Shown: piece after piece, positions 1-64,000 of the stretch | Layout: every line of letters begins with the position of its first letter | Position numbering within the stretch: position 1 is the first letter of the stretch | DNA from: Eubacteriales bacterium | Lineage (GTDB): Bacteria > Bacillota > Clostridia > Oscillospirales > UBA644 | NCBI GenBank assembly: GCA_045637625.1 | Contig: JAZTZU010000064.1 | Span: 1,081-65,080, forward strand | Direction: 5' to 3' | DNA: 64,000 bases | Position numbers and translations under genes: made by a program | The notes under the pieces: generated by a model | The model's database searches: none | What the model saw: only the letters and a program-made list of their open reading frames with translations | What the model was told of the DNA's origin: nothing

Positions 1-1
1 A

Positions 2-325
2 TTCTTTTCAACAATAACAGTTTTGATTTCTATAGCAAACAGAGTTTCCCGAAACATGAAAGACTATGCGATTCACATTGCAGTCGGTGCAACGAGGGGT
101 TCGACAATTTGGTTTATTATTTCCGAAATGGCGATAATTCTGACTTGCTCGATAATTCTCGGAATTATTGCCACCAAATGGCTGATGTACTATATGAATA
201 TGCCGTTCTATTTCTGGCAGTTCCTCGGAGTGTATGTCCTTACTTCCGTTATCATCCTCGCCCTCTCCGCCATCGTCGCACGCCTCGCAATCAGAAAGTA
301 CGACATTTGCACATTGATAAAATAA
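2..325 (+). CDS. C-terminal part of ABC transporter permease (FtsX-like), truncated by window start
   Basis: Frame open from window start; 'DYAIHIAVGATRGSTIWFIISE' resembles the FtsX-type permease motif, followed by TM helices. Confidence 0.6.
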   Translation, partial: FFSTITVLISIANRVSRNMKDYAIHIAVGATRGSTIWFIISEMAIILTCSIILGIIATKWLMYYMNMPFYFWQFLGVYVLTSVIILALSAIVARLAIRKYDICTLIK

Positions 326-341
326 TTTTTGATTCATATAC

Positions 342-370
342 TCATAAAGAGCTTTATACCTCCATATATT
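342..370 (+). promoter_or_regulatory. Putative sigma-E (mother-cell) promoter of spoIVA
   Basis: TCATA-N16-CATATATT upstream of spoIVA, matching the SigE consensus. Confidence 0.5.
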
Positions 371-402
371 GAATTACACGAAATATATGGAGGTATTTTT
401 TT

Positions 403-1872
403 ATGAATATTTATCATGACATAGCACTCCGCACTCAGGGAGATATTTATATCGGAGTTGTGGGCCCTGTCAGAACAGGAAAATCTACTTTTATCAAGCG
501 TTTTATGGAGAATCTTGTTGTTCCGAATATTTCCAATGAGTACAAGCGAACACGTGCGATTGACGAATTGCCTCAAAGTGCGGCAGGCAGAACGATTATG
601 ACTACTGAGCCGAAATTTATTCCCAATGAGGCTGTTGACATTGAGCTTGACGGTAATGTGAAATGCAGAGTTCGCCTCATTGACTGCGTGGGGTATATCG
701 TCCCGTCCGCTTTGGGCTATATTGAAAATGATATTCCGCGTATGGTAATGACTCCGTGGTATGAGCAGGAGATTCCGTTCAATATGGCGGCTGAGACGGG
801 AACGCAGAAAGTTATTCAGGAACATTCTACCATAGGTCTCGTAATTACTACGGATGGCTCTATTGGCGAAATTTCACGGAGCGATTACGTGGAAGCTGAA
901 GAACGTGTTGTCCGTGAGCTTAAAGAAATGAATAAGCCTTTTGTTGTTCTTCTGAATACAGTTGAGCCCCGTTCCAACAGAGCAAAACAACTTTCGGCTG
1001 AGCTTGAACAGAAGTACGGCGTGCCTGTAATACCCATCGACTGCCTCAGCCTTGACAGCGATGATATAAATGATATCATGGAAACGGTGCTGTTTGAATT
1101 CCCCGTGAAAGAGATCGGATTTGAGCTCCCGTCATGGCTTCTCGGACTTGATGACGAGCATTGGCTGAAAAAATCTGTAGTGGGTGATATAACCTCGTCT
1201 GCATCCGGGATCAATAAGCTTCGCCAGATAAATGAGATCTGTTCTGTTTTGTCTGAAAATGAATACATTTCCCGTGTCGAGACTTGTGAAACCGACCTTG
1301 GCAGCGGTTCTGTGGCTTTGTCCGCCGAAGTGAAAAAGCATCTTTTTTACAAGATTCTCAGCGAAACTACCGGTGTTGAGGTTGACAATGACGGGGATCT
1401 TTTCAGCGTTATAAGGGAACTTTCTTCCGCAAAACAGACTTACGATAAATTTTCTTACGCGATGGAAGAGGCTGACTGTAAGGGATACGGTATCGTAACT
1501 CCTACGATAAAGGATCTTCAGCTTGACGAACCTGAGATAATGCGTCAGGGCAACCGTTACGGGGTCAGACTCAAGGCTTCCGCACCAAGCTATCATATAA
1601 TAAAAGCGAATATTGAAACCGAAGTAGCTCCGATAGTAGGAAGCGAACGCCAATCCGAAGAGCTTATTCGCTATCTGCTTACAGATTTTGAGTCTGATCC
1701 GACAAAGATCTGGGAAAGCAATATTTTCGGTAAATCCCTGCATGAACTTGTGAATGAAGGTTTAAACACAAAGCTCGGTAAAATGCCCGAAGACGCACGC
1801 GAAAAAATGCAGGAAACTCTTCAGAGAATTATCAATGAAGGAAGCGGCGGGCTTATCTGTATAATATTGTGA
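403..1872 (+). CDS. spoIVA: Stage IV sporulation protein A (spore coat morphogenetic ATPase)
   Basis: GVVGPVRTGKSTFIKRF Walker A, DELPQSAAGRTIMTTEPKF, C-terminal NEGSGGLICIIL; GGAGG RBS. Confidence 0.97.
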   Translation: MNIYHDIALRTQGDIYIGVVGPVRTGKSTFIKRFMENLVVPNISNEYKRTRAIDELPQSAAGRTIMTTEPKFIPNEAVDIELDGNVKCRVRLIDCVGYIVPSALGYIENDIPRMVMTPWYEQEIPFNMAAETGTQKVIQEHSTIGLVITTDGSIGEISRSDYVEAEERVVRELKEMNKPFVVLLNTVEPRSNRAKQLSAELEQKYGVPVIPIDCLSLDSDDINDIMETVLFEFPVKEIGFELPSWLLGLDDEHWLKKSVVGDITSSASGINKLRQINEICSVLSENEYISRVETCETDLGSGSVALSAEVKKHLFYKILSETTGVEVDNDGDLFSVIRELSSAKQTYDKFSYAMEEADCKGYGIVTPTIKDLQLDEPEIMRQGNRYGVRLKASAPSYHIIKANIETEVAPIVGSERQSEELIRYLLTDFESDPTKIWESNIFGKSLHELVNEGLNTKLGKMPEDAREKMQETLQRIINEGSGGLICIIL

Positions 1873-1935
1873 TCTTATCCTGTTTGCTTATATCTGATTC
1901 TTTAAAAGAATAAAATGAAAAATTTAAAAAAGTAC

Positions 1936-1964
1936 TTGAAATTTGGCTTGAAATGTGGTATTAT
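1936..1964 (+). promoter_or_regulatory. sigma-A promoter
   Basis: TTGAAA-N17-TATTAT with extended TG. Confidence 0.55.
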
Positions 1965-1995
1965 ATAGATATCTGAAAAGAAAGGAAAAAATATC

Positions 1996-3306
1996 ATGAG
2001 TCAATTTGAACATATTTTAAAGGATCAGATCGAAAAAGTCTGCAGTAAACTCAAGGAAATGGGCAGGGAGGATCTTGTACCACTTTTCAAAAACTGTTAT
2101 CCTAATACACTTGAAACCACCACGAAAATTCTTGATGATGGTTCTGCGTTTGTAATTACCGGGGACATTCATGCGATGTGGCTCCGTGACAGCGCGGCGC
2201 AGGTTCATCATTATCTTCCGGTTGCCCGTGAAAATGAAGAACTTGCGGATATTATCGAGAAGATGATAAACCGATATTCCATATATCTTCCCATGGACCC
2301 CTATGCAAATGCTTTTAACGAAAACGGAGATGATCCGTTCAGGGGTCATTACGAGGATGAAACTTTCCGCAGTCCCTTTGTCTGGGAAAGAAAATATGAA
2401 ATAGATTCCCTTTGTTCCGTGCTTTTTATTGCTTATAAATTCTGGAAAAAAGTTGGAAGAACCTCAATTTTTACTCCCGAATTCAAAAGAAGTATTGAAA
2501 TTATCCTTAATATCTGGGAAACAGAGCAGAATCATGCGGAAAAATCTGATTATTCCTTCTACCGTCCCGGTTGCGGTGAACGTGAATCTTTGGAGTATCA
2601 GGTCGACTCACTTTGTAATAACGGTCAGGGATATCCTGTGGGCTATACAGGCATGACATGGTCCGGATTCCGTCCGTCTGACGATTCCTGTTACTATAAC
2701 TATCTTATTCCCTCAGAAATGTATGCCGTTGTTACTCTTGGATACGCCGCAGAAATTGCTACGGAAATATATAAAGATGAAGCGCTTGCAGATCGCTGTA
2801 AGAAACTTGCTTCTGAGATTGATGAGGGTATCAAGAAATTCGGTATCGTGGAAGATCCTGATTTCGGCAAGATCTATGCTTATGAAACTGATGGTCTGGG
2901 AAATTATCTGCTTATGGATGATGCGAACGTTCCTTCGTTGATTTCCCTGCCGTATCTTGGATATTGCAAAACAAGTGATCCTATATATCAGAATACAAGA
3001 AAATTCATTCTTTCAAAGAAAAATCCCTATTATTATGAGGGTAAAATTCTCAAAGGCGTTGGATCTCCACATACTGAAGAGAATCGTGTATGGCCTATCG
3101 CTCTTGTTATGCAGGCGCTTACATCCGACAGTAAGGAAGAGGTTGAAGAGATTCTGGATATGCTTGTAAATTCGCACGCAGGAACATTTTTCATGCACGA
3201 AGCAATTGATGTTGATGATCCTGAAAAGTTCAGTCGAACATGGTTCGCTTGGGCAAACTCTATTTTCTCTGAACTCATTCTTAAATATGCAGGATTTGAA
3301 ATCTGA
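1996..3306 (+). CDS. Glycoside hydrolase family 125 (exo-alpha-1,6-mannosidase-like)
   Basis: TGDIHAMWLRDS, WERKYEIDSL, WSGFRPSDD, MDDANVPSL, FSRTWFAWANS motifs. Confidence 0.92.
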   Translation: MSQFEHILKDQIEKVCSKLKEMGREDLVPLFKNCYPNTLETTTKILDDGSAFVITGDIHAMWLRDSAAQVHHYLPVARENEELADIIEKMINRYSIYLPMDPYANAFNENGDDPFRGHYEDETFRSPFVWERKYEIDSLCSVLFIAYKFWKKVGRTSIFTPEFKRSIEIILNIWETEQNHAEKSDYSFYRPGCGERESLEYQVDSLCNNGQGYPVGYTGMTWSGFRPSDDSCYYNYLIPSEMYAVVTLGYAAEIATEIYKDEALADRCKKLASEIDEGIKKFGIVEDPDFGKIYAYETDGLGNYLLMDDANVPSLISLPYLGYCKTSDPIYQNTRKFILSKKNPYYYEGKILKGVGSPHTEENRVWPIALVMQALTSDSKEEVEEILDMLVNSHAGTFFMHEAIDVDDPEKFSRTWFAWANSIFSELILKYAGFEI

Positions 3307-3342
3307 TATAAAAATATTTAGTGTGGCTCTTTAAGATAATTT

Positions 3343-3496
3343 GTGGGAAAAACTTTTTCTTTTCAGATGAAAAGTAAAAGTTTTTCCCACACCCATTTCA
3401 AAAAGAAAAGCAGTTTGAGTAGTAAAAGTGAAATCGCTTGTACAATGGAAAAAGGATTCGGGAAAAACCGATTTTACAAAAATGGTTTTTCCCGAA
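3343..3496. repeat. REP-like hairpin doublet between convergent genes
   Basis: Hairpin GTGGGAAAAACTTTT...AAAAGTTTTTCCCAC followed by ACCCATTTCAAAAA; oppositely oriented GGAAAAAGGATTCGGGAAAAACC...GGTTTTTCCCGAA. Confidence 0.75.
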
Positions 3497-3530
3497 AAAA
3501 ATGAATGAGTCAGTTCCTGATTTTATTGAA

Positions 3531-4367
3531 TTATTTGTTGCTGATCCTGTTTACAAGGTAGGGGATAGTTTCTTCGAAATTGACACCGTACCAACGGCTG
3601 TTTGAATCTTCATTTGTCGCTTTAATACACTCAACCGTGTAATCTACTGCAATTTCCAAAGCTTTCTCGAAAGAAAATCCTCTGACGAGAGCTCCTGTCA
3701 ATGTACTTGCAAAAACATCTCCTGTTCCGTGGTAACTTGCGTTTATTTTGTCACGGAAATACGTGGAGTACGTTTCGGTTTTGGAGTCATAGCACATAAC
3801 ACCGATCTTTCCGTCCACATAGTTTATTCCTGTAAGGACGGCTTTTTTTGCCCCTTTGGAGCATAATTTTTTCAGTATATCCTTGGCATATGCTTCGTCG
3901 TAGGTCTCTTTGTAGTCTATTCCCAACATAAAAGAAGCTTCTGTCATGTTTGGTACAATGATGTCTGCTTTTCCGCAGAGTTCTGCCATTTTATCCGCAA
4001 ACTCCTGAGTGAATCCGGGATAAAGTTTGCCGTAGTCTCCCATAACAGGGTCAACGATTATCATATTGTCGGAAGTTCCGAAATCGTCGAAAAATTCGGA
4101 GACCAATTCAAGTTGTTCAAATGAACCGAGATATCCTGTGTATATAGCGTCAAAACCTAATTCTTCCTGTTTCCAATGATCTGCAATCGGTTTGATATCG
4201 GAAGTAAGGTCTCTGAATGTGAACCCTTTAAATGCTGTGTGGGTTGACAATACTGCTGTCGGAACCACTGCAGTTTCAACACCCATTGCGCTGATTATCG
4301 GTAACGCTACGGTTAAGGAGCATTTTCCGATGCAGGAAATATCCTGAACAGTTACTATTCTTTTCAT
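3531..4367 (-). CDS. pdxK: Pyridoxal/pyridoxamine kinase
   Basis: QDISCIGKCSL, LSTHT, TGYLGS, DPVMGD, HGTGDVFAS motifs. Confidence 0.9.
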   Translation of the reverse strand: MKRIVTVQDISCIGKCSLTVALPIISAMGVETAVVPTAVLSTHTAFKGFTFRDLTSDIKPIADHWKQEELGFDAIYTGYLGSFEQLELVSEFFDDFGTSDNMIIVDPVMGDYGKLYPGFTQEFADKMAELCGKADIIVPNMTEASFMLGIDYKETYDEAYAKDILKKLCSKGAKKAVLTGINYVDGKIGVMCYDSKTETYSTYFRDKINASYHGTGDVFASTLTGALVRGFSFEKALEIAVDYTVECIKATNEDSNSRWYGVNFEETIPYLVNRISNK

Positions 4368-4401
4368 TTAAAAAAGACTTGCCTTTCGTTTTAAGATTGA
4401 C

Positions 4402-5769
4402 TTATTTTATCTTGGGCAGGGAGTCGAATCCTTTTTTGAGATCGTCATCTGTGGGGATGTAGTCTCCCATATTTTTGTTGAGGAAGTTTGTATATGCGGT
4501 CATGTCAAAGTAGCCCGTACCTGTAAGACCAAAGAGAATTGTTTTGGATTCGCCTGTTTCCTTGCATTTGAGGGCTTCGTCAATTGCAGCTCTTATTGCA
4601 TGAGAGCTTTCAGGTGCGGGAAGTGTACCTTCGCAGCGTGCGAACTGAACTGCCGCGTCAAAAATTTCAGTCTGAACATAAGATTTTGCGCTCATATATC
4701 CATCGTGATAAAGCTTGGAAAGGGTTGTGTTCATGCCGTGGTATCTGAGACCGCCTGCGTGGTTTGAAGCAGGGATGAATCCGTGACCGAGAGTGTACAT
4801 CTTCATGAGAGGTGTTGTTCTTCCTGTGTCACCGTAGTCGAATTCATAGAAACCTCTTGTGAGGCTGGGACAGCTTGCAGGTTCAACAGCTATAAATTCT
4901 ATGTTGTTCTTGCCTCTGATTTTGTCAGCCATGTAGGGGGAGATAAGACCACCGAGGTTGGAACCGCCGCCTGCGCATCCGATAACGATATCGGGCTGTA
5001 CGCCGTATTTGTCAAGTGCTGTTTTAGCTTCGAGACCAATAATTGACTGATGCATAAGTACATGGTTAAGAACGCTGCCGAGAACGTATTTGCAGTTAGG
5101 AGTTTTTACGGCAGTTTCGATAGCTTCTGAAATAGCACATCCGAGAGAACCGCTTGTTCCGGGGAACTGTTCGAGAATTTTTCTTCCGACTTCTGTTGTG
5201 TCAGAGGGCGAATGGATAACATCAGCACCGTATGTCTGCATAACAGCTTTTCTGTGGGGTTTGAGTTCTGCAGAGCCTTTAACCATATAAACGGTAAGGT
5301 CGAGACCGTAGTATGCGCATGCCATTGAAAGAGCAGTACCCCACTGACCTGCGCCTGTTTCTGTTGTTACGCTTGTAAGTCCCTGTTTTTTTGCATAATA
5401 TATCTGTGCTGCAGCACTGTTCAGCTTGTGAGAACCTGAAGTGTTGTTTCCTTCAAATTTGTAGTAGATATGTGCGGGAGTATCAAGGAGCTTTTCAAGG
5501 TTGTAAGCTCTTACGATCGGAGCAGGTCTGTACATTTTGTAGAAAGCTCTGATCTCTTCGGGAATTTCGATGTATTCGTCTGTAACATTGAGTTCCTGGT
5601 CAACAAGTTCTTCGCAGAAAACATTGCAAAGTTCGTCTCTTGTGCTGGGTTTGAATGTTTCCGGATTGAGGAACGGTTCCGGTTTATCTTTCATAACAGC
5701 TCTTACGTTGTGCCATGCGTGAGGAATCTCATTTTCACTTAAATATATTTTGTAGGGGATCTCTGCCAT
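4402..5769 (-). CDS. trpB2: TrpB-like PLP enzyme (TrpB2, type 2 tryptophan synthase beta)
   Basis: SGSHKLN (PLP lysine), TTETGAGQWG, GSLGCAISEA, GGLRYHG, PAPESSHAI. Confidence 0.92.
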   Translation of the reverse strand: MAEIPYKIYLSENEIPHAWHNVRAVMKDKPEPFLNPETFKPSTRDELCNVFCEELVDQELNVTDEYIEIPEEIRAFYKMYRPAPIVRAYNLEKLLDTPAHIYYKFEGNNTSGSHKLNSAAAQIYYAKKQGLTSVTTETGAGQWGTALSMACAYYGLDLTVYMVKGSAELKPHRKAVMQTYGADVIHSPSDTTEVGRKILEQFPGTSGSLGCAISEAIETAVKTPNCKYVLGSVLNHVLMHQSIIGLEAKTALDKYGVQPDIVIGCAGGGSNLGGLISPYMADKIRGKNNIEFIAVEPASCPSLTRGFYEFDYGDTGRTTPLMKMYTLGHGFIPASNHAGGLRYHGMNTTLSKLYHDGYMSAKSYVQTEIFDAAVQFARCEGTLPAPESSHAIRAAIDEALKCKETGESKTILFGLTGTGYFDMTAYTNFLNKNMGDYIPTDDDLKKGFDSLPKIK

Positions 5770-5805
5770 AGTAATTCAACCTTTCAATATTATAATGTTC
5801 GATAT

Positions 5806-5840
5806 AAAAAACGCTTACGGTTTTTCTTTGTCCGTAAGCG
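5806..5840 (-). terminator. Attenuator terminator upstream of trpB2
   Basis: Minus strand CGCTTACGG-11 nt loop-CCGTAAGCG followed by TTTTTT, 36 nt before the trpB2 ATG. Confidence 0.85.
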
Positions 5841-5892
5841 AATTTTGCTTGTTAAAATGAATTCATTTTATTCGGAGCATCAAGAATAAACC

Positions 5893-5955
5893 TTATAAAC
5901 TTGCAATGTTCATAAGGCGCCACCATCTGAAATTAACAGAAGCGGACAATTTCAT
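5893..5955 (-). CDS. Trp attenuator leader peptide MKLSASVNFRWWRLMNIASL
   Basis: 20-codon ORF with AGGAG RBS and tandem TGG TGG, lying between the promoter and the terminator upstream of trpB2. Confidence 0.8.
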   Translation of the reverse strand: MKLSASVNFRWWRLMNIASL

Positions 5956-6004
5956 GATAAAATATCTCCTGTCGAAATAGTTTCTGACGTAAAATGATAG
6001 GGTA

Positions 6005-6033
6005 ATTATATCATAGGTGAAAATGGTTGTCAA
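6005..6033 (-). promoter_or_regulatory. sigma-A promoter of leader-trpB2-pdxK
   Basis: TTGACA-N17-TATAAT with extended TG. Confidence 0.8.
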
Positions 6034-6291
6034 GGGGGTTTGCTTTATTTTGCGATTTTTGTTACATTGAGATAGAATATTTGATTTTAGGGGATAGATC
6101 ATACCTCTGATTGAGCTGTGCTGGACTATGTGATATATTGTGGATCGTTTTTCTCTGAAATAAAAACAATGAGAATTTTTATTCGTGATTTTGTAACAAA
6201 ATAAGGCTCTTTCTTGCGTGAAAAAAGTTGACTTTTCCGAAGTTTTCTGCTATAATCATAATGGAACAATATCGGATAAAGGAAATTTGGT

Positions 6292-7866
6292 ATGGAAAAA
6301 ATATATACGTTGGATACAACTCTCCGTGATGGGCTTCAGGCTCAGACAGTTTCGTTTTCATTGAAGGATAAACTGAATATTATCGGATTGCTTGACAAAC
6401 TTGGAGTGGATTTTATCGAGGTCGGAAACCCTGCTTTCGGAAAGGCTGATGAAGAACTTTTTGCAAAGCTGGATACTGTTAAAACCGAGAATTCAAAGCT
6501 TATAACATTTACACCTACTTGCAGAGTGGGTGAGGCTGCGGCTGATTCTGTCGTTCTGAATGCTATTGTAAATACAAATATCAAATATTGTACTGTTTTC
6601 GGTAAAACCTGGAAACTTCATGTTGACGAAGTTCTTAAGACTACAGAAGCTGAAAATCTCCGTATGATCAGAGATAGTATTGAGTTTCTTCGCAGTAAAG
6701 GTAAGACCGTACTTTTTGACGGCGAACATTTTTTTGACGGATATAAACATAATCATGACTATGCGATCGAGGTCCTCAGAACTGCCGCCTCTGCAGGGGC
6801 AGATACCCTTGTTTTATGTGATACAAACGGAGGCTGTTTCCCTGATGATATTAAAAAAGCTGTTCGGGAAGTCTCAAAGCTTTTCGGCGTGAAGATCGGT
6901 GTCCATGTTCACAACGACTGCGATATGGCGGTAGCGAATTCTGTTACGGCGGCTCTTTGCGGCTGTGTCCATGTTCAGGGCACTATGAATGGTATCGGTG
7001 AGCGTTGCGGTAATGCCAACCTTGCCACAATAATCGCGAATCTTCAGCTTAAAAAGAATTTTAAAGTTTTGCCTGAAGGAAATATCCGTCGTCTTACAGA
7101 AATTTCCCGTGCCATAGCTCAGATAACCAATCTTTCCACCACATCCATGCCTTATATCAGCCGTAACGCATTTGCTCATAAAGCGGGAATGCATGTTGAC
7201 GGTGTAATGAAAAATCCCGCTACATTTGAGCATATTGACCCTTCTCTTGTGGGTAACAAGAGGAACTTTATCCTTTCTGAGATAAGCGGTAAGAGTGCTC
7301 TTGTCAACGCTGTTAAAAAAGTTGTTCCCGATATGGAAAAGGATGATCCACGTATGGATGATCTTTTGAAGGTTCTTAAGCAGAAAGAATCTGACGGTTA
7401 TCATTTTGAAGCTGCTCAGGAATCTCTTGAACTCCTGATAAAACGTCAGTTAGGTCTTTGCCAACCGTTTTTCGAGGTTGAAAAGCTGAAGCTTATTGAC
7501 GAACAAATTACTGAAACAAGCGCAAATACAAGTTATGCTTTCATTAAAGTTTCCGTTAACGGTGTTTCTGAGATCGCCGCTGCGGAAAGTGACGGTCCTG
7601 TTCATGCTCTTGACCAGGCGCTCCGACGCTCTCTCTATAATATCTATCCATCGTTGCAGAATGTAAGCCTTACCGACTATAAGGTTCGTGTTCTTGATGG
7701 TAAATCTTCAACAGGTTCAAAGGTTCGTGTTCTCATTGAAAGCTCTGACGGTATAGATGTCTGGAATACTGTAGGGGTTTCCGTTGACATAATCGAAGCG
7801 TCGAAAATGGCTATTGTTGATTCTATAGAGTATAAATTGATGAAAGATTTTAACAGACATGAATAA
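6292..7866 (+). CDS. cimA: Citramalate synthase (LeuA/CimA family)
   Basis: DTTLRDG, FDGEHFFDG, LCDTNGG, HVHND, GERCGNA, AHKAGMH and C-terminal regulatory domain. Confidence 0.88.
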   Translation: MEKIYTLDTTLRDGLQAQTVSFSLKDKLNIIGLLDKLGVDFIEVGNPAFGKADEELFAKLDTVKTENSKLITFTPTCRVGEAAADSVVLNAIVNTNIKYCTVFGKTWKLHVDEVLKTTEAENLRMIRDSIEFLRSKGKTVLFDGEHFFDGYKHNHDYAIEVLRTAASAGADTLVLCDTNGGCFPDDIKKAVREVSKLFGVKIGVHVHNDCDMAVANSVTAALCGCVHVQGTMNGIGERCGNANLATIIANLQLKKNFKVLPEGNIRRLTEISRAIAQITNLSTTSMPYISRNAFAHKAGMHVDGVMKNPATFEHIDPSLVGNKRNFILSEISGKSALVNAVKKVVPDMEKDDPRMDDLLKVLKQKESDGYHFEAAQESLELLIKRQLGLCQPFFEVEKLKLIDEQITETSANTSYAFIKVSVNGVSEIAAAESDGPVHALDQALRRSLYNIYPSLQNVSLTDYKVRVLDGKSSTGSKVRVLIESSDGIDVWNTVGVSVDIIEASKMAIVDSIEYKLMKDFNRHE

Positions 7867-7927
7867 TTGAGCTCTATTCCGCATATAATTCTAATGTGAT
7901 ATATCAACGGAAGAGAGATGCGGACGG

Positions 7928-9001
7928 ATGTTTTGGGCAAAAAACACGGATGGAGACAAGCAATTTCAGCGAAGAATTGCAAATCCTGCAGTTTCGCTTC
8001 TTTCTGCGGTAATCGTTTTGTGCGGTGTTGCCACGGTGACGGTTGGCGATGCTCCGATAGTTCCCTGTAATTCTTCTGTGGTTTTATCTTCTGAAATTTA
8101 CAGCGGACGACCGTTTTTGAGTTTTCCCGAGTCGGGTAGGATTCCGATGCTGATGTTCCTTCCCAATTTTAAGGCTGATTCAGATCCTGATATTTCCGAA
8201 ACTGTTTTGCCCGAAAACGCTCTCCCCGTGGTTTCGTTAACGCTACAGCCTCCGGCTTCAATGGACGGCGAGGACGGCGTTTACATAAACAATGAGGCTC
8301 AAAAAAATATAAATATCCGCAGCCTTCTCGATTCGGATATTTCTACTGAACTGAAAAGAGACGGTTCTGTTCAGGTGATAATTTACCATACTCACGGTTC
8401 TGAAAGCTACAATGATGACGGCGTTTCCTATTACGGTGATGAATTTTACAAAGTCCATACATCGGATATTTCCAGGAATGTTGTTCGCATTGGCAGTATA
8501 ATTGCCGAGAAACTTCGTGAAAAAGGTATTGGCGTGGTTCATGATACTACGATGTATGATCTTGAGGGGTACAGTGATGCCTATGACCGCTCCTGTGATG
8601 GTGTTGAAAAATTGCTTGAAGAGTATCCCGGTGCGAAGCTGATTCTGGATATTCACCGTGATACGATCATCCTTAACGATGGGTCAAAATACCGTCCTGT
8701 AACTGAGTACCGGAATGAAAGCGCTGCACAGATGATGATCCTTGTGGGAACGGGGAAGTCCTCGGCTCCGAATGACCATTGGACCGAAAATCTTTCAGCT
8801 GCGGTGAAACTCCAACGTGTGGCTGAAAGTATCTGTAAAAATATAATGCGTCCGCTGCTTCTGCGAAATTCCGGTTATAATCAACATCTTTCGGCAGGTT
8901 CAATTCTTGTTGAAATGGGTACTTGCGGAAATTCCCTTCGTGAGGCGGAGCTTTCAGCAGAAATTTTAAGCCAAGCTATAGTAGGAGCTTTTGTTGAATG
9001 A
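7928..9001 (+). CDS. spoIIP: Stage II sporulation protein P (engulfment amidase)
   Basis: IYHTHGSESY, LDIHRD, YNQHL, LVEMG motifs; N-terminal TM segment. Confidence 0.85.
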   Translation: MFWAKNTDGDKQFQRRIANPAVSLLSAVIVLCGVATVTVGDAPIVPCNSSVVLSSEIYSGRPFLSFPESGRIPMLMFLPNFKADSDPDISETVLPENALPVVSLTLQPPASMDGEDGVYINNEAQKNINIRSLLDSDISTELKRDGSVQVIIYHTHGSESYNDDGVSYYGDEFYKVHTSDISRNVVRIGSIIAEKLREKGIGVVHDTTMYDLEGYSDAYDRSCDGVEKLLEEYPGAKLILDIHRDTIILNDGSKYRPVTEYRNESAAQMMILVGTGKSSAPNDHWTENLSAAVKLQRVAESICKNIMRPLLLRNSGYNQHLSAGSILVEMGTCGNSLREAELSAEILSQAIVGAFVE

Positions 9002-10158
9002 AAAGAAAGGAAGTGTATAATTTGAAAAAAAGTGATTGGATAATAATCATACCTTTTCTGATGTTTATTTTTACGTTTGGGTTACTTTATTTAACTTTAC
9101 CCGATATTGAATTTTCTGAAAATGAAAATAAATATCTTCAGCAGTTTCCCAAGGTTTCTTTTAAAAATGTTTTTAACGGTAAATTTGAATCTGATTTTGA
9201 AACTTATCTTTCCGATCAGATTGCAGGCAGAGATTTCTGGGTTGCAAGCAACTCCGTTCTGTTGTTGGCTTCGGGGCGTATGGATGTGAACGGAGTCTAT
9301 GTTGGGGAAGATGGGTATCTCCTTGAGATTTTTGATAATATTGACTTCGACCGCAGGGATAAACAAATTACCGCATTGAATAAGTTCTCATCTTACGTGG
9401 ATGTTCCTGTCTATTTTGCCATAGCTCCAAACTCTGTAAGTGTTCATGCTGATAAGCTTCCCGGTTTTGCTGTGAATTACAGTCAGGAGTCTTACATTTC
9501 AGAGTTTTATTCGGGATTGTCTTCGGAAATTATTACAATAGATCTTATGTCTGTTCTTAAGGAACATTCGGACGAATATATTTATTATAGAACAGACCAC
9601 CATTGGACAACTTACGGTTCTTTGATTGCATACAATGAAATAGCTTCTGTTATGGGAATAAACAGTTTTTCAGAAGAGGACTTTGTGAAAACAGATGTTT
9701 CAAAGGACTTCCTCGGTACATTTTTCTCGAAAGGAAACTTTATCGTCCCTCCCGATATCATAAGCCGCTATGATTTTAAAACTCCCACGGATTTTACGGT
9801 GACATTGGATAACGGAACTTCCTGTAAGACTTTTTATGATGAGTCTTATCTGGAAAAGAAAGATAAATACGCGTATTTTGCCCATGGGAATCCTGCTCAT
9901 CTGACGGTGGACTCTGACTTCGAAAACGGTAAGACCCTTGTTATCATTAAGGACTCTTACGCTCATTGTATGCTTCCTTTTTTTGTTGAGAGCTATGATG
10001 TTATTCACATGATCGACCCTCGTTATGTAAAGACGAATCTGACAGAATATATTCTTGCACTTGAACCTGATGAAATCCTTTTGCTTTATAACGCAAAAAC
10101 TCTTTCTGATGAAGTGAATTTTACCCGTCTCGGAACGGCACCAAAAACAGAACAATAA
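8998..10158 (+). CDS. DHHW family protein (AlgX/AlgJ-like SGNH O-acetyltransferase component)
   Basis: FSENEN, YYRTDHHWT, IKDSYA, IDPRY motifs; N-terminal TM anchor. Confidence 0.85.
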   Translation: MKRKEVYNLKKSDWIIIIPFLMFIFTFGLLYLTLPDIEFSENENKYLQQFPKVSFKNVFNGKFESDFETYLSDQIAGRDFWVASNSVLLLASGRMDVNGVYVGEDGYLLEIFDNIDFDRRDKQITALNKFSSYVDVPVYFAIAPNSVSVHADKLPGFAVNYSQESYISEFYSGLSSEIITIDLMSVLKEHSDEYIYYRTDHHWTTYGSLIAYNEIASVMGINSFSEEDFVKTDVSKDFLGTFFSKGNFIVPPDIISRYDFKTPTDFTVTLDNGTSCKTFYDESYLEKKDKYAYFAHGNPAHLTVDSDFENGKTLVIIKDSYAHCMLPFFVESYDVIHMIDPRYVKTNLTEYILALEPDEILLLYNAKTLSDEVNFTRLGTAPKTEQ

Positions 10159-10161
10159 ATA

Positions 10162-10191
10162 TTCGGAGACTTGATTTTTCAGGTCTCCGAA
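10162..10191. terminator. Hairpin / probable terminator
   Basis: TTCGGAGACTTG...CAGGTCTCCGAA inverted repeat after the stop codon. Confidence 0.5.
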
Positions 10192-10209
10192 AAAAATGAA
10201 TAAAAGTGC

Positions 10210-10238
10210 TTGACAAACCGTAGAATTTATGGTATTAT
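10210..10238 (+). promoter_or_regulatory. sigma-A promoter
   Basis: TTGACA-N17-TATTAT with extended TG. Confidence 0.7.
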
Positions 10239-10276
10239 TAAGGTAAATTAAAATATGATTATAAGGAGACTTTTAT

Positions 10277-11350
10277 ATGAATAATATATTCCCCCAGATG
10301 TTCGGTCTTTCAAAGCTCAGTAATTGCGAATCAAGGTCAATTTCAGCCGAAAACTTTACAGGTGAAAAGGGTAAAGGTGGTATGGCTGAGACAGGGACAG
10401 GTGCAACTTGTGCCCGTGATCTTGGCAAAGGTTGGAAGATCTCTCCGTCTATTGAGATCAAAGCAGGTGAGACTTTTGAAATTGCAAATATCAAAGAGTC
10501 GGGTATTATCAAACATATCTGGATGACCGACAGCAGCAGCGGCAACAGAGATCTTATTATCAGGATGTATTGGGATGACAGCGAGACTCCTTCTGTAGAA
10601 GTTCCCGTTGGGGATTTTTTTGCCAACGCACTTTATGGCGGCTATACGCAGGTGACGTCCCTTGCTGTTTGTGTTAACCCCAAACGCGGTTTTAACTGCT
10701 ATTGGGATATGCCTTTCCGTAAAAATTGCCGTATCACAATAGAAAATATCCATACTGCACCCATAATACTGTACTATCAGATCGATTATGTTCTGACTGA
10801 AGTTCCTGAAGATTGCGGCTATTTCCATGCTCAGTTCAGACGTACGAACCCTCTTCCATACAAAGAGGTATACACTCTTCTTGATAATGTTCAAGGCAAC
10901 GGTCATTATGTTGGTACCTATATGTTCTGGGGCGTAAACAATAATAACTGGTGGGGCGAAGGTGAAATCAAGTTCTACCTTGACGGCGACACCGATTATC
11001 CTACGATTTGCGGTACGGGTACTGAGGATTATTTCTGCGGAGCTTACGATTGGGATGTTGACGGTAAATATGTTGAATACTGTACACCTTATGCAGGTAT
11101 GCCGAAAGTTATCAGACCTAACGGTTTGTATTCAGCGAACACAAGATTCTCTCTTTACAGGTGGCATATCTGCGATCCGATATACTTTAAAAAAGATATT
11201 AAAGTTACGATCCAGGCTCTCGGATGGAGAAAAGACGGCAGATATCTTCCTTTGCAGGATGATATTTCTTCAGTTTCTTTCTGGTATCAGGATTCTATCT
11301 GCAAGACATTCCCCAAATTCCCCTCTGCAGACGAACTTGAAATAATATAA
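10277..11350 (+). CDS. DUF2961 / GH172-family glycoside hydrolase
   Basis: SRSISAENFTGEKG, WWGEGE, GTGTEDYF, YRWHICDPI motifs. Confidence 0.88.
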   Translation: MNNIFPQMFGLSKLSNCESRSISAENFTGEKGKGGMAETGTGATCARDLGKGWKISPSIEIKAGETFEIANIKESGIIKHIWMTDSSSGNRDLIIRMYWDDSETPSVEVPVGDFFANALYGGYTQVTSLAVCVNPKRGFNCYWDMPFRKNCRITIENIHTAPIILYYQIDYVLTEVPEDCGYFHAQFRRTNPLPYKEVYTLLDNVQGNGHYVGTYMFWGVNNNNWWGEGEIKFYLDGDTDYPTICGTGTEDYFCGAYDWDVDGKYVEYCTPYAGMPKVIRPNGLYSANTRFSLYRWHICDPIYFKKDIKVTIQALGWRKDGRYLPLQDDISSVSFWYQDSICKTFPKFPSADELEII

Positions 11351-11365
11351 GTTGGAATATTTTTT

Positions 11366-11597
11366 TATGGGGAACCTTTTTTCTTTTCGCGGAAAAAGAA
11401 AAAAGGTTCCCCATACCCCATACAAAAAAGAAAACCGATATTGGTGATTCCTGAGAATAAAAAAACAGCTGACTCAAATTTAATTGCGGCAGCTGTTGAT
11501 TTTTTGTTTTTAAATATATTGTGCGTAATGCACGGCAAAAGTTTTTTTGGAAAGGGTACGGGAAAACCTATTTTTACAAAAAATGGTTTTCCCGTAA
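11366..11597. repeat. REP-like hairpin doublet between convergent genes
   Basis: TATGGGGAACC...GGTTCCCCATA-CCCCATACAAAAAA (11366-11429) and AAAAGTTTTTTTGGAAAGGGTACGGGAAAACC...GGTTTTCCCGTAA (11537-11597). Confidence 0.8.
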
Positions 11598-11613
11598 ATT
11601 TCATATAACCCTC

Positions 11614-12021
11614 TTATTTAATCACCACAGTAATAGGATTTCCGCATCCGGGGCAGGAAATGTTTCGTGTGCCTTTTTTGCGCGGAACTCTGATTACAGC
11701 CTTGCAGTTTTTGCAGGTTATGTATTTGAACTCCTTGAAATATTTTATTTTGTTGTACTGGAGTTTGAAAAATTTAACCACTTTGTTTCTGTATATGATA
11801 TATTTTGCGTTTTCAGCTCGGCGCTTCACTACTTTTTTCGAGAGCATTCTGAAAATTGAGATGAAGAACAGCGCATATATAAGGATGTATACGATCCATG
11901 ACCTGATGAAAAGATTCAGGAAAACAAGGATGATGGACAGCCACAGAATATCCTTGTTCAGTACGTCCGTGCCGTATCTTCCTATCATGAATCTATAAAT
12001 TTTTTCGCGTAATTTTCCCAT
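11614..12021 (-). CDS. Conserved membrane protein with C-terminal zinc ribbon
   Basis: FMIGRYGTD N-terminus, two TM helices, CKNC...CPGC. Confidence 0.75.
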   Translation of the reverse strand: MGKLREKIYRFMIGRYGTDVLNKDILWLSIILVFLNLFIRSWIVYILIYALFFISIFRMLSKKVVKRRAENAKYIIYRNKVVKFFKLQYNKIKYFKEFKYITCKNCKAVIRVPRKKGTRNISCPGCGNPITVVIK

Positions 12022-12045
12022 AATAATCGTCCTTTAAATAATTTA

Positions 12046-12513
12046 TTAAAATCCAAAAAACAGCATCAGAAGCAGTCTTCCTAAAAATCTTAAAGCCATA
12101 AATCCCAACAGTATTCTGAAAAACGGAAACCTGACCACACGAACATTTTCCGTGTAGGACTTCCATACATCTTCAAAATCTTCTTCATATTGGGTTTGCT
12201 GTGTGTTTTGTGTGTAGGCCCTGCCGTATCCATTCTGCCCGTAGTTTCCGCCGTACCAATATCCTCCGTAATTTACACCCTGCCCGTAGGTTTGGTTTTC
12301 GTTTCCGTACGCAGCTGCTTCGGTTTTTTTGCCGCTTCTGATATCTTTTATCAGTTCGTAAGCGCTGTTGATCTCCTGCATCTTCTGTTCGGCGATCTTG
12401 TCTCCCGGGTTTAAGTCGGGATGGTATTTTGCGGCAAGTTTTCTGTATGCTTTTTTGATCTCGTCATCGGTTGCTGTCATTTCAATACCGAGAACTTTGT
12501 AAGGGTCTTGCAT
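12046..12513 (-). CDS. J-domain (DnaJ-like) protein with C-terminal membrane segment
   Basis: DPYKVLG...[12 protein letters not shown]...INSAYE, G/Y/Q-rich linker. Confidence 0.85.
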
Positions 12514-12695
12514 TTTTCACCTTTCCTCTGTAGTAATTGCCATATTATATATATTAAACTTAAATTTCGGTAATGTCAAGCACCTTTGCAGAATTACCAC
12601 ATATAATTCGTTATTTTCCCTAAATTACAAAAAATAAAGAGTCTTTTTTACTGAAAATCGTTTTTTTGGAATATCCCTCAAATTGTTTTTTATAG

Positions 12696-12733
12696 GTGCA
12701 GGGCACCCTTCTTTTGGAAGAAAGGTGCCCCAC
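12696..12733 (+). repeat. Divergent REP-like hairpin / terminator
   Basis: GTGCAGGGCACCCTTCTTTTGGAAGAAAGGTGCCCCAC, architecture similar to the other REP-like units. Confidence 0.45.
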
Positions 12734-12760
12734 AAAGATATAATATCGTTCAACTAAATA

Positions 12761-13849
12761 TTAGTCAAAGTAAACAGTTTTGCCTGTTCTGTAAGATGTG
12801 TAGATAGCTTCGAGGATCTGAGAAACAACGAGAGCCTGTTCGGGTTTAACGCAGGGTTCTTTGTCGTTTACGATAGCGTCGATCCACTGTGCCATATCAA
12901 GAGCGGATGCATCACCGTCATCTACGCCTTCATAGAAAGCAACGCCGCCTGCAGAGAGGTCGATCTTCTTGAGGTAGAGTTTGGAGAATTCTTCACCGTT
13001 AACTCTCATGCCATCAAAGAAGTCAACGCCTGCTTCTGTACCTGCAAGAGTACATGTAGCTTCCATGGGGTTAGCAAGGTTGATAGCCCAGCTGGATTCG
13101 AGGATGATTGTAGCGCCGTTCTTCATTTTGATGAAACCGAAAGCGGAGTCTTCAACTGTGTACTTTTCAGGATCCCAGGGGCCCCAAGCGTTAGCGGAGT
13201 TGGGTCTCTTACCGAGTTTGTAGTGGCAGTTACCGGAAACGGATTCAACTTCGTAGTTGTTCATCATGTAAAGTGTAAGGTCAAGAGCATGTGTACCGAT
13301 ATCGATGAGGGGTCCGCCGCCCTGTTCTTCTTCGTTCATGAATACGCCCCAAGTGGGAACAGCTCTTCTTCTGATAGCATGAGCTTTACCGAAGTAAATG
13401 TCACCGAATACGCCTGCTTCACACATTGTTTTGAGGTGACGCATTTCTCTTGTCTGTCTGTTCTGGTAGCCGATTGTAAGTTTTTTGCCTGTTCTCTTTG
13501 CAGCTTCAAGCATCAATTTTGCATCAGCAACTGTTTTTGCCATGGGTTTTTCACACATAACGTGTTTGCCTGCTTCGAGAGAAGCTACAGTGATAGGACC
13601 GTGGGATTTGTTGGGAGTGCAAACGTGGATAACTTCTACTTCAGGGCAGTCAGCAAGCATTTCTTTGTAGTCAGCGTAAACCTTTGCATCTTCTGTACCG
13701 AATTCTTTTGCAGCCTTTTCAGCTCTTTCAACGATGATATCGCAGAATGCTACCATTTCAACGTTGGGAAGCTTTTTAAGTGAAGGCATGTGTTTACCGT
13801 TTGCGATACCGCCGCAACCGATAATACCGATTTTGAGTTTCTTTTCCAT
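12761..13849 (-). CDS. Gfo/Idh/MocA family oxidoreductase
   Basis: GIIGCGGIA Rossmann fold, HVMCEKPM, GGGPLIDIGTH. Confidence 0.92.
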   Translation of the reverse strand: MEKKLKIGIIGCGGIANGKHMPSLKKLPNVEMVAFCDIIVERAEKAAKEFGTEDAKVYADYKEMLADCPEVEVIHVCTPNKSHGPITVASLEAGKHVMCEKPMAKTVADAKLMLEAAKRTGKKLTIGYQNRQTREMRHLKTMCEAGVFGDIYFGKAHAIRRRAVPTWGVFMNEEEQGGGPLIDIGTHALDLTLYMMNNYEVESVSGNCHYKLGKRPNSANAWGPWDPEKYTVEDSAFGFIKMKNGATIILESSWAINLANPMEATCTLAGTEAGVDFFDGMRVNGEEFSKLYLKKIDLSAGGVAFYEGVDDGDASALDMAQWIDAIVNDKEPCVKPEQALVVSQILEAIYTSYRTGKTVYFD

Positions 13850-13922
13850 TTTTAATCTACTCCTTTGAGTTTATTTGTGTTAAATTTGGTTTCTTAAGTA
13901 AAAGTGTATAACTCATATATAT

Positions 13923-13951
13923 AGAATACCAAAAAAAACGCAATTTGTCAA
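13923..13951 (-). promoter_or_regulatory. sigma-A promoter
   Basis: TTGACA-N17-TATTCT with extended TG. Confidence 0.6.
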
Positions 13952-14012
13952 GGGGTATTTTGATTAAAAAAAGAAAAATTATATGAGTTTTAATTATTTT
14001 ATATTGTTTTTA

Positions 14013-14041
14013 TTGACAAGCGGCGTTTTTTGTGGTATTAT
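14013..14041 (+). promoter_or_regulatory. sigma-A promoter
   Basis: TTGACA-N17-TATTAT with extended TG. Confidence 0.7.
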
Positions 14042-14135
14042 TATAGTGGTAATATTGTACGTCGTCCGTAACTGCGGAAGATAATATAACTTAAAAAATA
14101 TTTTGCCGTTAACTACGGCATGGAGGTTTTCAATT

Positions 14136-15080
14136 ATGTATAGAATTGGTGTTGACCTTGGCGGTACAAATATCGCTGTAGGTATCGTAAGCGAAGAAGG
14201 CGCAATCGTTGCGAAAAAATCTGTGAAAACAGGTGCTTCCAGACCTTTCGCCGAAATTATGAAGGATATGGCAGACTGTGTTCTTTCCCTTCTTGCAGAA
14301 CAGAATATCAGCCTTGACGATGTTGCTTGCATCGGTATCGGTACTCCCGGTTCCGTAAACAACGAAACGGGTATGCTCGTTTATGCAAACAACTTCAAAG
14401 ATGGAGAAAATGTTCCCATGAGAGAACTTCTTCAGAAGTATATCAATAAACCCGTTTACCTTGGCAACGATGCTAACGTAGCTGCTCTCGGTGAAGTTAT
14501 TTCCGGTGCTGCAAAAGGTGTTGACAATGCCGTTATGATCACTCTCGGCACAGGCGTTGGCGGCGGTATCGTTATCAACGGCCAGATCTATGAAGGTCAG
14601 TACGCAGCAGGCGCAGAACTTGGCCACATTCTCCTCATCAAAGACGGTGACCAGTGCAGCTGCGGCAGAAAAGGCTGTTGGGAAGCATATGCATCCGCTA
14701 CAGGTCTTATCCGTCAGACAAAACATGCCATGATCGACAATCCCGACTCCATTATGAACGAAATGACATCCATTGACAACGTAAGCGGCAGAACTGCTTT
14801 CGACGCAATGAGAAAAGGCGACGCTGTTGCTAAACAGGTTTGTGATACATACATCGAATACATTGCCGCAGGCATGGTTGACCTTATGAACATTTTCCGT
14901 CCCGAAGTATTCATCATCGGCGGCGGTATCTGCAACGAAGGCGATACTCTCCTCAATCCCATCCGTGCTTACGTAAACAAATACATCTACGGTGGCAACA
15001 GAAATCCCGAACAGAAGATCGCTATTGCTCAGCTCGGTAACGATGCTGGAATTATAGGCGCTGCTTTTATAGTCAAATAA
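14136..15080 (+). CDS. ROK family sugar kinase (glucokinase)
   Basis: GVDLGGT, GNDANVAA, TLGTGVGGG, ELGH, CSCGRKGCWE; GGAGG RBS before ATG 14136. Confidence 0.92.
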   Translation: MYRIGVDLGGTNIAVGIVSEEGAIVAKKSVKTGASRPFAEIMKDMADCVLSLLAEQNISLDDVACIGIGTPGSVNNETGMLVYANNFKDGENVPMRELLQKYINKPVYLGNDANVAALGEVISGAAKGVDNAVMITLGTGVGGGIVINGQIYEGQYAAGAELGHILLIKDGDQCSCGRKGCWEAYASATGLIRQTKHAMIDNPDSIMNEMTSIDNVSGRTAFDAMRKGDAVAKQVCDTYIEYIAAGMVDLMNIFRPEVFIIGGGICNEGDTLLNPIRAYVNKYIYGGNRNPEQKIAIAQLGNDAGIIGAAFIVK

Positions 15081-15188
15081 TTTGAGCTTTTCATTGGGCG
15101 CATAATCGCTTTTTCCTTAGCTCGACGTATACCCGATACGCCTTCGCACGGAGAAAAACAATTCTGCATCCCACTGAAAGATCTCAAA
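15081..15188. repeat. 108-bp imperfect long palindrome (MITE/ERIC-like)
   Basis: TTTGAG-CTTTTCATTGGGCGCA ... TGCATCCCACTGAAAG-ATCTCAAA with apex GACGTAT-ACCCG-ATACGCC. Confidence 0.6.
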
Positions 15189-15308
15189 ACCCGCTTTGAG
15201 ATTTTGGAGATTCTTTGAATTTAAAAATTCCACAGCTAACGCATTGAAAAATATCGGTGCGTTAGCTATTGGAAGTTATGATTATGTAGATTGAGCGAAA
15301 GCTCGGTT

Positions 15309-15366
15309 AAAGTTTTTTTGGAAAGGGTGCGGGAAAACCTATTTTTTCAAAAAATGGTTTTCCCGC
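15309..15366 (+). repeat. REP-like unit
   Basis: AAAGTTTTTTTGGAAAGGGTGCGGGAAAACCTATTTTTTCAAAAAATGGTTTTCCCGC, nearly identical to 11537-11597. Confidence 0.85.
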
Positions 15367-15386
15367 CAAAAAAAAGAATACTGATA

Positions 15387-16355
15387 ATGAGAGAATTACA
15401 AGCCGGAATAAATGACGCAGGGCAGAGACTTGATAAGTTTATGGGGAAAACTTTTCCCAAGATGCCACAGTCATTGCTTTATAAATACCTCAGACAGAAA
15501 TGTGTAAAAGTAAACGGAAAACATGAAAAGGCGGAGTACCGTATTCAAACGGGAGATGTTCTTCGCTTTTATATCAGTGACGAATTTTTTGAGGATCAGA
15601 GCGAAAAAGCTCAGAATCTGGATAAGATCAAGCCTTCGTTCGGCGTGGTTTACGAGGATGAAAATATCCTTATTGCAGATAAGCCGATAGGACTTCTTTG
15701 TCAGAGTGACGAAAAGGAAAGCTTCAATACTTTGGATAATCATGTTCGTGCGTATTTGCGTTCAAAAGGGGAATACGATCCGAATAATGAAAATGCGTTT
15801 GCACCGTCTCTGTGCAACAGGATAGATAAAAATACACAGGGTCTTGTTATTGCCGCAAAAAATGCGGAGTCTCTGAGGATAATGAACCAGAAAATTAAGG
15901 ATCGTGAAATCGATAAACGCTATTTGTGCCTTGTTTTCGGTACTCCGAAGCCTAAGGAAGGCGTTTTTACCGCATACCTCTATAAAGATAATAAAACCAA
16001 TACCGTAACTGTATCTGAGAAAAGCAAACCTTACAACAAGGATATAAAAACGGGGTATAAGACTTTGAGCTCCGACGGTAAGATCTCATTGCTTGAGGTT
16101 CGCCTTTTTACCGGCAGGACTCATCAGATACGCGCTCATATGGCGTATCTCGGGTATCCGCTTCTTGGTGACGGAAAATACGGTTCTGCTGCACGAAACA
16201 AAGAATTTTTTAAAAACAAGAATTTTTCTTTTGAATATCAGGCGCTTTGTTCCTATAAATTGACATTTGACTTTGTTTCTCCGTCGGGAATTCTTGACTA
16301 TCTTAACGGAAAAACCTTTGAAACAAAACCGTATTGGGGCGACGGCCTTATATGA
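15387..16355 (+). CDS. RluA/RluC family pseudouridine synthase
   Basis: S4 domain (GQRLDKF), DKPIG, NRIDKNTQG catalytic Asp, TGRTHQIR, GDGKYG. Confidence 0.92.
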   Translation: MRELQAGINDAGQRLDKFMGKTFPKMPQSLLYKYLRQKCVKVNGKHEKAEYRIQTGDVLRFYISDEFFEDQSEKAQNLDKIKPSFGVVYEDENILIADKPIGLLCQSDEKESFNTLDNHVRAYLRSKGEYDPNNENAFAPSLCNRIDKNTQGLVIAAKNAESLRIMNQKIKDREIDKRYLCLVFGTPKPKEGVFTAYLYKDNKTNTVTVSEKSKPYNKDIKTGYKTLSSDGKISLLEVRLFTGRTHQIRAHMAYLGYPLLGDGKYGSAARNKEFFKNKNFSFEYQALCSYKLTFDFVSPSGILDYLNGKTFETKPYWGDGLI

Positions 16356-17041
16356 AATTTGCTTTTTTGTCCGACAGATCCTACGGTTCAACGTTGAAAC
16401 TGTTGAAAACTTCAATTTTAATACCCGAATTACCGTTGATTGATTCGAAAACCGCATATCATGCAGATCTGTCACTATGTGTTTTGGAAAAAGATGTTGT
16501 GTGTGCGCCGTCGCTTTATGAGCGGTTTGAACAGATAAAATCTCCGGATTTTATTGGCGGTTTTAATTTTATAAAAGGCAGTTGCGAACCTCGTGAACCC
16601 TATCCCAACGATATACTGTACAACGCTGCTGTTGTTGGAAAATATGTTTTTTGTAAAAAGGACAGTACCGATAAAAAACTGCTTGAAATTGCAGAATTAA
16701 GAGGTTATCAGATCATAGAGGTGAAACAGGGGTATGCTCGGTGCAGTACTTTGCCTGTTTCGGATACAGCGCTTATTACCTCGGACAATGGTATCTGTTC
16801 TGCTGCATTGGATCTGGGGCTTGACGCACTTCAAGTTACAAATGAGGGTGTTTCGCTTGATGGGTATCCTCATGGGTTTATCGGAGGCTGCGGAGGGCTT
16901 TTTGAAAACAAACTCATTTTCAGTGGTGATATTTCAAAACACCGTGATTATGAACGAATAAAGGATTTCTGTGAAAAATATTGCGTTGAAATACTTTTTA
17001 CGGATGAACCTTTGTATGATTTCGGATCGATTTTGTGTTGA
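16352..17041 (+). CDS. DUF6873-like (GME/amidinotransferase fold) protein
   Basis: YHADL, YPNDILYN, VKQGYARCS, GFIGG motifs. Confidence 0.65.
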   Translation: MKFAFLSDRSYGSTLKLLKTSILIPELPLIDSKTAYHADLSLCVLEKDVVCAPSLYERFEQIKSPDFIGGFNFIKGSCEPREPYPNDILYNAAVVGKYVFCKKDSTDKKLLEIAELRGYQIIEVKQGYARCSTLPVSDTALITSDNGICSAALDLGLDALQVTNEGVSLDGYPHGFIGGCGGLFENKLIFSGDISKHRDYERIKDFCEKYCVEILFTDEPLYDFGSILC

Positions 17042-17104
17042 AAAATACGTGTTTTGCATAAGATATATATGACCTTTATCTTACCTGAAAGGGGAGAGTC
17101 ATAT

Positions 17105-17743
17105 ATGAAAAAAATGCGTAAAAGTAAAAAGTTGTGTCTGTTTTTGGCCTTGACGATAGCACTTTCGTTGTTGACGGTGTCTTATATCGAAAGCTTTTTT
17201 GACCCCATAATCAGAACTATGGCTGTGTCCCGTTCCGAAGTTCTGCTTTCGCAGGAAATTGCAAATGAAATAAATGAAACGATGTCTGAAAACGGGATCA
17301 CCTACAGCGACATTATTTCATTCGTCACGGATAATGACGGTCGGATCAACGCCATGACCACCAATATCGTCACGGCAAATAAGTTGAAATCCTTCCTTGC
17401 TCTTTCTATTTTGACTCGGATTACAAATGTTGATGAGACGGAATTGAGTATTCCGTGGGGAAATCTTACCGGAATATCCATTCTTGCCGGTAGGGGACCC
17501 GAAATGAAAGTCAAGGTCATACCGATAGGGAGTGTGCAGACGGAGCTTTCGTCTCAGTTTGTTTCTGCGGGCATAAATCAGACTCAGCATCGGATAATAA
17601 TGGAAGTAACTTCCAATGTGGATATAATTTTGCCTTCGGAAACTGTTTCTACCACAGTTTCTGTAAATGTTGTGATTGCCGAGACAGTTATCGTGGGCAG
17701 CGTTCCCGACAGCTATGCGGAAATAAAAGTACCTCTTGAATAG
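17105..17743 (+). CDS. yunB: Sporulation protein YunB
   Basis: IPWGNLTG...[26 protein letters not shown] motifs. Confidence 0.88.
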
Positions 17744-17751
17744 GAGAAAAT

Positions 17752-18102
17752 ATGGAGAATAACAAGATTTATTCAATGAAATTATCGAAGATCTATCCGC
17801 TTTTGGTTCAAAAGGCGGAGAGGAAAGACCGTACCGAAAATGAAGTCAGGGAGATAATCTTTTGGCTTATGGGTTATGACTGTGAGTCTTTGAATAAACA
17901 ACTTGAAAACGATGTTTCATACGGTGAGTTTTTTACTCAGGCACCTCGGATGAATCCCGACCGTGAGCTGATAAAAGGTGTCGTCTGCGGTGTTCGTGTC
18001 GAGAATATCGAAGACCCGTTGATGCGTGACATCAGATATCTGGATAAATTGGTGGATGAACTTGCAAAGGGCAAAAGTATTGATAAAATATTAAGGAGTT
18101 AA
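17752..18102 (+). CDS. DUF2200 family protein
   Basis: [36 protein letters not shown]. Confidence 0.85.
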
Positions 18103-18111
18103 AGGATCGTT

Positions 18112-21156
<3,045 letters not shown>

Positions 21157-21302
21157 TTTGACATAGTATCGTCATTTCTATTCTCTTGGATAAATTCATA
21201 AAGTTTTTGGCGAAAAATAGTTTTATACACAAAAAAACGAGTAAAATTGCGGCTACTTATTTATATGTTTGTAATATTTAATGGTTTTTTTGATGAAGTC
21301 TC

Positions 21303-21331
21303 TTGATTTTCGGGATTCTTTTTGGTACAAT
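21303..21331 (+). promoter_or_regulatory. sigma-A promoter, probably giving a leaderless mRNA
   Basis: TTGATT-N17-TACAAT with extended TG; ATG starts 7 nt after the -10 box and no SD is visible. Confidence 0.6.
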
Positions 21332-21337
21332 ATATAT

Positions 21338-22579
21338 ATGAATAATTTTAATGTAAAAAAATACGATGCTGTCGTTATAGGCGCAGGCGCTGCAGGTATG
21401 ATGTGTGCAGGTACAGCTGCCGAACTTGGTTGCGGAAAAATCGCGCTTATAGAAAAAAATAATATTTACGGCAAAAAGCTTCTCATTACAGGCAAGGGCC
21501 GCTGCAATGTTACAAACAACTGCGATGTCAGGACTCTTGTCGAGAATACTGTACGTAACGGTCGCTTTTTGTATTCTGCGTTCAGCTCTTTTTCTTCCTA
21601 CGATACAATGTCTTTTTTTGAAGAGTTGGGAGTTTCTCTTAAAACAGAACGTGGAAACAGAGTTTTTCCCGTAAGTGATAAATCCTCGGATATCACAGAA
21701 GCTCTGAAAAAATATGTTTCGGTAAAAAATATAGATCATATACGCGGAGATGTTGAATCTCTTATAATTGAAAACGGTGAGCTTAAAGGATGTAAGCTTT
21801 CCGACGGAAGAAGTTTTTTGGCTGATAAAGTTGTTGTTGCCACAGGAGGCCGTTCTTATCCTTTAACAGGTTCTACCGGGGCAGGATACATACTTGCTTC
21901 ACAGGCAGGCCATACTGTAATTTCTCAGTCTGCTTCCATTGTACCTCTTGAGGTTGTTGAATCTGAGGTCTGCAGATCGCTTATGGGGCTTTCTCTCAGA
22001 AATATATCCGTTTCTGTTATTCGTGGAGAGAAAACTGTTTATACGGACTTTGGTGAGCTTATGTTTACCAATTATGGGATATCAGGTCCTGTAGTTCTTT
22101 CCGCTTCAGCTCATGTCTCAGAAGGGGACAGGGTCGTTATTGATATGAAGCCTGCTCTTGATGAGAAAATGCTTGACAAGCGTATCCTTTCGGATTTCTC
22201 CAAATATATCAACAAGGATTTCGGAAATTCTTTGGGGGATCTGCTTCCCAAGAAAATGATTCCTGTCGCAGTGTCTCTTTCTGGAATTCCGCATGATACA
22301 AAAGTCAATTCCGTAACAGCTGTACAGAGGGGCGAACTTGTCCGACTTCTTAAAAATTTTACGTTGACAGTCAAAGGGAAACGTCCTATCGAGGAAGCGG
22401 TTGTTACTTCCGGCGGTGTTGCGGTCAACGAAATAGATCCAAAAACAATGGAGTCGAAGATCCTTCCAAATCTGTATTTTGCAGGTGAGGTTATAGATGC
22501 TGATGCCTATACGGGCGGATTCAATCTTCAGATTGCGTTTTCCACAGGCAGAGCTGCAGGTAAAAGCATTGCATATTAA
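21338..22579 (+). CDS. HI0933/BaiN family FAD-dependent oxidoreductase
   Basis: GAGAAG, GKGRCNVTN, ATGGRSYP, VTSGGV, TGGFNLQIA. Confidence 0.92.
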   Translation: MNNFNVKKYDAVVIGAGAAGMMCAGTAAELGCGKIALIEKNNIYGKKLLITGKGRCNVTNNCDVRTLVENTVRNGRFLYSAFSSFSSYDTMSFFEELGVSLKTERGNRVFPVSDKSSDITEALKKYVSVKNIDHIRGDVESLIIENGELKGCKLSDGRSFLADKVVVATGGRSYPLTGSTGAGYILASQAGHTVISQSASIVPLEVVESEVCRSLMGLSLRNISVSVIRGEKTVYTDFGELMFTNYGISGPVVLSASAHVSEGDRVVIDMKPALDEKMLDKRILSDFSKYINKDFGNSLGDLLPKKMIPVAVSLSGIPHDTKVNSVTAVQRGELVRLLKNFTLTVKGKRPIEEAVVTSGGVAVNEIDPKTMESKILPNLYFAGEVIDADAYTGGFNLQIAFSTGRAAGKSIAY

Positions 22580-22621
22580 ACTAAAATATATTTAAGGTGT
22601 TTTATACAGGAGAATATCATA

Positions 22622-23290
22622 ATGATAAATATAGCCATTGACGGACCTTCAGGTGCAGGCAAGAGCAGTCTTGCAAGTTATGTCGCAAAAGAGCTTTCAT
22701 TTGTACATGTTGATACCGGCGCTTTATACAGAGCCGTTGGATTTTATATCGTTTGCAACAATGCGGATCCTTCAGATCCACAGGTCGTGGTTCCCCTTTT
22801 AAAGTCTCTCAATGTTGGCGTTGAATACGACAGTTCAAAAAAACAGCACGTTTTTATTAACGGAGAAGAAGTTGTTGAACAGCTCAGAACAAATGATGTT
22901 TCAATGGCTGCATCTGCTGCCTCCGCAATTCCCGAAGTCCGTGAATTTCTTCTCGATCTCCAGAGGGATATTGCAAGAAAAGAAAATATTGTAATGGACG
23001 GAAGAGATGTCGGTACAGTAATTCTCCCCAATGCAAACATTAAATTTTTCCTTTCCGCTTCCCCTGAGAAAAGAGCTGTCAGAAGACTTAAGGAATATGA
23101 AGCAAAAGGTATCGAGATTTCCTACGAAAAGGTTCTTGAAGATATTATCCGTAGGGATGAAAACGATTCCACAAGAAAAATTTCTCCCTTGAAGCAGGCA
23201 GAGGATGCTATCCCGGTAGATAACTCCGAAATGTCCGAAGCAGAAACAAAAGAATTTATTTTAAAGATAATTAAGGAAAAACTTTCATAA
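22622..23290 (+). CDS. cmk: Cytidylate kinase
   Basis: IAIDGPSGAGKS, DTGALYR, MDGRDVGT. Confidence 0.95.
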   Translation: MINIAIDGPSGAGKSSLASYVAKELSFVHVDTGALYRAVGFYIVCNNADPSDPQVVVPLLKSLNVGVEYDSSKKQHVFINGEEVVEQLRTNDVSMAASAASAIPEVREFLLDLQRDIARKENIVMDGRDVGTVILPNANIKFFLSASPEKRAVRRLKEYEAKGIEISYEKVLEDIIRRDENDSTRKISPLKQAEDAIPVDNSEMSEAETKEFILKIIKEKLS

Positions 23291-23874
23291 TGTATACGCT
23301 TGCCAAAATCGTTCTCGGTTTTTATATTTATGTTTTCAATAAAATAAAAATAATCGGCAAAGAGAATATTTCACCTGAAGGTGCTTTGATTGTTTATGGG
23401 AACCATCAGTCCATAATGGATATTTTCTGCCTGAATCTTGCTTTCGGCAGCAGAAAAATAATTTTTATGGCGAAAAATTCTCTTTTCAAGATTCCCATTA
23501 TAAAGAATGTTGTAAAGGCTTACGGTGCTTTTCCTGTTGACAGAAGCAGGGCAGACCTTTCAGCAATCAAAAATGCGCTCCGGGTACTTAAAGAAGGTAA
23601 AACTCTCGGTATTTTTCCTGAGGGAACAAGAATCGGTTCCGAAGAAGAAAGCGATGCTAAAGGCGGCATTGCAATGATTGCTGAAAAAACAAAAGCAACA
23701 CTTCAGCCCGTACGAATTATTTACAAAAGAAAAAAAATGATCTTTAATTCCATGACCGTGATCATCGGTAAAAGTTTTTCGTATAGCGATATTGATATCC
23801 CCGCAGATGCGGAGGATCCCCGTAAGCTTGGCGGAAAAATTCTCATGGATAAGGTTTACGAGTTACAGGTATGA
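23290..23874 (+). CDS. plsC: 1-acyl-sn-glycerol-3-phosphate acyltransferase
   Basis: NHQSIMD, FPEGTR motifs. Confidence 0.88.
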   Translation: MYTLAKIVLGFYIYVFNKIKIIGKENISPEGALIVYGNHQSIMDIFCLNLAFGSRKIIFMAKNSLFKIPIIKNVVKAYGAFPVDRSRADLSAIKNALRVLKEGKTLGIFPEGTRIGSEEESDAKGGIAMIAEKTKATLQPVRIIYKRKKMIFNSMTVIIGKSFSYSDIDIPADAEDPRKLGGKILMDKVYELQV

Positions 23875-25799
23875 ATATTTACAAGACAGATACTATAGGT
23901 TTTTGTTTCGGTGTTGAACGTGCAGTCAATGCTGTTTATAAGATCCTTGATGACGAAAATTTCCGTAATAAAAGAATTTTTACATGGGGTGAGCTGATCC
24001 ATAATCCCAATATTGTCGGTGAGTTGGCGAAAAGAGGCGTTGTTGCGACCGAAAATATTGATGATCTGAGAGAGGGCGATGTGGTAATAATTCGTTCTCA
24101 TGGCGTCGGACAAGCTGTGATTGAAGCCCTTGAAGCGAAAAAAACAGTGGTCTTTGATGAAACCTGCCCTAAGGTGAAAAAAATTCATAGAATTGCCACA
24201 AATTCAAAAAACCTTATAATTGCAGGAAATATTGAACATCCTGAAGTAAAAGGTATCGTCGGAAACTGCAAAAAGAACTTTTATGTCGTAAAAGATATTG
24301 ACGAATTGAAAAAAATAGTGCATAATATATATGATACTGAAGATTCTTTCACCTTCGTTGCCCAGACGACTTTCTCCGTGAAAGTTTTTGAGGAAATGAA
24401 AGAGTTCCTTTCCGGATACGAAAAGATCACGGTGGAAAATACTGTCTGCCACTCCACCGAAGAAAGGCAGAGACAAGTCAGAGAGCTTGCTCAGAAGGTG
24501 GACATGTTTATCGTTGTTGGGGGCAAAGGAAGTTCCAACACGAAAAAGCTTTACGATATAGCTTCAGAGTACTGTGAGGCTTATCATATCGAAAGCGTTA
24601 AGGAGTTACCCTATTATATTAAACATAAAAAAATAGGACTGTCGTCAGGTGCATCTACGCCTGCCAGAGCAGTCGAGGAGGTTATTTTTAACATGATTAG
24701 CGAAATCGACAACAAAGACGTCATTGAACAGGACGTTGACTTTCTTGAAGCCCTCGAAGAGTCTCTCAAGACAATTCGTAACGGACAGAGAGTAAAGGGT
24801 ATCATCAGTGCCATCAACGGTACAGAAGTTCAGGTGGACCTTGGAGTAAAATACTCCGGAATTATCCCCACAGCAGAATTTGCTGATGACGAAGCACCCA
24901 AGATCGGTGACGAAATTGAGGCATTTGTTGTCAAGGTAACGGACAGCGAAGGCACAGCGCAGCTTTCCAAAAAACATCTTGATATGGCAAAAGGTCTCGA
25001 AAAAATCAACGAAGCGTATGAACAGAAGACCGTTCTTACAGGAAAGGTTTCTGAGGTCGTTAAGGGAGGCGTTATCATATCTGTTAACGGTGTCAGAGTG
25101 TTCGTTCCCGCATCTCAGGCTACACTTAAGAAAGATGAAGAACTTGAACCCCTTAAGAATAAGGAAGTTAAGTTCCGCATCATTGAAGTTGATGACAGCA
25201 ACAGCAGACGTAAACGCGTTATCGGTTCTATCCGCAGCGTTCTCAGAGAAGAAAGACAGGCTGAAGTTGAAAACTTCTGGACATCCCTTGAAGAAGGCAA
25301 GAAATTCGACGGCGTTGTTAAGTCTCTTACAGCATTCGGTGCATTTGTTGACATCGGCGGCGTAGACGGCCTCGTACATATCTCCGATATGACTTGGACA
25401 AGAGTTAAGAATCCCGCTGAACTCGTTTCTGTTGGTGAAAAAGTAAGCGTTATCGTTAAGAGCTTTGACAAAGAAAAGAAGAGAATTTCTCTTACAATGA
25501 AGAATCCCGACGAAAATCCCTGGGATATTCTCAAGGCTAATTACAGCGCAGATGACGTAGTTGAAGCTACAGTTGTAAAACTCATGCCCTACGGCGCTTT
25601 CGTGAACGTTATCCCTGGCATTGACGGCCTCGTTCACATTTCTCAGATTTCCAAAGAAAGACTTGCAAAAATCGGAGATGCTCTCACAGTTGGTCAGAAA
25701 GTGACTGCAAAGATCACAGATATTGACTTTGAAGCTCAGAAGATCAATCTTTCTATCAAAGCTGCAGCTGAAACAGCAGCAGAAGAAGTATCTGAATAA
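23871..25799 (+). CDS. ispH-rpsA: Bifunctional IspH (LytB) / 30S ribosomal protein S1
   Basis: GFCFGVERA, IRSHG, TCPKV, HPEV, AQTT, SSNT, GASTP, then four S1 repeats (FGAFVDIGGVDGLVHIS). Confidence 0.93.
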   Translation: MNIYKTDTIGFCFGVERAVNAVYKILDDENFRNKRIFTWGELIHNPNIVGELAKRGVVATENIDDLREGDVVIIRSHGVGQAVIEALEAKKTVVFDETCPKVKKIHRIATNSKNLIIAGNIEHPEVKGIVGNCKKNFYVVKDIDELKKIVHNIYDTEDSFTFVAQTTFSVKVFEEMKEFLSGYEKITVENTVCHSTEERQRQVRELAQKVDMFIVVGGKGSSNTKKLYDIASEYCEAYHIESVKELPYYIKHKKIGLSSGASTPARAVEEVIFNMISEIDNKDVIEQDVDFLEALEESLKTIRNGQRVKGIISAINGTEVQVDLGVKYSGIIPTAEFADDEAPKIGDEIEAFVVKVTDSEGTAQLSKKHLDMAKGLEKINEAYEQKTVLTGKVSEVVKGGVIISVNGVRVFVPASQATLKKDEELEPLKNKEVKFRIIEVDDSNSRRKRVIGSIRSVLREERQAEVENFWTSLEEGKKFDGVVKSLTAFGAFVDIGGVDGLVHISDMTWTRVKNPAELVSVGEKVSVIVKSFDKEKKRISLTMKNPDENPWDILKANYSADDVVEATVVKLMPYGAFVNVIPGIDGLVHISQISKERLAKIGDALTVGQKVTAKITDIDFEAQKINLSIKAAAETAAEEVSE

Positions 25800-25832
25800 T
25801 TTCAAAGATACTAACTCAATCTGAAATCTAAT

Positions 25833-25905
25833 CATACAGAGGTGAAGCAGTTTTCGGTCTCTTAATAGTTTTGTTGACCGTTTTTCTGCTACACCTCTGT
25901 GTTTG
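25833..25905 (+). other. Long irregular stem-loop after rpsA (terminator, processing site or ncRNA)
   Basis: CAGAGGTGAAGCAG...CGGTC...GACCG...CTGCTACACCTCTG pairing. Confidence 0.5.
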
Positions 25906-25991
25906 GTATATTCAGAAGAAAATTTTTATAAAATTCTCCCGAAAACTTTCGGGTTCTATGAATATTTTCGAGCAGGAAAGGATATTTTTTA

Positions 25992-26939
25992 ATGGAACAG
26001 TACAAAGTAAGTCTTGCGACTCTTATCAAAGATCTGTCCGTAGAACAGGTCTATATCCCCGAAGGCGAAAAGGGTAATGCCGAAAAAATATTTATCGTAT
26101 CTACGGAAATCAACCGTCCGGCACTTCAGCTTGCTGATTATTACGACCATTTTGACCCAAAACGTATTCAGATCCTCGGCAAAGAGGAAGCTTCTTATAT
26201 TTCAATGATGTGCGCTGAAAAAAGACGTATAGTTATTGACCGCCTTTTTGCAACAGGAATTCCCGTTGTTTTTCTTGCCCACAAAATAGAAGTCTTCCCT
26301 GAAATTATTGCCGCTGCGGAAAAATATCAGATCCCTGTTTATTCTTCTTATGAAACTACATCGGAGCTTTCTTATGCGCTTATCAGTGCGTTGAATGTTC
26401 ATCTTGCACCTCGTATTACTATGCACGGGGTTCTTATCGAAGTTTACGGTGAAGGTATCCTTATGATTGGCGACAGCGGTGTCGGTAAAAGTGAAACCGC
26501 CATGGAGCTCCTTAAAAGAGGTCACCGTCTTATTGCCGACGATGCCGTTGAGATCAAACGAGTATCGAATAAGACACTTGTAGGTACAGCGCCTGAAATG
26601 ATAAAATATCTTATTGAGCTCAGAGGTATAGGACTTGTTGATGTCCGCCGTATATTCGGTATGGGTGCTGTTAAAGAAACGGAAAAGATCGATCTTGTAG
26701 TACAGCTTGAACCCTGGAGTGCTGAAAAACAGTACGAACGTCTCGGTCTCGATGACAATTATTATGATATTTTAGGTCTGAAAAAGCCCACAGTAACAAT
26801 TCCTATCAGACCGGGCAGAAACCTTGCAATAATCATTGAAGTTGCAGCTATGAACAACAGACAGCGCAGAATGGGATATAATGCCGCTGAGGAACTTAAT
26901 AAGCGCCTGATGAAAAATATGGGCGTTTCTCTTGATTGA
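25992..26939 (+). CDS. hprK: HPr(Ser) kinase/phosphorylase
   Basis: MHGVL, GDSGVGKSE, LIADDAV, ELRGIG, PGRNLA. Confidence 0.95.
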   Translation: MEQYKVSLATLIKDLSVEQVYIPEGEKGNAEKIFIVSTEINRPALQLADYYDHFDPKRIQILGKEEASYISMMCAEKRRIVIDRLFATGIPVVFLAHKIEVFPEIIAAAEKYQIPVYSSYETTSELSYALISALNVHLAPRITMHGVLIEVYGEGILMIGDSGVGKSETAMELLKRGHRLIADDAVEIKRVSNKTLVGTAPEMIKYLIELRGIGLVDVRRIFGMGAVKETEKIDLVVQLEPWSAEKQYERLGLDDNYYDILGLKKPTVTIPIRPGRNLAIIIEVAAMNNRQRRMGYNAAEELNKRLMKNMGVSLD

Positions 26940-26971
26940 TATTAAAAACTATGAAAGGCACGGGCAAAATT

Positions 26972-27874
26972 ATGGATAATATCTTATTTTCGGAAGCAAT
27001 TCAGGAACTTTCAGATGCAGGCATAGCTCTTTCCGAAAACGTTGCTCTTTGCAATTTTACAACATTTAAGATCGGCGGACTTACACCGCTGATGGTAAGT
27101 CCTGCATCCTCCGAGGAAGTTTCCCTTACAGTGAAAATTTTTAACAAATACAATATTTCCTATTTCACTTTGGGGAATGGCTCAAATTTACTTGTCCCTG
27201 ATGATGGGATTTCCAAGGCAGTTATTTTTACCGGCAGTTTGACCGGAATTTCTGTTTCAGAAAATAAATTGGTCGCAGGATCAGGATGTTTTCTTTCAAA
27301 AGTTGCATCTGAGGCTGCAAAAAAATCTCTCTGCGGCATGGAGGCCCTCCACGGAATCCCCGGAACTGTTGGTGGCGCAGTTGTGATGAATGCAGGCGCA
27401 TACGGTTCAGAGATGTCACATGTCGTGGAATATACCGATTATGTTGATAAATTCGGGGAATTCCACCGTGTTTTCGGCGAAGATCATTGTTTTGGGTACA
27501 GAAAGTCCTGCTTTGCAGAAGGAGATATCGTTACCGCTGTGTGTTTTTCTCTTGAAAATGGAGATTCGGAGTCTATCTATTCAAAAATGAATGAATACTC
27601 CAAAAAACGCCGTGATTCTCAGCCTCTTGAATACCCCTCCGCGGGCAGCGTTTTCAAGCGCCCCGAAGGTCATTTTGCAGGCAAACTGATTCAGGACAGT
27701 AATCTTAAGGGTGTTACTGTTGGCGGTGCTCAGGTAAGCGAAAAACATGGCGGGTTTATTATAAATATCGGAGGAGCCACATGTTCTGATGTGATGGCTC
27801 TCGTAAAAATAATTCAGGATACTGTTTACAATAACTATGGCGTTCATCTTGAAATGGAAATAAAAACACTTTAA
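26972..27874 (+). CDS. murB: UDP-N-acetylenolpyruvoylglucosamine reductase
   Basis: TFKIGG, GNGSNLL, GIPGTVGG, MNAGAYG, QPLEYPSAGSVFK. Confidence 0.95.
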   Translation: MDNILFSEAIQELSDAGIALSENVALCNFTTFKIGGLTPLMVSPASSEEVSLTVKIFNKYNISYFTLGNGSNLLVPDDGISKAVIFTGSLTGISVSENKLVAGSGCFLSKVASEAAKKSLCGMEALHGIPGTVGGAVVMNAGAYGSEMSHVVEYTDYVDKFGEFHRVFGEDHCFGYRKSCFAEGDIVTAVCFSLENGDSESIYSKMNEYSKKRRDSQPLEYPSAGSVFKRPEGHFAGKLIQDSNLKGVTVGGAQVSEKHGGFIINIGGATCSDVMALVKIIQDTVYNNYGVHLEMEIKTL

Positions 27875-27886
27875 CGGAGTAAGATC

Positions 27887-28759
27887 GTGTCTTATACTTC
27901 AGATATAAACAGAAAAATTATAAATATTAAAAATCATAAATGCTGCTCATTTGCCTGTCTGTATGGGTTGCTGCTTTTTGGCGGAAGACTCAGCGACGGA
28001 ATAAAATATGTCACTACTCACAAAGAAAAATGTGAATTCCTGACAAAATCGTTTCTTTCTTTTTCTTCGGGAACTCCCATCGTTTCCGAGCACGGAGATT
28101 CTTTTGAGACCGAGATACTTTCAGATACTGACGATTCCGTGCTTTCAGACCTGCTGAGTGTTTCTCCTCACAGGATAGAAATGAAATATTTGAATTCGGA
28201 CTGCTGTAAAAAAGCTTTCATGCGAGGTGTTTTCATCTCTACAGGTTTTGTTTCCGAACCTGAAAAACCTTACCATCTGGAACTTAAAACTTCTCATCAT
28301 ACAGCTGCCGAAGACTTTAAAAAGCTTGCTGCGGAATACGACATTTATTTTAAATCTCTTGTCCGAGGAGGCAGAACCGTCCTTTATCTTAAAAGTTCTG
28401 ACAGCGTAAAGGATTTTCTGACCCTTATCGGCGCACAGACATTTACGTTTGATTATACGAATGCAGAACTTGAAAAGGGGCTCAGAAATGATATAAACAG
28501 AGCCTTGAACTGTGAATCTGCAAATGAGGACAAGCGGCTCGGTGCAGCAGGAAAACAGATAAAAGATATTATGATCCTCAAGGAGGACGGATACCGTGAT
28601 GTTCCGGAAAAGCTTATAGAGCTTGCTGAGATCCGTCTTGAAAATCCTGAAATGGGTCTGGCTGATCTCGGTCAGCTTCTTACACCTCCGCTTTCCAAGG
28701 CAGGGGTATCACACCGCATGAGAAAAATTGCGGAACTTGCTTCTGAAAGGAAAAAATAA
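27887..28759 (+). CDS. whiA: DNA-binding protein WhiA
   Basis: AFMRGVF..G..SEP..YHLE, NRALNCESAN, LSKAGVSHRMRK; GTG start. Confidence 0.88.
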   Translation: MSYTSDINRKIINIKNHKCCSFACLYGLLLFGGRLSDGIKYVTTHKEKCEFLTKSFLSFSSGTPIVSEHGDSFETEILSDTDDSVLSDLLSVSPHRIEMKYLNSDCCKKAFMRGVFISTGFVSEPEKPYHLELKTSHHTAAEDFKKLAAEYDIYFKSLVRGGRTVLYLKSSDSVKDFLTLIGAQTFTFDYTNAELEKGLRNDINRALNCESANEDKRLGAAGKQIKDIMILKEDGYRDVPEKLIELAEIRLENPEMGLADLGQLLTPPLSKAGVSHRMRKIAELASERKK

Positions 28760-31700
28760 ATGGGATTTGTTCATTTACACGTTCATACTGAGTACAGTTT
28801 GCTTGACGGTGCGTGCAAGATCAAAAAAATGCTTCCCCGCCTCAAGGAAATGGGACAGGATGCTGTCGCTATGACGGACCACGGCAATATGTACGCCACT
28901 ATTTATTTTTATAAATACTGTAAAGCAGCAGGGATAAAACCCATCATAGGCTGCGAAGTTTATACATCACAAAGAACCCGATTTGATAAAGTCAGCAGAG
29001 AACTTGACGGTGAGATCGGGCACCTTGTGCTGCTCTGCAAAAATAATGTTGGCTATAAGAATCTTATCAAAATAGTTGCGTTCAGTAATACCGAGGGCTT
29101 TTATTATAAGCCCCGTGTTGATATGGATCTCCTTCGTGAAAACAGCGAAGGTCTTATTGCCTTGTCTGCCTGCCTTGCAGGTGATGTTCCGAGACTTCTT
29201 GTCGCAGGGGACTATGAGGGCGCAAAGAAAAAAGCTCTTGAATATCAGGAGATTTTTGGTGAAGGAAACTACTATCTTGAACTTCAGGATCACGGAATAG
29301 ATGAACAGAAGATCGTAAATGAAGGGGTTATCAGAATTTCAAGAGAAACAGGTATTCCTCTTGTTGCCACAAACGATGCTCATTATATACAGAAAAAAGA
29401 TGCTAAAGCCCAGAAAGTGCTTGTCTGCGTTCAGATTCAGAAAACATTTGACGAAGACAACGGAATGGGTTTTACTACGAACGAATTTTATCTCAAATCC
29501 GAAGAGGAAATGAGAAGTCTGTTTGAATATGTTCCGGAAGCTATTGACAATACAGTGAAAATTGCAGAACAATGCAATGTTGTTTTCCCTGAGATTGATG
29601 ACGCTAAAAATAGAGTTTATTTCTTACCTGTGTTTAAGTGGACAGACGGACTTTCCCATTATGACTATCTGCGTAAGATCACCTTTGAGGGCTTTAATAA
29701 ACGCTACACAAAAGAGCAGCAGACCCCCGAACTTGTTGAGCGTGTTGAATACGAACTCAGTATTATCAATAAAATGGGTTTCGTAGACTACTTCCTTATC
29801 GTTTGGGACTTTATCAACTACGCAAAAGAGCATGGTATTCCTATCGGTCCCGGACGAGGTTCAGGTGCGGGAAGTATTGTTGCATATTGTATCAGAATCA
29901 CAAATATTGAACCTATCGGATATAATCTGATTTTTGAAAGATTCCTTAACCCTGAGCGTATCTCCATGCCTGACTTTGACGTAGATATGTGTCCCGTAAG
30001 ACGACATGAAGTTTTTGAATACGTTCAGCGCAAATACGGCATAGATTGTGTTGCCAATATCGTTACTTTCGGTACAATGAAGGCAAAGCAGGCTCTTAAA
30101 GACGTTGCCCGAGTTCTCGGTTTCCCTCCGAGTGAAGCAAATGCTATAACCAAGCTCATGCCGGATAAAATGACAATTACAGATGTTATTGAAAAAGTTC
30201 CCGAGATCAAAAATATGTATGATACGGATATGCGTCTCCGCGAACTTTTCGACATGGCTGAGTCTGTTGAAAATATGCCTCGTCATGCCTCTGTACATGC
30301 CTGCGGTATCGTTATCGGTGAAAATCCTATTTATACTTATGTTCCTCTTGCCGTAAACGAAGGTGTTACGGTAACCCAGTTTGATATGAAGATCGTTGAA
30401 GAGGTCGGACTTGTAAAAATGGACTTCCTCGGTCTTCGAAATCTTACCGTTATTGAAGATGCGTGCAAGCTTATCAGGAAAAAAATTCCCGATTTCAGTA
30501 TGGACAAAGTCGATATCTGTGATCCTGCCGTTTACGATCTTCTTTCCAACGGTGATACTGACGGTATCTTCCAGCTTGAATCAGGCGGTATGAAAAAAAC
30601 ACTTACATCTCTTCGTCCAAGATCCATTGAAGATGTTACGGCTATCATATCCCTTTACCGTCCCGGACCTATGGACAGTATCCCGCAGTACATTGCCAAT
30701 AAAAACCATCCCGAAAGCATTAAATATAAACATCCTTTGCTTGAACCCATCCTGAAAGTTACTTACGGATGTATGGTTTATCAGGAACAGGTAATGCAGA
30801 TCGTTCGTGAACTTGCAGGTTACAGTTTCGGTCGTGCTGACATCGTACGTAAAGCCATGGGTAAAAAACAGATGGATGTTATGACCCGTGAACGTGAATT
30901 TTTCATTAACGGTAAAAAACGTGATGACGGAACAGTTGAAATCCCCGGTGCTGTTGCAAATGGTGTTCCTCCCGAAGTTGCAAATGAGATTTTCGATGAA
31001 ATGATCAAATTTGCCGAATACGCCTTCAATAAATCTCATGCTGCGGCATATTCCTATGTTACGTACTATACTGCATATCTTAAAACTCACTTTACAAAAG
31101 AATATATGGCGGCTCTTCTGACCAGCGTTTTGGGCAAGACCGAAAAAATGGTTGAGTACATCAATGCATCCACCGCAAAGGGTATAAAAGTTCTTCAGCC
31201 TGATGTGAATGAATCTCTTGACGTATTTACCGTAAGCGGTGAAAATATCCGTTTCGGACTCAGCGCTGTCAAGAGTGTCAGCAGTAACGTTGTTGCCGAT
31301 CTTATCAAAGAGCGTGAAGAAAACGGTCCTTTCAAGAGCTTCTACGATTTCTGCAAACGTATGCTTGACGGTAAAAACATGGACTCCCGAACTGTTGAAA
31401 ATCTCATAAACTGCGGAGCTTTCGACTCTTTCGGTACTGAAAACCGTCGTCAGATGATAGTTGCTTTCCCTGAGATCAAGCGTAGTCTTGATACTTATTT
31501 CAAAGAAAAAAGTGGCGGTCAGCTCACCCTTTTCGGAGAAGTTGAACCTGATGAAGAGTTCAATTATCCAAAAATCGAAGAGTTCCCCAAAAAGCAAAAA
31601 CTTGCTCTTGAAAAGGAAGTTACAGGTCTTTACCTTACAGACCACCCAATGAAAGAATATGCCCATATGGCGGAATCTCTTGACAGTGTAAATGCTGCGG

Positions 31701-32296
31701 TACTTTCAACGGAAGACAGCGGTTTTACCAATAACAGTAAAGTCCGTCTGTTCGGTATTCTTACAAAAGTAACTAAAAAGCTTACTAAAAACGAGACAAT
31801 GATGGCTATTTGTGTTCTTCAGGATCTCAGCGGTTCCATTGAAATTCTTGCTTTTTCAAAAGCTTACGATAAATTTGCCCATATGCTTGAAGAGGACAGG
31901 GTAGTTGTTATTGACGGAAAGCTCAGTCTTCGTGAGGAAAGCTTCGGTGATGAGGAAGGCGGAGAAGGCGGTAAGATCTCTGCTTCCGTAATCATAAACG
32001 AAGTCACTCCCATAGAATCTCCGGACAGCGAAGTTCCGACAGTTCAGGCTCAGCCTGCGGAAGATCCCCGAAATAAATGTCTCCTCCTTACGGTTCATGA
32101 CCGAGACGGTGCAAATCTTGATAAAATAATCGAATGTATCATGAGTAATCAGGGTTCAAGCGAGGTTTACTTCAATTTTGTAGATAAGCGCAAAACTGCA
32201 AGATTTTCAAAATGCGGAGTGGATATTTCTCCGTCCGTGCTTATGAGGCTCAGGAGTCTTATCGGAGAAGATTACGTACAGATCAGAACTAAATAG
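28760..32296 (+). CDS. dnaE: DNA polymerase III alpha subunit
   Basis: HLHVHTEYSLLDG PHP domain, GPGRGSGAGS, PDFDVD, KMDFLGL, YAFNKSHA. Confidence 0.97.
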   Translation: MGFVHLHVHTEYSLLDGACKIKKMLPRLKEMGQDAVAMTDHGNMYATIYFYKYCKAAGIKPIIGCEVYTSQRTRFDKVSRELDGEIGHLVLLCKNNVGYKNLIKIVAFSNTEGFYYKPRVDMDLLRENSEGLIALSACLAGDVPRLLVAGDYEGAKKKALEYQEIFGEGNYYLELQDHGIDEQKIVNEGVIRISRETGIPLVATNDAHYIQKKDAKAQKVLVCVQIQKTFDEDNGMGFTTNEFYLKSEEEMRSLFEYVPEAIDNTVKIAEQCNVVFPEIDDAKNRVYFLPVFKWTDGLSHYDYLRKITFEGFNKRYTKEQQTPELVERVEYELSIINKMGFVDYFLIVWDFINYAKEHGIPIGPGRGSGAGSIVAYCIRITNIEPIGYNLIFERFLNPERISMPDFDVDMCPVRRHEVFEYVQRKYGIDCVANIVTFGTMKAKQALKDVARVLGFPPSEANAITKLMPDKMTITDVIEKVPEIKNMYDTDMRLRELFDMAESVENMPRHASVHACGIVIGENPIYTYVPLAVNEGVTVTQFDMKIVEEVGLVKMDFLGLRNLTVIEDACKLIRKKIPDFSMDKVDICDPAVYDLLSNGDTDGIFQLESGGMKKTLTSLRPRSIEDVTAIISLYRPGPMDSIPQYIANKNHPESIKYKHPLLEPILKVTYGCMVYQEQVMQIVRELAGYSFGRADIVRKAMGKKQMDVMTREREFFINGKKRDDGTVEIPGAVANGVPPEVANEIFDEMIKFAEYAFNKSHAAAYSYVTYYTAYLKTHFTKEYMAALLTSVLGKTEKMVEYINASTAKGIKVLQPDVNESLDVFTVSGENIRFGLSAVKSVSSNVVADLIKEREENGPFKSFYDFCKRMLDGKNMDSRTVENLINCGAFDSFGTENRRQMIVAFPEIKRSLDTYFKEKSGGQLTLFGEVEPDEEFNYPKIEEFPKKQKLALEKEVTGLYLTDHPMKEYAHMAESLDSVNAAVLSTEDSGFTNNSKVRLFGILTKVTKKLTKNETMMAICVLQDLSGSIEILAFSKAYDKFAHMLEEDRVVVIDGKLSLREESFGDEEGGEGGKISASVIINEVTPIESPDSEVPTVQAQPAEDPRNKCLLLTVHDRDGANLDKIIECIMSNQGSSEVYFNFVDKRKTARFSKCGVDISPSVLMRLRSLIGEDYVQIRTK

Positions 32297-32317
32297 AAAA
32301 ATAAACAATAAAAAGGA

Positions 32318-34435
32318 ATGATAAATTTGGGACCATTTGCTAAAGGTTATTTTGAAAATGAAAATGATTCTACCGTGAAAAAAATTGCAAGAGGCCTTTT
32401 GCGTTTTGCGGAAGAACTTCCTATTGATATTGATCCGAATATCGGTCTTGCCCGTGTTCATCGCGGTGCAAATAACATTGTGGAGCCTCTTGATATGCGT
32501 CTTGACTGCGGTAACGGTGTTGTTGTCAACGGCGAAATAAACGGAGTTTATTCCACAGGTTATTATTTCGAAAAAACAAAAAATGAAAACGAAAAGAAAC
32601 TCTGCGAAAATAAGACCCTTTGGGGCGGAGGTTGGGGCGGTCATTCCAATCCCGACTACGGAACTCTTATCAGAATCGGTACTGACGGCTACCGCGAACT
32701 GATCGAAAAGTACCGCAAAGTAAACGATTCTGAAGATTTCTACGATGCAATGCTTATGACTCTTGACGCTCTGGATATTATTGCTGAAAGATTTAGAAAA
32801 CTTGCTCTTGAAGAAGCTGCAAAAGCTTCCCCCGAGGATTCAGTTAAATATAACCGTATCGCAGAAGCTCTCGCTGTTGTTCCCAAGAAACCAGCTTACG
32901 ACTTCTTCAGCGCAGTTCAGTGTTTTTATCTTGTTTTCACTTTTGACGGAAAGGATTCTCCGGGACTTTTCGATGTATATATGTCTGATTTCTATAAGAT
33001 AGGCGACCGTGAAGATAACAAAAATATCCTTCGCGGACTTTGGCTCGGTTTCCATCAGACACGTGCCTGGAATCTTTGTCTTTCAGGCAGCGATGAGAAT
33101 TGGAACGATCTTTCCTCAGATCTTACATACGATATCCTCGATATAATTCAGGAACATAAATATCATACTCCCAATGTGACAATGCGAGTTCACAGAAATA
33201 CCCCTGATTGGGTTTGGAAAAAAGCTGCGGAGGTAATCGGCTGTGGCTGCGGTATGCCAGCTCTTTATAATGACGAGGTCGTTTGTCCTGCGCTGGAAGC
33301 TCTTGGAATTCCTCCCTGCGACTCTCATCTTTATGCAATGAACGGATGTAATCAGATAGATATTCAGGGTAAATCCCACATGGGTCTTGAAGACGGTGAG
33401 ATCTGTCTTGCAAAATGTCTTGAATATGCTATTACAAACGGAGAATGTCTCTATTTCAACGAGAAAGTTTCAATCGAAACAGGCGATCCCTGCGAATGTA
33501 AGACCTTTGAAGAATTTTTTGAGCTTTACAAAAAACAGGTCGAAAAAGCAGTTGAAATTACAGTTTCCCTTTCAAACAGATCTCAGGAAAATCAGGCAAC
33601 ATATGCTCCAAATCCGCTCCGTTCGATTCTTATTCAGGGATGTATCGAAAAGGGTAAAAATTACAGATCAGGCGGACCTCTTTACAATCACGGTCAGATT
33701 TTGACCGAAGGTCTTGCCGATACAATAGATTCTCTTGCTGCAATCAAACATTTCGTTTTCGATACAAAAGAAGTCTCAATGGCCGAACTTGTTGACGCTA
33801 TAAAGAATGACTATGAAGGCAGAGACGATCTCTTTATTAAATTCCGTAAATATCCCGCTAAGTTCGGTAACGATGAACCGGAAACAAACAAACTTGCAAA
33901 AGATGTTTTGGATCATTACTTTAAATATCTGTCAAACTTCCGTACATTCAGAGACCCTGTAAACGGTATTTTCGGCGGAGGACTCAGTACTTTCGTCAGA
34001 ACAGGGGAGTATGGCAGAAAATTAGGCGCAACCGCCAATGGCAGACATAAATTCGATATTTATCTTGCAGACAGTATCGGCGCTGTTCCCGGTTGTGATA
34101 AGAACGGACCCACATCGGTAATTAAGTCCTGCCTGAGCTACGACCAGACTCTTGCAAAAAGCGGTTTTGTTCTCCAGCTCAAATTTGACAGCGCTTTGTT
34201 CAATACCGAAAAAGGCTACGAATCTTTTATCTCTCTTGCAAAAACCTATTTTGCAAACGGCGGTCAGCAGTTGTCTATCAACGTTACCAATTCAGCAGAT
34301 CTCCTTGATGCAAAGAAACATCCCGAAAACTACAGAAGTCTCATGGTTCGTGTCGGTGGTTTCAGCGCTCCGTTTGTTGACCTCGATCCCGATCTCCAGG
34401 ATAATATTATCGCAAGAACTATGCATAATGTGTAA
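32318..34435 (+). CDS. Glycyl radical enzyme (PFL-like family), function unknown
   Basis: KFGND, NGPTS, C-terminal LMVRVGGFSAPFVDL...IIART glycyl loop; Cys loop NGCNQ. Confidence 0.85.
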   Translation: MINLGPFAKGYFENENDSTVKKIARGLLRFAEELPIDIDPNIGLARVHRGANNIVEPLDMRLDCGNGVVVNGEINGVYSTGYYFEKTKNENEKKLCENKTLWGGGWGGHSNPDYGTLIRIGTDGYRELIEKYRKVNDSEDFYDAMLMTLDALDIIAERFRKLALEEAAKASPEDSVKYNRIAEALAVVPKKPAYDFFSAVQCFYLVFTFDGKDSPGLFDVYMSDFYKIGDREDNKNILRGLWLGFHQTRAWNLCLSGSDENWNDLSSDLTYDILDIIQEHKYHTPNVTMRVHRNTPDWVWKKAAEVIGCGCGMPALYNDEVVCPALEALGIPPCDSHLYAMNGCNQIDIQGKSHMGLEDGEICLAKCLEYAITNGECLYFNEKVSIETGDPCECKTFEEFFELYKKQVEKAVEITVSLSNRSQENQATYAPNPLRSILIQGCIEKGKNYRSGGPLYNHGQILTEGLADTIDSLAAIKHFVFDTKEVSMAELVDAIKNDYEGRDDLFIKFRKYPAKFGNDEPETNKLAKDVLDHYFKYLSNFRTFRDPVNGIFGGGLSTFVRTGEYGRKLGATANGRHKFDIYLADSIGAVPGCDKNGPTSVIKSCLSYDQTLAKSGFVLQLKFDSALFNTEKGYESFISLAKTYFANGGQQLSINVTNSADLLDAKKHPENYRSLMVRVGGFSAPFVDLDPDLQDNIIARTMHNV

Positions 34436-34454
34436 ATGAAAGGAAACGTAATAT

Positions 34455-36440
34455 ATGAAACTCCGAGCACCTTCAGTTCCTCTTATTACAGTTGACCCCT
34501 ATTTTTCCGTGTGGTCTCCTGCTGATAAACTTACAGATGAAACGGTTCATCATTGGACAAATAATACCATTTCCATGCTTGGCATCGTTGATATTGACGG
34601 CAAAACGTATAGATTTATGGGCGTAAACGCTCTTGAACCGATTCCTCAGACAGATCTTCAGATCGATGCTCTTTCTACCGAGTATACTTTTGAAACTGAA
34701 ACGGTTCGTATCAAGGCCTCTTTCCTTGCTCCCATGCTTCCCGACGATCCCGAACTTATCAGCCGTCCTGTAAACTATCTCAAGCTCACATCGGAATCTA
34801 AAGACGGAAAAGATCATTCTGTAAAGTTCACGCTTTCAGTTTCTGAAGAGATCTGCCTTGACGATCCCGGTCAGGCCCCCGTTGTCAGAGAAAATATCGC
34901 TCTTGACGGTATGAAATGTATCCGCATGGGAAATTCCGTTCAGAATATCCTCAATAAATCAGGTGACAATGTCCTCATTGACTGGGGTTATTTCTATCTT
35001 GCAGTTGCTTCCGAAGATGCAGAACTTTTCCCCGAAGAGGTTACATATATAAATCCTTCTAAACCTCGCTTTACAGTTCCCGAAAATCCGCATAATACCG
35101 ATGCCAAAGAAAGAAAACTTCCCTCTGTTACCGCAAAATTTGATACCGAAGCACTTGTACTCTTTGCGTACGATGATATTTACAGCCTTATTTATTTTGA
35201 AAAACAGATCAAAGCATGGTGGAACAGAAACGGTAAAACCATCGAAGAGGCAATTACCGAAGCCGCAAACGATTACGAAACTCTCGTACCTCTTTGCAAA
35301 GGCTTTTCCGAGAAACTTACTGTTGACGCAACCAAAGCAGGCGGCGAAAAATATGCGGAACTGCTTGCTCTTGCTTACAGACAGGTTTTTGCAGCCCACA
35401 AAATTGCCTGCGATGACAACGGCGATATGCTTTTCGTTTCAAAGGAATGTTATTCCAACGGCTGCGCTGCCACAGTTGACGTAAGTTACCCCTCGATTCC
35501 CATGTTCCTGCATTATAATCCCGAATTCGTAAAGGGTATGATGCGTCCGATTCTCCGTTTTGCAAAAAGCGAAAAATGGCCCTACGACTTTGCACCTCAC
35601 GATATGGGACAATTCCCGATTCTGAATTATCAGGTTTACGGTTACGACCATGAAAAGGGCGAATACAGAGATCATGAGCAGATGCCCGTTGAAGAGTGCG
35701 GAAACCTCCTCATAATGGCGGCTTCAACCGCTGTAGCTCAGGGCAACACTTCTTTTGTGGAAGACTACATGGATATATGGGAGCAGTACGCAAAATACCT
35801 CATGGAATACGGTACAGACCCTGAAAATCAGCTTTGCACCGATGACTTCGCAGGTCATCTGGCTCATAACTGTAACCTTTCCCTCAAAGCTATCATGGGG
35901 CTTGCGTCTCTCGGAATCATCTACCGAATGCTCGGAAACTCCGAAAAAGAAGCTTTTTATATGGAAAAATCCAAAGAAATGGCTGAAATTTGGGTGAAGA
36001 CTGCCGCAAACGGAGATGGAAGCTTCAAGCTTGCTTTTGACCGTCCCGGAACATTCTCCATGAAATATAATGCCGTTTGGGATAAACTTTACGGTACTGA
36101 GATTTTCGACAAGTCCATCTGGAGAGGCGAAATTGCTTCAAATATGAGCAGGATAAATCCCTACGGAATGCCTCTTGACAACAGAGCTATGTACACCAAA
36201 TCCGACTGGCTCGTATGGACAGCGACCATGGCTGAAACGGACGGAGAGTTCCGTGCTTTCATCGAACCTCTCTGGATGATGTATAATTACACCAGAAACC
36301 GCGTACCCATGACCGACTGGTACGACACCGTTTCCGCAATCAGACACTACTTCCAGAACAGAACCGTACAGGGCGGACTTTTCATCAAACTCATGGAAAA
36401 AGATTTCCACGAAAAGAGCCGCATTATCTTAGGTAAATAA
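34455..36440 (+). CDS. DUF4965/DUF5127 glutaminase-like protein
   Basis: LRAPSVPLITVDPYFSVWS, SKECYSNGC..TVDV, QMPVEECGN, QLCTDDFAG. Confidence 0.82.
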   Translation: MKLRAPSVPLITVDPYFSVWSPADKLTDETVHHWTNNTISMLGIVDIDGKTYRFMGVNALEPIPQTDLQIDALSTEYTFETETVRIKASFLAPMLPDDPELISRPVNYLKLTSESKDGKDHSVKFTLSVSEEICLDDPGQAPVVRENIALDGMKCIRMGNSVQNILNKSGDNVLIDWGYFYLAVASEDAELFPEEVTYINPSKPRFTVPENPHNTDAKERKLPSVTAKFDTEALVLFAYDDIYSLIYFEKQIKAWWNRNGKTIEEAITEAANDYETLVPLCKGFSEKLTVDATKAGGEKYAELLALAYRQVFAAHKIACDDNGDMLFVSKECYSNGCAATVDVSYPSIPMFLHYNPEFVKGMMRPILRFAKSEKWPYDFAPHDMGQFPILNYQVYGYDHEKGEYRDHEQMPVEECGNLLIMAASTAVAQGNTSFVEDYMDIWEQYAKYLMEYGTDPENQLCTDDFAGHLAHNCNLSLKAIMGLASLGIIYRMLGNSEKEAFYMEKSKEMAEIWVKTAANGDGSFKLAFDRPGTFSMKYNAVWDKLYGTEIFDKSIWRGEIASNMSRINPYGMPLDNRAMYTKSDWLVWTATMAETDGEFRAFIEPLWMMYNYTRNRVPMTDWYDTVSAIRHYFQNRTVQGGLFIKLMEKDFHEKSRIILGK

Positions 36441-36450
36441 AACACAGAAC

Positions 36451-36496
36451 AAAAAAACCGATATCGGAGTTTTCCGGTATCGGTTTCGATTTTTTG
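36451..36496. terminator. Bidirectional terminator
   Basis: AAAAAAACCGATATCGGAGTTTTCCGGTATCGGTTTCGATTTTTT between convergent genes. Confidence 0.7.
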
Positions 36497-36499
36497 GGG

Positions 36500-38788
36500 T
36501 TATTCAATTCTGCCGATCTGATCGAAAGGAATCGGTTCAAAGTCGGGGCAAAGTTCTTTTGCTTTTGAATTTCCAATCATTGTATAGTCTCCGTTGTGCC
36601 AACCTGGGAAGTCGGAACTGTCACGCAAAATGAACGGATTATTTTCAACTTCGGAGAATCTGACAACATCGTCATAATCAAATTTATGATAAACCTTTCC
36701 AAGGTCTATATCCTGATAATTTGTTGAGAAATTATAAGTAATATTATTTTTAACAATACTACCTGCAGGATTTGCCATAAAATTGGGATCCTCAGGATCT
36801 ATGACAGCATTTTCCGTATAAGGAATCAACTTTGCAAGAATCGGGAATTTTTCAGTCCAATATTCGTTCTGTTGGATTCGAATCAAATCATTAGCCATGG
36901 TCTTAATATGATCAAGGCTTCCGTTCAGATAAGTATGTCTCATATGGCTTGAATAATGAATACTTCCACCGCAGTTGATTATGATATTGTTTTCGATAAT
37001 ATTATCACGACCGCCGTTAGCCAAAAAAGCGCGTCCTGCCGCATTTACAATTACGTTTCCGTAAGCTGTCTGACCTGAAACGCTTCCGTCCCAGTAAATC
37101 CCAAACGCCATTTTATCTCCTGTACCTATATCGTGAATATAGTTATATCTGAAAACAGTACCGTAGTCATCCATTGATTGATAATGATAAAAAGCACCTG
37201 CGTCGGAAGTTTCCATACATACGTCGTAAACTTCGTTGTATTCAAACATATGGAGAGGTCCGCTGTAAGCAACTGCAAGGTGTGGAGCATTTGCCATTTC
37301 GTTGTGAGAAACCGTAACACCACAGCCTCCGACGTGGATAGCACCGGAATATGTTCTGTCAACAACACCAAAATCGTGGATATAGTTGTTATAAACAAGG
37401 TTTCCCGATGGGGTAAGTGTTGAAGCATCTCCACCGCTGATATTAATGCCATAACCTCCTACATCTGAGATTTCACAGTTCTGAATTGTAATATTGTTTC
37501 CGCTTGCAGCAATACCTCCACTGCGGACATTATATATCTTGCAGTTATCAATGATAAAGTCGTGACCGTTCATGGCGAAACCGCTGCTTCTTGTAGCACA
37601 AGCACCGAAGCCTTTCAACGTAATGTATGAAATATTCGTAGCGTTCAGAAGATTTTCCAAAGTACATGACATCATGATTTCCGAGGATTCAAAGTTTTCG
37701 GGCTTGTAAATATACATCATACCCGTATCTCTTTCAATGTAGTATTCGTTTTCGGAATCAAGCTCAGCAAGAACATTATAGAAATAGAAAGGAGCTCCTT
37801 TTGAAACGCCGTACTGCTGAGCCTGAGCAAGTTCGATTGATTTAGCATCAAGATCAAAGACCTTTACGGGAATGTTTGCTTCAGCCCATGCCCATTTAAA
37901 GTAGCCGAAAAGCCAGAGATCATCCAAAGACGGCCACAACTTCGCCCTATCAACAACTTCATCAAATACAGTAAAAATACCGCCCTGCGCATTCATTATG
38001 TTTCTGTCTTCGGGCGCATATCTACTGTCTGTTGAGCTGTGAATATTATCGTATTCATCGTTTGTAAAATACTCAGCGGCAACACCGTTATCAATGACCG
38101 AATAAGTTTTTATGTAATCATCATTTGGCCATCTTGCAATATGAAGTCTTTTGCCGTTCATAAACACTTCGGATTCTTTAGGTCCTGTTCCGTTTTCGTA
38201 GTTACTGCCCCACGCAGCGCCGCTTGAATAGAGCAGACCCCAGTCGTCGGAAGTCAGACCGTATTTTTTCAGGTCAACCTTAACAACTCTGTCTTTTGCG
38301 TGTTCTTCAACAAGGATATCTCTTTCCTCTGCTGACAGTGGTTCAAAATCTTCAGCAGAAAGGATAATACCGCCTGTGATGATTGCCCCGAATTCGTTTT
38401 CGGAAACATATGTAATTGGCGCTTCTTCCGTACCCGAATCCTCTTCGGTAAATGTGATCGGTTCTGTAACTGTGTATTTGCCGTCTTTAACCAGAACAGT
38501 TATTCCGCCAACGGGAAGCCCCTCACCGCTTTTGATTTCGCGGATCTTTGCCTGCGCTTCGGGAATGGTTTTGAACGGTGCGGATTCAGAGCCGTCGCCG
38601 CCGTCTTTTGCGTTTACGTCAACATAGATCGTCAATGCTGATCCCTCAACAACGGAAGAATACTCTTTCACTTTCGGTTCATCATTGAATGGTAAAAGGT
38701 TTTCCAAGTTTGGCTGTGAGCATGATGTCAGCATTGTTCCTGCCATAACTGCCGCCAAAGATGCCGTAATGATTTTTTTGATAGTCAT
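36500..38788 (-). CDS. Lipoprotein with right-handed parallel beta-helix (GH141/PL-like carbohydrate-active enzyme)
   Basis: Lipobox MLTSC, GDGS..APFKTI..A, ARWPN, repeats NNYIHD/YNEVYD, SDAGAFY, GIYWD. Confidence 0.8.
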   Translation of the reverse strand: MTIKKIITASLAAVMAGTMLTSCSQPNLENLLPFNDEPKVKEYSSVVEGSALTIYVDVNAKDGGDGSESAPFKTIPEAQAKIREIKSGEGLPVGGITVLVKDGKYTVTEPITFTEEDSGTEEAPITYVSENEFGAIITGGIILSAEDFEPLSAEERDILVEEHAKDRVVKVDLKKYGLTSDDWGLLYSSGAAWGSNYENGTGPKESEVFMNGKRLHIARWPNDDYIKTYSVIDNGVAAEYFTNDEYDNIHSSTDSRYAPEDRNIMNAQGGIFTVFDEVVDRAKLWPSLDDLWLFGYFKWAWAEANIPVKVFDLDAKSIELAQAQQYGVSKGAPFYFYNVLAELDSENEYYIERDTGMMYIYKPENFESSEIMMSCTLENLLNATNISYITLKGFGACATRSSGFAMNGHDFIIDNCKIYNVRSGGIAASGNNITIQNCEISDVGGYGINISGGDASTLTPSGNLVYNNYIHDFGVVDRTYSGAIHVGGCGVTVSHNEMANAPHLAVAYSGPLHMFEYNEVYDVCMETSDAGAFYHYQSMDDYGTVFRYNYIHDIGTGDKMAFGIYWDGSVSGQTAYGNVIVNAAGRAFLANGGRDNIIENNIIINCGGSIHYSSHMRHTYLNGSLDHIKTMANDLIRIQQNEYWTEKFPILAKLIPYTENAVIDPEDPNFMANPAGSIVKNNITYNFSTNYQDIDLGKVYHKFDYDDVVRFSEVENNPFILRDSSDFPGWHNGDYTMIGNSKAKELCPDFEPIPFDQIGRIE

Positions 38789-39049
38789 ATTTTTCTCTCC
38801 TTTTGTAGTATAAACCTTTCCATATATATATTATAGCACAAAAAAAATCGGCTTGTCAATATGGTTTTGATTCTTTTTGATCAGCGCTTGTCATGAGAAC
38901 CGACCTTTTTGCACCTATATATGGAACTTTGAGATATAGTATATCATAATGTATAATATGTGTCAATCCCCCCCCTACGTAGAAAATGTCAAAATTTTGT
39001 AAGAATGTTTGTTTAATCTTAAATACAAAAAATACCTGCAAATTAAAAT

Positions 39050-39078
39050 GAATATCTGCGTTTCAAATTCACATAATA
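39050..39078 (+). promoter_or_regulatory. Putative sigma-G (forespore) promoter
   Basis: GAATA-N17-CATAATA upstream of the SASP gene. Confidence 0.45.
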
Positions 39079-39255
39079 CTTGTGCGGTAGAAAATGAGCC
39101 GCACAAAAGAAACAGACCGATACGGTATTTTGCCGAATCGATCTCGGCAAAGAACCGTGTTGACAAAGGTACTTGGCCCTTTTGAATTGATATAAATTGA
39201 GTTTGTCCCTTGCGGACATCTCCGAAAATTGATGATCGAAAGGAGTGTAAAACAC

Positions 39256-39450
39256 ATGGCTTCAAAAAAGACACTTGTTCCCCAGGCTAAAGAAGCTCTC
39301 AATAAATTTAAAATGGAAGCAGCTTCCGAAGTTGGCGTAAACCTCAAAAACGGCTATAACGGCGACCTCACATCTAAACAGGCAGGTTCTGTCGGCGGCC
39401 AGATGGTCAAGAAAATGATCCAGGCTTACGAAGACGGCATGAAGAACTGA
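39256..39450 (+). CDS. Alpha/beta-type small acid-soluble spore protein
   Basis: LVPQAKEALNKFKMEAASEVGV, GDLTSKQAGSVGGQMVKKMI; AAGGAG RBS. Confidence 0.95.
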   Translation: MASKKTLVPQAKEALNKFKMEAASEVGVNLKNGYNGDLTSKQAGSVGGQMVKKMIQAYEDGMKN

Positions 39451-39479
39451 TAAAAGTCAGACCGTTTGTATATGAAAAG

Positions 39480-39508
39480 AGAGGGCAGCATCTTTGTGCT
39501 GCCCTCTC
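39480..39508. terminator. Hairpin between convergent genes
   Basis: AGAGGGCAGCA-TCTTTG-TGCTGCCCTCT. Confidence 0.65.
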
Positions 39509-39544
39509 CTCAATAAAGGAAAAAATATGAAAAAGTAGGAATTC

Positions 39545-39694
39545 TCAACGGTATACCGAATGTGAATGGCACACGGTTACGTTTGGTTCGATGTATTTCT
39601 GCTGCGGTTTTCTGAGATAGTTGTCATAAACTCCCGCAACTGTAGCCATTGCAAAAAGAACAAGAATTACTATGAGTTTTTTTGAAACTGTCAT
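39545..39694 (-). CDS. Small (49 aa) secreted or membrane-anchored protein
   Basis: AAAGGTGG RBS; MTVSKKLIVILVLFAMATVAG signal/TM-like N-terminus. Confidence 0.55.
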   Translation of the reverse strand: MTVSKKLIVILVLFAMATVAGVYDNYLRKPQQKYIEPNVTVCHSHSVYR

Positions 39695-39977
39695 TGTGAC
39701 CGTCCACCTTTCGTTTTTATTGGGCAAAAAGTTTTTCCTCATTGCCTTACATAACGTTAGACGACGTAACCGACAAAATGTTCCATTGAATTTTGTGAAA
39801 CTTCTGTGAACTTGTTTTTTCGGAAATAATATGATCCTGCAAGTCATTATACTGTATAGAGATATTGAATCAAGACTTATTTTTTCCCGAAAGTATCATA
39901 TGTTTTGAACATTTTTTGCCGCAAAGATATTGTATAATATAATTGAAACCAAACAAATCTGAAAAAGGAGCTTTGCC

Positions 39978-41981
39978 ATGTACAGAATTTTTGAATTGAA
40001 TCCTCAGCTTATACCTTTTGAAAAAGATATAGACCTTCGTATGGAGCTTTATCTTAAGACTAAAAAGCGTCTTTTGGCTACAGGTCAGACTCTTAAAGAC
40101 TTTGCCAATGCTCATAATTATTATGGCTTTCACCATGTTGAAGGTGGTTGGTACTATCGCGAATGGGCTCCAATGGCTCAAAAACTTTACCTTGAAGGTG
40201 AATTCAATGGCTGGAACAAAACTTCTCATCCTTTGAAAAAGCTTGAAAACGGAAACTGGGAGATTTTTCTTGACGGTGACGAAGCTCTTTGGGACGGTTG
40301 TAAAGTTAAGGTCGTTGTCGACACGAAATTTGAACGTACCGAACGTTTCCCGCTTTATACAAAAAGGGTAGTCCGAGACCCCGTTTCCTTGGTTTTTGAT
40401 TCTGTCGTTGTGGATAACTTCAAGACTTTTAATTGGACAGATGAAAATTTTAAGGGTGAAAATGAACTTTATATTTACGAAGCTCATGTCGGTATGGCTC
40501 AGGAAGATGCCCGCATCGGTACATATCGCGAGTTTGCAGACAATGTCCTGCCAAAAATCAGACAAGCAGGGTATAATACAGTTCAGCTTATGGCTATCAT
40601 GGAGCATCCTTATTACGGCTCTTTCGGTTATCAGGTTTCAAATTTCTATGCTGCTTCAAGTTGGTTCGGAGTTCCTGAGGATCTTAAGTATCTTGTAAAC
40701 AAGGCTCATGAAATGGGTATCCGCGTACTTCTTGATGTAGTTCATTCCCATGCCGTGAAAAATACCGCAGAGGGAATCAATATGTTCGACGGAACCGTTT
40801 GGCAGTTTTTCCACGACGGTGAAAAAGGTGAGCATCCTGCATGGGGAACAAAATGTTTTGATTACGGTAATGACGGAGTCCTTCATTTCCTGCTCTCAAA
40901 TTTGAAATTCTGGATGGAAGAGTATCATTTCGACGGGTTCCGTTTTGACGGGGTAACTTCAATGCTTTATCACGATCATGGGCTCGGAACAGATTTCAAC
41001 AGCAACGATAAATATTTTTCATTAAATACTCATACAGAAGCAATTACATATTTACAGCTTGCAAATGAGCTTATCCGTCAGGTAAACCCCTCAGCCGTTA
41101 CAATTGCTGAAGATATGTCGGGTATGCCCGGCATGGGTCTTCCAATTGAAGATGGCGGACTCGGTTTTGACTACCGTCTCGGAATGGGACTTCCGGATCT
41201 TTGGATAAAAACGGTCAAGGAACTTAAAGACGAGGATTGGAATATTTTTAAAATCTGGTGCGACATGTGTCTTCGTCGTCCCGGAGAAAAGACAATCGCT
41301 TATGTCGAATCTCACGACCAAGCTCTTGTCGGGGATAAAACAATGATTTTCCGCCTTGCAGATGCTGCAATGTATACAGATATGGAAAAATCGACCCATA
41401 ATATGATCATCGACCGTGCTGTTGCTCTTCATAAGATGATTCGACTTCTCACACTCGGCGGTGGTGGGGAAGGTTATCTGAATTTTATGGGTAATGAATT
41501 CGGACATCCCGAATGGATAGATTTCCCCCGAGAAGGCAACGGTTGGAGTTATCATTATTGTCGCCGTCAGTGGAGTCTGAAAGAGAACGGGCTGTTGAAA
41601 TATCAATGGCTTTCCGATTTCGATGAAGAAATGATTTCTCTTGCGAAAAATAATGATCTTTTTACTCAGCAAATGGCAGACTTGATGTTTAATATGGAAA
41701 GAGAACAGATTCTTGTGTTCTACCGTCACGGGTTTCTCTTTGCGTTTAATTTCAACCCCGACCAATCAATGGCAAATATCCTCATTCCCGTTCATCAGCC
41801 GGGCGAATATACTGTTGTTTTGTCCACAGATGACGAAAAGTTTGGTGGTTGGGACAGAATTGAACATATGACCTACCCAACAAAGAAGTTTGATGGAGTT
41901 AACTATGTTGAACTTTATCTTCCTGCAAGAACTGCAGTAGTTCTCAAGGAACTTGTAATTCTCCCCTCGGAAGAGAAATAA
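39978..41981 (+). CDS. glgB: 1,4-alpha-glucan branching enzyme (GH13)
   Basis: REWAP, IYEAHVG, DVVHSHA, FDGFRFDGVTSM, IAEDMSG, ESHDQ. Confidence 0.93.
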   Translation: MYRIFELNPQLIPFEKDIDLRMELYLKTKKRLLATGQTLKDFANAHNYYGFHHVEGGWYYREWAPMAQKLYLEGEFNGWNKTSHPLKKLENGNWEIFLDGDEALWDGCKVKVVVDTKFERTERFPLYTKRVVRDPVSLVFDSVVVDNFKTFNWTDENFKGENELYIYEAHVGMAQEDARIGTYREFADNVLPKIRQAGYNTVQLMAIMEHPYYGSFGYQVSNFYAASSWFGVPEDLKYLVNKAHEMGIRVLLDVVHSHAVKNTAEGINMFDGTVWQFFHDGEKGEHPAWGTKCFDYGNDGVLHFLLSNLKFWMEEYHFDGFRFDGVTSMLYHDHGLGTDFNSNDKYFSLNTHTEAITYLQLANELIRQVNPSAVTIAEDMSGMPGMGLPIEDGGLGFDYRLGMGLPDLWIKTVKELKDEDWNIFKIWCDMCLRRPGEKTIAYVESHDQALVGDKTMIFRLADAAMYTDMEKSTHNMIIDRAVALHKMIRLLTLGGGGEGYLNFMGNEFGHPEWIDFPREGNGWSYHYCRRQWSLKENGLLKYQWLSDFDEEMISLAKNNDLFTQQMADLMFNMEREQILVFYRHGFLFAFNFNPDQSMANILIPVHQPGEYTVVLSTDDEKFGGWDRIEHMTYPTKKFDGVNYVELYLPARTAVVLKELVILPSEEK

Positions 41982-42020
41982 AAAGCAGTTAAAAGTAGTT
42001 TATATATTTGATTTCCTGAT

Positions 42021-42060
42021 GGTGCGTGGGTATCTTTTCATACGAAAAGATACCCACGCA
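42021..42060. terminator. Hairpin (REP-like) between convergent glgB and endolysin genes; left border of the phage-like cluster
   Basis: GG-TGCGTGGGTATCTTTTC-ATAC-GAAAAGATACCCACGCA. Confidence 0.7.
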
Positions 42061-42079
42061 AAAATTTTCTTTTAAAATA

Positions 42080-42769
42080 TTATATGTCTTCAAACATATC
42101 CGTGATATATGCTGCAACGCCTGCATTTTTCAACTTCTCCACAACTTCTGCGGCAGCTTCAAGGTTTCTGTATAACCCGATCTGAACGCAGTAAAGAGGA
42201 GTTCTTTCCACCGTTTTTATGTCAGCGTCATCCTTATTTAAGTCTGCAATAAACCTGTCGAATGGGAAATCCTTTCCGGGACAGCCTGCTTTTTGCGTCG
42301 GATTTATATCCGAATGTGCAATAATATGTTCTCTGTCCGCATTGAATTCTACTCCGTAAATTCTTTTCAGTTCGCTTATTATATGTTTCATCAGGAAGAG
42401 CCCTGATTGATATTGATCTTCTGTCAGAATTCCGGTGTCATTATTCTCAAATTCAATAGATACTGTGTAGAAATTTGCATTGGTTTTCCTTTCTCTGACT
42501 ATTGCTGATTTTGATTTTGAATAATGGTAGGGGAGAGATTTATCTTTGGAATTTGATCCGTTTGCCCATGCCATTTTTTCAATGGGAACAAAATTATAAA
42601 TCTGTCCCTCTTTGTCTACAATATAATGTGCGCTCACCTTACTCAGCGGATTTTTAAACCAGTTTATAGCACTTTTTACCGCGCCTGCCGTCTGGTGACA
42701 GCATATCATATCAGGAACCCAGCCTTGCCTTGAACTCATGTTTACAGTTGTATATTCAATTATTTTCAT
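42080..42769 (-). CDS. Endolysin: N-acetylmuramoyl-L-alanine amidase (Amidase_2) with SPOR-like C-terminal domain
   Basis: HQT, SAHY, AWANG, SIEFE, AHSDI, CPG zinc-amidase motifs; YCVQIG C-terminal domain. Confidence 0.88.
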   Translation of the reverse strand: MKIIEYTTVNMSSRQGWVPDMICCHQTAGAVKSAINWFKNPLSKVSAHYIVDKEGQIYNFVPIEKMAWANGSNSKDKSLPYHYSKSKSAIVRERKTNANFYTVSIEFENNDTGILTEDQYQSGLFLMKHIISELKRIYGVEFNADREHIIAHSDINPTQKAGCPGKDFPFDRFIADLNKDDADIKTVERTPLYCVQIGLYRNLEAAAEVVEKLKNAGVAAYITDMFEDI

Positions 42770-43190
42770 TGTTATTCCTCTTTGATTCTATTTTTGTTTT
42801 TTCCGCTTCGTCGTTGACCTTTTTCAGAAAACCCGTGAGTACTGACGGTACAGGGATTCCGATTTCAACTGCGTTTTCCACAATTGAAAGACCTTCGTTT
42901 GAAAGATAGAAGAATATCACCGCAGTTCTCAGTACCTGCCCCGACCCAACCATGTGTACATCCAGAAGGTTTGCCATTCCGACGAAAATAAAAATCAGCA
43001 TTTTTTTCATCAACCCTTTGAATCCGATTTCGGAACAGAGCTCTTTTTTCAGGATTGCGGCCGTTACCCCTGTCAGATAGTCAATTACTGAAAAAATACA
43101 GAGAACTATCAGCAACCCGTCAAGCTTCCCGAAATAGAATCCAAGAACAGCGCCTATCACCGCAAAGGTGCTGTCAAAAAATGTCTTCAT
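42756..43190 (-). CDS. Phage holin (holin family 4)
   Basis: DYLTGV..A, SEIGFKG, YLSNEGLSIVEN, GIPVP. Confidence 0.9.
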   Translation of the reverse strand: MKTFFDSTFAVIGAVLGFYFGKLDGLLIVLCIFSVIDYLTGVTAAILKKELCSEIGFKGLMKKMLIFIFVGMANLLDVHMVGSGQVLRTAVIFFYLSNEGLSIVENAVEIGIPVPSVLTGFLKKVNDEAEKTKIESKRNNNENN

Positions 43191-43211
43191 TTCTTTTGCT
43201 TCTCCTTTCTG

Positions 43212-44567
43212 TTATATTCCCGATACTTCCGTTACATTTCCGCTTTCGTCTGTCAAGGATACAAGATTTCCCGATTCGTCGAAACCGTATCTGTAAGAGC
43301 AAACAGTATCGTTTTCAAGTGTATATGAAACTCCGTTTTCGGTGAAATCCACTTTTTTCAAAGCCAAAAGCTTTTCGTGTACCGAGTGAATAGTTACTTT
43401 TTTCGCCGTTTTTTCCAGAGTTATATTTTTTCCTGCGAGAATGTCGTCAACGCTCATTCCTCCGTTAGACTTGGATCCTGCCCCTTGAACATCCCCGTCG
43501 TTTTTGTTTACCAACTGCCCGAACTGTTCTTTCCAGCCGTCAGGCGGTCTGTATCCGATCTCCGCTCCGCTGCTGTACCGGGCGGTTATTTCATAAACGA
43601 ATTCCCCGTTTTTCAAGCTTTTTCCGTAAATTTCCGTGATTATAAAGTCGGAAAAATCTTCGAATCCATAGTTTTTTGCCCTTACTCTGATTTTTTGAAA
43701 AAGCTCCAAACTATTGCGGCTTATTGAAAAATTCAATGTTACAGAATCATTTTCGTATGATCTTAGAATGTTCGCGGCGGCTTCAGCTGCTGAAGCTTCC
43801 GTCAGAATATTTCTGTTTACCGTAACGTTGGCATATTCTCCCGAACCACCGAATTCTGCCATTCTTGCAATCTCTTCTTCGTTTCTTGCCTCTCCCCGTA
43901 CATCGTTTTTTCCGAAAACTACCTGTACGTTTCTGTAGTCAGCAGCCTTTCCCACAAATTTTAATCCGGAAATATTTTTCACTTTATTTTCGCTGTCACC
44001 GTCAAGGTCTATGCAAAATCCACATTCTGTTACAGGTATGTTTTGTTTGAAGCAGAATTTTTTGTCGGAGGTCACCCACCACTTCTTTCCCGAAGCCTGC
44101 GCAAGGTCATCGAACAGCTTTGAAAGTTTTGCTCCCGCAGAAGAGTATGAGTCAATGATTTCCCCATCAAATTCAAAGTTGTCTTCGACATACTGAAATC
44201 CTTCTTCGCTTACAAGATATTCCAAAAATATCTCTTTTGCAACCTGACCTGCAGTCATATTTTCAAAAGAAAGTCCTCTGCTTACTTTTCTTGCGGCAAC
44301 CGACTCATATCCCTTGCATTTAACAGTCACGGTGCTTCTGAATTCCGATCTTCTGGTTTCTTTCGTTTCAGAGATTATTCCTCCCCATACTTTTTTCCCG
44401 TCAATGAACATTTCCGCCTCCATTCCCGTCCGTATTTCTGTTTCATTTGGGAAGGATTCTTCCATGGAAAATGCGATTTCAGTCAAAAATGTTCCGTACC
44501 TTGACCATCTGACAGAATCGGCTGCCACCTTTTTTGTTACATCAGTATGATTTACCGTGATCGTCAT
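43212..44567 (-). CDS. Putative tail tip / baseplate hub protein
   Basis: Position before the holin; 'KVWGGII', 'FDDLAQASGKKWWV' and 'YRNVQVV' resemble tail hub proteins. Confidence 0.5.
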   Translation of the reverse strand: MTITVNHTDVTKKVAADSVRWSRYGTFLTEIAFSMEESFPNETEIRTGMEAEMFIDGKKVWGGIISETKETRRSEFRSTVTVKCKGYESVAARKVSRGLSFENMTAGQVAKEIFLEYLVSEEGFQYVEDNFEFDGEIIDSYSSAGAKLSKLFDDLAQASGKKWWVTSDKKFCFKQNIPVTECGFCIDLDGDSENKVKNISGLKFVGKAADYRNVQVVFGKNDVRGEARNEEEIARMAEFGGSGEYANVTVNRNILTEASAAEAAANILRSYENDSVTLNFSISRNSLELFQKIRVRAKNYGFEDFSDFIITEIYGKSLKNGEFVYEITARYSSGAEIGYRPPDGWKEQFGQLVNKNDGDVQGAGSKSNGGMSVDDILAGKNITLEKTAKKVTIHSVHEKLLALKKVDFTENGVSYTLENDTVCSYRYGFDESGNLVSLTDESGNVTEVSGI

Positions 44568-44570
44568 CTT

Positions 44571-45035
44571 TTAGCCCTCCGTAATTTCAAATTCACCCTC
44601 AGTTCCTGCTCCGTTTATGTAAATATCACATTCAAACTCTGAAAAATAATCGTCTTCGGGAGCTCCTTCCGCGGAAGATCTCTTCATTACCACTACTACA
44701 GGAACGAGAATCCCGTCACAAACTCCGTTATCTAAAGAATTTCTGTCAAAAAGGATCGCTTCCGTCTCGCAGTCTTTGCCTGTTTTTCCGTAAAGATCGC
44801 AGATGAATTTGTTTGCCCTATCGTCTGAAACTTCCGTTCCGTTGATCCTTAAAAATTTCCTTACCCCCAAAACTTCTGTTTGCGCAAAATCATTACCTAC
44901 GAAAAATGTACTCATGGTATATGGCTCTGAAATTTTTCGTATTCGTTTTATGCCTTTTTTCAGCGGAACAAACTGTCCGTCTGCTTTCAGGCAAATTCCA
45001 ATATCTTGGCTTAAGTTAAGCTTCAATAAATCCAC
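44571..45035 (-). CDS. Putative tail tube protein
   Basis: 154 aa, position after head-tail genes, C-terminal FECDIYING.G. Confidence 0.5.
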   Translation of the reverse strand: MDLLKLNLSQDIGICLKADGQFVPLKKGIKRIRKISEPYTMSTFFVGNDFAQTEVLGVRKFLRINGTEVSDDRANKFICDLYGKTGKDCETEAILFDRNSLDNGVCDGILVPVVVVMKRSSAEGAPEDDYFSEFECDIYINGAGTEGEFEITEG

Positions 45036-45040
45036 CTCTT

Positions 45041-45460
45041 TTATTCTTCTATATACATCAGTTGGAATACTGCGCTGTATTCCTCTTCACCGCCTGTGCA
45101 TCTGACCGACATTGTAGGAAAATCCGTCCTGAAAGCTCTGATGAAAATCCTGCCTTCTCCCAGATCCATTTCCGTTGTCTTTTCCAATATTCTTGCCAGC
45201 TGTTCCAGCATCCCCAAAGTTTTCATTCTTGACGCAGAATCGTTTCCCGAAGTCCTGTAGGAAATCTCAAAATTCTGCCTTACGGAAACCGTCCCATCCA
45301 GCCACTCCGTGCGGCGACTCCCGTTGTTTATCATTTTTAAAGAAGCTGTTCCGCACTTTTTTTCAAGTCTTTCACAGCCAATATCCGGCATATGTTCAAT
45401 TCCTCTGAAGAAATTCAACAAGTATGCTGAAAGCGGTTTATAATTTGAATTTAAGTTCAT
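45041..45460 (-). CDS. Putative tail terminator / A118-type minor structural protein
   Basis: Size, position, 'WLDGTVSVRQNFEI' and terminal 'YSAVFQLMY'. Confidence 0.5.
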   Translation of the reverse strand: MNLNSNYKPLSAYLLNFFRGIEHMPDIGCERLEKKCGTASLKMINNGSRRTEWLDGTVSVRQNFEISYRTSGNDSASRMKTLGMLEQLARILEKTTEMDLGEGRIFIRAFRTDFPTMSVRCTGGEEEYSAVFQLMYIEE

Positions 45461-45476
45461 CCTATCCTCCGTTCCG

Positions 45477-45941
45477 TTAGTCTGAATCCACGCTTCTGCC
45501 TCTTCCGGTAATTTCCAAGAGAGTAACTTTCCCGAAACTTCTGCATGGAATTACAGAGTTCACATAGTAGATCTCACGTTCTTTTTTTATTTCGTCGAGA
45601 TCCGGAATCTCATCGGCTTCAAAAGTACCGTAGGTTACAAGGTCGTGTTCCGTTACAGTCCAAAAGAATTTACGTTCTTCAATAGGCAGATTTTCCCATG
45701 TCGCAGGCGAAGTGTAGTCCAACTCGTTTCCGTCTCTGTCTTTAGCCTTGCTGATTTTTGTTCTGAAATAAAGCTTGAATCCATCGTATGGTTTTAAGCC
45801 CCTGTTTGATGCATAAATGCTGTCCCTGTTTTCAAATCTTACATTTTCAAGGATGAAAAACTCATACAAAGCTTTTCCCTCAGAATTTTCGCCTTTTTTG
45901 CGGCAGACGGTAACATTGTCATTTAAAAGTCTGTTGCTCAT
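45477..45941 (-). CDS. Putative head closure (stopper) protein
   Basis: Position, 'WTVTEHDLV', terminal 'LEITG'. Confidence 0.45.
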   Translation of the reverse strand: MSNRLLNDNVTVCRKKGENSEGKALYEFFILENVRFENRDSIYASNRGLKPYDGFKLYFRTKISKAKDRDGNELDYTSPATWENLPIEERKFFWTVTEHDLVTYGTFEADEIPDLDEIKKEREIYYVNSVIPCRSFGKVTLLEITGRGRSVDSD

Positions 45942-45951
45942 ACTTTTTCAC

Positions 45952-46104
45952 CTATGACCTGTCAAAAATCCCCGCGTTGATAAGCTCTTCAGCAATTGCT
46001 TTTCCGAGTATTTCGGCGATTTTATCCGTGTCCCTTTCTCTGTCGAATTCATTCTGTTCGTCGCTGAATATCCAGTTCAGCTCTTTTTTGATCTCTTCAT
46101 CCAT
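45952..46104 (-). CDS. Unannotated 50-aa acidic protein within the phage-like operon
   Basis: AGGAGG RBS; MDEEIKKELNWIFSDEQNEFDRERDTDKIAEILGKAIAEELINAGIFDRS*; fills the gap between flanking genes. Confidence 0.7.
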   Translation of the reverse strand: MDEEIKKELNWIFSDEQNEFDRERDTDKIAEILGKAIAEELINAGIFDRS

Positions 46105-46118
46105 TTCCTTTGAACCTC

Positions 46119-46526
46119 CTAAATTCCTCTGTAAAGCAGGCCTGCATTGTTCAGGATCCCCAATACCATTCCGGATACAGGTATTCCGAAAAATTCCTTC
46201 ATGGGTTTTCGGCTTATGTCATAACTTACTGCACCGTTCCCAAGCTCTTCCCTTGATATCTCAGATACAGGTCTTCCGGTATATGAGCTGTCTCCGTTGA
46301 CCGCAAAAATTTCAGTCTGTGCCGCAGTTGCTTTTTTTACCGCATCAAATCTTTTTACCCAGCGGAAATCTGAAGGGTTCATGTTCTCCATTACCGATTC
46401 TGCTCTTCCGAATGTTATGAAGTTTACAATATCCGAAGCTCTTGCTGCGAGTCTTTCAAAATCATCTTCGCTTATTTCTGCTCCGAAGTAGAAATTATCA
46501 TAATAATCCTTATCTATAAAAATCAT
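46119..46526 (-). CDS. Head-tail connector (adaptor) protein
   Basis: YY...Y/F.G, F..LA.RAS..V...T, KKATAAQ, terminal GLLYRGI. Confidence 0.7.
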   Translation of the reverse strand: MIFIDKDYYDNFYFGAEISEDDFERLAARASDIVNFITFGRAESVMENMNPSDFRWVKRFDAVKKATAAQTEIFAVNGDSSYTGRPVSEISREELGNGAVSYDISRKPMKEFFGIPVSGMVLGILNNAGLLYRGI

Positions 46527-46547
46527 ACTCTGTTCCTTTCTTTAAGG

Positions 46548-46580
46548 AGAGTTCCTGTGCTAAGACAGGAACTCTTTTTT
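46548..46580. terminator. Hairpin directly downstream of the capsid gene
   Basis: AGAGTTCCTGT-GCTAAG-ACAGGAACTCT; T-run on the plus strand only. Confidence 0.55.
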
Positions 46581-46586
46581 GTTGAA

Positions 46587-47684
46587 TCATTCTCCGAGAA
46601 CTCGTACCGCAAGTTCAGGATAAAGTGTCTTGAAGCCGTAAAGTGTATCCACGGACATAGTCTGCTTTTTAGTAGCCATGTCATATCCGAAAGTCACCCT
46701 GAGAGTTATGCCGTTATAGCTTGTCACATAGCTTTCAGCACCTCTTGCTTTTTCCAAAGGTCTTGAAATGAATCCGAATGCGTTCTTATGGAAAGCAAGG
46801 TTTGCAGTATGGGAATCAATCAATGCAACTTCTGTACCTGCGGCAAAACCGTTCGCAGGGACTGCTGGATAAATATCAACATTCATTACGCCGCCTTCTG
46901 CTGTTGTGTCATTTTTTACTGTATATGTTTTGCCTTCTATCGTAAGAAGGTCACCTTTAACAAGAGAACCGGAGTCACAGCTTACCGCAATTTTCTTGTC
47001 TCCTTCAAAAGCTTCTGTTTTTACTGTAAGTGAACCGCTTGCAGAACCCTTTGAATGTTTGCAGATCTGATGGGAAGTGTAGTTTTCAAAACCGATTATC
47101 TTGCCGATAGAACCGTTTCTCAGCGCTTTTGTTGTTCCGCATTTTTCTGCGTTTACAATGTTTGTGTCACTCTGGAATTCCGCAAGTGCTGCGCTGTTCC
47201 AGATACAGGATCTGTCTGTGAGCGGTGCTTTGTTTTCGTTGAGCACCTTTGCTGCCTGTGCGAACGCGCCAATACCGGAAGGTGTCGTGCCTGCTTCTCC
47301 GCAAATATAGGGAATATCTTTATAAAGAGCGAGACCGTCCTTGTTTATCTTTTCTGCAATAGCTACTGCTGCAGGTTCAAGAACCTGTTTTGTGAAGTCG
47401 GAAAGGTTCAACGCCATTTCCTTTGCTGTAAGCTCAACGGAAACGTCCGCAATTCTGTCGAGAGTTACGAGCACGCTTTCTTCGGTTACGTCCTGAAGAT
47501 TGATTTCGCCTTCAAATTCGTCGGCTGTGTACATGGGCGGTTTTCTGACCTGTACTACATCACCTTTTTTGTTGTATTCGCTGGTACTGTTTCTGTATGT
47601 AAGTGCGGGGAATACGAGGTTTTCGTGAAGAATGGGGAGTGCAGCTCTTGCGATCTCCTGTACTGTAAGAAATTTGTTGTTCAT
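46587..47684 (-). CDS. Major capsid protein (P22 coat-like family)
   Basis: FLTVQEIARAAL, KGDVVQVRKP, LEPAAVAIAEKI, NLAFHKNAF, DTLYGFKTL.PELAVR. Confidence 0.8.
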   Translation of the reverse strand: MNNKFLTVQEIARAALPILHENLVFPALTYRNSTSEYNKKGDVVQVRKPPMYTADEFEGEINLQDVTEESVLVTLDRIADVSVELTAKEMALNLSDFTKQVLEPAAVAIAEKINKDGLALYKDIPYICGEAGTTPSGIGAFAQAAKVLNENKAPLTDRSCIWNSAALAEFQSDTNIVNAEKCGTTKALRNGSIGKIIGFENYTSHQICKHSKGSASGSLTVKTEAFEGDKKIAVSCDSGSLVKGDLLTIEGKTYTVKNDTTAEGGVMNVDIYPAVPANGFAAGTEVALIDSHTANLAFHKNAFGFISRPLEKARGAESYVTSYNGITLRVTFGYDMATKKQTMSVDTLYGFKTLYPELAVRVLGE

Positions 47685-47700
47685 ATTTTTTATCTCCTTT

Positions 47701-48066
47701 TTATTTCATAATTTTTTTGTAGTATTCATCATCACTCAGGGAACTTGCGTCGGAAAGATCTCCGAAACCGAAATTCATTCCTGAAGAATAAAGTTTTGTA
47801 TCTGATTTTGTGTTTTCAAAAAGCCATGAGTTTTCCTCTTTAAGTTTTGCTATGTTTTTACTCAAGGATTCCTTGTCTATTCCGTTTTCAGTCAGGATTC
47901 CGTCCTTGTCAAGCATTACTTTTGCCGCTGCCATATTTTTGGGTCGCGCAAGGGCTATCTCTGTGTTTATTTCCGATTCTGCCCTTGTTCTGAAGAGTTC
48001 CTTTTCAAGCTCTTTGACTTGCTTTTTGAGAGTTTCGACCTCTGTTGTTTCGTTCATGTTTTCCAT
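47701..48066 (-). CDS. Capsid scaffolding protein (GP20-like, short)
   Basis: Coiled-coil N-terminus, 'KNMAAAK..LD', 'LKEENSWLF'; located before the capsid gene. Confidence 0.65.
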   Translation of the reverse strand: MENMNETTEVETLKKQVKELEKELFRTRAESEINTEIALARPKNMAAAKVMLDKDGILTENGIDKESLSKNIAKLKEENSWLFENTKSDTKLYSSGMNFGFGDLSDASSLSDDEYYKKIMK

Positions 48067-48068
48067 TT

Positions 48069-49475
48069 TTATTTCCTTTCTGTTTTTGACTTTGCGGTCT
48101 CCTCGTCTTCGCCAAAATGCTTCATTCTGAATTCGTAAGGCATCAGAATTCCTTCTTTTACAAGTTCGAGGTCCGTCTTTTGTCTGCTCTGTTTGTCTTC
48201 GATAATACTGTCATCGAAGACTACCGATATTCCCGGTTCTTCCGGAATGTCCAATCCTATAATTTCTCTGCCGATATACATCAGCGTTTTTACTAATGTG
48301 ATCAGCGCGCTTTCAAGCAGTATTTCATGCTTTTTCAAAGACCTGAACATTTCCGAGTTCTCGCTTATCACCTGCGTTGCTGTTACGGCGTTTCCCTTTT
48401 CAAAACCGTAGGATCTTTCGCTGAGACCGCATTTTGCTGCCAGATATCTCATCTGGTCTTTAAGTGCTTCCGTGTGTGCGGAAACTCTCAGTTCCGGATT
48501 GAATTCCTGGGGTATCATATCTCCGTCAAGATTTTTGTCTCCCACATACATGAACAGCTGTCTGTTGCAGTCCTGCGGTGCGAAGAAATTTCCGTGACTG
48601 TCCTGTTCCAACAGGTCTTTTCTTAGGAATACCATCTTTTTGCCAAGATAAAATTCCATATTCAGACTGTCGTAGCACAGGTCTATTCCTTTCAGAATAT
48701 CTGTTGCTGCCGCAAATATCGACATTCCCATAGGGGATTCCGGAGTTGCTGTATTTACTGTGTTTGGTTTTATCAGAACAAACCAGGGTTTACTGCTTCC
48801 CGTTCTCACTATCGGTGCAATATTTTCAGGGAGAGATATCTCTTCGAGACTCTGCGCATTGTACATTTTGCTTCGAATTACATATCCGTCATTCTCAAGG
48901 ATGTGACTCTGAACATAGACAAGCTCTTCTCCGCAAACAGTCATACAACCTGCAAAAGCTATGTCCATGACTTTTCCGTTTCTGTGCGATATCGGGAAAA
49001 TATTCTCAGCACCCACGTATTCAAAGGCGATTTCGCCTTTCGGGGATTTTTTCAGCTTGCCGTCCTCATCTATTTCAGCATTTTCAATGTTTACAGTAAT
49101 AGCCCCTGTACCCAGCGCGAATGCTTTTTCAATAAGTCTGTTCGTTTCAGCCCTGAAATTGTTTTTTCCGAAGACGCCTCCATAGCCATCCTTGCCTTGA
49201 AGAAAATCCATTGCAGTGCTGTCGTTTACTGTTATATACGTCTTTTCGTTGAACAGCAGATCCGCCCAATCTTCCGCCACTTTTTTTGCCATTTTCAGTT
49301 TGAACATCGGCCTCTTTACTACTTCTATTCCGTTGTTGATTTCCACCGTATGGAACTCATCGTCCTTTCCGCAGTACCAGTCATTCCACATTTTTATGTG
49401 AAACCTCATTTCGTTTTCGCAAAAGCGGTCTCCAATCGCTTTTTTTACCGCTTCTTCAAGATAATTTCCAATCAT
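48069..49475 (-). CDS. Portal protein (SPP1/A118 type)
   Basis: W..WY.G, MAKKVAEDWADLLFNE, GMSIF, TATQVISENS, FDDSIIED. Confidence 0.88.
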   Translation of the reverse strand: MIGNYLEEAVKKAIGDRFCENEMRFHIKMWNDWYCGKDDEFHTVEINNGIEVVKRPMFKLKMAKKVAEDWADLLFNEKTYITVNDSTAMDFLQGKDGYGGVFGKNNFRAETNRLIEKAFALGTGAITVNIENAEIDEDGKLKKSPKGEIAFEYVGAENIFPISHRNGKVMDIAFAGCMTVCGEELVYVQSHILENDGYVIRSKMYNAQSLEEISLPENIAPIVRTGSSKPWFVLIKPNTVNTATPESPMGMSIFAAATDILKGIDLCYDSLNMEFYLGKKMVFLRKDLLEQDSHGNFFAPQDCNRQLFMYVGDKNLDGDMIPQEFNPELRVSAHTEALKDQMRYLAAKCGLSERSYGFEKGNAVTATQVISENSEMFRSLKKHEILLESALITLVKTLMYIGREIIGLDIPEEPGISVVFDDSIIEDKQSRQKTDLELVKEGILMPYEFRMKHFGEDEETAKSKTERK

Positions 49476-49479
49476 TTTT

Positions 49480-50811
49480 TCACCTTCTTTCGTTTGTAAA
49501 GATCAGTTGTTTGCTGAATCTTTCCCATGCGTACTCTTCTGCGTCTGCCGTATCAATGTCAGTTGAGCCGTTGTCAAGTCGCTTGTCAGGGTGTGCTGTG
49601 TCCCACATTTGTGCTGCAGTGCTTTCAATTACATTTTTGCAGCTCTCAAGAACGCACCATCTGTCTTCAGCCATAAGTCTGCTTTTGCATGATACCCTTT
49701 CCGCTATCGGAAGTTTTCTGCTGTCGGATATCCCGGTTTTTATTCCCGCCCGCCTAAGTGCTTTTTTCATTCCATTGGTCAGGTATTGTGCTTCGCTGTC
49801 TGCAAAAATGTACTGAACAGGATATTCGGGAAAATCTTTTTCAAGTTCACGGTAAAATTTGATAAAACCCTCTTCCACCTCCGTTGGTGTGATTTCACCT
49901 TTTTTACCCGAAATTTTCGTGTCTTTCAGTACGCACAATCCTGCCATCCCCCTGCGAATACCTACCGCAACAAACGCAGATGCTGACATTGTTCCGCCGT
50001 AGTCTATTCCGATAACAACATGAGAAATATCGTCGGGAGGTTTCTGCTTTATCCACCTTTCAGGATTCTGCACAAAATTCATGAATATCAGTCCTTCAGC
50101 GGCGGCTCTTTCCCCGAGAATGCACCTTTTATACCAGAAGCTGCCGGGAACATATTGCTTTGTGATTTCTTCGATTCTGTCTTCGCTTATGGCGCGGTTA
50201 TCGAATATAGTGAATTTTTTATGGTTTACATCAAGCCCGTCCGCAATATACCTGTCTATGTATTTTTTGTATATCGCATGGTTTGGGTGGTCGGGGTTGA
50301 AGTCCCATAAAATTCGCCTCATTCCCGAAGCCAACAATCTGTTGAATGCTTCCGAAACAAAACAGTGGTCATCGTCTGAAATGTAATGCTTGTTTACCTC
50401 TGACGCGATCCACATTCCGTAGGAGTTTCCTCGGATTTTTTTGTAGCTGTCAGATTTTCCTCCGCCTGCAAAAATAACGACTCTTTCAAGTTTTTTCTTT
50501 GTTGTGATGAACAGCGCTGTAGTTCCCTTGTATTGACCCCAATGGCATCTCCCTCGGAAAATATGCTCAAGACCAAAACCGTTACAGTCGCCGATATTCA
50601 TGCAGGCAGCTGAAAGGGAGGTCCCTGTGGCAAGATGGAGCTTGTCAGGGGATCTTTCCAACAGCATTGCAAAAGCGTAAACATTGCTTATTGTTTTTCC
50701 CGAACGAACAGCCCCCTCGGCGAAATTGTAGGTGTGGCGGAGACACGCAGAGATATACTCTTTGTGAAGTTTTGAAAAGGGCTTCCATTTTATTTTTTTC
50801 GATCTTACCAT
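49480..50811 (-). CDS. Large terminase subunit (PBSX family)
   Basis: Walker A EGAVRSGKT, KIRG, Walker B WIASE, DFNP, nuclease GIDYG / FADS / DTADA..YA. Confidence 0.9.
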   Translation of the reverse strand: MVRSKKIKWKPFSKLHKEYISACLRHTYNFAEGAVRSGKTISNVYAFAMLLERSPDKLHLATGTSLSAACMNIGDCNGFGLEHIFRGRCHWGQYKGTTALFITTKKKLERVVIFAGGGKSDSYKKIRGNSYGMWIASEVNKHYISDDDHCFVSEAFNRLLASGMRRILWDFNPDHPNHAIYKKYIDRYIADGLDVNHKKFTIFDNRAISEDRIEEITKQYVPGSFWYKRCILGERAAAEGLIFMNFVQNPERWIKQKPPDDISHVVIGIDYGGTMSASAFVAVGIRRGMAGLCVLKDTKISGKKGEITPTEVEEGFIKFYRELEKDFPEYPVQYIFADSEAQYLTNGMKKALRRAGIKTGISDSRKLPIAERVSCKSRLMAEDRWCVLESCKNVIESTAAQMWDTAHPDKRLDNGSTDIDTADAEEYAWERFSKQLIFTNERR

Positions 50812-51135
50812 TTAATCGCCGTCTCCGAAAACCTCCAGTTCATCGAAATCCTCAATCTCATCTTCGGGTCTTCTTTTCCAAAGTCCAAGATAATCGCCCA
50901 GTTTCAAAAGGGCAGTCAGCTTGTTGTACATTTTGAATCTGAATCCCGATTTTCCGTTGCGAATTTCAGCCACCGCGCGAATGTCAACCTTGTCGCTGTT
51001 TTTGACAGACACCACAACTTCTCCGTTCTCGTTTTCCGCATAACTTATGTAATTGTCAATGTTGTCAAAAGCTATTTTTGCCAGCTCCTGAATAACTCTT
51101 TCTTCGGTGACTTTTTCTTTTTTCTTCTTCGGCAT
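50812..51135 (-). CDS. Small terminase subunit, apparently lacking the N-terminal HTH
   Basis: VTEERVIQELAKIAF and KMYNKLTALLKLGDYLGLW match the C-terminal part of Terminase_2; GAGGTG RBS. Confidence 0.75.
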   Translation of the reverse strand: MPKKKKEKVTEERVIQELAKIAFDNIDNYISYAENENGEVVVSVKNSDKVDIRAVAEIRNGKSGFRFKMYNKLTALLKLGDYLGLWKRRPEDEIEDFDELEVFGDGD

Positions 51136-51161
51136 TTACTCACCTCTCTTTCCGTGTTTAT

Positions 51162-51236
51162 ATTATATCACTAATCGTGTATCTAAAACTGTTGGATTTA
51201 TCCACAGTTTGTGTTTGTTTTTATCACATATTGTGA
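51162..51236 (-). promoter_or_regulatory. Putative activator-dependent promoter of the phage-like operon
   Basis: Extended -10 TGATATAAT (51162-51170) with no -35; palindromes at 51186-51210 (containing TTATCCACA) and 51224-51236. Confidence 0.55.
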
Positions 51237-51257
51237 CTATAACTGTGCTAAATTATC

Positions 51258-51457
51258 AAGTTTGCAATGATTTTCAACTAATAGGCTCTGATTACGAAGA
51301 GTGTAAACAGCTTTTTTGAAAGATGATCCGGATATTGTAATCGAAAATATGATGAGGAAGTTTCTTTTCGCTCGTTAAAACTTCAGATTTCAGTATACGG
51401 TCCTTATGGAAAAGTTGAATCTGTAATGGTTGCAAAAGAAGGATATTTCCAATCTTA
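51258..51457 (+). pseudogene. Probable degraded gene remnant
   Basis: Protein-like segments in shifting frames (FQLIGSDYEECKQL / DDPDIVIEN / QISVYGPYGKVESVMVAKEGYFQS*) followed by a terminator. Confidence 0.35.
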
Positions 51458-51458
51458 A

Positions 51459-51494
51459 AAATTAAGGGGTCGGTTTTGCCGACCCTTTTAATTT
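51459..51494 (+). terminator. Intrinsic terminator
   Basis: AAGGGGTCGG-TTTTG-CCGACCCTTT hairpin. Confidence 0.6.
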
Positions 51495-51539
51495 ATGCGG
51501 AATCTGTAATTTATTTAAAAATTTAATTTGTTAAACCCA

Positions 51540-51568
51540 TTGACTTTTCAAATTTAATGTGGTATAAT
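51540..51568 (+). promoter_or_regulatory. sigma-A promoter
   Basis: TTGACT-N17-TATAAT with extended TG. Confidence 0.7.
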
Positions 51569-51600
51569 TTGTTTGAAAATAATTTCAGGAGGAATCCTTT

Positions 51601-53088
51601 ATGAAAAAACCGATTTACATGAACATTGATATCAATAGTTGCACAACTCCTTATCTGAATAAAATGTCCAAAGAGGAAAATATTTCAGAGGCTACGCTCT
51701 ATTCCTACATGGATCAGTATGCAAACACGGGAATCACGGATATTCTTATTGACGTTTTCTGCCAATACTCAGCCACCGATTCAAAAATCTGGACAACTTA
51801 TGCAGACAAATATTTGCAGAAAATCGAAAACGGGGTAGAGGTGGATTATACCGACCGTTATAAGGGCCTTTATAAGTTCAACAAAATTCACGGCATTGAC
51901 CCCCATACGGTTTGGTTTAAAAGATGCCGCGAGATCGGTATAAATCCTTGGATTTCCATACGCATGAATGACTGCCATTGCCCTGACGATGATGCTTGCT
52001 TCCTCCGCAGTGATTTCTTCTACGAAGCCCGTGAAAAAGGCTGGATGGTAGGGGATAAATATGGTTATTTCCGATACTGTTTTGACTATGCGGTAAAAGA
52101 AGTCCGTCAAAAAATGCTTGATTATATTGAAGAGCAGATAAACCGCTACGATGTTTACGGCATCGAACTTGATTTCCAGCGCGAAATAGTTTGCTTTGAC
52201 TATCTGGATAATAAAAATTGCGCAGAAATTATGAACGACTTCATGCGCAATGCTTATAAAATTATTAAAAATGCTGAAAAAATTCACGGTCACGAAATTA
52301 AGATCGCAGTCAGATTGCAGCGTGATATTGAGCAGAATCTTATATACGGTTTTGATGCAAAAACCTGGAACGATGAAAAGCTTGTTGATCTTATCGTTGT
52401 TACCCCAAGATGGGAAACATGTGATACGGATATGCCCATTTCCCAATGGGTCGACACTTTGAAAAACACCGAGATCGTTGCAGGCATAGAAACATTGCTT
52501 TCGCAGCCCCATTTTGTTTCCCATGCATCGCCCGAACATGTTCGCGGTATGATGAATAAGTATCTGCAGCAGGGTTCCGAGGGTACATACCTTTTCAATT
52601 ATTTCACCATTCCATGGCGTGATTACAGCCGTTGTTTTGAGATATTCAACACATGTACAGACATTGATACCATTCAGAGTTTACCTCAGCGTCACGCCTT
52701 GGGTTTCCAGGATATTGCCCCCGAAGGCTGTAACCGCTGGAAGATCCTTCCCGCAGAATTTGATACCGTTTTTGAATTTGAAATCACTACCGGAAAGCTC
52801 CCGGTAGGAAAAAATCTGTCCGTAGTTTTAGGCTTTGAGATCGGTTCTCCCTCAGATGCTGTCATTGAGGTCAACGGTAATCTCTGCGATAATTTTGAAG
52901 CAGTTGACCCCTTTGATTTATCGCCTACTTCCACAGCACAGCTATGTGAAGATAAGTGGAATGACATCGAAACTTACTATTATCGTTGTCTTGCAGGCGT
53001 TTGCGATGGTTCCGACACCTACAAAATAAAAATAACCTCAAACGGTTCTAAGCTTAAGCTTATCGCCGCCGAGGTTGATTTGTATTAA
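51601..53088 (+). CDS. Putative glycoside hydrolase-like TIM-barrel protein (GHL10-like)
   Basis: WISIRMNDCH, FDYA..EVR, YGIELDFQR, YLFNY. Confidence 0.6.
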   Translation: MKKPIYMNIDINSCTTPYLNKMSKEENISEATLYSYMDQYANTGITDILIDVFCQYSATDSKIWTTYADKYLQKIENGVEVDYTDRYKGLYKFNKIHGIDPHTVWFKRCREIGINPWISIRMNDCHCPDDDACFLRSDFFYEAREKGWMVGDKYGYFRYCFDYAVKEVRQKMLDYIEEQINRYDVYGIELDFQREIVCFDYLDNKNCAEIMNDFMRNAYKIIKNAEKIHGHEIKIAVRLQRDIEQNLIYGFDAKTWNDEKLVDLIVVTPRWETCDTDMPISQWVDTLKNTEIVAGIETLLSQPHFVSHASPEHVRGMMNKYLQQGSEGTYLFNYFTIPWRDYSRCFEIFNTCTDIDTIQSLPQRHALGFQDIAPEGCNRWKILPAEFDTVFEFEITTGKLPVGKNLSVVLGFEIGSPSDAVIEVNGNLCDNFEAVDPFDLSPTSTAQLCEDKWNDIETYYYRCLAGVCDGSDTYKIKITSNGSKLKLIAAEVDLY

Positions 53089-53107
53089 GGATATTGGATA
53101 TTTATTT

Positions 53108-53388
53108 GCGGGGGAACATTTTTGTAAAATTGTTCCCCCGCACCCCTTCAAAAAACTTTTGTGTAAAGCATATAAAATAAATATTGATTTGCGGGAAACC
53201 CCCTTTTAGGAACAATGGGGTTTCCCGCGCCCTTTCCCGAAAACTCCTTTGAGTGAGATTAAATTGGGTCAGCCAAGAATTTTCTATTTCAGTTATATAC
53301 CTGAAGCATTGAAAATGCTTCGCCAAAAGTTTATTTGGAAAGGGGTACGGGGGAAACCTATTTTTACAAAAAATGGTTTCCCCCGTAA
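53108..53388. repeat. Cluster of three REP-like units between convergent genes
   Basis: Units at 53108-53160 and 53191-53246 (reverse) and 53325-53388 (forward, near-identical to 11537-11597). Confidence 0.85.
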
Positions 53389-53399
53389 ATATTCTGCAC

Positions 53400-54188
53400 T
53401 TATTTAACTATCAGATCTTTAACACTTCCCGTTACGATGTCAGGGTGAATGTTGTATTTTTCGATGTCATCCATAGTGCTTTCTCCTGAAAGAACCATGA
53501 CTGTAAGGATTCCCGCATTGAGTCCGCAAGCGATATCGGTGTATATTCTGTCTCCGACAAGTACTGCGTCTTCCGGCTTTTTATGTTTGTATGAAACTGC
53601 GGATAGAGCCATTTCTTTGCGAGGCTTGCCGATGTAAAAAGGTTCTTTTCCGGTAGCTTTGTTCAGCATGTAGCACATAGTCGCACAGTCCGGAAGATAT
53701 CTTTTGTTCTTGGCAGGGCATACTACGTCAGGGTTTGTTGCGTAGAACGGAATCCCGTCGTCGAGAAGTCCGCTTGCGATCTCCAGCTTTTTGTAGGTCA
53801 GTTCAGTATCGTATCCCACAAGAACGTAGTCAATGTCGCCTTTTCCGTCTTCTGAAATTTCGATCCCCATGGAAATAAGTTCTTTTTTCAGAGATTCTGT
53901 ACCAACAAGGTAGATTCTTGGGGATTTTTTAAGTCCTAAGAGATAATTACCTGTCGCTTGCCCTGAAGTGAAAATATTACTTTCATCTGCGGGGATATTC
54001 AGCGCCTTCAACTTCTTTAAATAGTCCGAAGAGCTTTTTGAAGAGTTGTTTGTCATGAATATATAATCTTTTCCATTGTCGCGGAGACTTTTAAGAAAGT
54101 CTGCCGCACCGTCGATCAGTTCATTTTCAAAATATATAGTGCCGTCCATATCAAGCAGATACAGACTTTTGTTTTCAAGTCTTTTCAT
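53400..54188 (-). CDS. HAD-IIA (NagD-like) phosphatase
   Basis: LLDMDGTIY, MTNNSS, ATNPD, IGKP, VGDRIYTDI. Confidence 0.9.
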   Translation of the reverse strand: MKRLENKSLYLLDMDGTIYFENELIDGAADFLKSLRDNGKDYIFMTNNSSKSSSDYLKKLKALNIPADESNIFTSGQATGNYLLGLKKSPRIYLVGTESLKKELISMGIEISEDGKGDIDYVLVGYDTELTYKKLEIASGLLDDGIPFYATNPDVVCPAKNKRYLPDCATMCYMLNKATGKEPFYIGKPRKEMALSAVSYKHKKPEDAVLVGDRIYTDIACGLNAGILTVMVLSGESTMDDIEKYNIHPDIVTGSVKDLIVK

Positions 54189-54199
54189 ATTCGTTATCC

Positions 54200-55807
54200 T
54201 TATTTGATTTTCAGTTCTATAACACCGTTTTCTGATTCTGCTGCAATTCCGCCCATTGCCCATGAACCCTGTTCAAGCTTTAGTGCATAAGGGAAACCTC
54301 TGTGGCTGAGAATGAGGTCTTTTCCGTTGATACTTTCGATCTTCGGCAGTCTGTCTGCTTTATCTGAAAGCTGTTTGGGACCATCAATAGCATTGTTGGC
54401 CTGTGGGTCAAACTTGCATTCAAATCCGAAATCCTTAGTTTCATCGGAGCAGAGGATCGTTATTTTTTCTTCTGCAAGGGTAATTTCAATATCTCCGCAG
54501 GAGGTCTCCGTGAATGTTACAACCGCGTTGCCACCGAGTTCTTCATAAAGAACTTCCTTGAATTTAAGTGCTTTCTTTTCACCGTTTACTACTTCATAGG
54601 GATATGCACCCGCAAGGATTCCGTTACCGCTGAATCTGTTTCCGTCGATGACAGGGAGAGTGTCAAACTGGAGATAATCTGTTTTGCAGGTGTCGTCTCT
54701 GTATCTTTCGGAATATTTTTCATCGAAAACATGAATATCTCTGATCTTGAAATTTTCACCGTCAGCAAAGAGATTTGCTCTGTAGTTTTTGCAGTTGTAC
54801 CAGACGGACTTCTTGTTGGAATTCTGCCAGTCATCAAGCGCAACTATCGTATTTGCAGGAGTTGTTTTATATGTGTTCTGATACCATTCGCCTGTTTCGC
54901 TGAGTTTTTCAGTAACGAGAAGACCCTTATCCTGCATTTCTTTGATCTTTCCGATTTGGTCAAGATATCCGTCTTTCATGTCTGCCCAACCGAAGCTGTT
55001 TTCCTGACCCGCCTGAACGTAGGAGAATTCAAGATTATTGTTGTTGTAGTTTGTTTTAAGGAACCAATCCACCCATTCGGGATTGCCGCCGCCACCGCCG
55101 TTTCCTGTATATACAGGTTCGAGAGTTATAACATCCTGGCCGTTGTCTCCGGGAGTTCCGCAGTCGTACTGGTAAACAGGGTCAGAACCAAGCATTCTGA
55201 AAACAGGAACTTTTATCTGGTATGCTTCATTCTGTGCGGGACTGTAAGAGTTCATTCTGCTGGGGTAGTAGCCCTGACCGTAGTAGCCGCCCCACATGGT
55301 GTAACCGTCTGTTCCCCATTGTTCCTTGCAGTTGCAGAAAGCTTTCATTCCGTATTTATCGTGGGCGTAAGCAGCTGTTGCCGCATCAAAAGCCCATGAG
55401 CCCATAGATGTGGGGTAGTAGCCGAAAGTCTCTTTAAATTTTTCAAAAAGCTCATCTATCATAGCTTTTCTCTGTTCGATGGTATAACCTACGGAGAAAC
55501 CGCAATGAGCGTGCCAGTCCCAAGGGAAACGGCCGTTCCATTTCAGACCTATTTTTTCAACAAGTGGCTGTACTATTTCAAGCCAAACTCCTATTTCATA
55601 CTGAGATCTGTCAAGCCCTTTAAGGAGCTCTGTATATTCGGGATTCAGGAGTGCGTCATACTGAATGAGAAATGTGCATTTGATACCAAGCTCATTGTGT
55701 ATCTTTATCTGCTCAACCACCGGCTCAACGAGAGAGTAGTCAACACGGGGGTCAACTCCTCTGATAAAATTTATAAAGTTTACAACATTGCGTTTTTCCA
55801 TAATCAT
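54200..55807 (-). CDS. Conserved hypothetical protein (possible carbohydrate-active, NodB/GH57-like barrel)
   Basis: Long ORF with VNFINFIRG, TFLIQYDAL, EQWGTDGYTMWGGY, GQENSFGW; upstream TTGACT-N17-TATACT promoter. Confidence 0.6.
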   Translation of the reverse strand: MIMEKRNVVNFINFIRGVDPRVDYSLVEPVVEQIKIHNELGIKCTFLIQYDALLNPEYTELLKGLDRSQYEIGVWLEIVQPLVEKIGLKWNGRFPWDWHAHCGFSVGYTIEQRKAMIDELFEKFKETFGYYPTSMGSWAFDAATAAYAHDKYGMKAFCNCKEQWGTDGYTMWGGYYGQGYYPSRMNSYSPAQNEAYQIKVPVFRMLGSDPVYQYDCGTPGDNGQDVITLEPVYTGNGGGGGNPEWVDWFLKTNYNNNNLEFSYVQAGQENSFGWADMKDGYLDQIGKIKEMQDKGLLVTEKLSETGEWYQNTYKTTPANTIVALDDWQNSNKKSVWYNCKNYRANLFADGENFKIRDIHVFDEKYSERYRDDTCKTDYLQFDTLPVIDGNRFSGNGILAGAYPYEVVNGEKKALKFKEVLYEELGGNAVVTFTETSCGDIEITLAEEKITILCSDETKDFGFECKFDPQANNAIDGPKQLSDKADRLPKIESINGKDLILSHRGFPYALKLEQGSWAMGGIAAESENGVIELKIK

Positions 55808-56010
55808 AACCTGCCTTCGGACTTTGTCCGCTAATTTCTTTTCCACATTAGTATACCACAGAATTTACTGAAAGTCAATACTTTGAGAGAAAAAAATAAG
55901 ATAATCCAATTTGAAGTTTGAAAATTAGATTATCTGTGTTCGTTTTATTTGCAATGCAATGTATAGATATGATTCGGTGAGTTATACTATAAGCAAAAGG
56001 AGGTAAACAC

Positions 56011-56847
56011 ATGAAAATACTGAAAAATTTACTGATAACTTTTTTGCTTTTGGCGGCAGTCACGTCCTGCGGAAAAAGCGGTGAAGAGGGAAAAAACGAC
56101 CCGAATTCCGGCAACAATGCGGGGAATAATAACTCTGCGGCTCAGGAAACGCCTCCCGAAGAGGTTTTTCTTTCGGGAAAGGTCATTTCCGTGTCGTATA
56201 ATGAAAATGGGATTGCTGATTTTACGGTTCTTACAGATGATGAATCCGTTTGCAGGGTCACTCCCGGCGCTGTTTCACAGAATGCTGTTGCTGTCGGGCA
56301 GAATATCCTCGTGACTGTTGACGGCTCTGTTCTTGAATCCGACCCCATGCAGGCTGTGGCAAAAAATGTGGATGTCACCGAGGAATTTAACGAAATGCCC
56401 ATGGATATCGAGGTTTATACCGTTTACGGGGTCGTTGCTTCGAAAATTTCAGAGGCATTGACAAGCTCGGGCTTCAGATTCTACCGTTTTGAAAATTTCA
56501 ATGAATGTCTTGATTTTCTTGATGAAAACGATCTTTCTGCGGAGTTTTCGGAAGTTGTGGGGGATGCTGATATTTCAGCGTTGACAGATAAATTTTTTGA
56601 GCAAAATTCCCTTGGCGTTTTTGTTGTTGACAGTGTGGAAAACGAGGGGAATCAGGTCGAAAATATTTATTATAGCGGTGGAGATCTCTATCTTTCTCTT
56701 TCTCAGACATCTGTGAACGCAGTTCTTGTTAATACAAAATTTGATGTGTTCCTTATGCCATTAGAAAAAGATATTGATGTCAGGAACGGGATTGTCCTTG
56801 TGGAAAAATATTTGAAACCATCTCTTGGTGAAACTGAAAAGGAGTGA
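56011..56847 (+). CDS. Lipoprotein of unknown function
   Basis: AGGAGG RBS; lipobox AVTSC; 'ESDPMQ' YobA-like motif. Confidence 0.7.
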   Translation: MKILKNLLITFLLLAAVTSCGKSGEEGKNDPNSGNNAGNNNSAAQETPPEEVFLSGKVISVSYNENGIADFTVLTDDESVCRVTPGAVSQNAVAVGQNILVTVDGSVLESDPMQAVAKNVDVTEEFNEMPMDIEVYTVYGVVASKISEALTSSGFRFYRFENFNECLDFLDENDLSAEFSEVVGDADISALTDKFFEQNSLGVFVVDSVENEGNQVENIYYSGGDLYLSLSQTSVNAVLVNTKFDVFLMPLEKDIDVRNGIVLVEKYLKPSLGETEKE

Positions 56848-56853
56848 GCTTTT

Positions 56854-57060
56854 ATGCCTTACAAACGCGGCCCGAAGAAAAAATTTCCGTCAAAAAATGG
56901 CTCAGGTACGGTTTTTTCAACTTCGGATAAAAAGAATTTTTTGAACTATACAGAGTTCGGTGAGGAGTTCTTTTGCAGTAATGAAGACCCCAATGGAATG
57001 TATACGGGGTTTCCTGTTGAAAAAAACGAGATTCCTACGCAGGACGCAGACGATCTTTGA
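56854..57060 (+). CDS. Small hypothetical protein (DPNG.YTG...P.QDADDL type)
   Basis: AAGGAG RBS; distinctive acidic C-terminus. Confidence 0.6.
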   Translation: MPYKRGPKKKFPSKNGSGTVFSTSDKKNFLNYTEFGEEFFCSNEDPNGMYTGFPVEKNEIPTQDADDL

Positions 57061-57107
57061 TCAAAATAAAAAAGCCTCTTCCTGATATTAAAAAGGAAGA
57101 GGTTTTG

Positions 57108-57440
57108 TTATATTCCAAAGTGTATTACGAATTTGCTGTCTTCAGCTGCTGCTCGTAGGAGTTTTATCAGCTTGGAAAGTTCAGGAATTTCTGCTTTTTC
57201 AAACAGCTTCGCCATTTTTTCTGCTGAGTCCGGAGGAATGAGGGTTATTCCCGATTCATTTAATCCGTTGAACGGCTCTTTTGTTGTGTGGGAGAATGTG
57301 GGGATGACGATCGTTCTTGTCAAAATGCGGTCGATGATCTCCATGTTCACGGCTACGATCTTTTCGTATTTTTCGGGTTCGTATTTATCGTATCTGCCTT
57401 TGGGAAGCTCCTGCATGATACCGAATTCGTGATAAGCCAT
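57108..57440 (-). CDS. Hypothetical protein
   Basis: CAGGTG RBS; HEFGI N-terminus, GL..SGITLIPP, terminal VIHFGI. Confidence 0.65.
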   Translation of the reverse strand: MAYHEFGIMQELPKGRYDKYEPEKYEKIVAVNMEIIDRILTRTIVIPTFSHTTKEPFNGLNESGITLIPPDSAEKMAKLFEKAEIPELSKLIKLLRAAAEDSKFVIHFGI

Positions 57441-57611
57441 AAGTGTCACCTGTTTTCTGATTTACATTGATGTTTTTTTGACTGTGTATAGTATACACCA
57501 AAAGGGGATAAAAGTCAACCTTAAAGTACGAAAGTTTGCATAAAAACCTTTTAAAGGGGTGTTCTGTCAAGAAAAATTCAGAAAAACACGTAACTTTCTC
57601 TTTAAAAGTAC

Positions 57612-57640
57612 TTGACATCAAGGCTTAAACGTGGTATAAT
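57612..57640 (+). promoter_or_regulatory. Consensus sigma-A promoter
   Basis: TTGACA-N17-TATAAT with extended TG. Confidence 0.8.
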
Positions 57641-57645
57641 AGTTT

Positions 57646-57712
57646 TGCAAACGAGATGAGCCGTTGAGTGAAACTTCAATAGGCAATAACCGTTGTTTTC
57701 AAAGTCCTTTTT
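57646..57712 (+). ncRNA. Candidate small structured RNA
   Basis: Lies downstream of a consensus promoter; folds as AACG..GCC-GTTGAG-TGAAA-CTTCAAT-AGGC..CGTT; trmL has its own promoter. Confidence 0.35.
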
Positions 57713-57737
57713 ATATATAAAGTTCATAAAATTTCGC

Positions 57738-57766
57738 TTGAAAAAAACGCTTATATGTGGTATACT
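57738..57766 (+). promoter_or_regulatory. sigma-A promoter of trmL
   Basis: TTGAAA-N17-TATACT with extended TG. Confidence 0.6.
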
Positions 57767-57800
57767 TTTAGGTGGAAGTTTTAAAGAAAGGTGAAATATA

Positions 57801-58304
57801 ATGGGAAATAAATTGGGGATAGTTCTTGTTGAACCTGAGATCCCGCAGAATACCGGTAACATCTCGCGAACATGTGCCTGTACTGATGTTGAGCTCCATC
57901 TGGTAAAGCCTCTCGGTTTTTCGATTGACGATCATGCTGTGAAGAGAGCCGGACTTGACTATTGGAGCGAACTCGATCTTCACGTTCATGAAAGTCTCGG
58001 TGAGTTTCTTGAATATGCGAAGGCTTCAGGCAGACCTATGTTTTTTGCAAGTACGAAGTCAGCAAAGGTTCATTCCGAAGTTGAATATCCCGACAATGCT
58101 TTTATCCTTTTCGGTAAAGAGACTAAGGGTTTGCCTGAATGGCTTCTTGAGGAAAATTACGGACAATGCGTTCGTATACCCATGAAGAGTACCGTTCGCA
58201 GTTTGAATCTTTCCAACAGCGTGGCGATAATCCTTTATGAGGCGTTAAGACAACATGATTATATACAGTTGAAGAGATTCGGAGAAATACCCGGTTCTAA
58301 CTGA
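57801..58304 (+). CDS. trmL: tRNA (cytidine/uridine-34 2'-O)-methyltransferase
   Basis: EPEIPQNTGNI, KRAGLDYW, FGKETKGLP, RSLNLSNS. Confidence 0.93.
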   Translation: MGNKLGIVLVEPEIPQNTGNISRTCACTDVELHLVKPLGFSIDDHAVKRAGLDYWSELDLHVHESLGEFLEYAKASGRPMFFASTKSAKVHSEVEYPDNAFILFGKETKGLPEWLLEENYGQCVRIPMKSTVRSLNLSNSVAIILYEALRQHDYIQLKRFGEIPGSN

Positions 58305-58333
58305 TTTTACATATTTAAGGAGATATTACCCCA

Positions 58334-59200
58334 ATGAGAAATTTTATTATTACAACAGACAATACCACGGATTTTCCAAAGGAATATGTGGAAAAGCACA
58401 ACCTCAGAGTTATTGATCTTACATATTCTATAGATGAGGTTCCATACGGTGTTCCCGAAAATCCAGCGCATGAGCCCAAGGTTTTCTATGACCTTATGCG
58501 TTCGGGAAAAACACCTAAAACTACACAGGTAAATCCTGACGGTGCAAAAAAATTCTTTGAAGAGATACTCAAAGAAGGATATGATATTCTTCATATCGCA
58601 TTTTCATCCGCCCTCAGCGGAACTTTTAACAGCATGAATATTGCAGCTGAAGAGCTCAGTGAAGAGTACCCCGAAGCAAAGATCGTGGTTGTAGACTCCC
58701 TTTGTGCATCTCTTGGCGAAGGCCTTTTTGTTGACTATGCTCTCGAACTTCAGGCTGAAGGTAAAACAATGGACGAGATAGTTGAGATCCTTGAGGCTGA
58801 AAAATTGGATTTTTCTCATCTTTTCACCGTTGAAGATCTTGTTTATCTTTACAGAGGCGGCAGAGTTTCCAAAACTTCAATGGTTCTCGGTTCAATGCTT
58901 GGAATCAAACCTATGCTTCATGTAAGCGACGAGGGTAAACTTGTTCCGGAATCTAAAGTTCGCGGAAGAAAAGCTTCCATTGATACATTGCTCAAAACTA
59001 TGGAGAGCCGTATAAATAAACTTTCCGCAAAGAAATTTTTCATCAGCCATGGTGACTGTCTTGAAGATGCGACATATCTTGCAGATAAAATAAAGGAAAA
59101 ATTCGGTATAGAGGATTGCCTTATCAGTTTCATCGGTCCCGTTATTGGCTCTCATGCAGGTCCCGGAACATTGGCATTGTTCTATCGCGGAAAAAGATAA
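58334..59200 (+). CDS. DegV family fatty-acid binding protein
   Basis: ITTD, PKTTQ, SSALSGT, RGGRVS, IKP, SHAGPG. Confidence 0.92.
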   Translation: MRNFIITTDNTTDFPKEYVEKHNLRVIDLTYSIDEVPYGVPENPAHEPKVFYDLMRSGKTPKTTQVNPDGAKKFFEEILKEGYDILHIAFSSALSGTFNSMNIAAEELSEEYPEAKIVVVDSLCASLGEGLFVDYALELQAEGKTMDEIVEILEAEKLDFSHLFTVEDLVYLYRGGRVSKTSMVLGSMLGIKPMLHVSDEGKLVPESKVRGRKASIDTLLKTMESRINKLSAKKFFISHGDCLEDATYLADKIKEKFGIEDCLISFIGPVIGSHAGPGTLALFYRGKR

Positions 59201-59290
59201 AAAAACACACAATCATCTGCTTTTCGGCAGGTGAATTTGTGCTTTATAAAGAAAAATATATTGCCGTTTTTACGGTCGGAAAGGTCAGTT

Positions 59291-60334
59291 ATGTACGAAA
59301 AACTTGTTACTTTTGAAGAAGAGAAACGAAAGGAACATTTATATTTACTTTACAACAGCGTTTTTGTTTGCGCGTGTCTGATGTGTTTTTTTGAACCGAT
59401 ATTCAGCGTTCCGATGCTTTTGTTCAAGGATATGGGAAACACTTCCGTTAATTGGTTCTTCGCAACGCTGCTCAAACCTTTATGTGTTTCAGCCGGAGCT
59501 CTGTGTCCGTTTTTTATTTATAATTTCAGGATGCAGAGGTCTTTCAAAAAAAGTCTGGCGCCACAGAAAAATAAGGTTTCGATAGATTATTACATACTTG
59601 GAATCGTTTCTGTTGTTTCAGTAGTTCCAATCCTGGTTTTTCTGGGAGATAAGTTCTGTGAAATGCTTGTTGCTGATGGATATGTTATCCATGAGGCTGT
59701 AATTGATTTCGGTCAGGGGATTGCGGCAAATGTCTTTTATATAATCTATACGGCTGCCGTATCTGCCTTTTTGCTTGATCTTGCTTTCAGAGGGGTTGTG
59801 GCTGAAAAACTTTCCCATGCCCACGTTGTTCCGGCGTTGTTTGTTCCCGCTCTTATTGCGGCTGTACAGCCTGCGTCGTTGTTTAAATTTCCTTTTGTGT
59901 TTGTCTCAGCGGTTATCATCGGCTGGTGCTATCTGAAGACTCAGTCCCTGTATCTTTCGATGAGTATGACATTTGCGGCGAATGTTGTGTTTTATATTCA
60001 GATACTGTTTAAGCAGACTAATGTTGAGAGTTATGAAGCGAATATCTTGCTTGTTTCGTTGGTTGGACTTGCGATTTGTGTGGTTTCGTTTGTACTGCTT
60101 GCTGCGGGAAAAGGTTTAAAATTGGAACGTCCTGTTGCGGAAAATTACGAAGAAGAGTATGACCTTATCAATGGGAAACAGGCTTTGGTCGGATTTTTGA
60201 AAGCGTTCGGTCTTTGGACTATGATTTTTATTTTCCTTTTCAAAATCTTCTTTACTTATCTTGATAAACCCATGCGAGTAGAAGACGGAGACGTTGGAAC
60301 AGAAGTAAGTGAATCTTACAGCGAAAATGAATAA
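59291..60334 (+). CDS. Multi-TM protein, CPBP/Abi (CAAX)-like but degenerate
   Basis: Many TM segments; 'LLDLAFRG' at the position of the EExxFRG motif. Confidence 0.5.
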   Translation: MYEKLVTFEEEKRKEHLYLLYNSVFVCACLMCFFEPIFSVPMLLFKDMGNTSVNWFFATLLKPLCVSAGALCPFFIYNFRMQRSFKKSLAPQKNKVSIDYYILGIVSVVSVVPILVFLGDKFCEMLVADGYVIHEAVIDFGQGIAANVFYIIYTAAVSAFLLDLAFRGVVAEKLSHAHVVPALFVPALIAAVQPASLFKFPFVFVSAVIIGWCYLKTQSLYLSMSMTFAANVVFYIQILFKQTNVESYEANILLVSLVGLAICVVSFVLLAAGKGLKLERPVAENYEEEYDLINGKQALVGFLKAFGLWTMIFIFLFKIFFTYLDKPMRVEDGDVGTEVSESYSENE

Positions 60335-60392
60335 ATACGATTTACGGGAGAGACCTCAGGCAGGTTTTTCCCATAAATTATATATGATGCTA

Positions 60393-60421
60393 TTGACTTT
60401 TGAGAATTATTGTAGTATAAT
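60393..60421 (+). promoter_or_regulatory. sigma-A promoter
   Basis: TTGACT-N17-TATAAT. Confidence 0.6.
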
Positions 60422-60452
60422 AATAAAGACTAATATTTCGGAGGTTTGAACT

Positions 60453-62741
60453 ATGACTCTTAATGGAAAATGGCAGTTGGCTGTTGTTGACGAAAAAGAT
60501 TTTAATGGGGTTTTTGATGAATATAACACTATTGTCGGGGAAGTTCCCGGTAATTTTGAACTTGATCTGTTTCGTGAGGGGTTGATTCCCGATCCCTATT
60601 ATGATGTGAATATTCTTGAGGTTCAGAAGTTTGAACGTTCCCATTTGATCTATACAAAAAAATTTGATTGGAACGGTGTGGCCGCAGAGCTTGAATTCAA
60701 GGGGATAGACTGTATCGCAGAAATTTTCCTTAACGGTAAAAAAATCGGCGAAAACGAGAATATGTTCATTGAAAATATCATAAAATGTGTTCCCGAAAAA
60801 GGCGAAAATACTCTTGTTGTTCATATTTTGCCCGCGGTAACTGTAGGGGAGCAGTTTTCTCATGAGCCTTACGAAAGATTCCTTGACGGTCATATTGAAC
60901 ACCTGAATGTCCGTAAGGCTCCGCATATGTATGGGTGGGATATCATGCCCCGTGTGGTTTCAGGAGGTCTGTGGCGTGATGTGAATATTGTTGAATCTAA
61001 GGAATCCAGGATCGTTTCAGCCAGATTGATAACTCTTTCTGTGGATGATCTTTCTGCAAAAATTGCTGTTGAAGCCGAACTTGAAAATATTGGTTTCGAT
61101 TGTGATATTGTAGTCAGGGGTGTATGTGGTGACAGTATCTTTGAGGGACATCTTGAAAGATCCGGCGATAGTGCCTCTTCAGAGTTTACCATTGAGGATC
61201 CGAAGCTTTGGAATCCTGTAAACTATGGAGACGCAAACTTGTATGAAATTGTCGTTTACGCTGTTTTAAACGGTGAAACGGTTGATAGCTTTTCTTTTAA
61301 AACAGGAATAAGAACCGTTGAACTTATAAGAACTTCCATAATTGACGATGAGGGAAAAGGTGATTTCCATTTTAAGATCAACGGAAAAAAGGTCTTTGTT
61401 CTTGGCTCTAACTGGGTTCCTGTTGATGCTTTCCATTCGAGGGACAAGGCTCGTTTGCCTGAAATTCTGCCGATGATCAATGATATCGGTTGTAATGCTC
61501 TTCGTTGTTGGGGCGGTAATGTTTATGAAGACGATATTTTTTATGATTATTGCGATGCTCACGGCATTATGATCTGGCAGGATTTTGCGATGGCTTGCGG
61601 ATATTATCCCCAGTCAGACGGCTTTTACAATAAGATGCACAATGAAGCTCTTTCCGTTGTAAAACGGTTAAGAAACCATCCTTCCGTAATTCTTTGGGCT
61701 GGTGATAATGAGTGTGACGATGAAATAAAGCGTCAAAAAATTGATCCCAATACTAATGTTATAACCAGAAAGGCAATTCCGACAGCGATATCAAAAGTTG
61801 ATTCCTATAAAGGCGTTGATACCAGACCGTATCTGCCGTCTTCTCCTTACTGTGATGAGGAGGCGTTTTCGACTAAAAAACCTATGTCTGAGGAGCATCT
61901 TTGGGGTCCGAGAGATTATTTCAAGGGGAATTTCTATAAAACATCTGTTTGTTGTTTTGCTTCCGAGACAGGCTACCACGGCTGTCCGTCACCCGATTCA
62001 TTGAAGAAATTTATTGCGCCCGAAAACCTTTGGCCCTGGAGGGAAAAAGGAGAAGATTACGCAAATAAGGCATGGCTTGCACATGCTACTTGCGCAAGGA
62101 CTGAAAAAGATCATCCGTTTGCCTATAGAATTCCTTTGATGACAAATCAGGTCAAGACTCTTTTTGGCAGTGAACCCGAAGATCTGAACACGTATGCTCT
62201 TCAAAGTCAAATATCTCAGGCGGAAGCTAAGAAATTCTTCATTGAGCGTTTTCGTGTGACAAAATGGCGCAGAACCGGTATTATATGGTGGAATCTTATC
62301 GACGGCTGGCCACAGATCTCCGATGCGATCGTGGATTGGTACGGAACGAAAAAACTTGCTTATAGCTATATAAAACGTTCGCAAAAACCTGTTTGCTGCA
62401 TTTTCGATGAACCCGTTGACGGCAAAATTTCGCTCTATGCGGTGAATGATCTTCAATCTGATAGGAATTTGAATGTTAAGGTTACAGATATGACAACTCA
62501 CAAGGTTTTGTTTGAAGCTTCTGTAAACGCAAGATCTAATGAATCTACGTTGATAAAAACTATTGATTGTCCTGAAGACAAGCATTTCCTTTATATCGAA
62601 TGGTCCGGAGATGATATTGGAACGAACCATTTCGTAACGGATTGCATTAACTTGAATTTCAATGACTATGTAAACGCTATAACAGAAACAGGTTATATCG
62701 AAGCCCTTGAGGGGTTTTCAAACCTTGAATTGAGGAACTGA
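60453..62741 (+). CDS. Glycoside hydrolase family 2 (beta-mannosidase-like)
   Basis: RKAPHMYGWD, GSNWVP, RCWGG, WQDF, RNHPSVILWAGDNE, FASETG. Confidence 0.88.
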   Translation: MTLNGKWQLAVVDEKDFNGVFDEYNTIVGEVPGNFELDLFREGLIPDPYYDVNILEVQKFERSHLIYTKKFDWNGVAAELEFKGIDCIAEIFLNGKKIGENENMFIENIIKCVPEKGENTLVVHILPAVTVGEQFSHEPYERFLDGHIEHLNVRKAPHMYGWDIMPRVVSGGLWRDVNIVESKESRIVSARLITLSVDDLSAKIAVEAELENIGFDCDIVVRGVCGDSIFEGHLERSGDSASSEFTIEDPKLWNPVNYGDANLYEIVVYAVLNGETVDSFSFKTGIRTVELIRTSIIDDEGKGDFHFKINGKKVFVLGSNWVPVDAFHSRDKARLPEILPMINDIGCNALRCWGGNVYEDDIFYDYCDAHGIMIWQDFAMACGYYPQSDGFYNKMHNEALSVVKRLRNHPSVILWAGDNECDDEIKRQKIDPNTNVITRKAIPTAISKVDSYKGVDTRPYLPSSPYCDEEAFSTKKPMSEEHLWGPRDYFKGNFYKTSVCCFASETGYHGCPSPDSLKKFIAPENLWPWREKGEDYANKAWLAHATCARTEKDHPFAYRIPLMTNQVKTLFGSEPEDLNTYALQSQISQAEAKKFFIERFRVTKWRRTGIIWWNLIDGWPQISDAIVDWYGTKKLAYSYIKRSQKPVCCIFDEPVDGKISLYAVNDLQSDRNLNVKVTDMTTHKVLFEASVNARSNESTLIKTIDCPEDKHFLYIEWSGDDIGTNHFVTDCINLNFNDYVNAITETGYIEALEGFSNLELRN

Positions 62742-62742
62742 T

Positions 62743-63567
62743 ATGAAAAAGATAATAATTATGTCAGATGTACATCTTTGCAGACATCAATGGGGCGGCG
62801 TTTCGGCAGAGGAACGTATGGAGAAAATGGTACGCGAGTTGAATGAGTCGTATGACAGGGAAAAATATGAGGCGATTCTGTTTTTAGGGGATTATTCATT
62901 GGATTTTTGGCTCTATGATGAGGGCGGAACTTATGTTCACAAAAAAGTCAGCAATACGGAACGACTTATCAAGGATTATCTTTCAAAATTGAAATGCCAA
63001 AATTACCATATGATTCCCGGAAACCATGAGCAGTACGGCAATGAAAAATGGTTGGAACTGACAGGGAAAATCAGACAGTTTTCTGTTGTTGTGGGCGGAT
63101 ATCTGTTTGTTATGCTCGATACATTTGCCGATGGATTGGACCCTGACCATGACCACGACGGGGTTTATACGGGGGCTGATATAGATTTTGTCAAGGCGGA
63201 AATGGAGAAATATCCCGAAATGAAAACGGTTTTATGCGCTCATTATTTCGCTGTGGAAAAAACTTCCGGTATGAGAGAAAATGCTGACATATATATGGAT
63301 TCGTCGGATAAATTGAATAAATTTTTGCGTGAAGAAGACAGAATCGTTTGTCTTTTCTTTGGGCATGACCATACTTGTGCGACGGAAATGATTGAAGATT
63401 GTGGAAAATATCTTTTTCATGACGGTCAGTATTCGTATTCTCTGGCTGAGCCTGAGGAGGATTGTCCCCGTGGCTGGCGCGAGGTTTGGTTCGATGAAAA
63501 TTCGTTGAAAACAGCATATTTTTCAGCGGAAAAATCTTATCGGGAAATGACTGAAATTAAATTTTAA
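62743..63567 (+). CDS. Metallophosphoesterase (calcineurin-like)
   Basis: SDVH, LGD, PGNHE, AH, GHDH motifs. Confidence 0.88.
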   Translation: MKKIIIMSDVHLCRHQWGGVSAEERMEKMVRELNESYDREKYEAILFLGDYSLDFWLYDEGGTYVHKKVSNTERLIKDYLSKLKCQNYHMIPGNHEQYGNEKWLELTGKIRQFSVVVGGYLFVMLDTFADGLDPDHDHDGVYTGADIDFVKAEMEKYPEMKTVLCAHYFAVEKTSGMRENADIYMDSSDKLNKFLREEDRIVCLFFGHDHTCATEMIEDCGKYLFHDGQYSYSLAEPEEDCPRGWREVWFDENSLKTAYFSAEKSYREMTEIKF

Positions 63568-63629
63568 AATCAAAAAAGCCGGTTCATTTAGTGAAGACTA
63601 AAAGTTCATAGTAGGTTTTAAGACAATAA

Positions 63630-63660
63630 CAAAAATGCTCCCCGTATGAGGAGCATTTTT
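63630..63660 (-). terminator. tuf terminator (likely bidirectional)
   Basis: AAAAATGCTCC-CCGTATGA-GGAGCATTTT. Confidence 0.75.
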
Positions 63661-63687
63661 ATTAACGTGTTTTAAGCTAAACAGAAA

Positions 63688-64000
63688 TTATTCCTGGATA
63701 GAAGCAACGACGCCGGAACCAACTGTCTTACCGCCTTCACGGATAGCGAAACGGAGACCCTGTTCGATAGCGATAGGTGTGATGAGTTCAACGTTGATTG
63801 TAACGTTTTCACCGGGCATACACATATCTACGCCTTCTTTAAGTGTGATAACACCTGTAACGTCTGTTGTTCTGAAATAGAACTGAGGTCTGTAGTTGGA
63901 AACGAAGGGCTTATGACGGCCACCTTCTTTAGCTGTAAGAACGTAAACTTCGCCTGTGAATTTTGTATGGGGGTTGATTGTGCCGGGTTTAGCAAGAACC
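63688..64000 (-). CDS. tuf: Elongation factor Tu, C-terminal part (truncated by window end)
   Basis: Reverse complement reads [23 protein letters not shown]...CMPGE...[23 protein letters not shown]. Confidence 0.95.

What the first reader, a model, noticed from the sequence alone, without database searches (positions are those of the whole stretch)
42080..51135. Candidate clostridial gene transfer agent: stand-alone 9-kb packaging/head/tail/lysis operon
Seen: 13 co-oriented ORFs with small gaps or overlaps and no visible frameshifts (terS, terL, portal, scaffold, capsid, adaptor, 50-aa ORF, stopper, terminator, tube, tail/hub, holin, amidase). TerL Walker and nuclease motifs and the amidase zinc-ligand motifs look intact. 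The operon lies between ordinary host genes (glgB and a GH-like gene), and I find no integrase, att/tRNA, repressor, replication or recombination gene on either side. Established: GTAs such as RcGTA and VSH-1, and the related PBSX element, are host-retained phage structural clusters that package host DNA. Inference: clean loss of all non-structural modules with intact remaining genes fits domestication (GTA or another particle system) better than random decay. To my knowledge this is not characterised in Clostridia.
Basis: partly seen in the sequence, partly recalled or inferred. Interest (0 to 1): 0.92.

Follow-up and report, generated by a model that had tools for sequence, protein, structure and literature searches.

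The report
Inherited phage-derived particle gene cluster
A 9-kb set of phage head, short-tail and lysis genes has been passed down with the host chromosome across a whole family of uncultured gut Clostridia, so it looks like a gene-transfer-agent-type particle system, a kind recently shown in Faecalibacterium.

Summary
Thirteen tightly packed minus-strand ORFs (42080-51135) encode a short TerS, TerL, portal, scaffold, P22-type capsid, neck proteins, a tube-fold protein, a gp27/Mu-gp44-type tail hub, a holin and an amidase. There is no tape measure. The contig carries no integrase, resolvase or tRNA.

- The capsid gene is single-copy and intact in 30 of 46 species genomes of the host family.
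- The same gene order is kept in 27 of them besides the window's own genome.
- The TerL+portal+capsid tree recovers the same major clades as the RpoB tree (patristic r = 0.97).
- Wherever dS is unsaturated, every gene has dN/dS of 0.02-0.30.
- Free phages are at most 39% identical in portal.
- TerS lacks the DNA-binding N-terminus in every family member that could be examined.

The claim that nothing like this is characterised in Clostridia is out of date. FpGTA of Faecalibacterium (Nat Commun 2026) is the same kind of element, though I could not test homology to it.

Particle production, random DNA packaging and transfer remain unshown. Verdict: a real, vertically inherited GTA-like candidate, and a new member of a known kind.

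The parts
51464..51488 (.). Hairpin terminator (11-bp stem on +, 7 bp on -) that insulates the cluster from upstream transcription
   Evidence: An equivalent hairpin followed by a T-run precedes the promoter in the g1B relatives.
51136..51215 (-). Conserved promoter and leader block. Extended -10 TGaTATAAT at 51170-51162, a TGTGGATAAAT element about 33 nt upstream of it, and an RBS GAGAGGTGA before the ATG.
   Evidence: About 75 bp are nearly identical between G000 and G002 although synonymous sites are saturated; sequence further upstream is unrelated. The same -10 and a similar upstream element occur in 5 g1B species. Function is inferred.
50812..51135 (-). Small terminase, 107 aa. It has the oligomerisation core only and no N-terminal helix-turn-helix; the N-terminus is a Lys-rich stretch.
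   Evidence: Terminase_2 hit covers HMM 57-137 of 141. The ORF opens directly after a stop codon. The short form is conserved across the family.
49480..50811 (-). Large terminase, 443 aa
   Evidence: phrog_2 E=4e-23. Walker A AEGAVRSGKT and nuclease acidic residues are invariant in 24 of 24 orthologues.
48069..49475 (-). Portal protein, 468 aa
   Evidence: phrog_533 E=2.3e-90. Family orthologues are 49-83% identical.
47701..48066 (-). Scaffolding protein, 121 aa
   Evidence: Phage_scaffold E=2e-7, phrog_194 E=6e-7.
46587..47684 (-). Major capsid protein, P22-coat type, 365 aa
   Evidence: PF11651 E=2.7e-43 over the full length; phrog_283 E=7.5e-87.
46119..46526 (-). Head-tail adaptor, 135 aa
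   Evidence: phrog_541 E=3.7e-23.
45952..46104 (-). 50-aa ORF of unknown role
   Evidence: No family hit. Conserved only in G002 (62%) and G011 (60%).
45477..45941 (-). Neck protein, 154 aa. Head-closure or stopper role is inferred from its position.
   Evidence: phrog_3366 (unknown function) E=1.9e-12. Present in 26 family loci.
45041..45460 (-). Tail-completion-like protein, 139 aa
   Evidence: phrog_3266 E=1.8e-4, which is weak. Present in 24 family loci.
44571..45035 (-). Tail-tube-fold protein, 154 aa
   Evidence: phrog_820 E=6e-10. AF2 pLDDT 84.9. Foldseek top hits are a chain of the phage 80alpha baseplate model and a chain of the SaPI1 neck structure; SPP1, lambda, monocin and RcGTA tube or tail entries follow. 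E=4e-6, TM about 0.5-0.58.
43212..44567 (-). Tail hub, 451 aa. Residues 1-340 have the gp27 / Mu gp44 / VgrG / Tal-N fold. A disordered linker (344-401) and a small C-terminal beta domain follow.
   Evidence: AF2 pLDDT 76.7. Foldseek hits MuSo2 43-kDa tail protein, Mu gp44, VgrG, T4 gp27 and 80alpha baseplate with E down to 2e-19 and target TM about 0.7. Orthologues in other clades are 346-364 aa and lack the C-terminal part.
42756..43190 (-). Holin, 144 aa
   Evidence: Phage_holin_4_1 E=4e-38.
42080..42769 (-). N-acetylmuramoyl-L-alanine amidase with a SPOR domain, 229 aa
   Evidence: Amidase_2 E=1.2e-18, SPOR E=2.7e-5.
42023..42060 (.). 17-bp-stem bidirectional terminator between the amidase and glgB

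Best explanation
The operon is a vertically inherited, domesticated phage remnant of the gene-transfer-agent (GTA / viriform) kind. It has been kept by an uncultured gut and rumen family of Clostridia.

Proposed mechanism (inferred): a dedicated promoter, placed just after a terminator, drives one transcript.
- Scaffold and P22-type coat protein build a procapsid on the portal.
- TerL, together with a TerS that has lost its sequence-reading helix-turn-helix domain, fills heads with whatever DNA is at hand, presumably host chromosome, by headful packaging.
- Adaptor, neck and tail-completion proteins close the head.
- A ring or a few rings of the tube-fold protein, capped by a trimeric gp27-type hub, form a very short tail. 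No tape measure protein is encoded.
- Holin and amidase lyse the producer cell.

Shown here: gene content, folds, inheritance pattern and purifying selection. Inferred: particle assembly, non-specific packaging, short-tail morphology, release and any DNA delivery.
For: Content:
- All head, neck, tube, hub and lysis functions are present and intact.
- There are no replication, lysogeny or recombination genes between the flanking host genes.
- Contig C64 has no integrase or resolvase match and the window has no tRNA.

Distribution:
- The capsid gene is in 30 of 46 species genomes of the family, one copy each, with no internal stops. By genus: g10 12/12, g8 4/4, g9 1/1, g1 12/16 including G000.
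- The same gene order is found in 27 genomes besides G000.

Locus, constant within clades:
- G002 shares the glgB junction with the window.
- Seven g1B species carry the cluster between an ABC-transporter gene and ackA.
- Of the 12 g10 loci, 10 share the o151 gene and 11 the NlpC/P60 gene downstream.

Co-divergence with the host:
- The TerL+portal+capsid tree (28 rows) recovers the same four clades as the RpoB tree (40 rows). It also has the same internal branching for g1A and g8/9 and the same subgroups in g1B (two weakly supported g1B forks differ).
- On 26 shared genomes, 13 of 23 splits are identical. RF is 20, against a shuffled mean of 45.6 and minimum of 40, and 0 of 2000 shuffles were as low.
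- Patristic distances correlate at r = 0.97.

Selection:
- NG86 dN/dS is 0.02-0.30 for every gene in the four pairs with dS of 0.93 or less, apart from the hub gene in G041-G022 (dS 1.30).
- Ratios are 0.21 or less in G000-G002 where computable.

Separation from phages:
- The best of 211 matching phage records is 39.4% identical in portal.
- Outside the family, 20 of 374 genomes of the order have a portal hit, all at 42% or less.
- The close IMG/VR hits are host-flanked copies of the same clusters.
- Family capsids form one clade against 7 outside sequences, with support 93/82.

TerS:
- It is about 95-125 aa and lacks the N-terminal domain in all 19 of 26 family loci where an upstream ORF could be read (leaving out the degraded G019 locus).
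- The Pfam match starts at HMM position 57.

Precedent: FpGTA in Faecalibacterium has the same gene order for its first five genes and a TerS described as lacking a DNA-binding domain. It makes 40-nm particles carrying about 8.5-9 kb of host DNA, with no visible tail (PMC12946183, section 9).
Against: - No experimental or read-level evidence. No RNA run holds the stretch, and the laid contigs were short and low-depth.
- The locus differs between clades: glgB in g1A, ABC/ackA in g1B, other sites in g8-g10. At least some relocation has therefore occurred.
- The element was not found in 16 of 46 family genomes. These include two 98%-complete genomes of the same genus (G005, G014), so it is dispensable.
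- A tyrosine recombinase lies 3-6 kb upstream in 2 of 12 g10 loci.
- Capsid and scaffold have 56-58% identical relatives in prophage-like loci of other families, and the support for family monophyly (93/82) is not decisive.
- Without a tape measure, distal-tail protein or obvious fibre in the window, the particle may be unable to deliver DNA.
- No regulator was identified.
- My first distance test gave only r = 0.22. That run contained two wrong-frame RpoB rows. The corrected test is.
Confidence: 0.6

Rival explanations
1. The element is domesticated and vertically inherited but is kept for something other than gene transfer. One option is a PBSX-like killer or decoy particle that packages DNA incidentally. 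Another is a programmed-lysis and DNA-release system used in population or biofilm biology.
For: The same inheritance and selection evidence applies. The lack of a tape measure and of a clear receptor-binding protein in the window makes DNA delivery doubtful. The FpGTA authors themselves leave open whether their particles deliver DNA or act like PBSX (PMC12946183, discussion passage).
Against: Purifying selection also covers TerS, TerL and portal (dN/dS 0.02-0.20 in the four unsaturated pairs), so packaging itself is maintained. No sheath or other contractile killing apparatus was detected among the 13 ORFs.
Confidence: 0.2
2. The cluster is a capsid-forming phage satellite or other defective mobile element. 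It would sit at preferred sites and be mobilised, replicated or completed (tails) by a helper phage, such as the full prophage on contig C40.
For: The size and head-gene content resemble capsid-forming PICIs. G000 carries a separate complete siphovirus prophage with a 1349-aa tape measure. Loci differ between clades. An integrase lies near the cluster in 2 of 12 g10 loci. A murine-gut preprint warns that GTA candidates can be satellites (10.64898/2026.07.08.737213, passages).
Against: There is no integrase, AlpA, primase/replicase or repressor between the flanking host genes in the g1A or g1B loci. The element co-diverges with RpoB across the family, which horizontal spread would erase. It encodes its own tube, hub and lysis genes.
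Confidence: 0.1
3. The cluster is an ordinary prophage remnant caught in neutral decay after deletion of its other modules.
For: It is phage-derived and incomplete. One family member (G019) does show decay: terS-terL-capsid without a portal, and a portal with an in-frame TGA on another contig.
Against: All 13 ORFs are intact here, and the same gene set is intact in 27 other species genomes. dN/dS is 0.02-0.30 for every gene. The promoter block is conserved while synonymous sites are saturated.
Confidence: 0.05

Closest known systems
FpGTA of Faecalibacterium (Borodovich et al., Nat Commun 2026, PMC12946183)
   Same: The host belongs to the Clostridia and is a gut anaerobe. The head operon is compact, and the paper's list of predicted products gives TerS, TerL, portal, scaffold and capsid in the order found here. 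TerS lacks an obvious DNA-binding domain. There are no replication or integration genes, and the element is near-ubiquitous within a genus. The particles have no visible tail, which fits a cluster without a tape measure. Holin and endolysin belong to the system.
   Different: FpGTA is split into a 10.5-kb operon of 10 ORFs and a separate 5.5-kb operon carrying baseplate, fibre, receptor-binding and lysis genes. It is described as having short-tailed-phage-type tail proteins. The window has one 9-kb locus of 13 ORFs with siphovirus-type neck, tube and hub, and lysis genes attached. Sequence homology could not be tested because no FpGTA sequence was obtainable. Outside the window's family, no genome of the order sample had a portal more than 42% identical. 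Particles and packaged DNA are shown for FpGTA and not here.
RcGTA of Rhodobacter capsulatus and related alphaproteobacterial GTAs
   Same: A vertically inherited head-tail cluster that co-diverges with the host and is under purifying selection. TerS lacks a specific DNA-binding domain, and release is by lysis (established knowledge, recalled). The tube protein of the solved RcGTA particle (6tba, 6toa) is among the fold matches of the window's tube protein.
   Different: RcGTA has an HK97-type capsid with a protease, a tape measure, distal tail, hub and 'megatron' proteins, and lysis and fibre genes at other loci (recalled). The window has a P22-type coat with a scaffold and no protease or tape measure. 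There is no detectable common descent beyond generic phage folds.
PBSX of Bacillus subtilis
   Same: A Gram-positive, chromosomally fixed defective prophage that packages about 13 kb of host DNA and lyses its producer (PMC12946183 passages).
   Different: PBSX is about 28 kb, has a contractile tail and acts as a killer particle (recalled). No sheath or baseplate genes are present in this cluster.
Capsid-forming PICIs (cf-PICI satellites)
   Same: A small element encoding its own terminase, portal, capsid and head-tail connectors.
   Different: cf-PICIs carry an integrase, regulators and a replication module, lack tails and lysis genes, and move horizontally (recalled; Alqurainy et al. 2023 was seen only as a cited reference). 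None of those modules is present here, and inheritance is vertical.
Acutalibacter phage Fontainebleau and other free siphoviruses with phrog_533 portals
   Same: The portal is 33.5% identical, and the order of head, neck and tail genes is the same.
   Different: It is a full 39-kb phage with a replication module, a 247-aa TerS, a minor head protein, an 890-aa tape measure and minor tail proteins.

Membership tests
Gene transfer agent (viriform) | Phage-type head, tail and packaging genes fixed in the chromosome without replication, integration or lysogeny modules | tested here: met
   Caveat: an integrase lies 3-6 kb away in 2 of 12 g10 loci.
Gene transfer agent (viriform) | Vertical inheritance with the host over long periods | tested here: met
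   30 of 46 family genomes carry it, in single copy. Cluster tree against RpoB tree: 13 of 23 splits shared, 0 of 2000 shuffles as congruent, patristic r = 0.97. Locus conserved within clades.
Gene transfer agent (viriform) | Purifying selection on all structural genes | tested here: met
   dN/dS is 0.02-0.30 in four unsaturated pairs.
Gene transfer agent (viriform) | Terminase small subunit without sequence-specific DNA-binding domain | tested here: met
   At sequence level only. The Pfam match starts at HMM position 57 of 141, the ORF cannot extend further, and the short form is found in all 19 of 26 family loci where it could be read. DNA binding was not assayed.
Gene transfer agent (viriform) | Particles are produced and carry random host DNA in pieces too small to hold the whole system | not testable with these tools
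   No RNA or VLP run holds the stretch. Laid contigs were uninformative.
Gene transfer agent (viriform) | Delivery of DNA to recipient cells | not testable with these tools
   Needs cultures or particles. The lack of a tape measure makes this the weakest link.
Gene transfer agent (viriform) | Control by host regulators | tested here: inconclusive
   A promoter block is conserved between clades but no regulator was identified.
FpGTA lineage | Protein homology to FpGTA I/II proteins | not testable with these tools
   No FpGTA sequence could be reached. The paper's supplements were not seen.
FpGTA lineage | Two-operon organisation (head operon plus a separate baseplate/fibre/lysis operon) | tested here: not met
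   The window has head, tail hub and lysis genes in one operon. The g1B relatives do lack adjacent lysis genes, so a split form may exist there.
Capsid-forming PICI satellite | Integrase, regulatory (AlpA-type) and replication module next to the head genes | tested here: not met
   Host genes abut both ends. No integrase or resolvase match lies on contig C64.
PBSX-type / tailocin killer particle | Contractile sheath and baseplate | tested here: not met
   No sheath or baseplate family among the 13 ORFs. Tail parts are a tube-fold protein and a hub only.
Functional temperate siphovirus prophage | Tape measure, tail chaperones, distal tail protein, plus lysogeny and replication modules | tested here: not met
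   There are 3 bp between the tube and hub genes, and no long ORF in any of the 28 family loci. By contrast, phage Fontainebleau and the genome's own C40 prophage have them.

The most novel reading that the evidence does not exclude
This is a second, independent and much older domestication of a phage in Clostridia, distinct from FpGTA. It would be a family-age GTA lineage of uncultured rumen and gut bacteria. Its siphovirus-derived tail would have been reduced to a tube ring plus hub with no tape measure. It would be driven by a conserved dedicated promoter, and it would actively move chromosomal DNA between cells in ruminant and human guts.
Probability: 0.35. Interest if true: 0.75.

Novelty: new member of a known kind. 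Interest (0 to 1): 0.62.

Why it matters
GTAs were long thought to be almost confined to Alphaproteobacteria. The 2026 FpGTA work showed GTA-type DNA packaging to be common in gut Clostridia, but it linked the packaging to genes in only one genus.

This locus gives a gene-level candidate for another family, one known only from metagenome-assembled genomes of ruminant and human guts. The evolutionary evidence for it (co-phylogeny with the host, purifying selection, family-wide synteny) is as strong as the evidence used to define alphaproteobacterial GTAs.

It also offers a minimal 13-gene particle system without a tape measure. That system could be expressed and imaged to ask how short a functional tail can be. 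Finally, it supplies marker genes for looking for GTA activity in rumen and gut virome data.

Tried and rejected
- First distance test. It gave a weak correlation (Pearson 0.16-0.28 per gene, Mantel r = 0.22). Two RpoB rows (G048, G051) turned out to be wrong-frame pieces. They were corrected, and the test was redone on trees.
- Link to FpGTA. I fetched loci from an order-level genus with several weak portal hits. Two of the three (L105, L106) are ordinary siphovirus prophages with tape measures of about 1030 aa. The third (L107) is a compact cluster without a tape measure. A protein search with its portal returned no informative organism names. The question is left open.
- ESM Atlas on the capsid returned only generic P22-coat clusters labelled viral.
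- PDB sequence search with the hub profile gave no meaningful hit, so the fold search was needed.
- Sequencing runs. No RNA holder is listed. Laying contigs of 4 DNA runs on 38500-54500 gave short pieces at low depth, and no contig bridged or skipped the cluster convincingly. That is no evidence either way.
- Empty-site test. glgB has orthologues in 3 g1B genomes, but the 495-aa neighbour had no match in any of the 5 genomes searched. An empty glgB site could not be defined.
- The DUF6273 search in the window's own genome found nothing, and its controls also stayed silent, so it is uninformative.
- The family-wide amidase alignment was too heterogeneous to check ligand conservation.
- u433 and GH18, upstream of the g1B clusters, look like host metabolic genes. 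I did not count them as parts of the element.
Paper supplements were not requested, and the FpGTA protein lists in them may bear on the homology question.

Full report
WHAT IS THERE. The window is G000:C64:1081-65080, almost the whole of a 65,378-bp contig of a 2.5-Mb genome that is 96.8% complete. On the minus strand, 13 ORFs run from 51135 down to 42080. Gaps are 0-60 bp, there is one 14-bp overlap, and there are no internal stops.

Family searches identify the following:
- a small terminase (Terminase_2, E=1.2e-10);
- a large terminase (phrog_2, E=4e-23);
- a portal (phrog_533, E=2e-90);
- a scaffold (phrog_194, E=6e-7);
- a P22-type coat protein (PF11651, E=3e-43 over its whole length);
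- a head-tail adaptor (phrog_541, E=4e-23);
- a 50-aa ORF without family;
- a neck protein of a family of unknown function (phrog_3366);
- a weak tail-completion match (phrog_3266, E=1.8e-4);
- a major-tail-protein match (phrog_820, E=6e-10);
- a 451-aa protein with no family;
- a holin (Phage_holin_4_1, E=4e-38);
- an Amidase_2+SPOR amidase.

The 451-aa protein was modelled with an alignment of 26 orthologues (pLDDT 76.7). Residues 1-340 match the trimeric tail-hub fold of MuSo2 43-kDa protein, Mu gp44, T4 gp27, VgrG and siphovirus Tal (Foldseek E down to 2e-19, target TM about 0.7). A disordered linker and a small beta domain follow, and these exist only in the window's own subclade.

The 154-aa protein (pLDDT 84.9) matches tail-tube proteins of 80alpha, SPP1, lambda, monocin and the RcGTA particle (E=4e-6, TM 0.5-0.58).

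Only 3 bp separate the tube and hub genes. There is no tape measure, chaperone pair or distal tail protein. A related free phage (Acutalibacter phage Fontainebleau) has all of these, as well as a 247-aa TerS.

BOUNDARIES. glgB (39978-41981, +) ends 98 bp from the amidase, with a 17-bp-stem bidirectional terminator between them. Upstream of terS lies a 465-bp AT-rich spacer with a hairpin terminator at 51464-51488, followed by a divergent 495-aa gene of no known family.

The window has no tRNA and no Rfam match. None of the genome's 5 Phage_integrase matches and none of its 4 Resolvase matches is on this contig. A separate, ordinary siphovirus prophage with a 1349-aa tape measure sits on contig C40.

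THE SMALL TERMINASE. The ORF opens directly after a stop codon. It matches only positions 57-137 of the 141-position Terminase_2 model. In SPP1/SF6-type TerS the missing N-terminus is the helix-turn-helix DNA-binding domain; that statement is recalled, not tested here. The N-terminus here is a Lys-rich stretch.

Of the 26 family loci examined besides the degraded G019 locus, all 19 in which an ORF of 80 aa or more upstream of terL could be read have the same short form, roughly 95-125 aa once spurious N-terminal extensions are discounted.

DISTRIBUTION.
- Portal: a search of 41 relatives found it in 17, including 10 of 15 other species of the genus.
- Capsid: across the whole family as held (46 species genomes, 10 genera), it is present in 30. 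Each has one copy with no internal stop.
- By genus: g10 12/12, g8 4/4, g9 1/1, g1 12/16 including G000, g5 1/4.
- It was not found in g2, g3, g4, g6 or g7, nor in two 98%-complete genomes of the window's own genus.
- The g5 case (G019) is degraded. It has terS-terL-capsid without a portal, and a portal with an in-frame TGA lies on another contig.

In 27 genomes besides G000 the gene order is (terS)-terL-portal-scaffold-capsid-adaptor-neck-neck-(tube)-hub, with variations:
- g8/g9 have the scaffold gene after the hub.
- g10 has a Phage_Gp15-family gene before the hub. After the hub come an amidase-like gene, a weak BppU_N-like gene, a fast-evolving DUF6273 protein, a conserved 151-aa gene and an NlpC/P60 gene.
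- g1B has no adjacent lysis genes.

Record titles name the hosts only as uncultured Oscillospiraceae, Clostridia or Eubacteriales MAGs from goat, deer, cattle and human gut, plus Candidatus Geddesella.

LOCUS. The nearest relative G002 (RpoB 97% identical) has the same glgB-cluster junction and the same 495-aa gene upstream. A 4-kb insertion lies between that gene and a conserved promoter block.

Seven species of the other clade of the genus (g1B) carry the cluster between an ABC-transporter gene and ackA. A URO-D-like gene and a GH18 gene lie upstream, and one or two DUF6273 genes downstream. In G000 those two host genes are on different contigs with other neighbours.

In g10 the downstream flank is shared by 10-11 of 12 loci, while the upstream flank varies. 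A tyrosine recombinase lies 3-6 kb upstream in 2 of 12.

The locus is therefore stable within clades but not across the family.

CO-DIVERGENCE. An RpoB tree of 40 family genomes and a tree of concatenated TerL+portal+capsid from 28 genomes both recover g10, g8/9, g1A and g1B. They have the same internal branching for g1A (G011,(G000,G002)) and for g8/9, and the same subgroups in g1B. Two weakly supported g1B forks differ.

On the 26 shared genomes, 13 of 23 splits are identical. RF is 20, against a mean of 45.6 and a minimum of 40 in 2000 label shuffles, none of which was as low. Patristic distances correlate at Pearson 0.97 and Spearman 0.84, with a slope of about 2. The unshared splits lie in the shallow g10 clade and at two weakly supported g1B forks. 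Several g10 RpoB rows are partial.

An earlier p-distance test gave r = 0.22. It contained two wrong-frame RpoB rows and should be disregarded.

In a capsid tree with 7 sequences from outside the family, the 28 family sequences form one clade with support 93/82.

SELECTION. Nei-Gojobori dN/dS was computed for nine pairs. In the four pairs with dS of 0.93 or less (G042-G022, G009-G008, G001-G010, G041-G022; the hub gene in G041-G022 reaches 1.30), every gene, including tube, hub, holin and amidase, gives 0.02-0.30. For G000-G002, dS is saturated (above 1.2, or not computable), and the computable ratios are 0.03-0.21.

TerL keeps Walker A and three acidic nuclease positions invariant in 24 of 24 full-length orthologues.

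SEPARATION FROM PHAGES.
- Of 50,697 phage records, 211 match the portal, all below 60%. The best is 39.4%, and those I inspected have different, larger head modules.
- In an order-wide sample of 401 genomes, 20 of the 374 outside the family have a portal hit at E of 1e-20 or better, none above 42% identity.
- IMG/VR yielded four close relatives. Three are host-flanked g1B-type clusters and one is a g10-like fragment. That scan relies on two exact peptide patterns, so distant phages can be missed.
- The capsid and scaffold module has 56-58% identical relatives in what look like full prophages of other families. This is why I rely on the combined tree and on synteny rather than on capsid identity.

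REGULATION (inferred). The 75 bp before the terS ATG are nearly identical in G000 and G002 although synonymous sites are saturated. Sequence further upstream is unrelated. The block holds an extended -10 (TGaTATAAT, 51170-51162), a TGTGGATAAAT element about 33 nt upstream of it, and a strong RBS.

The five g1B species examined have a terminator hairpin, a similar upstream element and the same extended -10. No regulator was identified.

WHAT IT MOST LIKELY IS. The element has four properties:
- intact, selected structural, packaging and lysis genes;
- no autonomous-element genes;
- family-deep vertical inheritance;
- a TerS stripped of its DNA-reading domain.

These are the sequence-level criteria used for GTAs. 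I therefore read it as a domesticated particle system of the GTA kind (confidence 0.6 for the whole statement; about 0.85 for 'domesticated and vertically inherited').

The tail parts suggest a stub: neck, tube-fold ring(s) and a hub trimer. This would look tail-less or podovirus-like in negative stain. Whether such a particle can deliver DNA is open, so a non-transfer use is the main rival (0.2). Satellite (0.1) and plain decay (0.05) fit the data poorly.

COMPARISON WITH WHAT IS KNOWN. Borodovich et al. (Nat Commun 2026, PMC12946183; I read section 9 in full and passages of the abstract, introduction and discussion) describe FpGTA in Faecalibacterium:
- a 10.5-kb operon of ten ORFs, including a TerS without an obvious DNA-binding domain, TerL, portal, scaffold, capsid and hypotheticals;
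- a separate 5.5-kb operon with baseplate, fibre, receptor-binding protein, holin and endolysin;
- particles of about 40 nm with no visible tail, carrying DNA of about 8.4-9 kb;
- presence in all 12 Faecalibacterium genomes examined.

They also report GTA-type packaging in Oscillospiraceae and Christensenellaceae without identifying the genes. A 2026 preprint (10.64898/2026.07.08.737213, passages only) proposes further candidates in Coprocola and Butyricicoccaceae.

Searches for 'FpGTA', 'gene transfer agent'+Oscillospiraceae, +Clostridia+'tape measure' and +Bacillota+domesticated found no paper describing the present family's cluster.

This is a new member of a known kind. Homology to FpGTA could not be tested (supplements not seen). 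The differences in organisation, and the absence of close portal relatives elsewhere in the order, suggest a separate lineage but do not prove it.

LIMITS.
- All genomes are MAGs.
- Absences are 'not found in those searched'.
- Kin are not independent.
- My ORF calls are mechanical (first start codon after a stop).
- No expression, particle or transfer data exist.

Noticed in passing
G000 contig C40, about 14000-45000 (outside the window): A separate, apparently complete siphovirus prophage on the minus strand. It has terS, terL (609 aa), portal, capsid (406 aa), a 1349-aa tape measure (PhageMin_Tail E=8e-25), putative distal tail and Tal genes, and an upstream block of replication-type ORFs. 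The ORF roles other than the tape measure are guessed from size and order only.
   Followed up: partly
L031 (G002) 6214-6403, directly upstream of the conserved terS promoter block: Tandem repeats (42 bp x 3.5 copies; 10 bp TTTTGGGTTA x 3.9) and a 4-kb insertion of small same-strand ORFs, one with a SecDF_P1_head domain. They lie between the cluster and the 495-aa gene and are absent from the window.
   Followed up: partly
L046, L042, L041, L038, L040 (genera g8/g9): The scaffold-like gene (phrog_194 E=2e-13 in L046:14075-14407) sits after the hub gene instead of between portal and capsid. This is a rearrangement inside an otherwise conserved operon.
   Followed up: partly
L103 (G019:C3) and G019:C88:4267-5607: This is the only family member with visible decay. 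terS-terL is followed directly by the capsid gene with no portal, and a 47%-identical portal with one in-frame TGA lies on another contig.
   Followed up: partly
L039:14158-15048, L061 (two copies), L051:15470-16618 and relatives: DUF6273 proteins lie just downstream of the hub in two separate clades (g1B and g10). They are the fastest-evolving genes of the neighbourhood (27-49% identity; dN/dS 0.23-0.31). The g1B form has an N-terminal membrane helix and the g10 form does not. They could be receptor-binding proteins or host surface proteins.
   Followed up: partly
L051:328-1362 (G054) and L021:1214-2272 (G024): A tyrosine recombinase (Phage_integrase E=2e-15), 82% identical between the two genomes, lies 3-6 kb upstream of terL in 2 of 12 g10 loci. 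In G054 an FAD-oxidoreductase gene separates it from the cluster.
   Followed up: partly
L107 (G265:C6, another family of the order), about 4800-16700: A compact cluster without a tape measure: terL 414 aa, portal 466 aa, then ORFs of 90, 323, 166, 122, 163, 202, 253, 118, 645 and 481 aa. It is only 25-30% identical to the window's TerL and portal. It may be another GTA-like element, and I could not tell whether it is FpGTA.
   Followed up: partly
L105 and L106 (G289, G177; same genus of another family): Two species share a near-identical siphovirus prophage architecture (terS 163, terL 416, portal about 472, minor head about 620, capsid 294, tape measure about 1028 aa) with the same upstream genes.
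   Followed up: no
G048:C157:73-663 and G051:C100:16250-16855: The rpoB genes of two family genomes carry one in-frame stop each (TAA, TAG) near the 5' end. These are probably assembly or sequencing errors in the MAGs.
   Followed up: no
window 36500-38788 (-): A 762-aa protein with right-handed beta-helix repeats (Beta_helix E=3e-19), conserved at 85% in G002. It is a host gene, not part of the cluster.
   Followed up: no

What the first reader, a model, noticed from the sequence alone, without database searches (positions are those of the whole stretch)
50812..51135. Small terminase appears to lack its DNA-recognition helix-turn-helix
Seen: the 107-aa protein starts MPKKKKEK immediately before 'VTEERVIQELAKIAF', has a good RBS (GAGGTG), and an in-frame stop lies just upstream. 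Established: Terminase_2-family TerS normally carry an N-terminal HTH (…EYL.D.NATQAAIRAGYS…) that binds the pac site, and the RcGTA small terminase is similarly short and reported to lack a DNA-binding domain. Inference: losing pac specificity would give sequence-independent headful packaging, a GTA hallmark. The lysine run could provide non-specific DNA binding.
Basis: partly seen in the sequence, partly recalled or inferred. Interest (0 to 1): 0.8.

Follow-up and report, generated by a model that had tools for sequence, protein, structure and literature searches.

The report
Small terminase without its DNA-recognition domain
A gut bacterium carries a compact, inherited set of phage head, tail and lysis genes whose small terminase has lost the part that normally recognises phage DNA, which fits a gene transfer agent rather than a live phage.

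Summary
Window 50812..51135 (-) encodes a 107-aa Terminase_2 protein that matches only profile positions 57-137 of 141. A TAA directly precedes its ATG, and no frame is open upstream. A confident model (pLDDT 87) shows helix, four strands, helix and no helix-turn-helix.

The loss is old and maintained. All orthologues found in five genera of one family are short. Median dN/dS is 0.078. 22 of 23 distant genome relatives and 6 of 6 inspected phage or virome relatives keep the HTH.

The gene heads a 9-kb self-contained unit: TerS, TerL, portal, scaffold, capsid, connectors, tube-like protein, tip protein, holin and amidase. No integrase, replication or repressor gene was found, and host genes flank it. 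It is single-copy in 30 of 46 family genomes and co-diverges with DnaE.

The gene-transfer-agent reading is therefore well supported by context, but random packaging is not shown. DBD-less TerS are already described for RcGTA and for FpGTA of Faecalibacterium, so I file this as a new member of a known kind. The lysine-run idea is weak: the run aligns with the ancestral linker and is missing in one genus.

The parts
50812..51135 (-). terS: 107-aa small terminase (Terminase_2 core only, no HTH). Basic N-terminal tail at residues 1-9, helix-4 strands-helix core at 11-83, acidic tail at 89-107.
51141..51146 (-). Ribosome-binding site GAGGTG, 5 nt before the ATG. An in-frame TAA lies at 51136-51138.
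   Evidence: sequence read directly
51162..51170 (-). Extended -10 promoter-like element TGATATAAT. It is conserved at the same distance in same-genus orthologues. The consensus scanner did not call it because it has no -35.
51464..51488 (.). Two-way terminator-like hairpin that insulates the cluster from the divergent host gene at 51601.
49480..50811 (-). terL, 443 aa, PBSX-type large terminase. Its ATG directly follows the terS stop codon.
48069..49475 (-). Portal protein, 468 aa.
   Evidence: phrog_533, 2.3e-90
47701..48066 (-). Scaffolding protein, 121 aa.
46587..47684 (-). Major capsid protein, 365 aa, P22 coat family.
   Evidence: PF11651, 2.7e-43
46119..46526 (-). Head-tail adaptor, 135 aa.
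   Evidence: phrog_541, 3.7e-23
45477..45941 (-). Conserved 154-aa protein, connector-like (phrog_3366).
45041..45460 (-). Tail-completion-like protein, 139 aa (weak match).
   Evidence: phrog_3266, 1.8e-4
44571..45035 (-). Tail-tube-like protein, 154 aa.
   Evidence: phrog_820, 6e-10; tube_lmo2291, below cut-off
43212..44567 (-). 451-aa tail-tip or hub-like protein. Gp37-like and Prophage_tail are leads only.
42756..43190 (-). Holin (Phage_holin_4_1).
   Evidence: 4.1e-38
42080..42769 (-). Endolysin: Amidase_2 plus SPOR domain.
42023..42060 (.). 17-bp-stem terminator-like hairpin ending both the cluster and the convergent glgB.

Best explanation
The gene is a functional small terminase of the Terminase_2 (SPP1/SF6 G1P) family. 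[quoted passage not shown] It kept the linker, the oligomerisation core and an acidic C-terminal tail.

It is the first gene of a 9-kb, self-contained head, short-tail and lysis operon. The operon runs from its own promoter at about 51170 to a terminator at about 42040, which are consensus-type matches only. The operon has been inherited vertically in one family of ruminant-gut Oscillospiraceae-like Clostridia.

Inferred mechanism:
- The TerS ring still recruits and regulates TerL, since terS and terL abut and look translationally coupled.
- Without HTH arms it cannot read a pac site.
- TerL therefore starts headful packaging on any cellular DNA.
- The holin and amidase then release the particles, which makes the element a gene transfer agent or a PBSX-like particle.

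Shown here: the domain loss, its age, selection on the gene, and the domesticated context. Inferred: ring formation, TerL binding, non-specific packaging and transfer.
For: Domain loss:
- Pfam matches only profile 57-137 of 141.
- No coding potential lies upstream.
- The model at pLDDT 87 has no HTH.
- The 8 BFVD neighbours at E<=1e-3 are 175-278 aa, four of them named small terminase.

The loss is derived and clade-wide:
- The TerS profile finds one copy in 10 of 15 same-genus genomes, 7 of 21 genomes of other genera of the family, and 0 of 24 other families.
- All orthologues, including the divergent g10 form, are about 104-120 aa with no HTH.
- 22 of 23 distant homologues in named genomes have the HTH. 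The 23rd starts at a contig end.
- 116 of 154 database representatives have 35 or more N-terminal extra residues.

The gene is functional: dN/dS for TerS has median 0.078 and range 0.011-0.147 over 14 pairs with dS<2. That compares with TerL 0.068, portal 0.10 and MCP 0.10.

Domesticated context:
- No integrase, replication or repressor gene turned up in the window cluster or in the 15 related loci, whose ORFs I mapped by similarity. Ten flank or TerS ORFs from six of those loci were put through Pfam.
- Flanks are host genes: glgB and a 495-aa gene here, GH18 and ackA in seven other species.
- The capsid gene is single-copy in 30 of 46 family genomes: g10 12/12, g8 4/4.
- Outside the family it appears in only 3 of 374 order genomes.
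- The tree of TerL+portal+MCP has the same sister pairs and backbone as the DnaE tree in 10 genomes. Pairwise identities correlate at r=0.97 over 45 non-independent pairs.

Precedent:
- RcGTA gp1 lacks the DBD and binds DNA weakly and non-specifically (passages of PMC6854486).
[quoted passage not shown] It makes 40-nm particles carrying 8.4-8.9 kb of random host DNA (section 9 of PMC12946183).

Weak hint of expression: contigs of one metatranscriptome library lie on terS 50906-51123, terL and the 154-aa gene.
Against: - No particle, packaged-DNA or transfer data exist for this organism.
- The RNA-library contigs may be DNA carry-over.
- Capsid size is unknown, so the criterion 'head too small for its own genes' is untested.
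- No tape-measure gene lies in the cluster, so a complete tail is not assured.
- The cluster is not universal. It was not found in G005 and G014 (98% complete) or in G004, a close relative that is 87% complete.
- 38 of 154 database representatives are also short. Many look like truncated gene calls, but some may be real HTH-less TerS of phages whose context I could not see.
- SF6/SPP1 TerS without the N-terminal region retains some DNA binding, as cited in PMC6854486. Loss of the HTH therefore need not abolish all recognition.
- One orthologue (G008) carries an in-frame TAG.
Confidence: 0.55

Rival explanations
1. PBSX-like killer or defective particle. The domesticated cluster packages random host DNA because its TerS has no specificity. 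The particles act as a bacteriocin-like or lysis device and do not deliver DNA to recipients.
For: The context evidence is the same as for the GTA reading. TerL best matches the 'PBSX family' model, though below its cut-off. The tail module is minimal and has no tape measure, which could mean no productive DNA injection.
Against: Nothing separates it from the GTA reading with these tools. The nearest characterised element in related bacteria, FpGTA, is interpreted as a GTA.
Confidence: 0.2
2. Capsid-forming phage satellite or other mobile element. The short TerS redirects packaging to the element, and missing functions come from a helper prophage such as the one on contig C40.
For: A second, ordinary prophage with its own TerL and a 1349-aa tape measure exists in the genome. 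A preprint notes that similar small clusters resemble capsid-forming satellites (passages of 10.64898/2026.07.08.737213).
Against: No integrase, primase/replicase or regulator was found in the 15 loci mapped by similarity, or among the ten flank or TerS ORFs from six of them put through Pfam. The cluster tree matches the host tree, the locus is fixed within clades, and each genome has one copy. No empty-site joint was seen in four metagenome runs, which is weak evidence because only contigs were laid.
Confidence: 0.08
3. The element still packages specifically. Recognition has moved to another surface, such as the beta-hairpin face, the basic tail or TerL, or to a separate factor. The missing HTH would then not mean random packaging.
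For: T4 and P22 TerS have DNA-binding activity outside the N-terminus, and N-terminally deleted SF6/SPP1 TerS keep some binding, as cited in PMC6854486. The basic N-terminal tail is conserved in four of five genera.
Against: No second Terminase_2 or split HTH gene was found in the genome. The basic tail is absent in g10. No mobile or replicating genome exists for it to recognise.
Confidence: 0.1
4. Decaying prophage remnant. The short ORF is a broken gene with no role.
For: One orthologue has an in-frame TAG. Several orthologues lack a canonical start codon. The cluster was not found in some complete genomes of the genus.
Against: dN/dS is about 0.08, equal to TerL. All 12 genes keep their order across five genera. 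The promoter and ribosome site are conserved. The truncation point is identical in all orthologues.
Confidence: 0.05

Closest known systems
RcGTA gp1 (Rhodobacter capsulatus GTA small terminase; Sherlock, Leong & Fogg 2019, PMC6854486, passages read)
   Same: [quoted passage not shown] It lies directly upstream of terL in a cluster without replication or integration genes. It is the proposed basis of random packaging.
   Different: No sequence relationship was shown. The paper likens RcGTA gp1 to T4-like TerS (44RR), whereas this protein is a Terminase_2 (SPP1/SF6) core. The host phylum and the cluster differ: RcGTA is about 15 kb, has a tape measure and has lysis genes elsewhere (this last point is recalled, not from a call).
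FpGTA operon I of Faecalibacterium prausnitzii (Borodovich et al. 2026, PMC12946183; abstract, section 9 and passages read; supplements closed)
   Same: A roughly 10-kb operon in a gut Clostridia relative: TerS without an obvious DNA-binding domain, TerL, portal, scaffold, capsid and a few conserved proteins. It has no replication genes, short or no visible tails, and is present in all strains of a genus.
   Different: Homology is untested, because no FpGTA sequence was available to me. This capsid protein has matches at E<=1e-20 in only 3 of 374 genomes of other families of the order, so it is probably a separate lineage. Here the holin and endolysin sit in the same operon rather than at a second locus.
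SF6 / SPP1 G1P small terminase (PDB 3zqp, 3zqq, 2cmp, 4zc3)
   Same: Same Pfam family. A deep profile containing this protein hits 3zqp at 3.4e-24. The core helix motif (..VLxELxxIAF..) and the second helix (..KALxxLGkhLG..) are shared.
   Different: SF6 has the HTH DBD that is missing here. This subfamily has a longer beta insert between the two core helices. Foldseek similarity to the crystal core is not significant (3zqp_B, E=2).
PBSX defective prophage of Bacillus subtilis (recalled)
   Same: A chromosomally fixed phage-derived particle of a Firmicute that packages host DNA. TerL here matches the 'PBSX family' model TIGR01547 (70.5 bits, below its 105-bit cut-off).
   Different: PBSX is about 28 kb with a contractile tail (recalled). 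I did not test whether its TerS keeps an HTH.
Capsid-forming PICI satellites (Alqurainy et al. 2023, cited; not read)
   Same: A small cluster with its own TerS, TerL, portal and capsid.
   Different: Those carry integrase, regulators and replication genes and move horizontally. None of these genes was found here, and the cluster co-diverges with the host.

Membership tests
Pfam Terminase_2 (PF03592) small terminase | Score above the curated gathering cut-off | tested here: met
   42.6 bits against 26.1, E 1.2e-10. It is the single such gene in the genome.
Pfam Terminase_2 (PF03592) small terminase | [quoted passage not shown] | tested here: not met
   The match starts at profile position 57. 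A stop codon lies directly upstream. The model has no HTH.
Pfam Terminase_2 (PF03592) small terminase | Oligomerisation core (two helices around a beta insert) | tested here: met
   Profile 57-137 is aligned. The model shows H11-23, four strands and H72-83 at pLDDT above 94. BFVD TerS neighbours give TMq 0.56-0.72.
Pfam Terminase_2 (PF03592) small terminase | Forms an 8-11-mer ring and binds TerL | not tested
   I ran no complex prediction. Only gene adjacency and coupling with terL were seen.
Gene transfer agent (GTA) | Phage-like structural and packaging genes without replication, integration or lysogeny genes | tested here: met
   for the window. In 15 related loci the ORFs were mapped by similarity. 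Ten flank or TerS ORFs from six of those loci were put through Pfam.
Gene transfer agent (GTA) | Vertically inherited, conserved in a host lineage, under purifying selection | tested here: met
   30 of 46 family genomes have one copy each. The trees are congruent and r=0.97. dN/dS is 0.07-0.23.
Gene transfer agent (GTA) | 'GTA-type' TerS lacking the specific DNA-binding domain (criterion proposed in PMC6854486) | tested here: met
Gene transfer agent (GTA) | Particles carry random host DNA, less than needed to encode the particle | not testable with these tools
   Needs sequencing of particle DNA. Capsid size is unknown.
Gene transfer agent (GTA) | Delivers DNA to recipient cells | not testable with these tools
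   Needs a cultured carrier and a transfer assay.
FpGTA-type element (Faecalibacterium) | Sequence homology of TerS, TerL, portal and capsid to FpGTA operon I | not testable with these tools
   No FpGTA sequence was at hand and supplements are closed. None of the few source names shown among the best 120 capsid homologues (52% identity or more) mentions Faecalibacterium; most rows carry no name. Matches outside the own family: 3 of 374 genomes.
Capsid-forming phage satellite (cf-PICI) | Integrase, regulator and replication module; horizontal mobility | tested here: not met

The most novel reading that the evidence does not exclude
This is an active, previously undescribed GTA lineage of ruminant-gut Oscillospiraceae-like bacteria, with three features:
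- It is a one-locus, 9-kb minimal GTA comprising packaging, T=3-sized head, tape-measure-less stub tail and lysis.
- A clean deletion of the HTH from an SPP1/SF6-type small terminase was the step that turned a pac phage into a random packager.
- TerS dosage is kept low by rare start codons (ATA/ATC/CTG) in most lineages.

It would be a natural, evolution-validated 'DBD-deletion mutant' of the structurally best-understood TerS family.
Probability: 0.4. Interest if true: 0.7.

Novelty: new member of a known kind. Interest (0 to 1): 0.55.

Why it matters
GTAs are hard to tell from dead prophages. Very few are known outside Alphaproteobacteria, and the first in gut Clostridia was reported only in 2026.

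This case offers a sequence-level marker. It is a Terminase_2 core with the HTH cleanly removed. It has been kept under strong selection for as long as genera of a family have diverged. It sits in a 9-kb unit small enough to clone whole.

The parent family has crystal structures of both domains (SF6). The protein is therefore a ready test of how much packaging specificity lies in the HTH ring.

If the particles are active, they would be a route of gene flow among fibre-degrading rumen and hindgut bacteria.

Tried and rejected
- HTH encoded upstream, by frameshift or as a split gene: rejected. All three frames of 51136-51620 are full of stops, and the genome has one Terminase_2 match.
- Rfam scan of the window for a leader RNA: 0 matches at gathering thresholds.
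- First fold with 5 sequences: pLDDT 56.9, unusable. Refolded with 150 sequences.
- PDB by sequence with the narrow profiles A1 and A2: no terminase hit. Only the deep profile A3 found SF6.
- Foldseek against PDB: nothing at E<=0.001. SF6 core ranked 18 and 30 with E 2-2.6.
- tblastn of the protein against 50,697 phage records: no match at 1e-3.
- IMG/VR scan with A1: one 5.9-kb fragment only.
- Nearest cultured phages by TerL are C. difficile phiCD111-like, at 42-44% identity. They use an unrelated 235-aa PF10668 TerS, so they say nothing about the ancestral state.
- Apparent short TerS of Fusobacterium phage FNU_1P (136 aa): rejected as an artefact. The HTH half lies at the other end of the linear record.
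- Short database representatives (38 of 154): their context cannot be seen. Several start inside the third HTH helix and look like truncated calls. They are not used as evidence either way.
- Lysine run as the DNA-binding device: down-weighted.
- Laying four public runs: no contig joins across the cluster, and uncovered parts mean nothing because only contigs were laid.
- Complex prediction was not used. A pass would not have changed my odds on the main claim.
- The pdb_via_wide library was not available.

Full report
**1. The observation**

The minus-strand ORF 50812..51135 encodes 107 aa starting MPKKKKEKVTEERVIQELAKIAF.
- GAGGTG lies 5 nt before the ATG, and an in-frame TAA directly precedes it.
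- The terS stop is followed at once by the terL ATG at 50811.
- The 465 bp up to the next, divergent gene contain stops in all three frames.
- Rfam finds nothing in the window.
- Pfam Terminase_2 is matched above its cut-off (42.6 against 26.1 bits), but only over profile positions 57-137 of 141. PHROGs name it small terminase.

**2. What is missing, and what the fold looks like**

A 150-sequence family alignment (A3) gives a profile that hits several PDB entries:
- SF6 small terminase 3zqp at 3.4e-24.
- The DBD-only entries 2cmp and 4zc3, which cover profile positions 1-58 and 1-66.

By eye against the printed consensus, the window protein starts in the linker ('..rteITaerVleELakIAf..', which is SF6 '..EKKILQANEVLEHLTRIAL'). 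This places it just after the DBD.

AlphaFold2 on A3 gives mean pLDDT 87.2, with values above 94 for residues 11-80:
- Helix 11-23.
- Strands 30-34, 40-44, 55-61 and 64-69.
- Helix 72-83.
- A low-confidence acidic tail.
- No helix-turn-helix.

An earlier fold with 5 sequences was unusable.

Foldseek finds no significant PDB neighbour; the SF6 core has E=2. In BFVD, all 8 hits at E<=1e-3 are 175-278 aa, and four of them are named terminase small subunit. They align to the whole query but to only a quarter to two-fifths of themselves.

Charge along the protein is +4 in residues 1-10 and -9 in residues 89-107, with pI 5.0.

**3. Do relatives share the truncation?**

Close database relatives are 104-112 aa, apart from two fragments.

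The TerS profile was searched in 61 genomes including the window's own:

| Group | Genomes with one copy |
|---|---|
| Same genus | 10 of 15 |
| Other genera of the family | 7 of 21 |
| Other families of the order | 0 of 24 |

- Every orthologue begins at the same point, with at most a dozen extra residues.
- Pfam on the representatives of two other genera again starts at profile positions 55-64.
- In genus g10 the TerS is so diverged that Pfam misses it and hhalign gives only 65% probability. It is nevertheless about 110 aa, has the same '..SKSGGGKIRFFDKAAAIALAKSIGVF..' core and acidic tail, and lacks both an HTH and a lysine run.

More distant relatives keep the HTH:
- 22 of 23 homologues in named genomes carry ..LTxKQxxFvxEYLiDLNATqAAIRAGYS.. 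53-122 residues ahead of the core. The 23rd starts at a contig end.
- Of the 154 proteins kept from the exhaustive HMMER search (1,692 hits at E<=1e-3), 116 have 35 or more extra N-terminal residues and 38 do not. Seven of those 38 are this clade, and several others start inside the HTH and look like truncated calls.

**4. Active phages**

The protein itself has no tblastn match in 50,697 phage records.

I searched with two unrelated short representatives and found 10 and 47 records. I inspected six of them:

| Record | TerS |
|---|---|
| FP_Lugh | 164 aa, with HTH |
| phiPaco | 168 aa, with HTH |
| FNU_1P | gene cut by the record's start; the HTH half lies at the record's end |
| MT835552 | with HTH |
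| MT836120 | HTH partly present |
| AB434P2 | with HTH |

Six of six have the HTH. This is a small, hand-picked sample, not a census.

**5. The surrounding element**

The operon runs from about 51170 to 42080 on the minus strand. In order, it holds:
- terS and terL.
- Portal, scaffold and a P22-type capsid protein.
- Adaptor, a 50-aa ORF and a 154-aa connector-like protein.
- A tail-completion-like protein and a tube-like 154-aa protein.
- A 451-aa tip or hub-like protein.
- Holin and an amidase-SPOR endolysin.

Its boundaries and limits:
- An extended -10 (TGATATAAT, 51162-51170) is conserved in same-genus orthologues.
- Terminator-like hairpins bracket the unit at 51464-51488 and 42023-42060.
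- The flanks are glgB and an unknown 495-aa gene.
- It has no tape measure, integrase, repressor or replication gene.
- The genome does hold a separate ordinary prophage on contig C40.

**6. Is it domesticated?**

Fifteen related loci from five genera keep the gene order. None shows an integrase or replication gene. All their ORFs were mapped by similarity, and ten flank or TerS ORFs from six of the loci were put through Pfam.

Location:
- The closest species has the same glgB locus as the window.
- Seven further species of the genus share another locus: GH18 and a 411-aa gene | cluster + DUF6273 protein | ackA.
- Two g8 genomes share a third locus.

Distribution of the capsid gene:
- It is single-copy in 30 of 46 family genomes, counting G000: g1 12/16, g8 4/4, g9 1/1, g10 12/12, g5 1/4, and none in five genera.
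- In a 401-genome sample of the order it is in 15 of 26 family genomes, not counting G000, but in only 3 of 374 others.

Co-divergence, tested in ten genomes:
- The TerL+portal+capsid tree and the DnaE tree share all four sister pairs and the backbone. They differ only at nodes with support 0.25-0.6.
- Pairwise identities correlate at Pearson 0.97 and Spearman 0.88 over 45 non-independent pairs.

Median dN/dS, from pairs with dS<2:

| Gene | Median dN/dS |
|---|---|
| TerS | 0.078 |
| TerL | 0.068 |
| Portal | 0.10 |
| Capsid | 0.10 |
| 451-aa protein | 0.18 |
| Tube-like protein | 0.23 |

Evidence against a universal role:
- The cluster was not found in G005 and G014 (98% complete) or in G004 (87% complete; DnaE 91% identical).
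- One orthologue has an in-frame TAG.

**7. Public reads**

Twenty runs from eleven studies of animal gut or faeces hold part of the stretch, and one of them is an RNA library.

Small near-identical contigs from that library lie on three genes:
- terS, 50906-51123.
- terL, 49513-49763.
- The 154-aa gene, 45554-45797.

This is a hint of transcription only, because DNA carry-over is not excluded. No contig joins across the cluster.

**8. What is known**

- Sherlock et al. 2019 (PMC6854486, passages) showed three things. RcGTA gp1 starts with the coiled-coil domain. It lacks a DNA-binding domain. It binds DNA weakly and non-specifically. They proposed this as the defining trait of GTA-type TerS.
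- Borodovich et al. 2026 (PMC12946183; abstract, section 9 and passages) describe FpGTA in Faecalibacterium.
  - It makes 40-nm particles carrying 8.4-8.9 kb of random host DNA.
  - A second locus holds the lysis genes.
- A 2026 preprint lists further candidates in Oscillospiraceae and neighbouring families (passages).

I could not compare sequences with FpGTA, and supplements are closed. The near-absence of this capsid gene outside its own family suggests a separate lineage. Neither point proves it.

None returned a description of this cluster or of an HTH-less Terminase_2.

**9. Verdict**

The missing HTH is real, ancient and selected, and the element has the genomic hallmarks of a GTA or PBSX-like particle.

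Three things remain inferred:
- Random packaging.
- DNA transfer.
- Any role of the lysine run.

The lysine run is homologous to the ancestral linker and is dispensable in one genus.

I file this as a new member of a known kind. It has two unusual side features worth following: a tail module without a tape measure, and non-canonical start codons on terS in many orthologues.

Noticed in passing
L021, L022, L027 (terS starts; genomes G009, G013, G010); L033 4540-4570 (G029): Several orthologous terS genes have a good Shine-Dalgarno site but no in-frame ATG, GTG or TTG after it. The codon aligned with the window's start region is ATA or ATC ('IRKKKEK'). In g10 the first plausible start is CTG. 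One NCBI record annotates the ATA start. This may mean deliberately weak TerS translation.
   Followed up: partly
window 43212-45460: The tail module is minimal. A tail-completion-like protein, a 154-aa tube-like protein and a 451-aa tip or hub-like protein come directly before the lysis genes. There are no tape measure, chaperones or Dit. FpGTA particles are reported with short or no tails.
   Followed up: partly
G000 contig C40, about 23-33 kb: The same genome holds a second, ordinary-looking prophage: a TerL of family PF03354 and a tape-measure ORF of 1349 aa.
   Followed up: no
L021-L027 (seven same-genus species): In this sub-clade no holin or amidase homologue lies in the fetched 16-19.5 kb. 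A DUF6273 protein follows the tip protein instead. A GH18 hydrolase and a 411-aa unknown sit upstream of terS on the same strand. The tip protein is about 360 aa there, against 451 aa in the window.
   Followed up: partly
L028-L030, L032 (genera g8, g9): No scaffold gene lies between portal and capsid. A scaffold-like 110-aa gene sits after the tip protein, before the holin.
   Followed up: no
L007 (G008 contig C188): The terS orthologue carries an in-frame TAG after 11 codons of the open frame. This is either a pseudogene or an assembly error.
   Followed up: no
L068 / L071 (Fusobacterium phage FNU_1P, MZ503612.1): The annotated 136-aa 'terminase small subunit' at bases 1-411 is the 3' part of a gene cut by the linearisation point. 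The HTH half is encoded at the very end of the record.
   Followed up: yes
L020 14540-18500 (G002): The closest relative has about 4 kb of extra ORFs between terS and the 495-aa flank gene. These are absent from the window, and two have homologues on G000 contig C81.
   Followed up: no
window 50906-51123, 49513-49763, 45554-45797: Near-identical contigs from one gut metatranscriptome library (X20) lie on terS, terL and the 154-aa gene. This hints at expression, but DNA carry-over is not excluded.
   Followed up: partly
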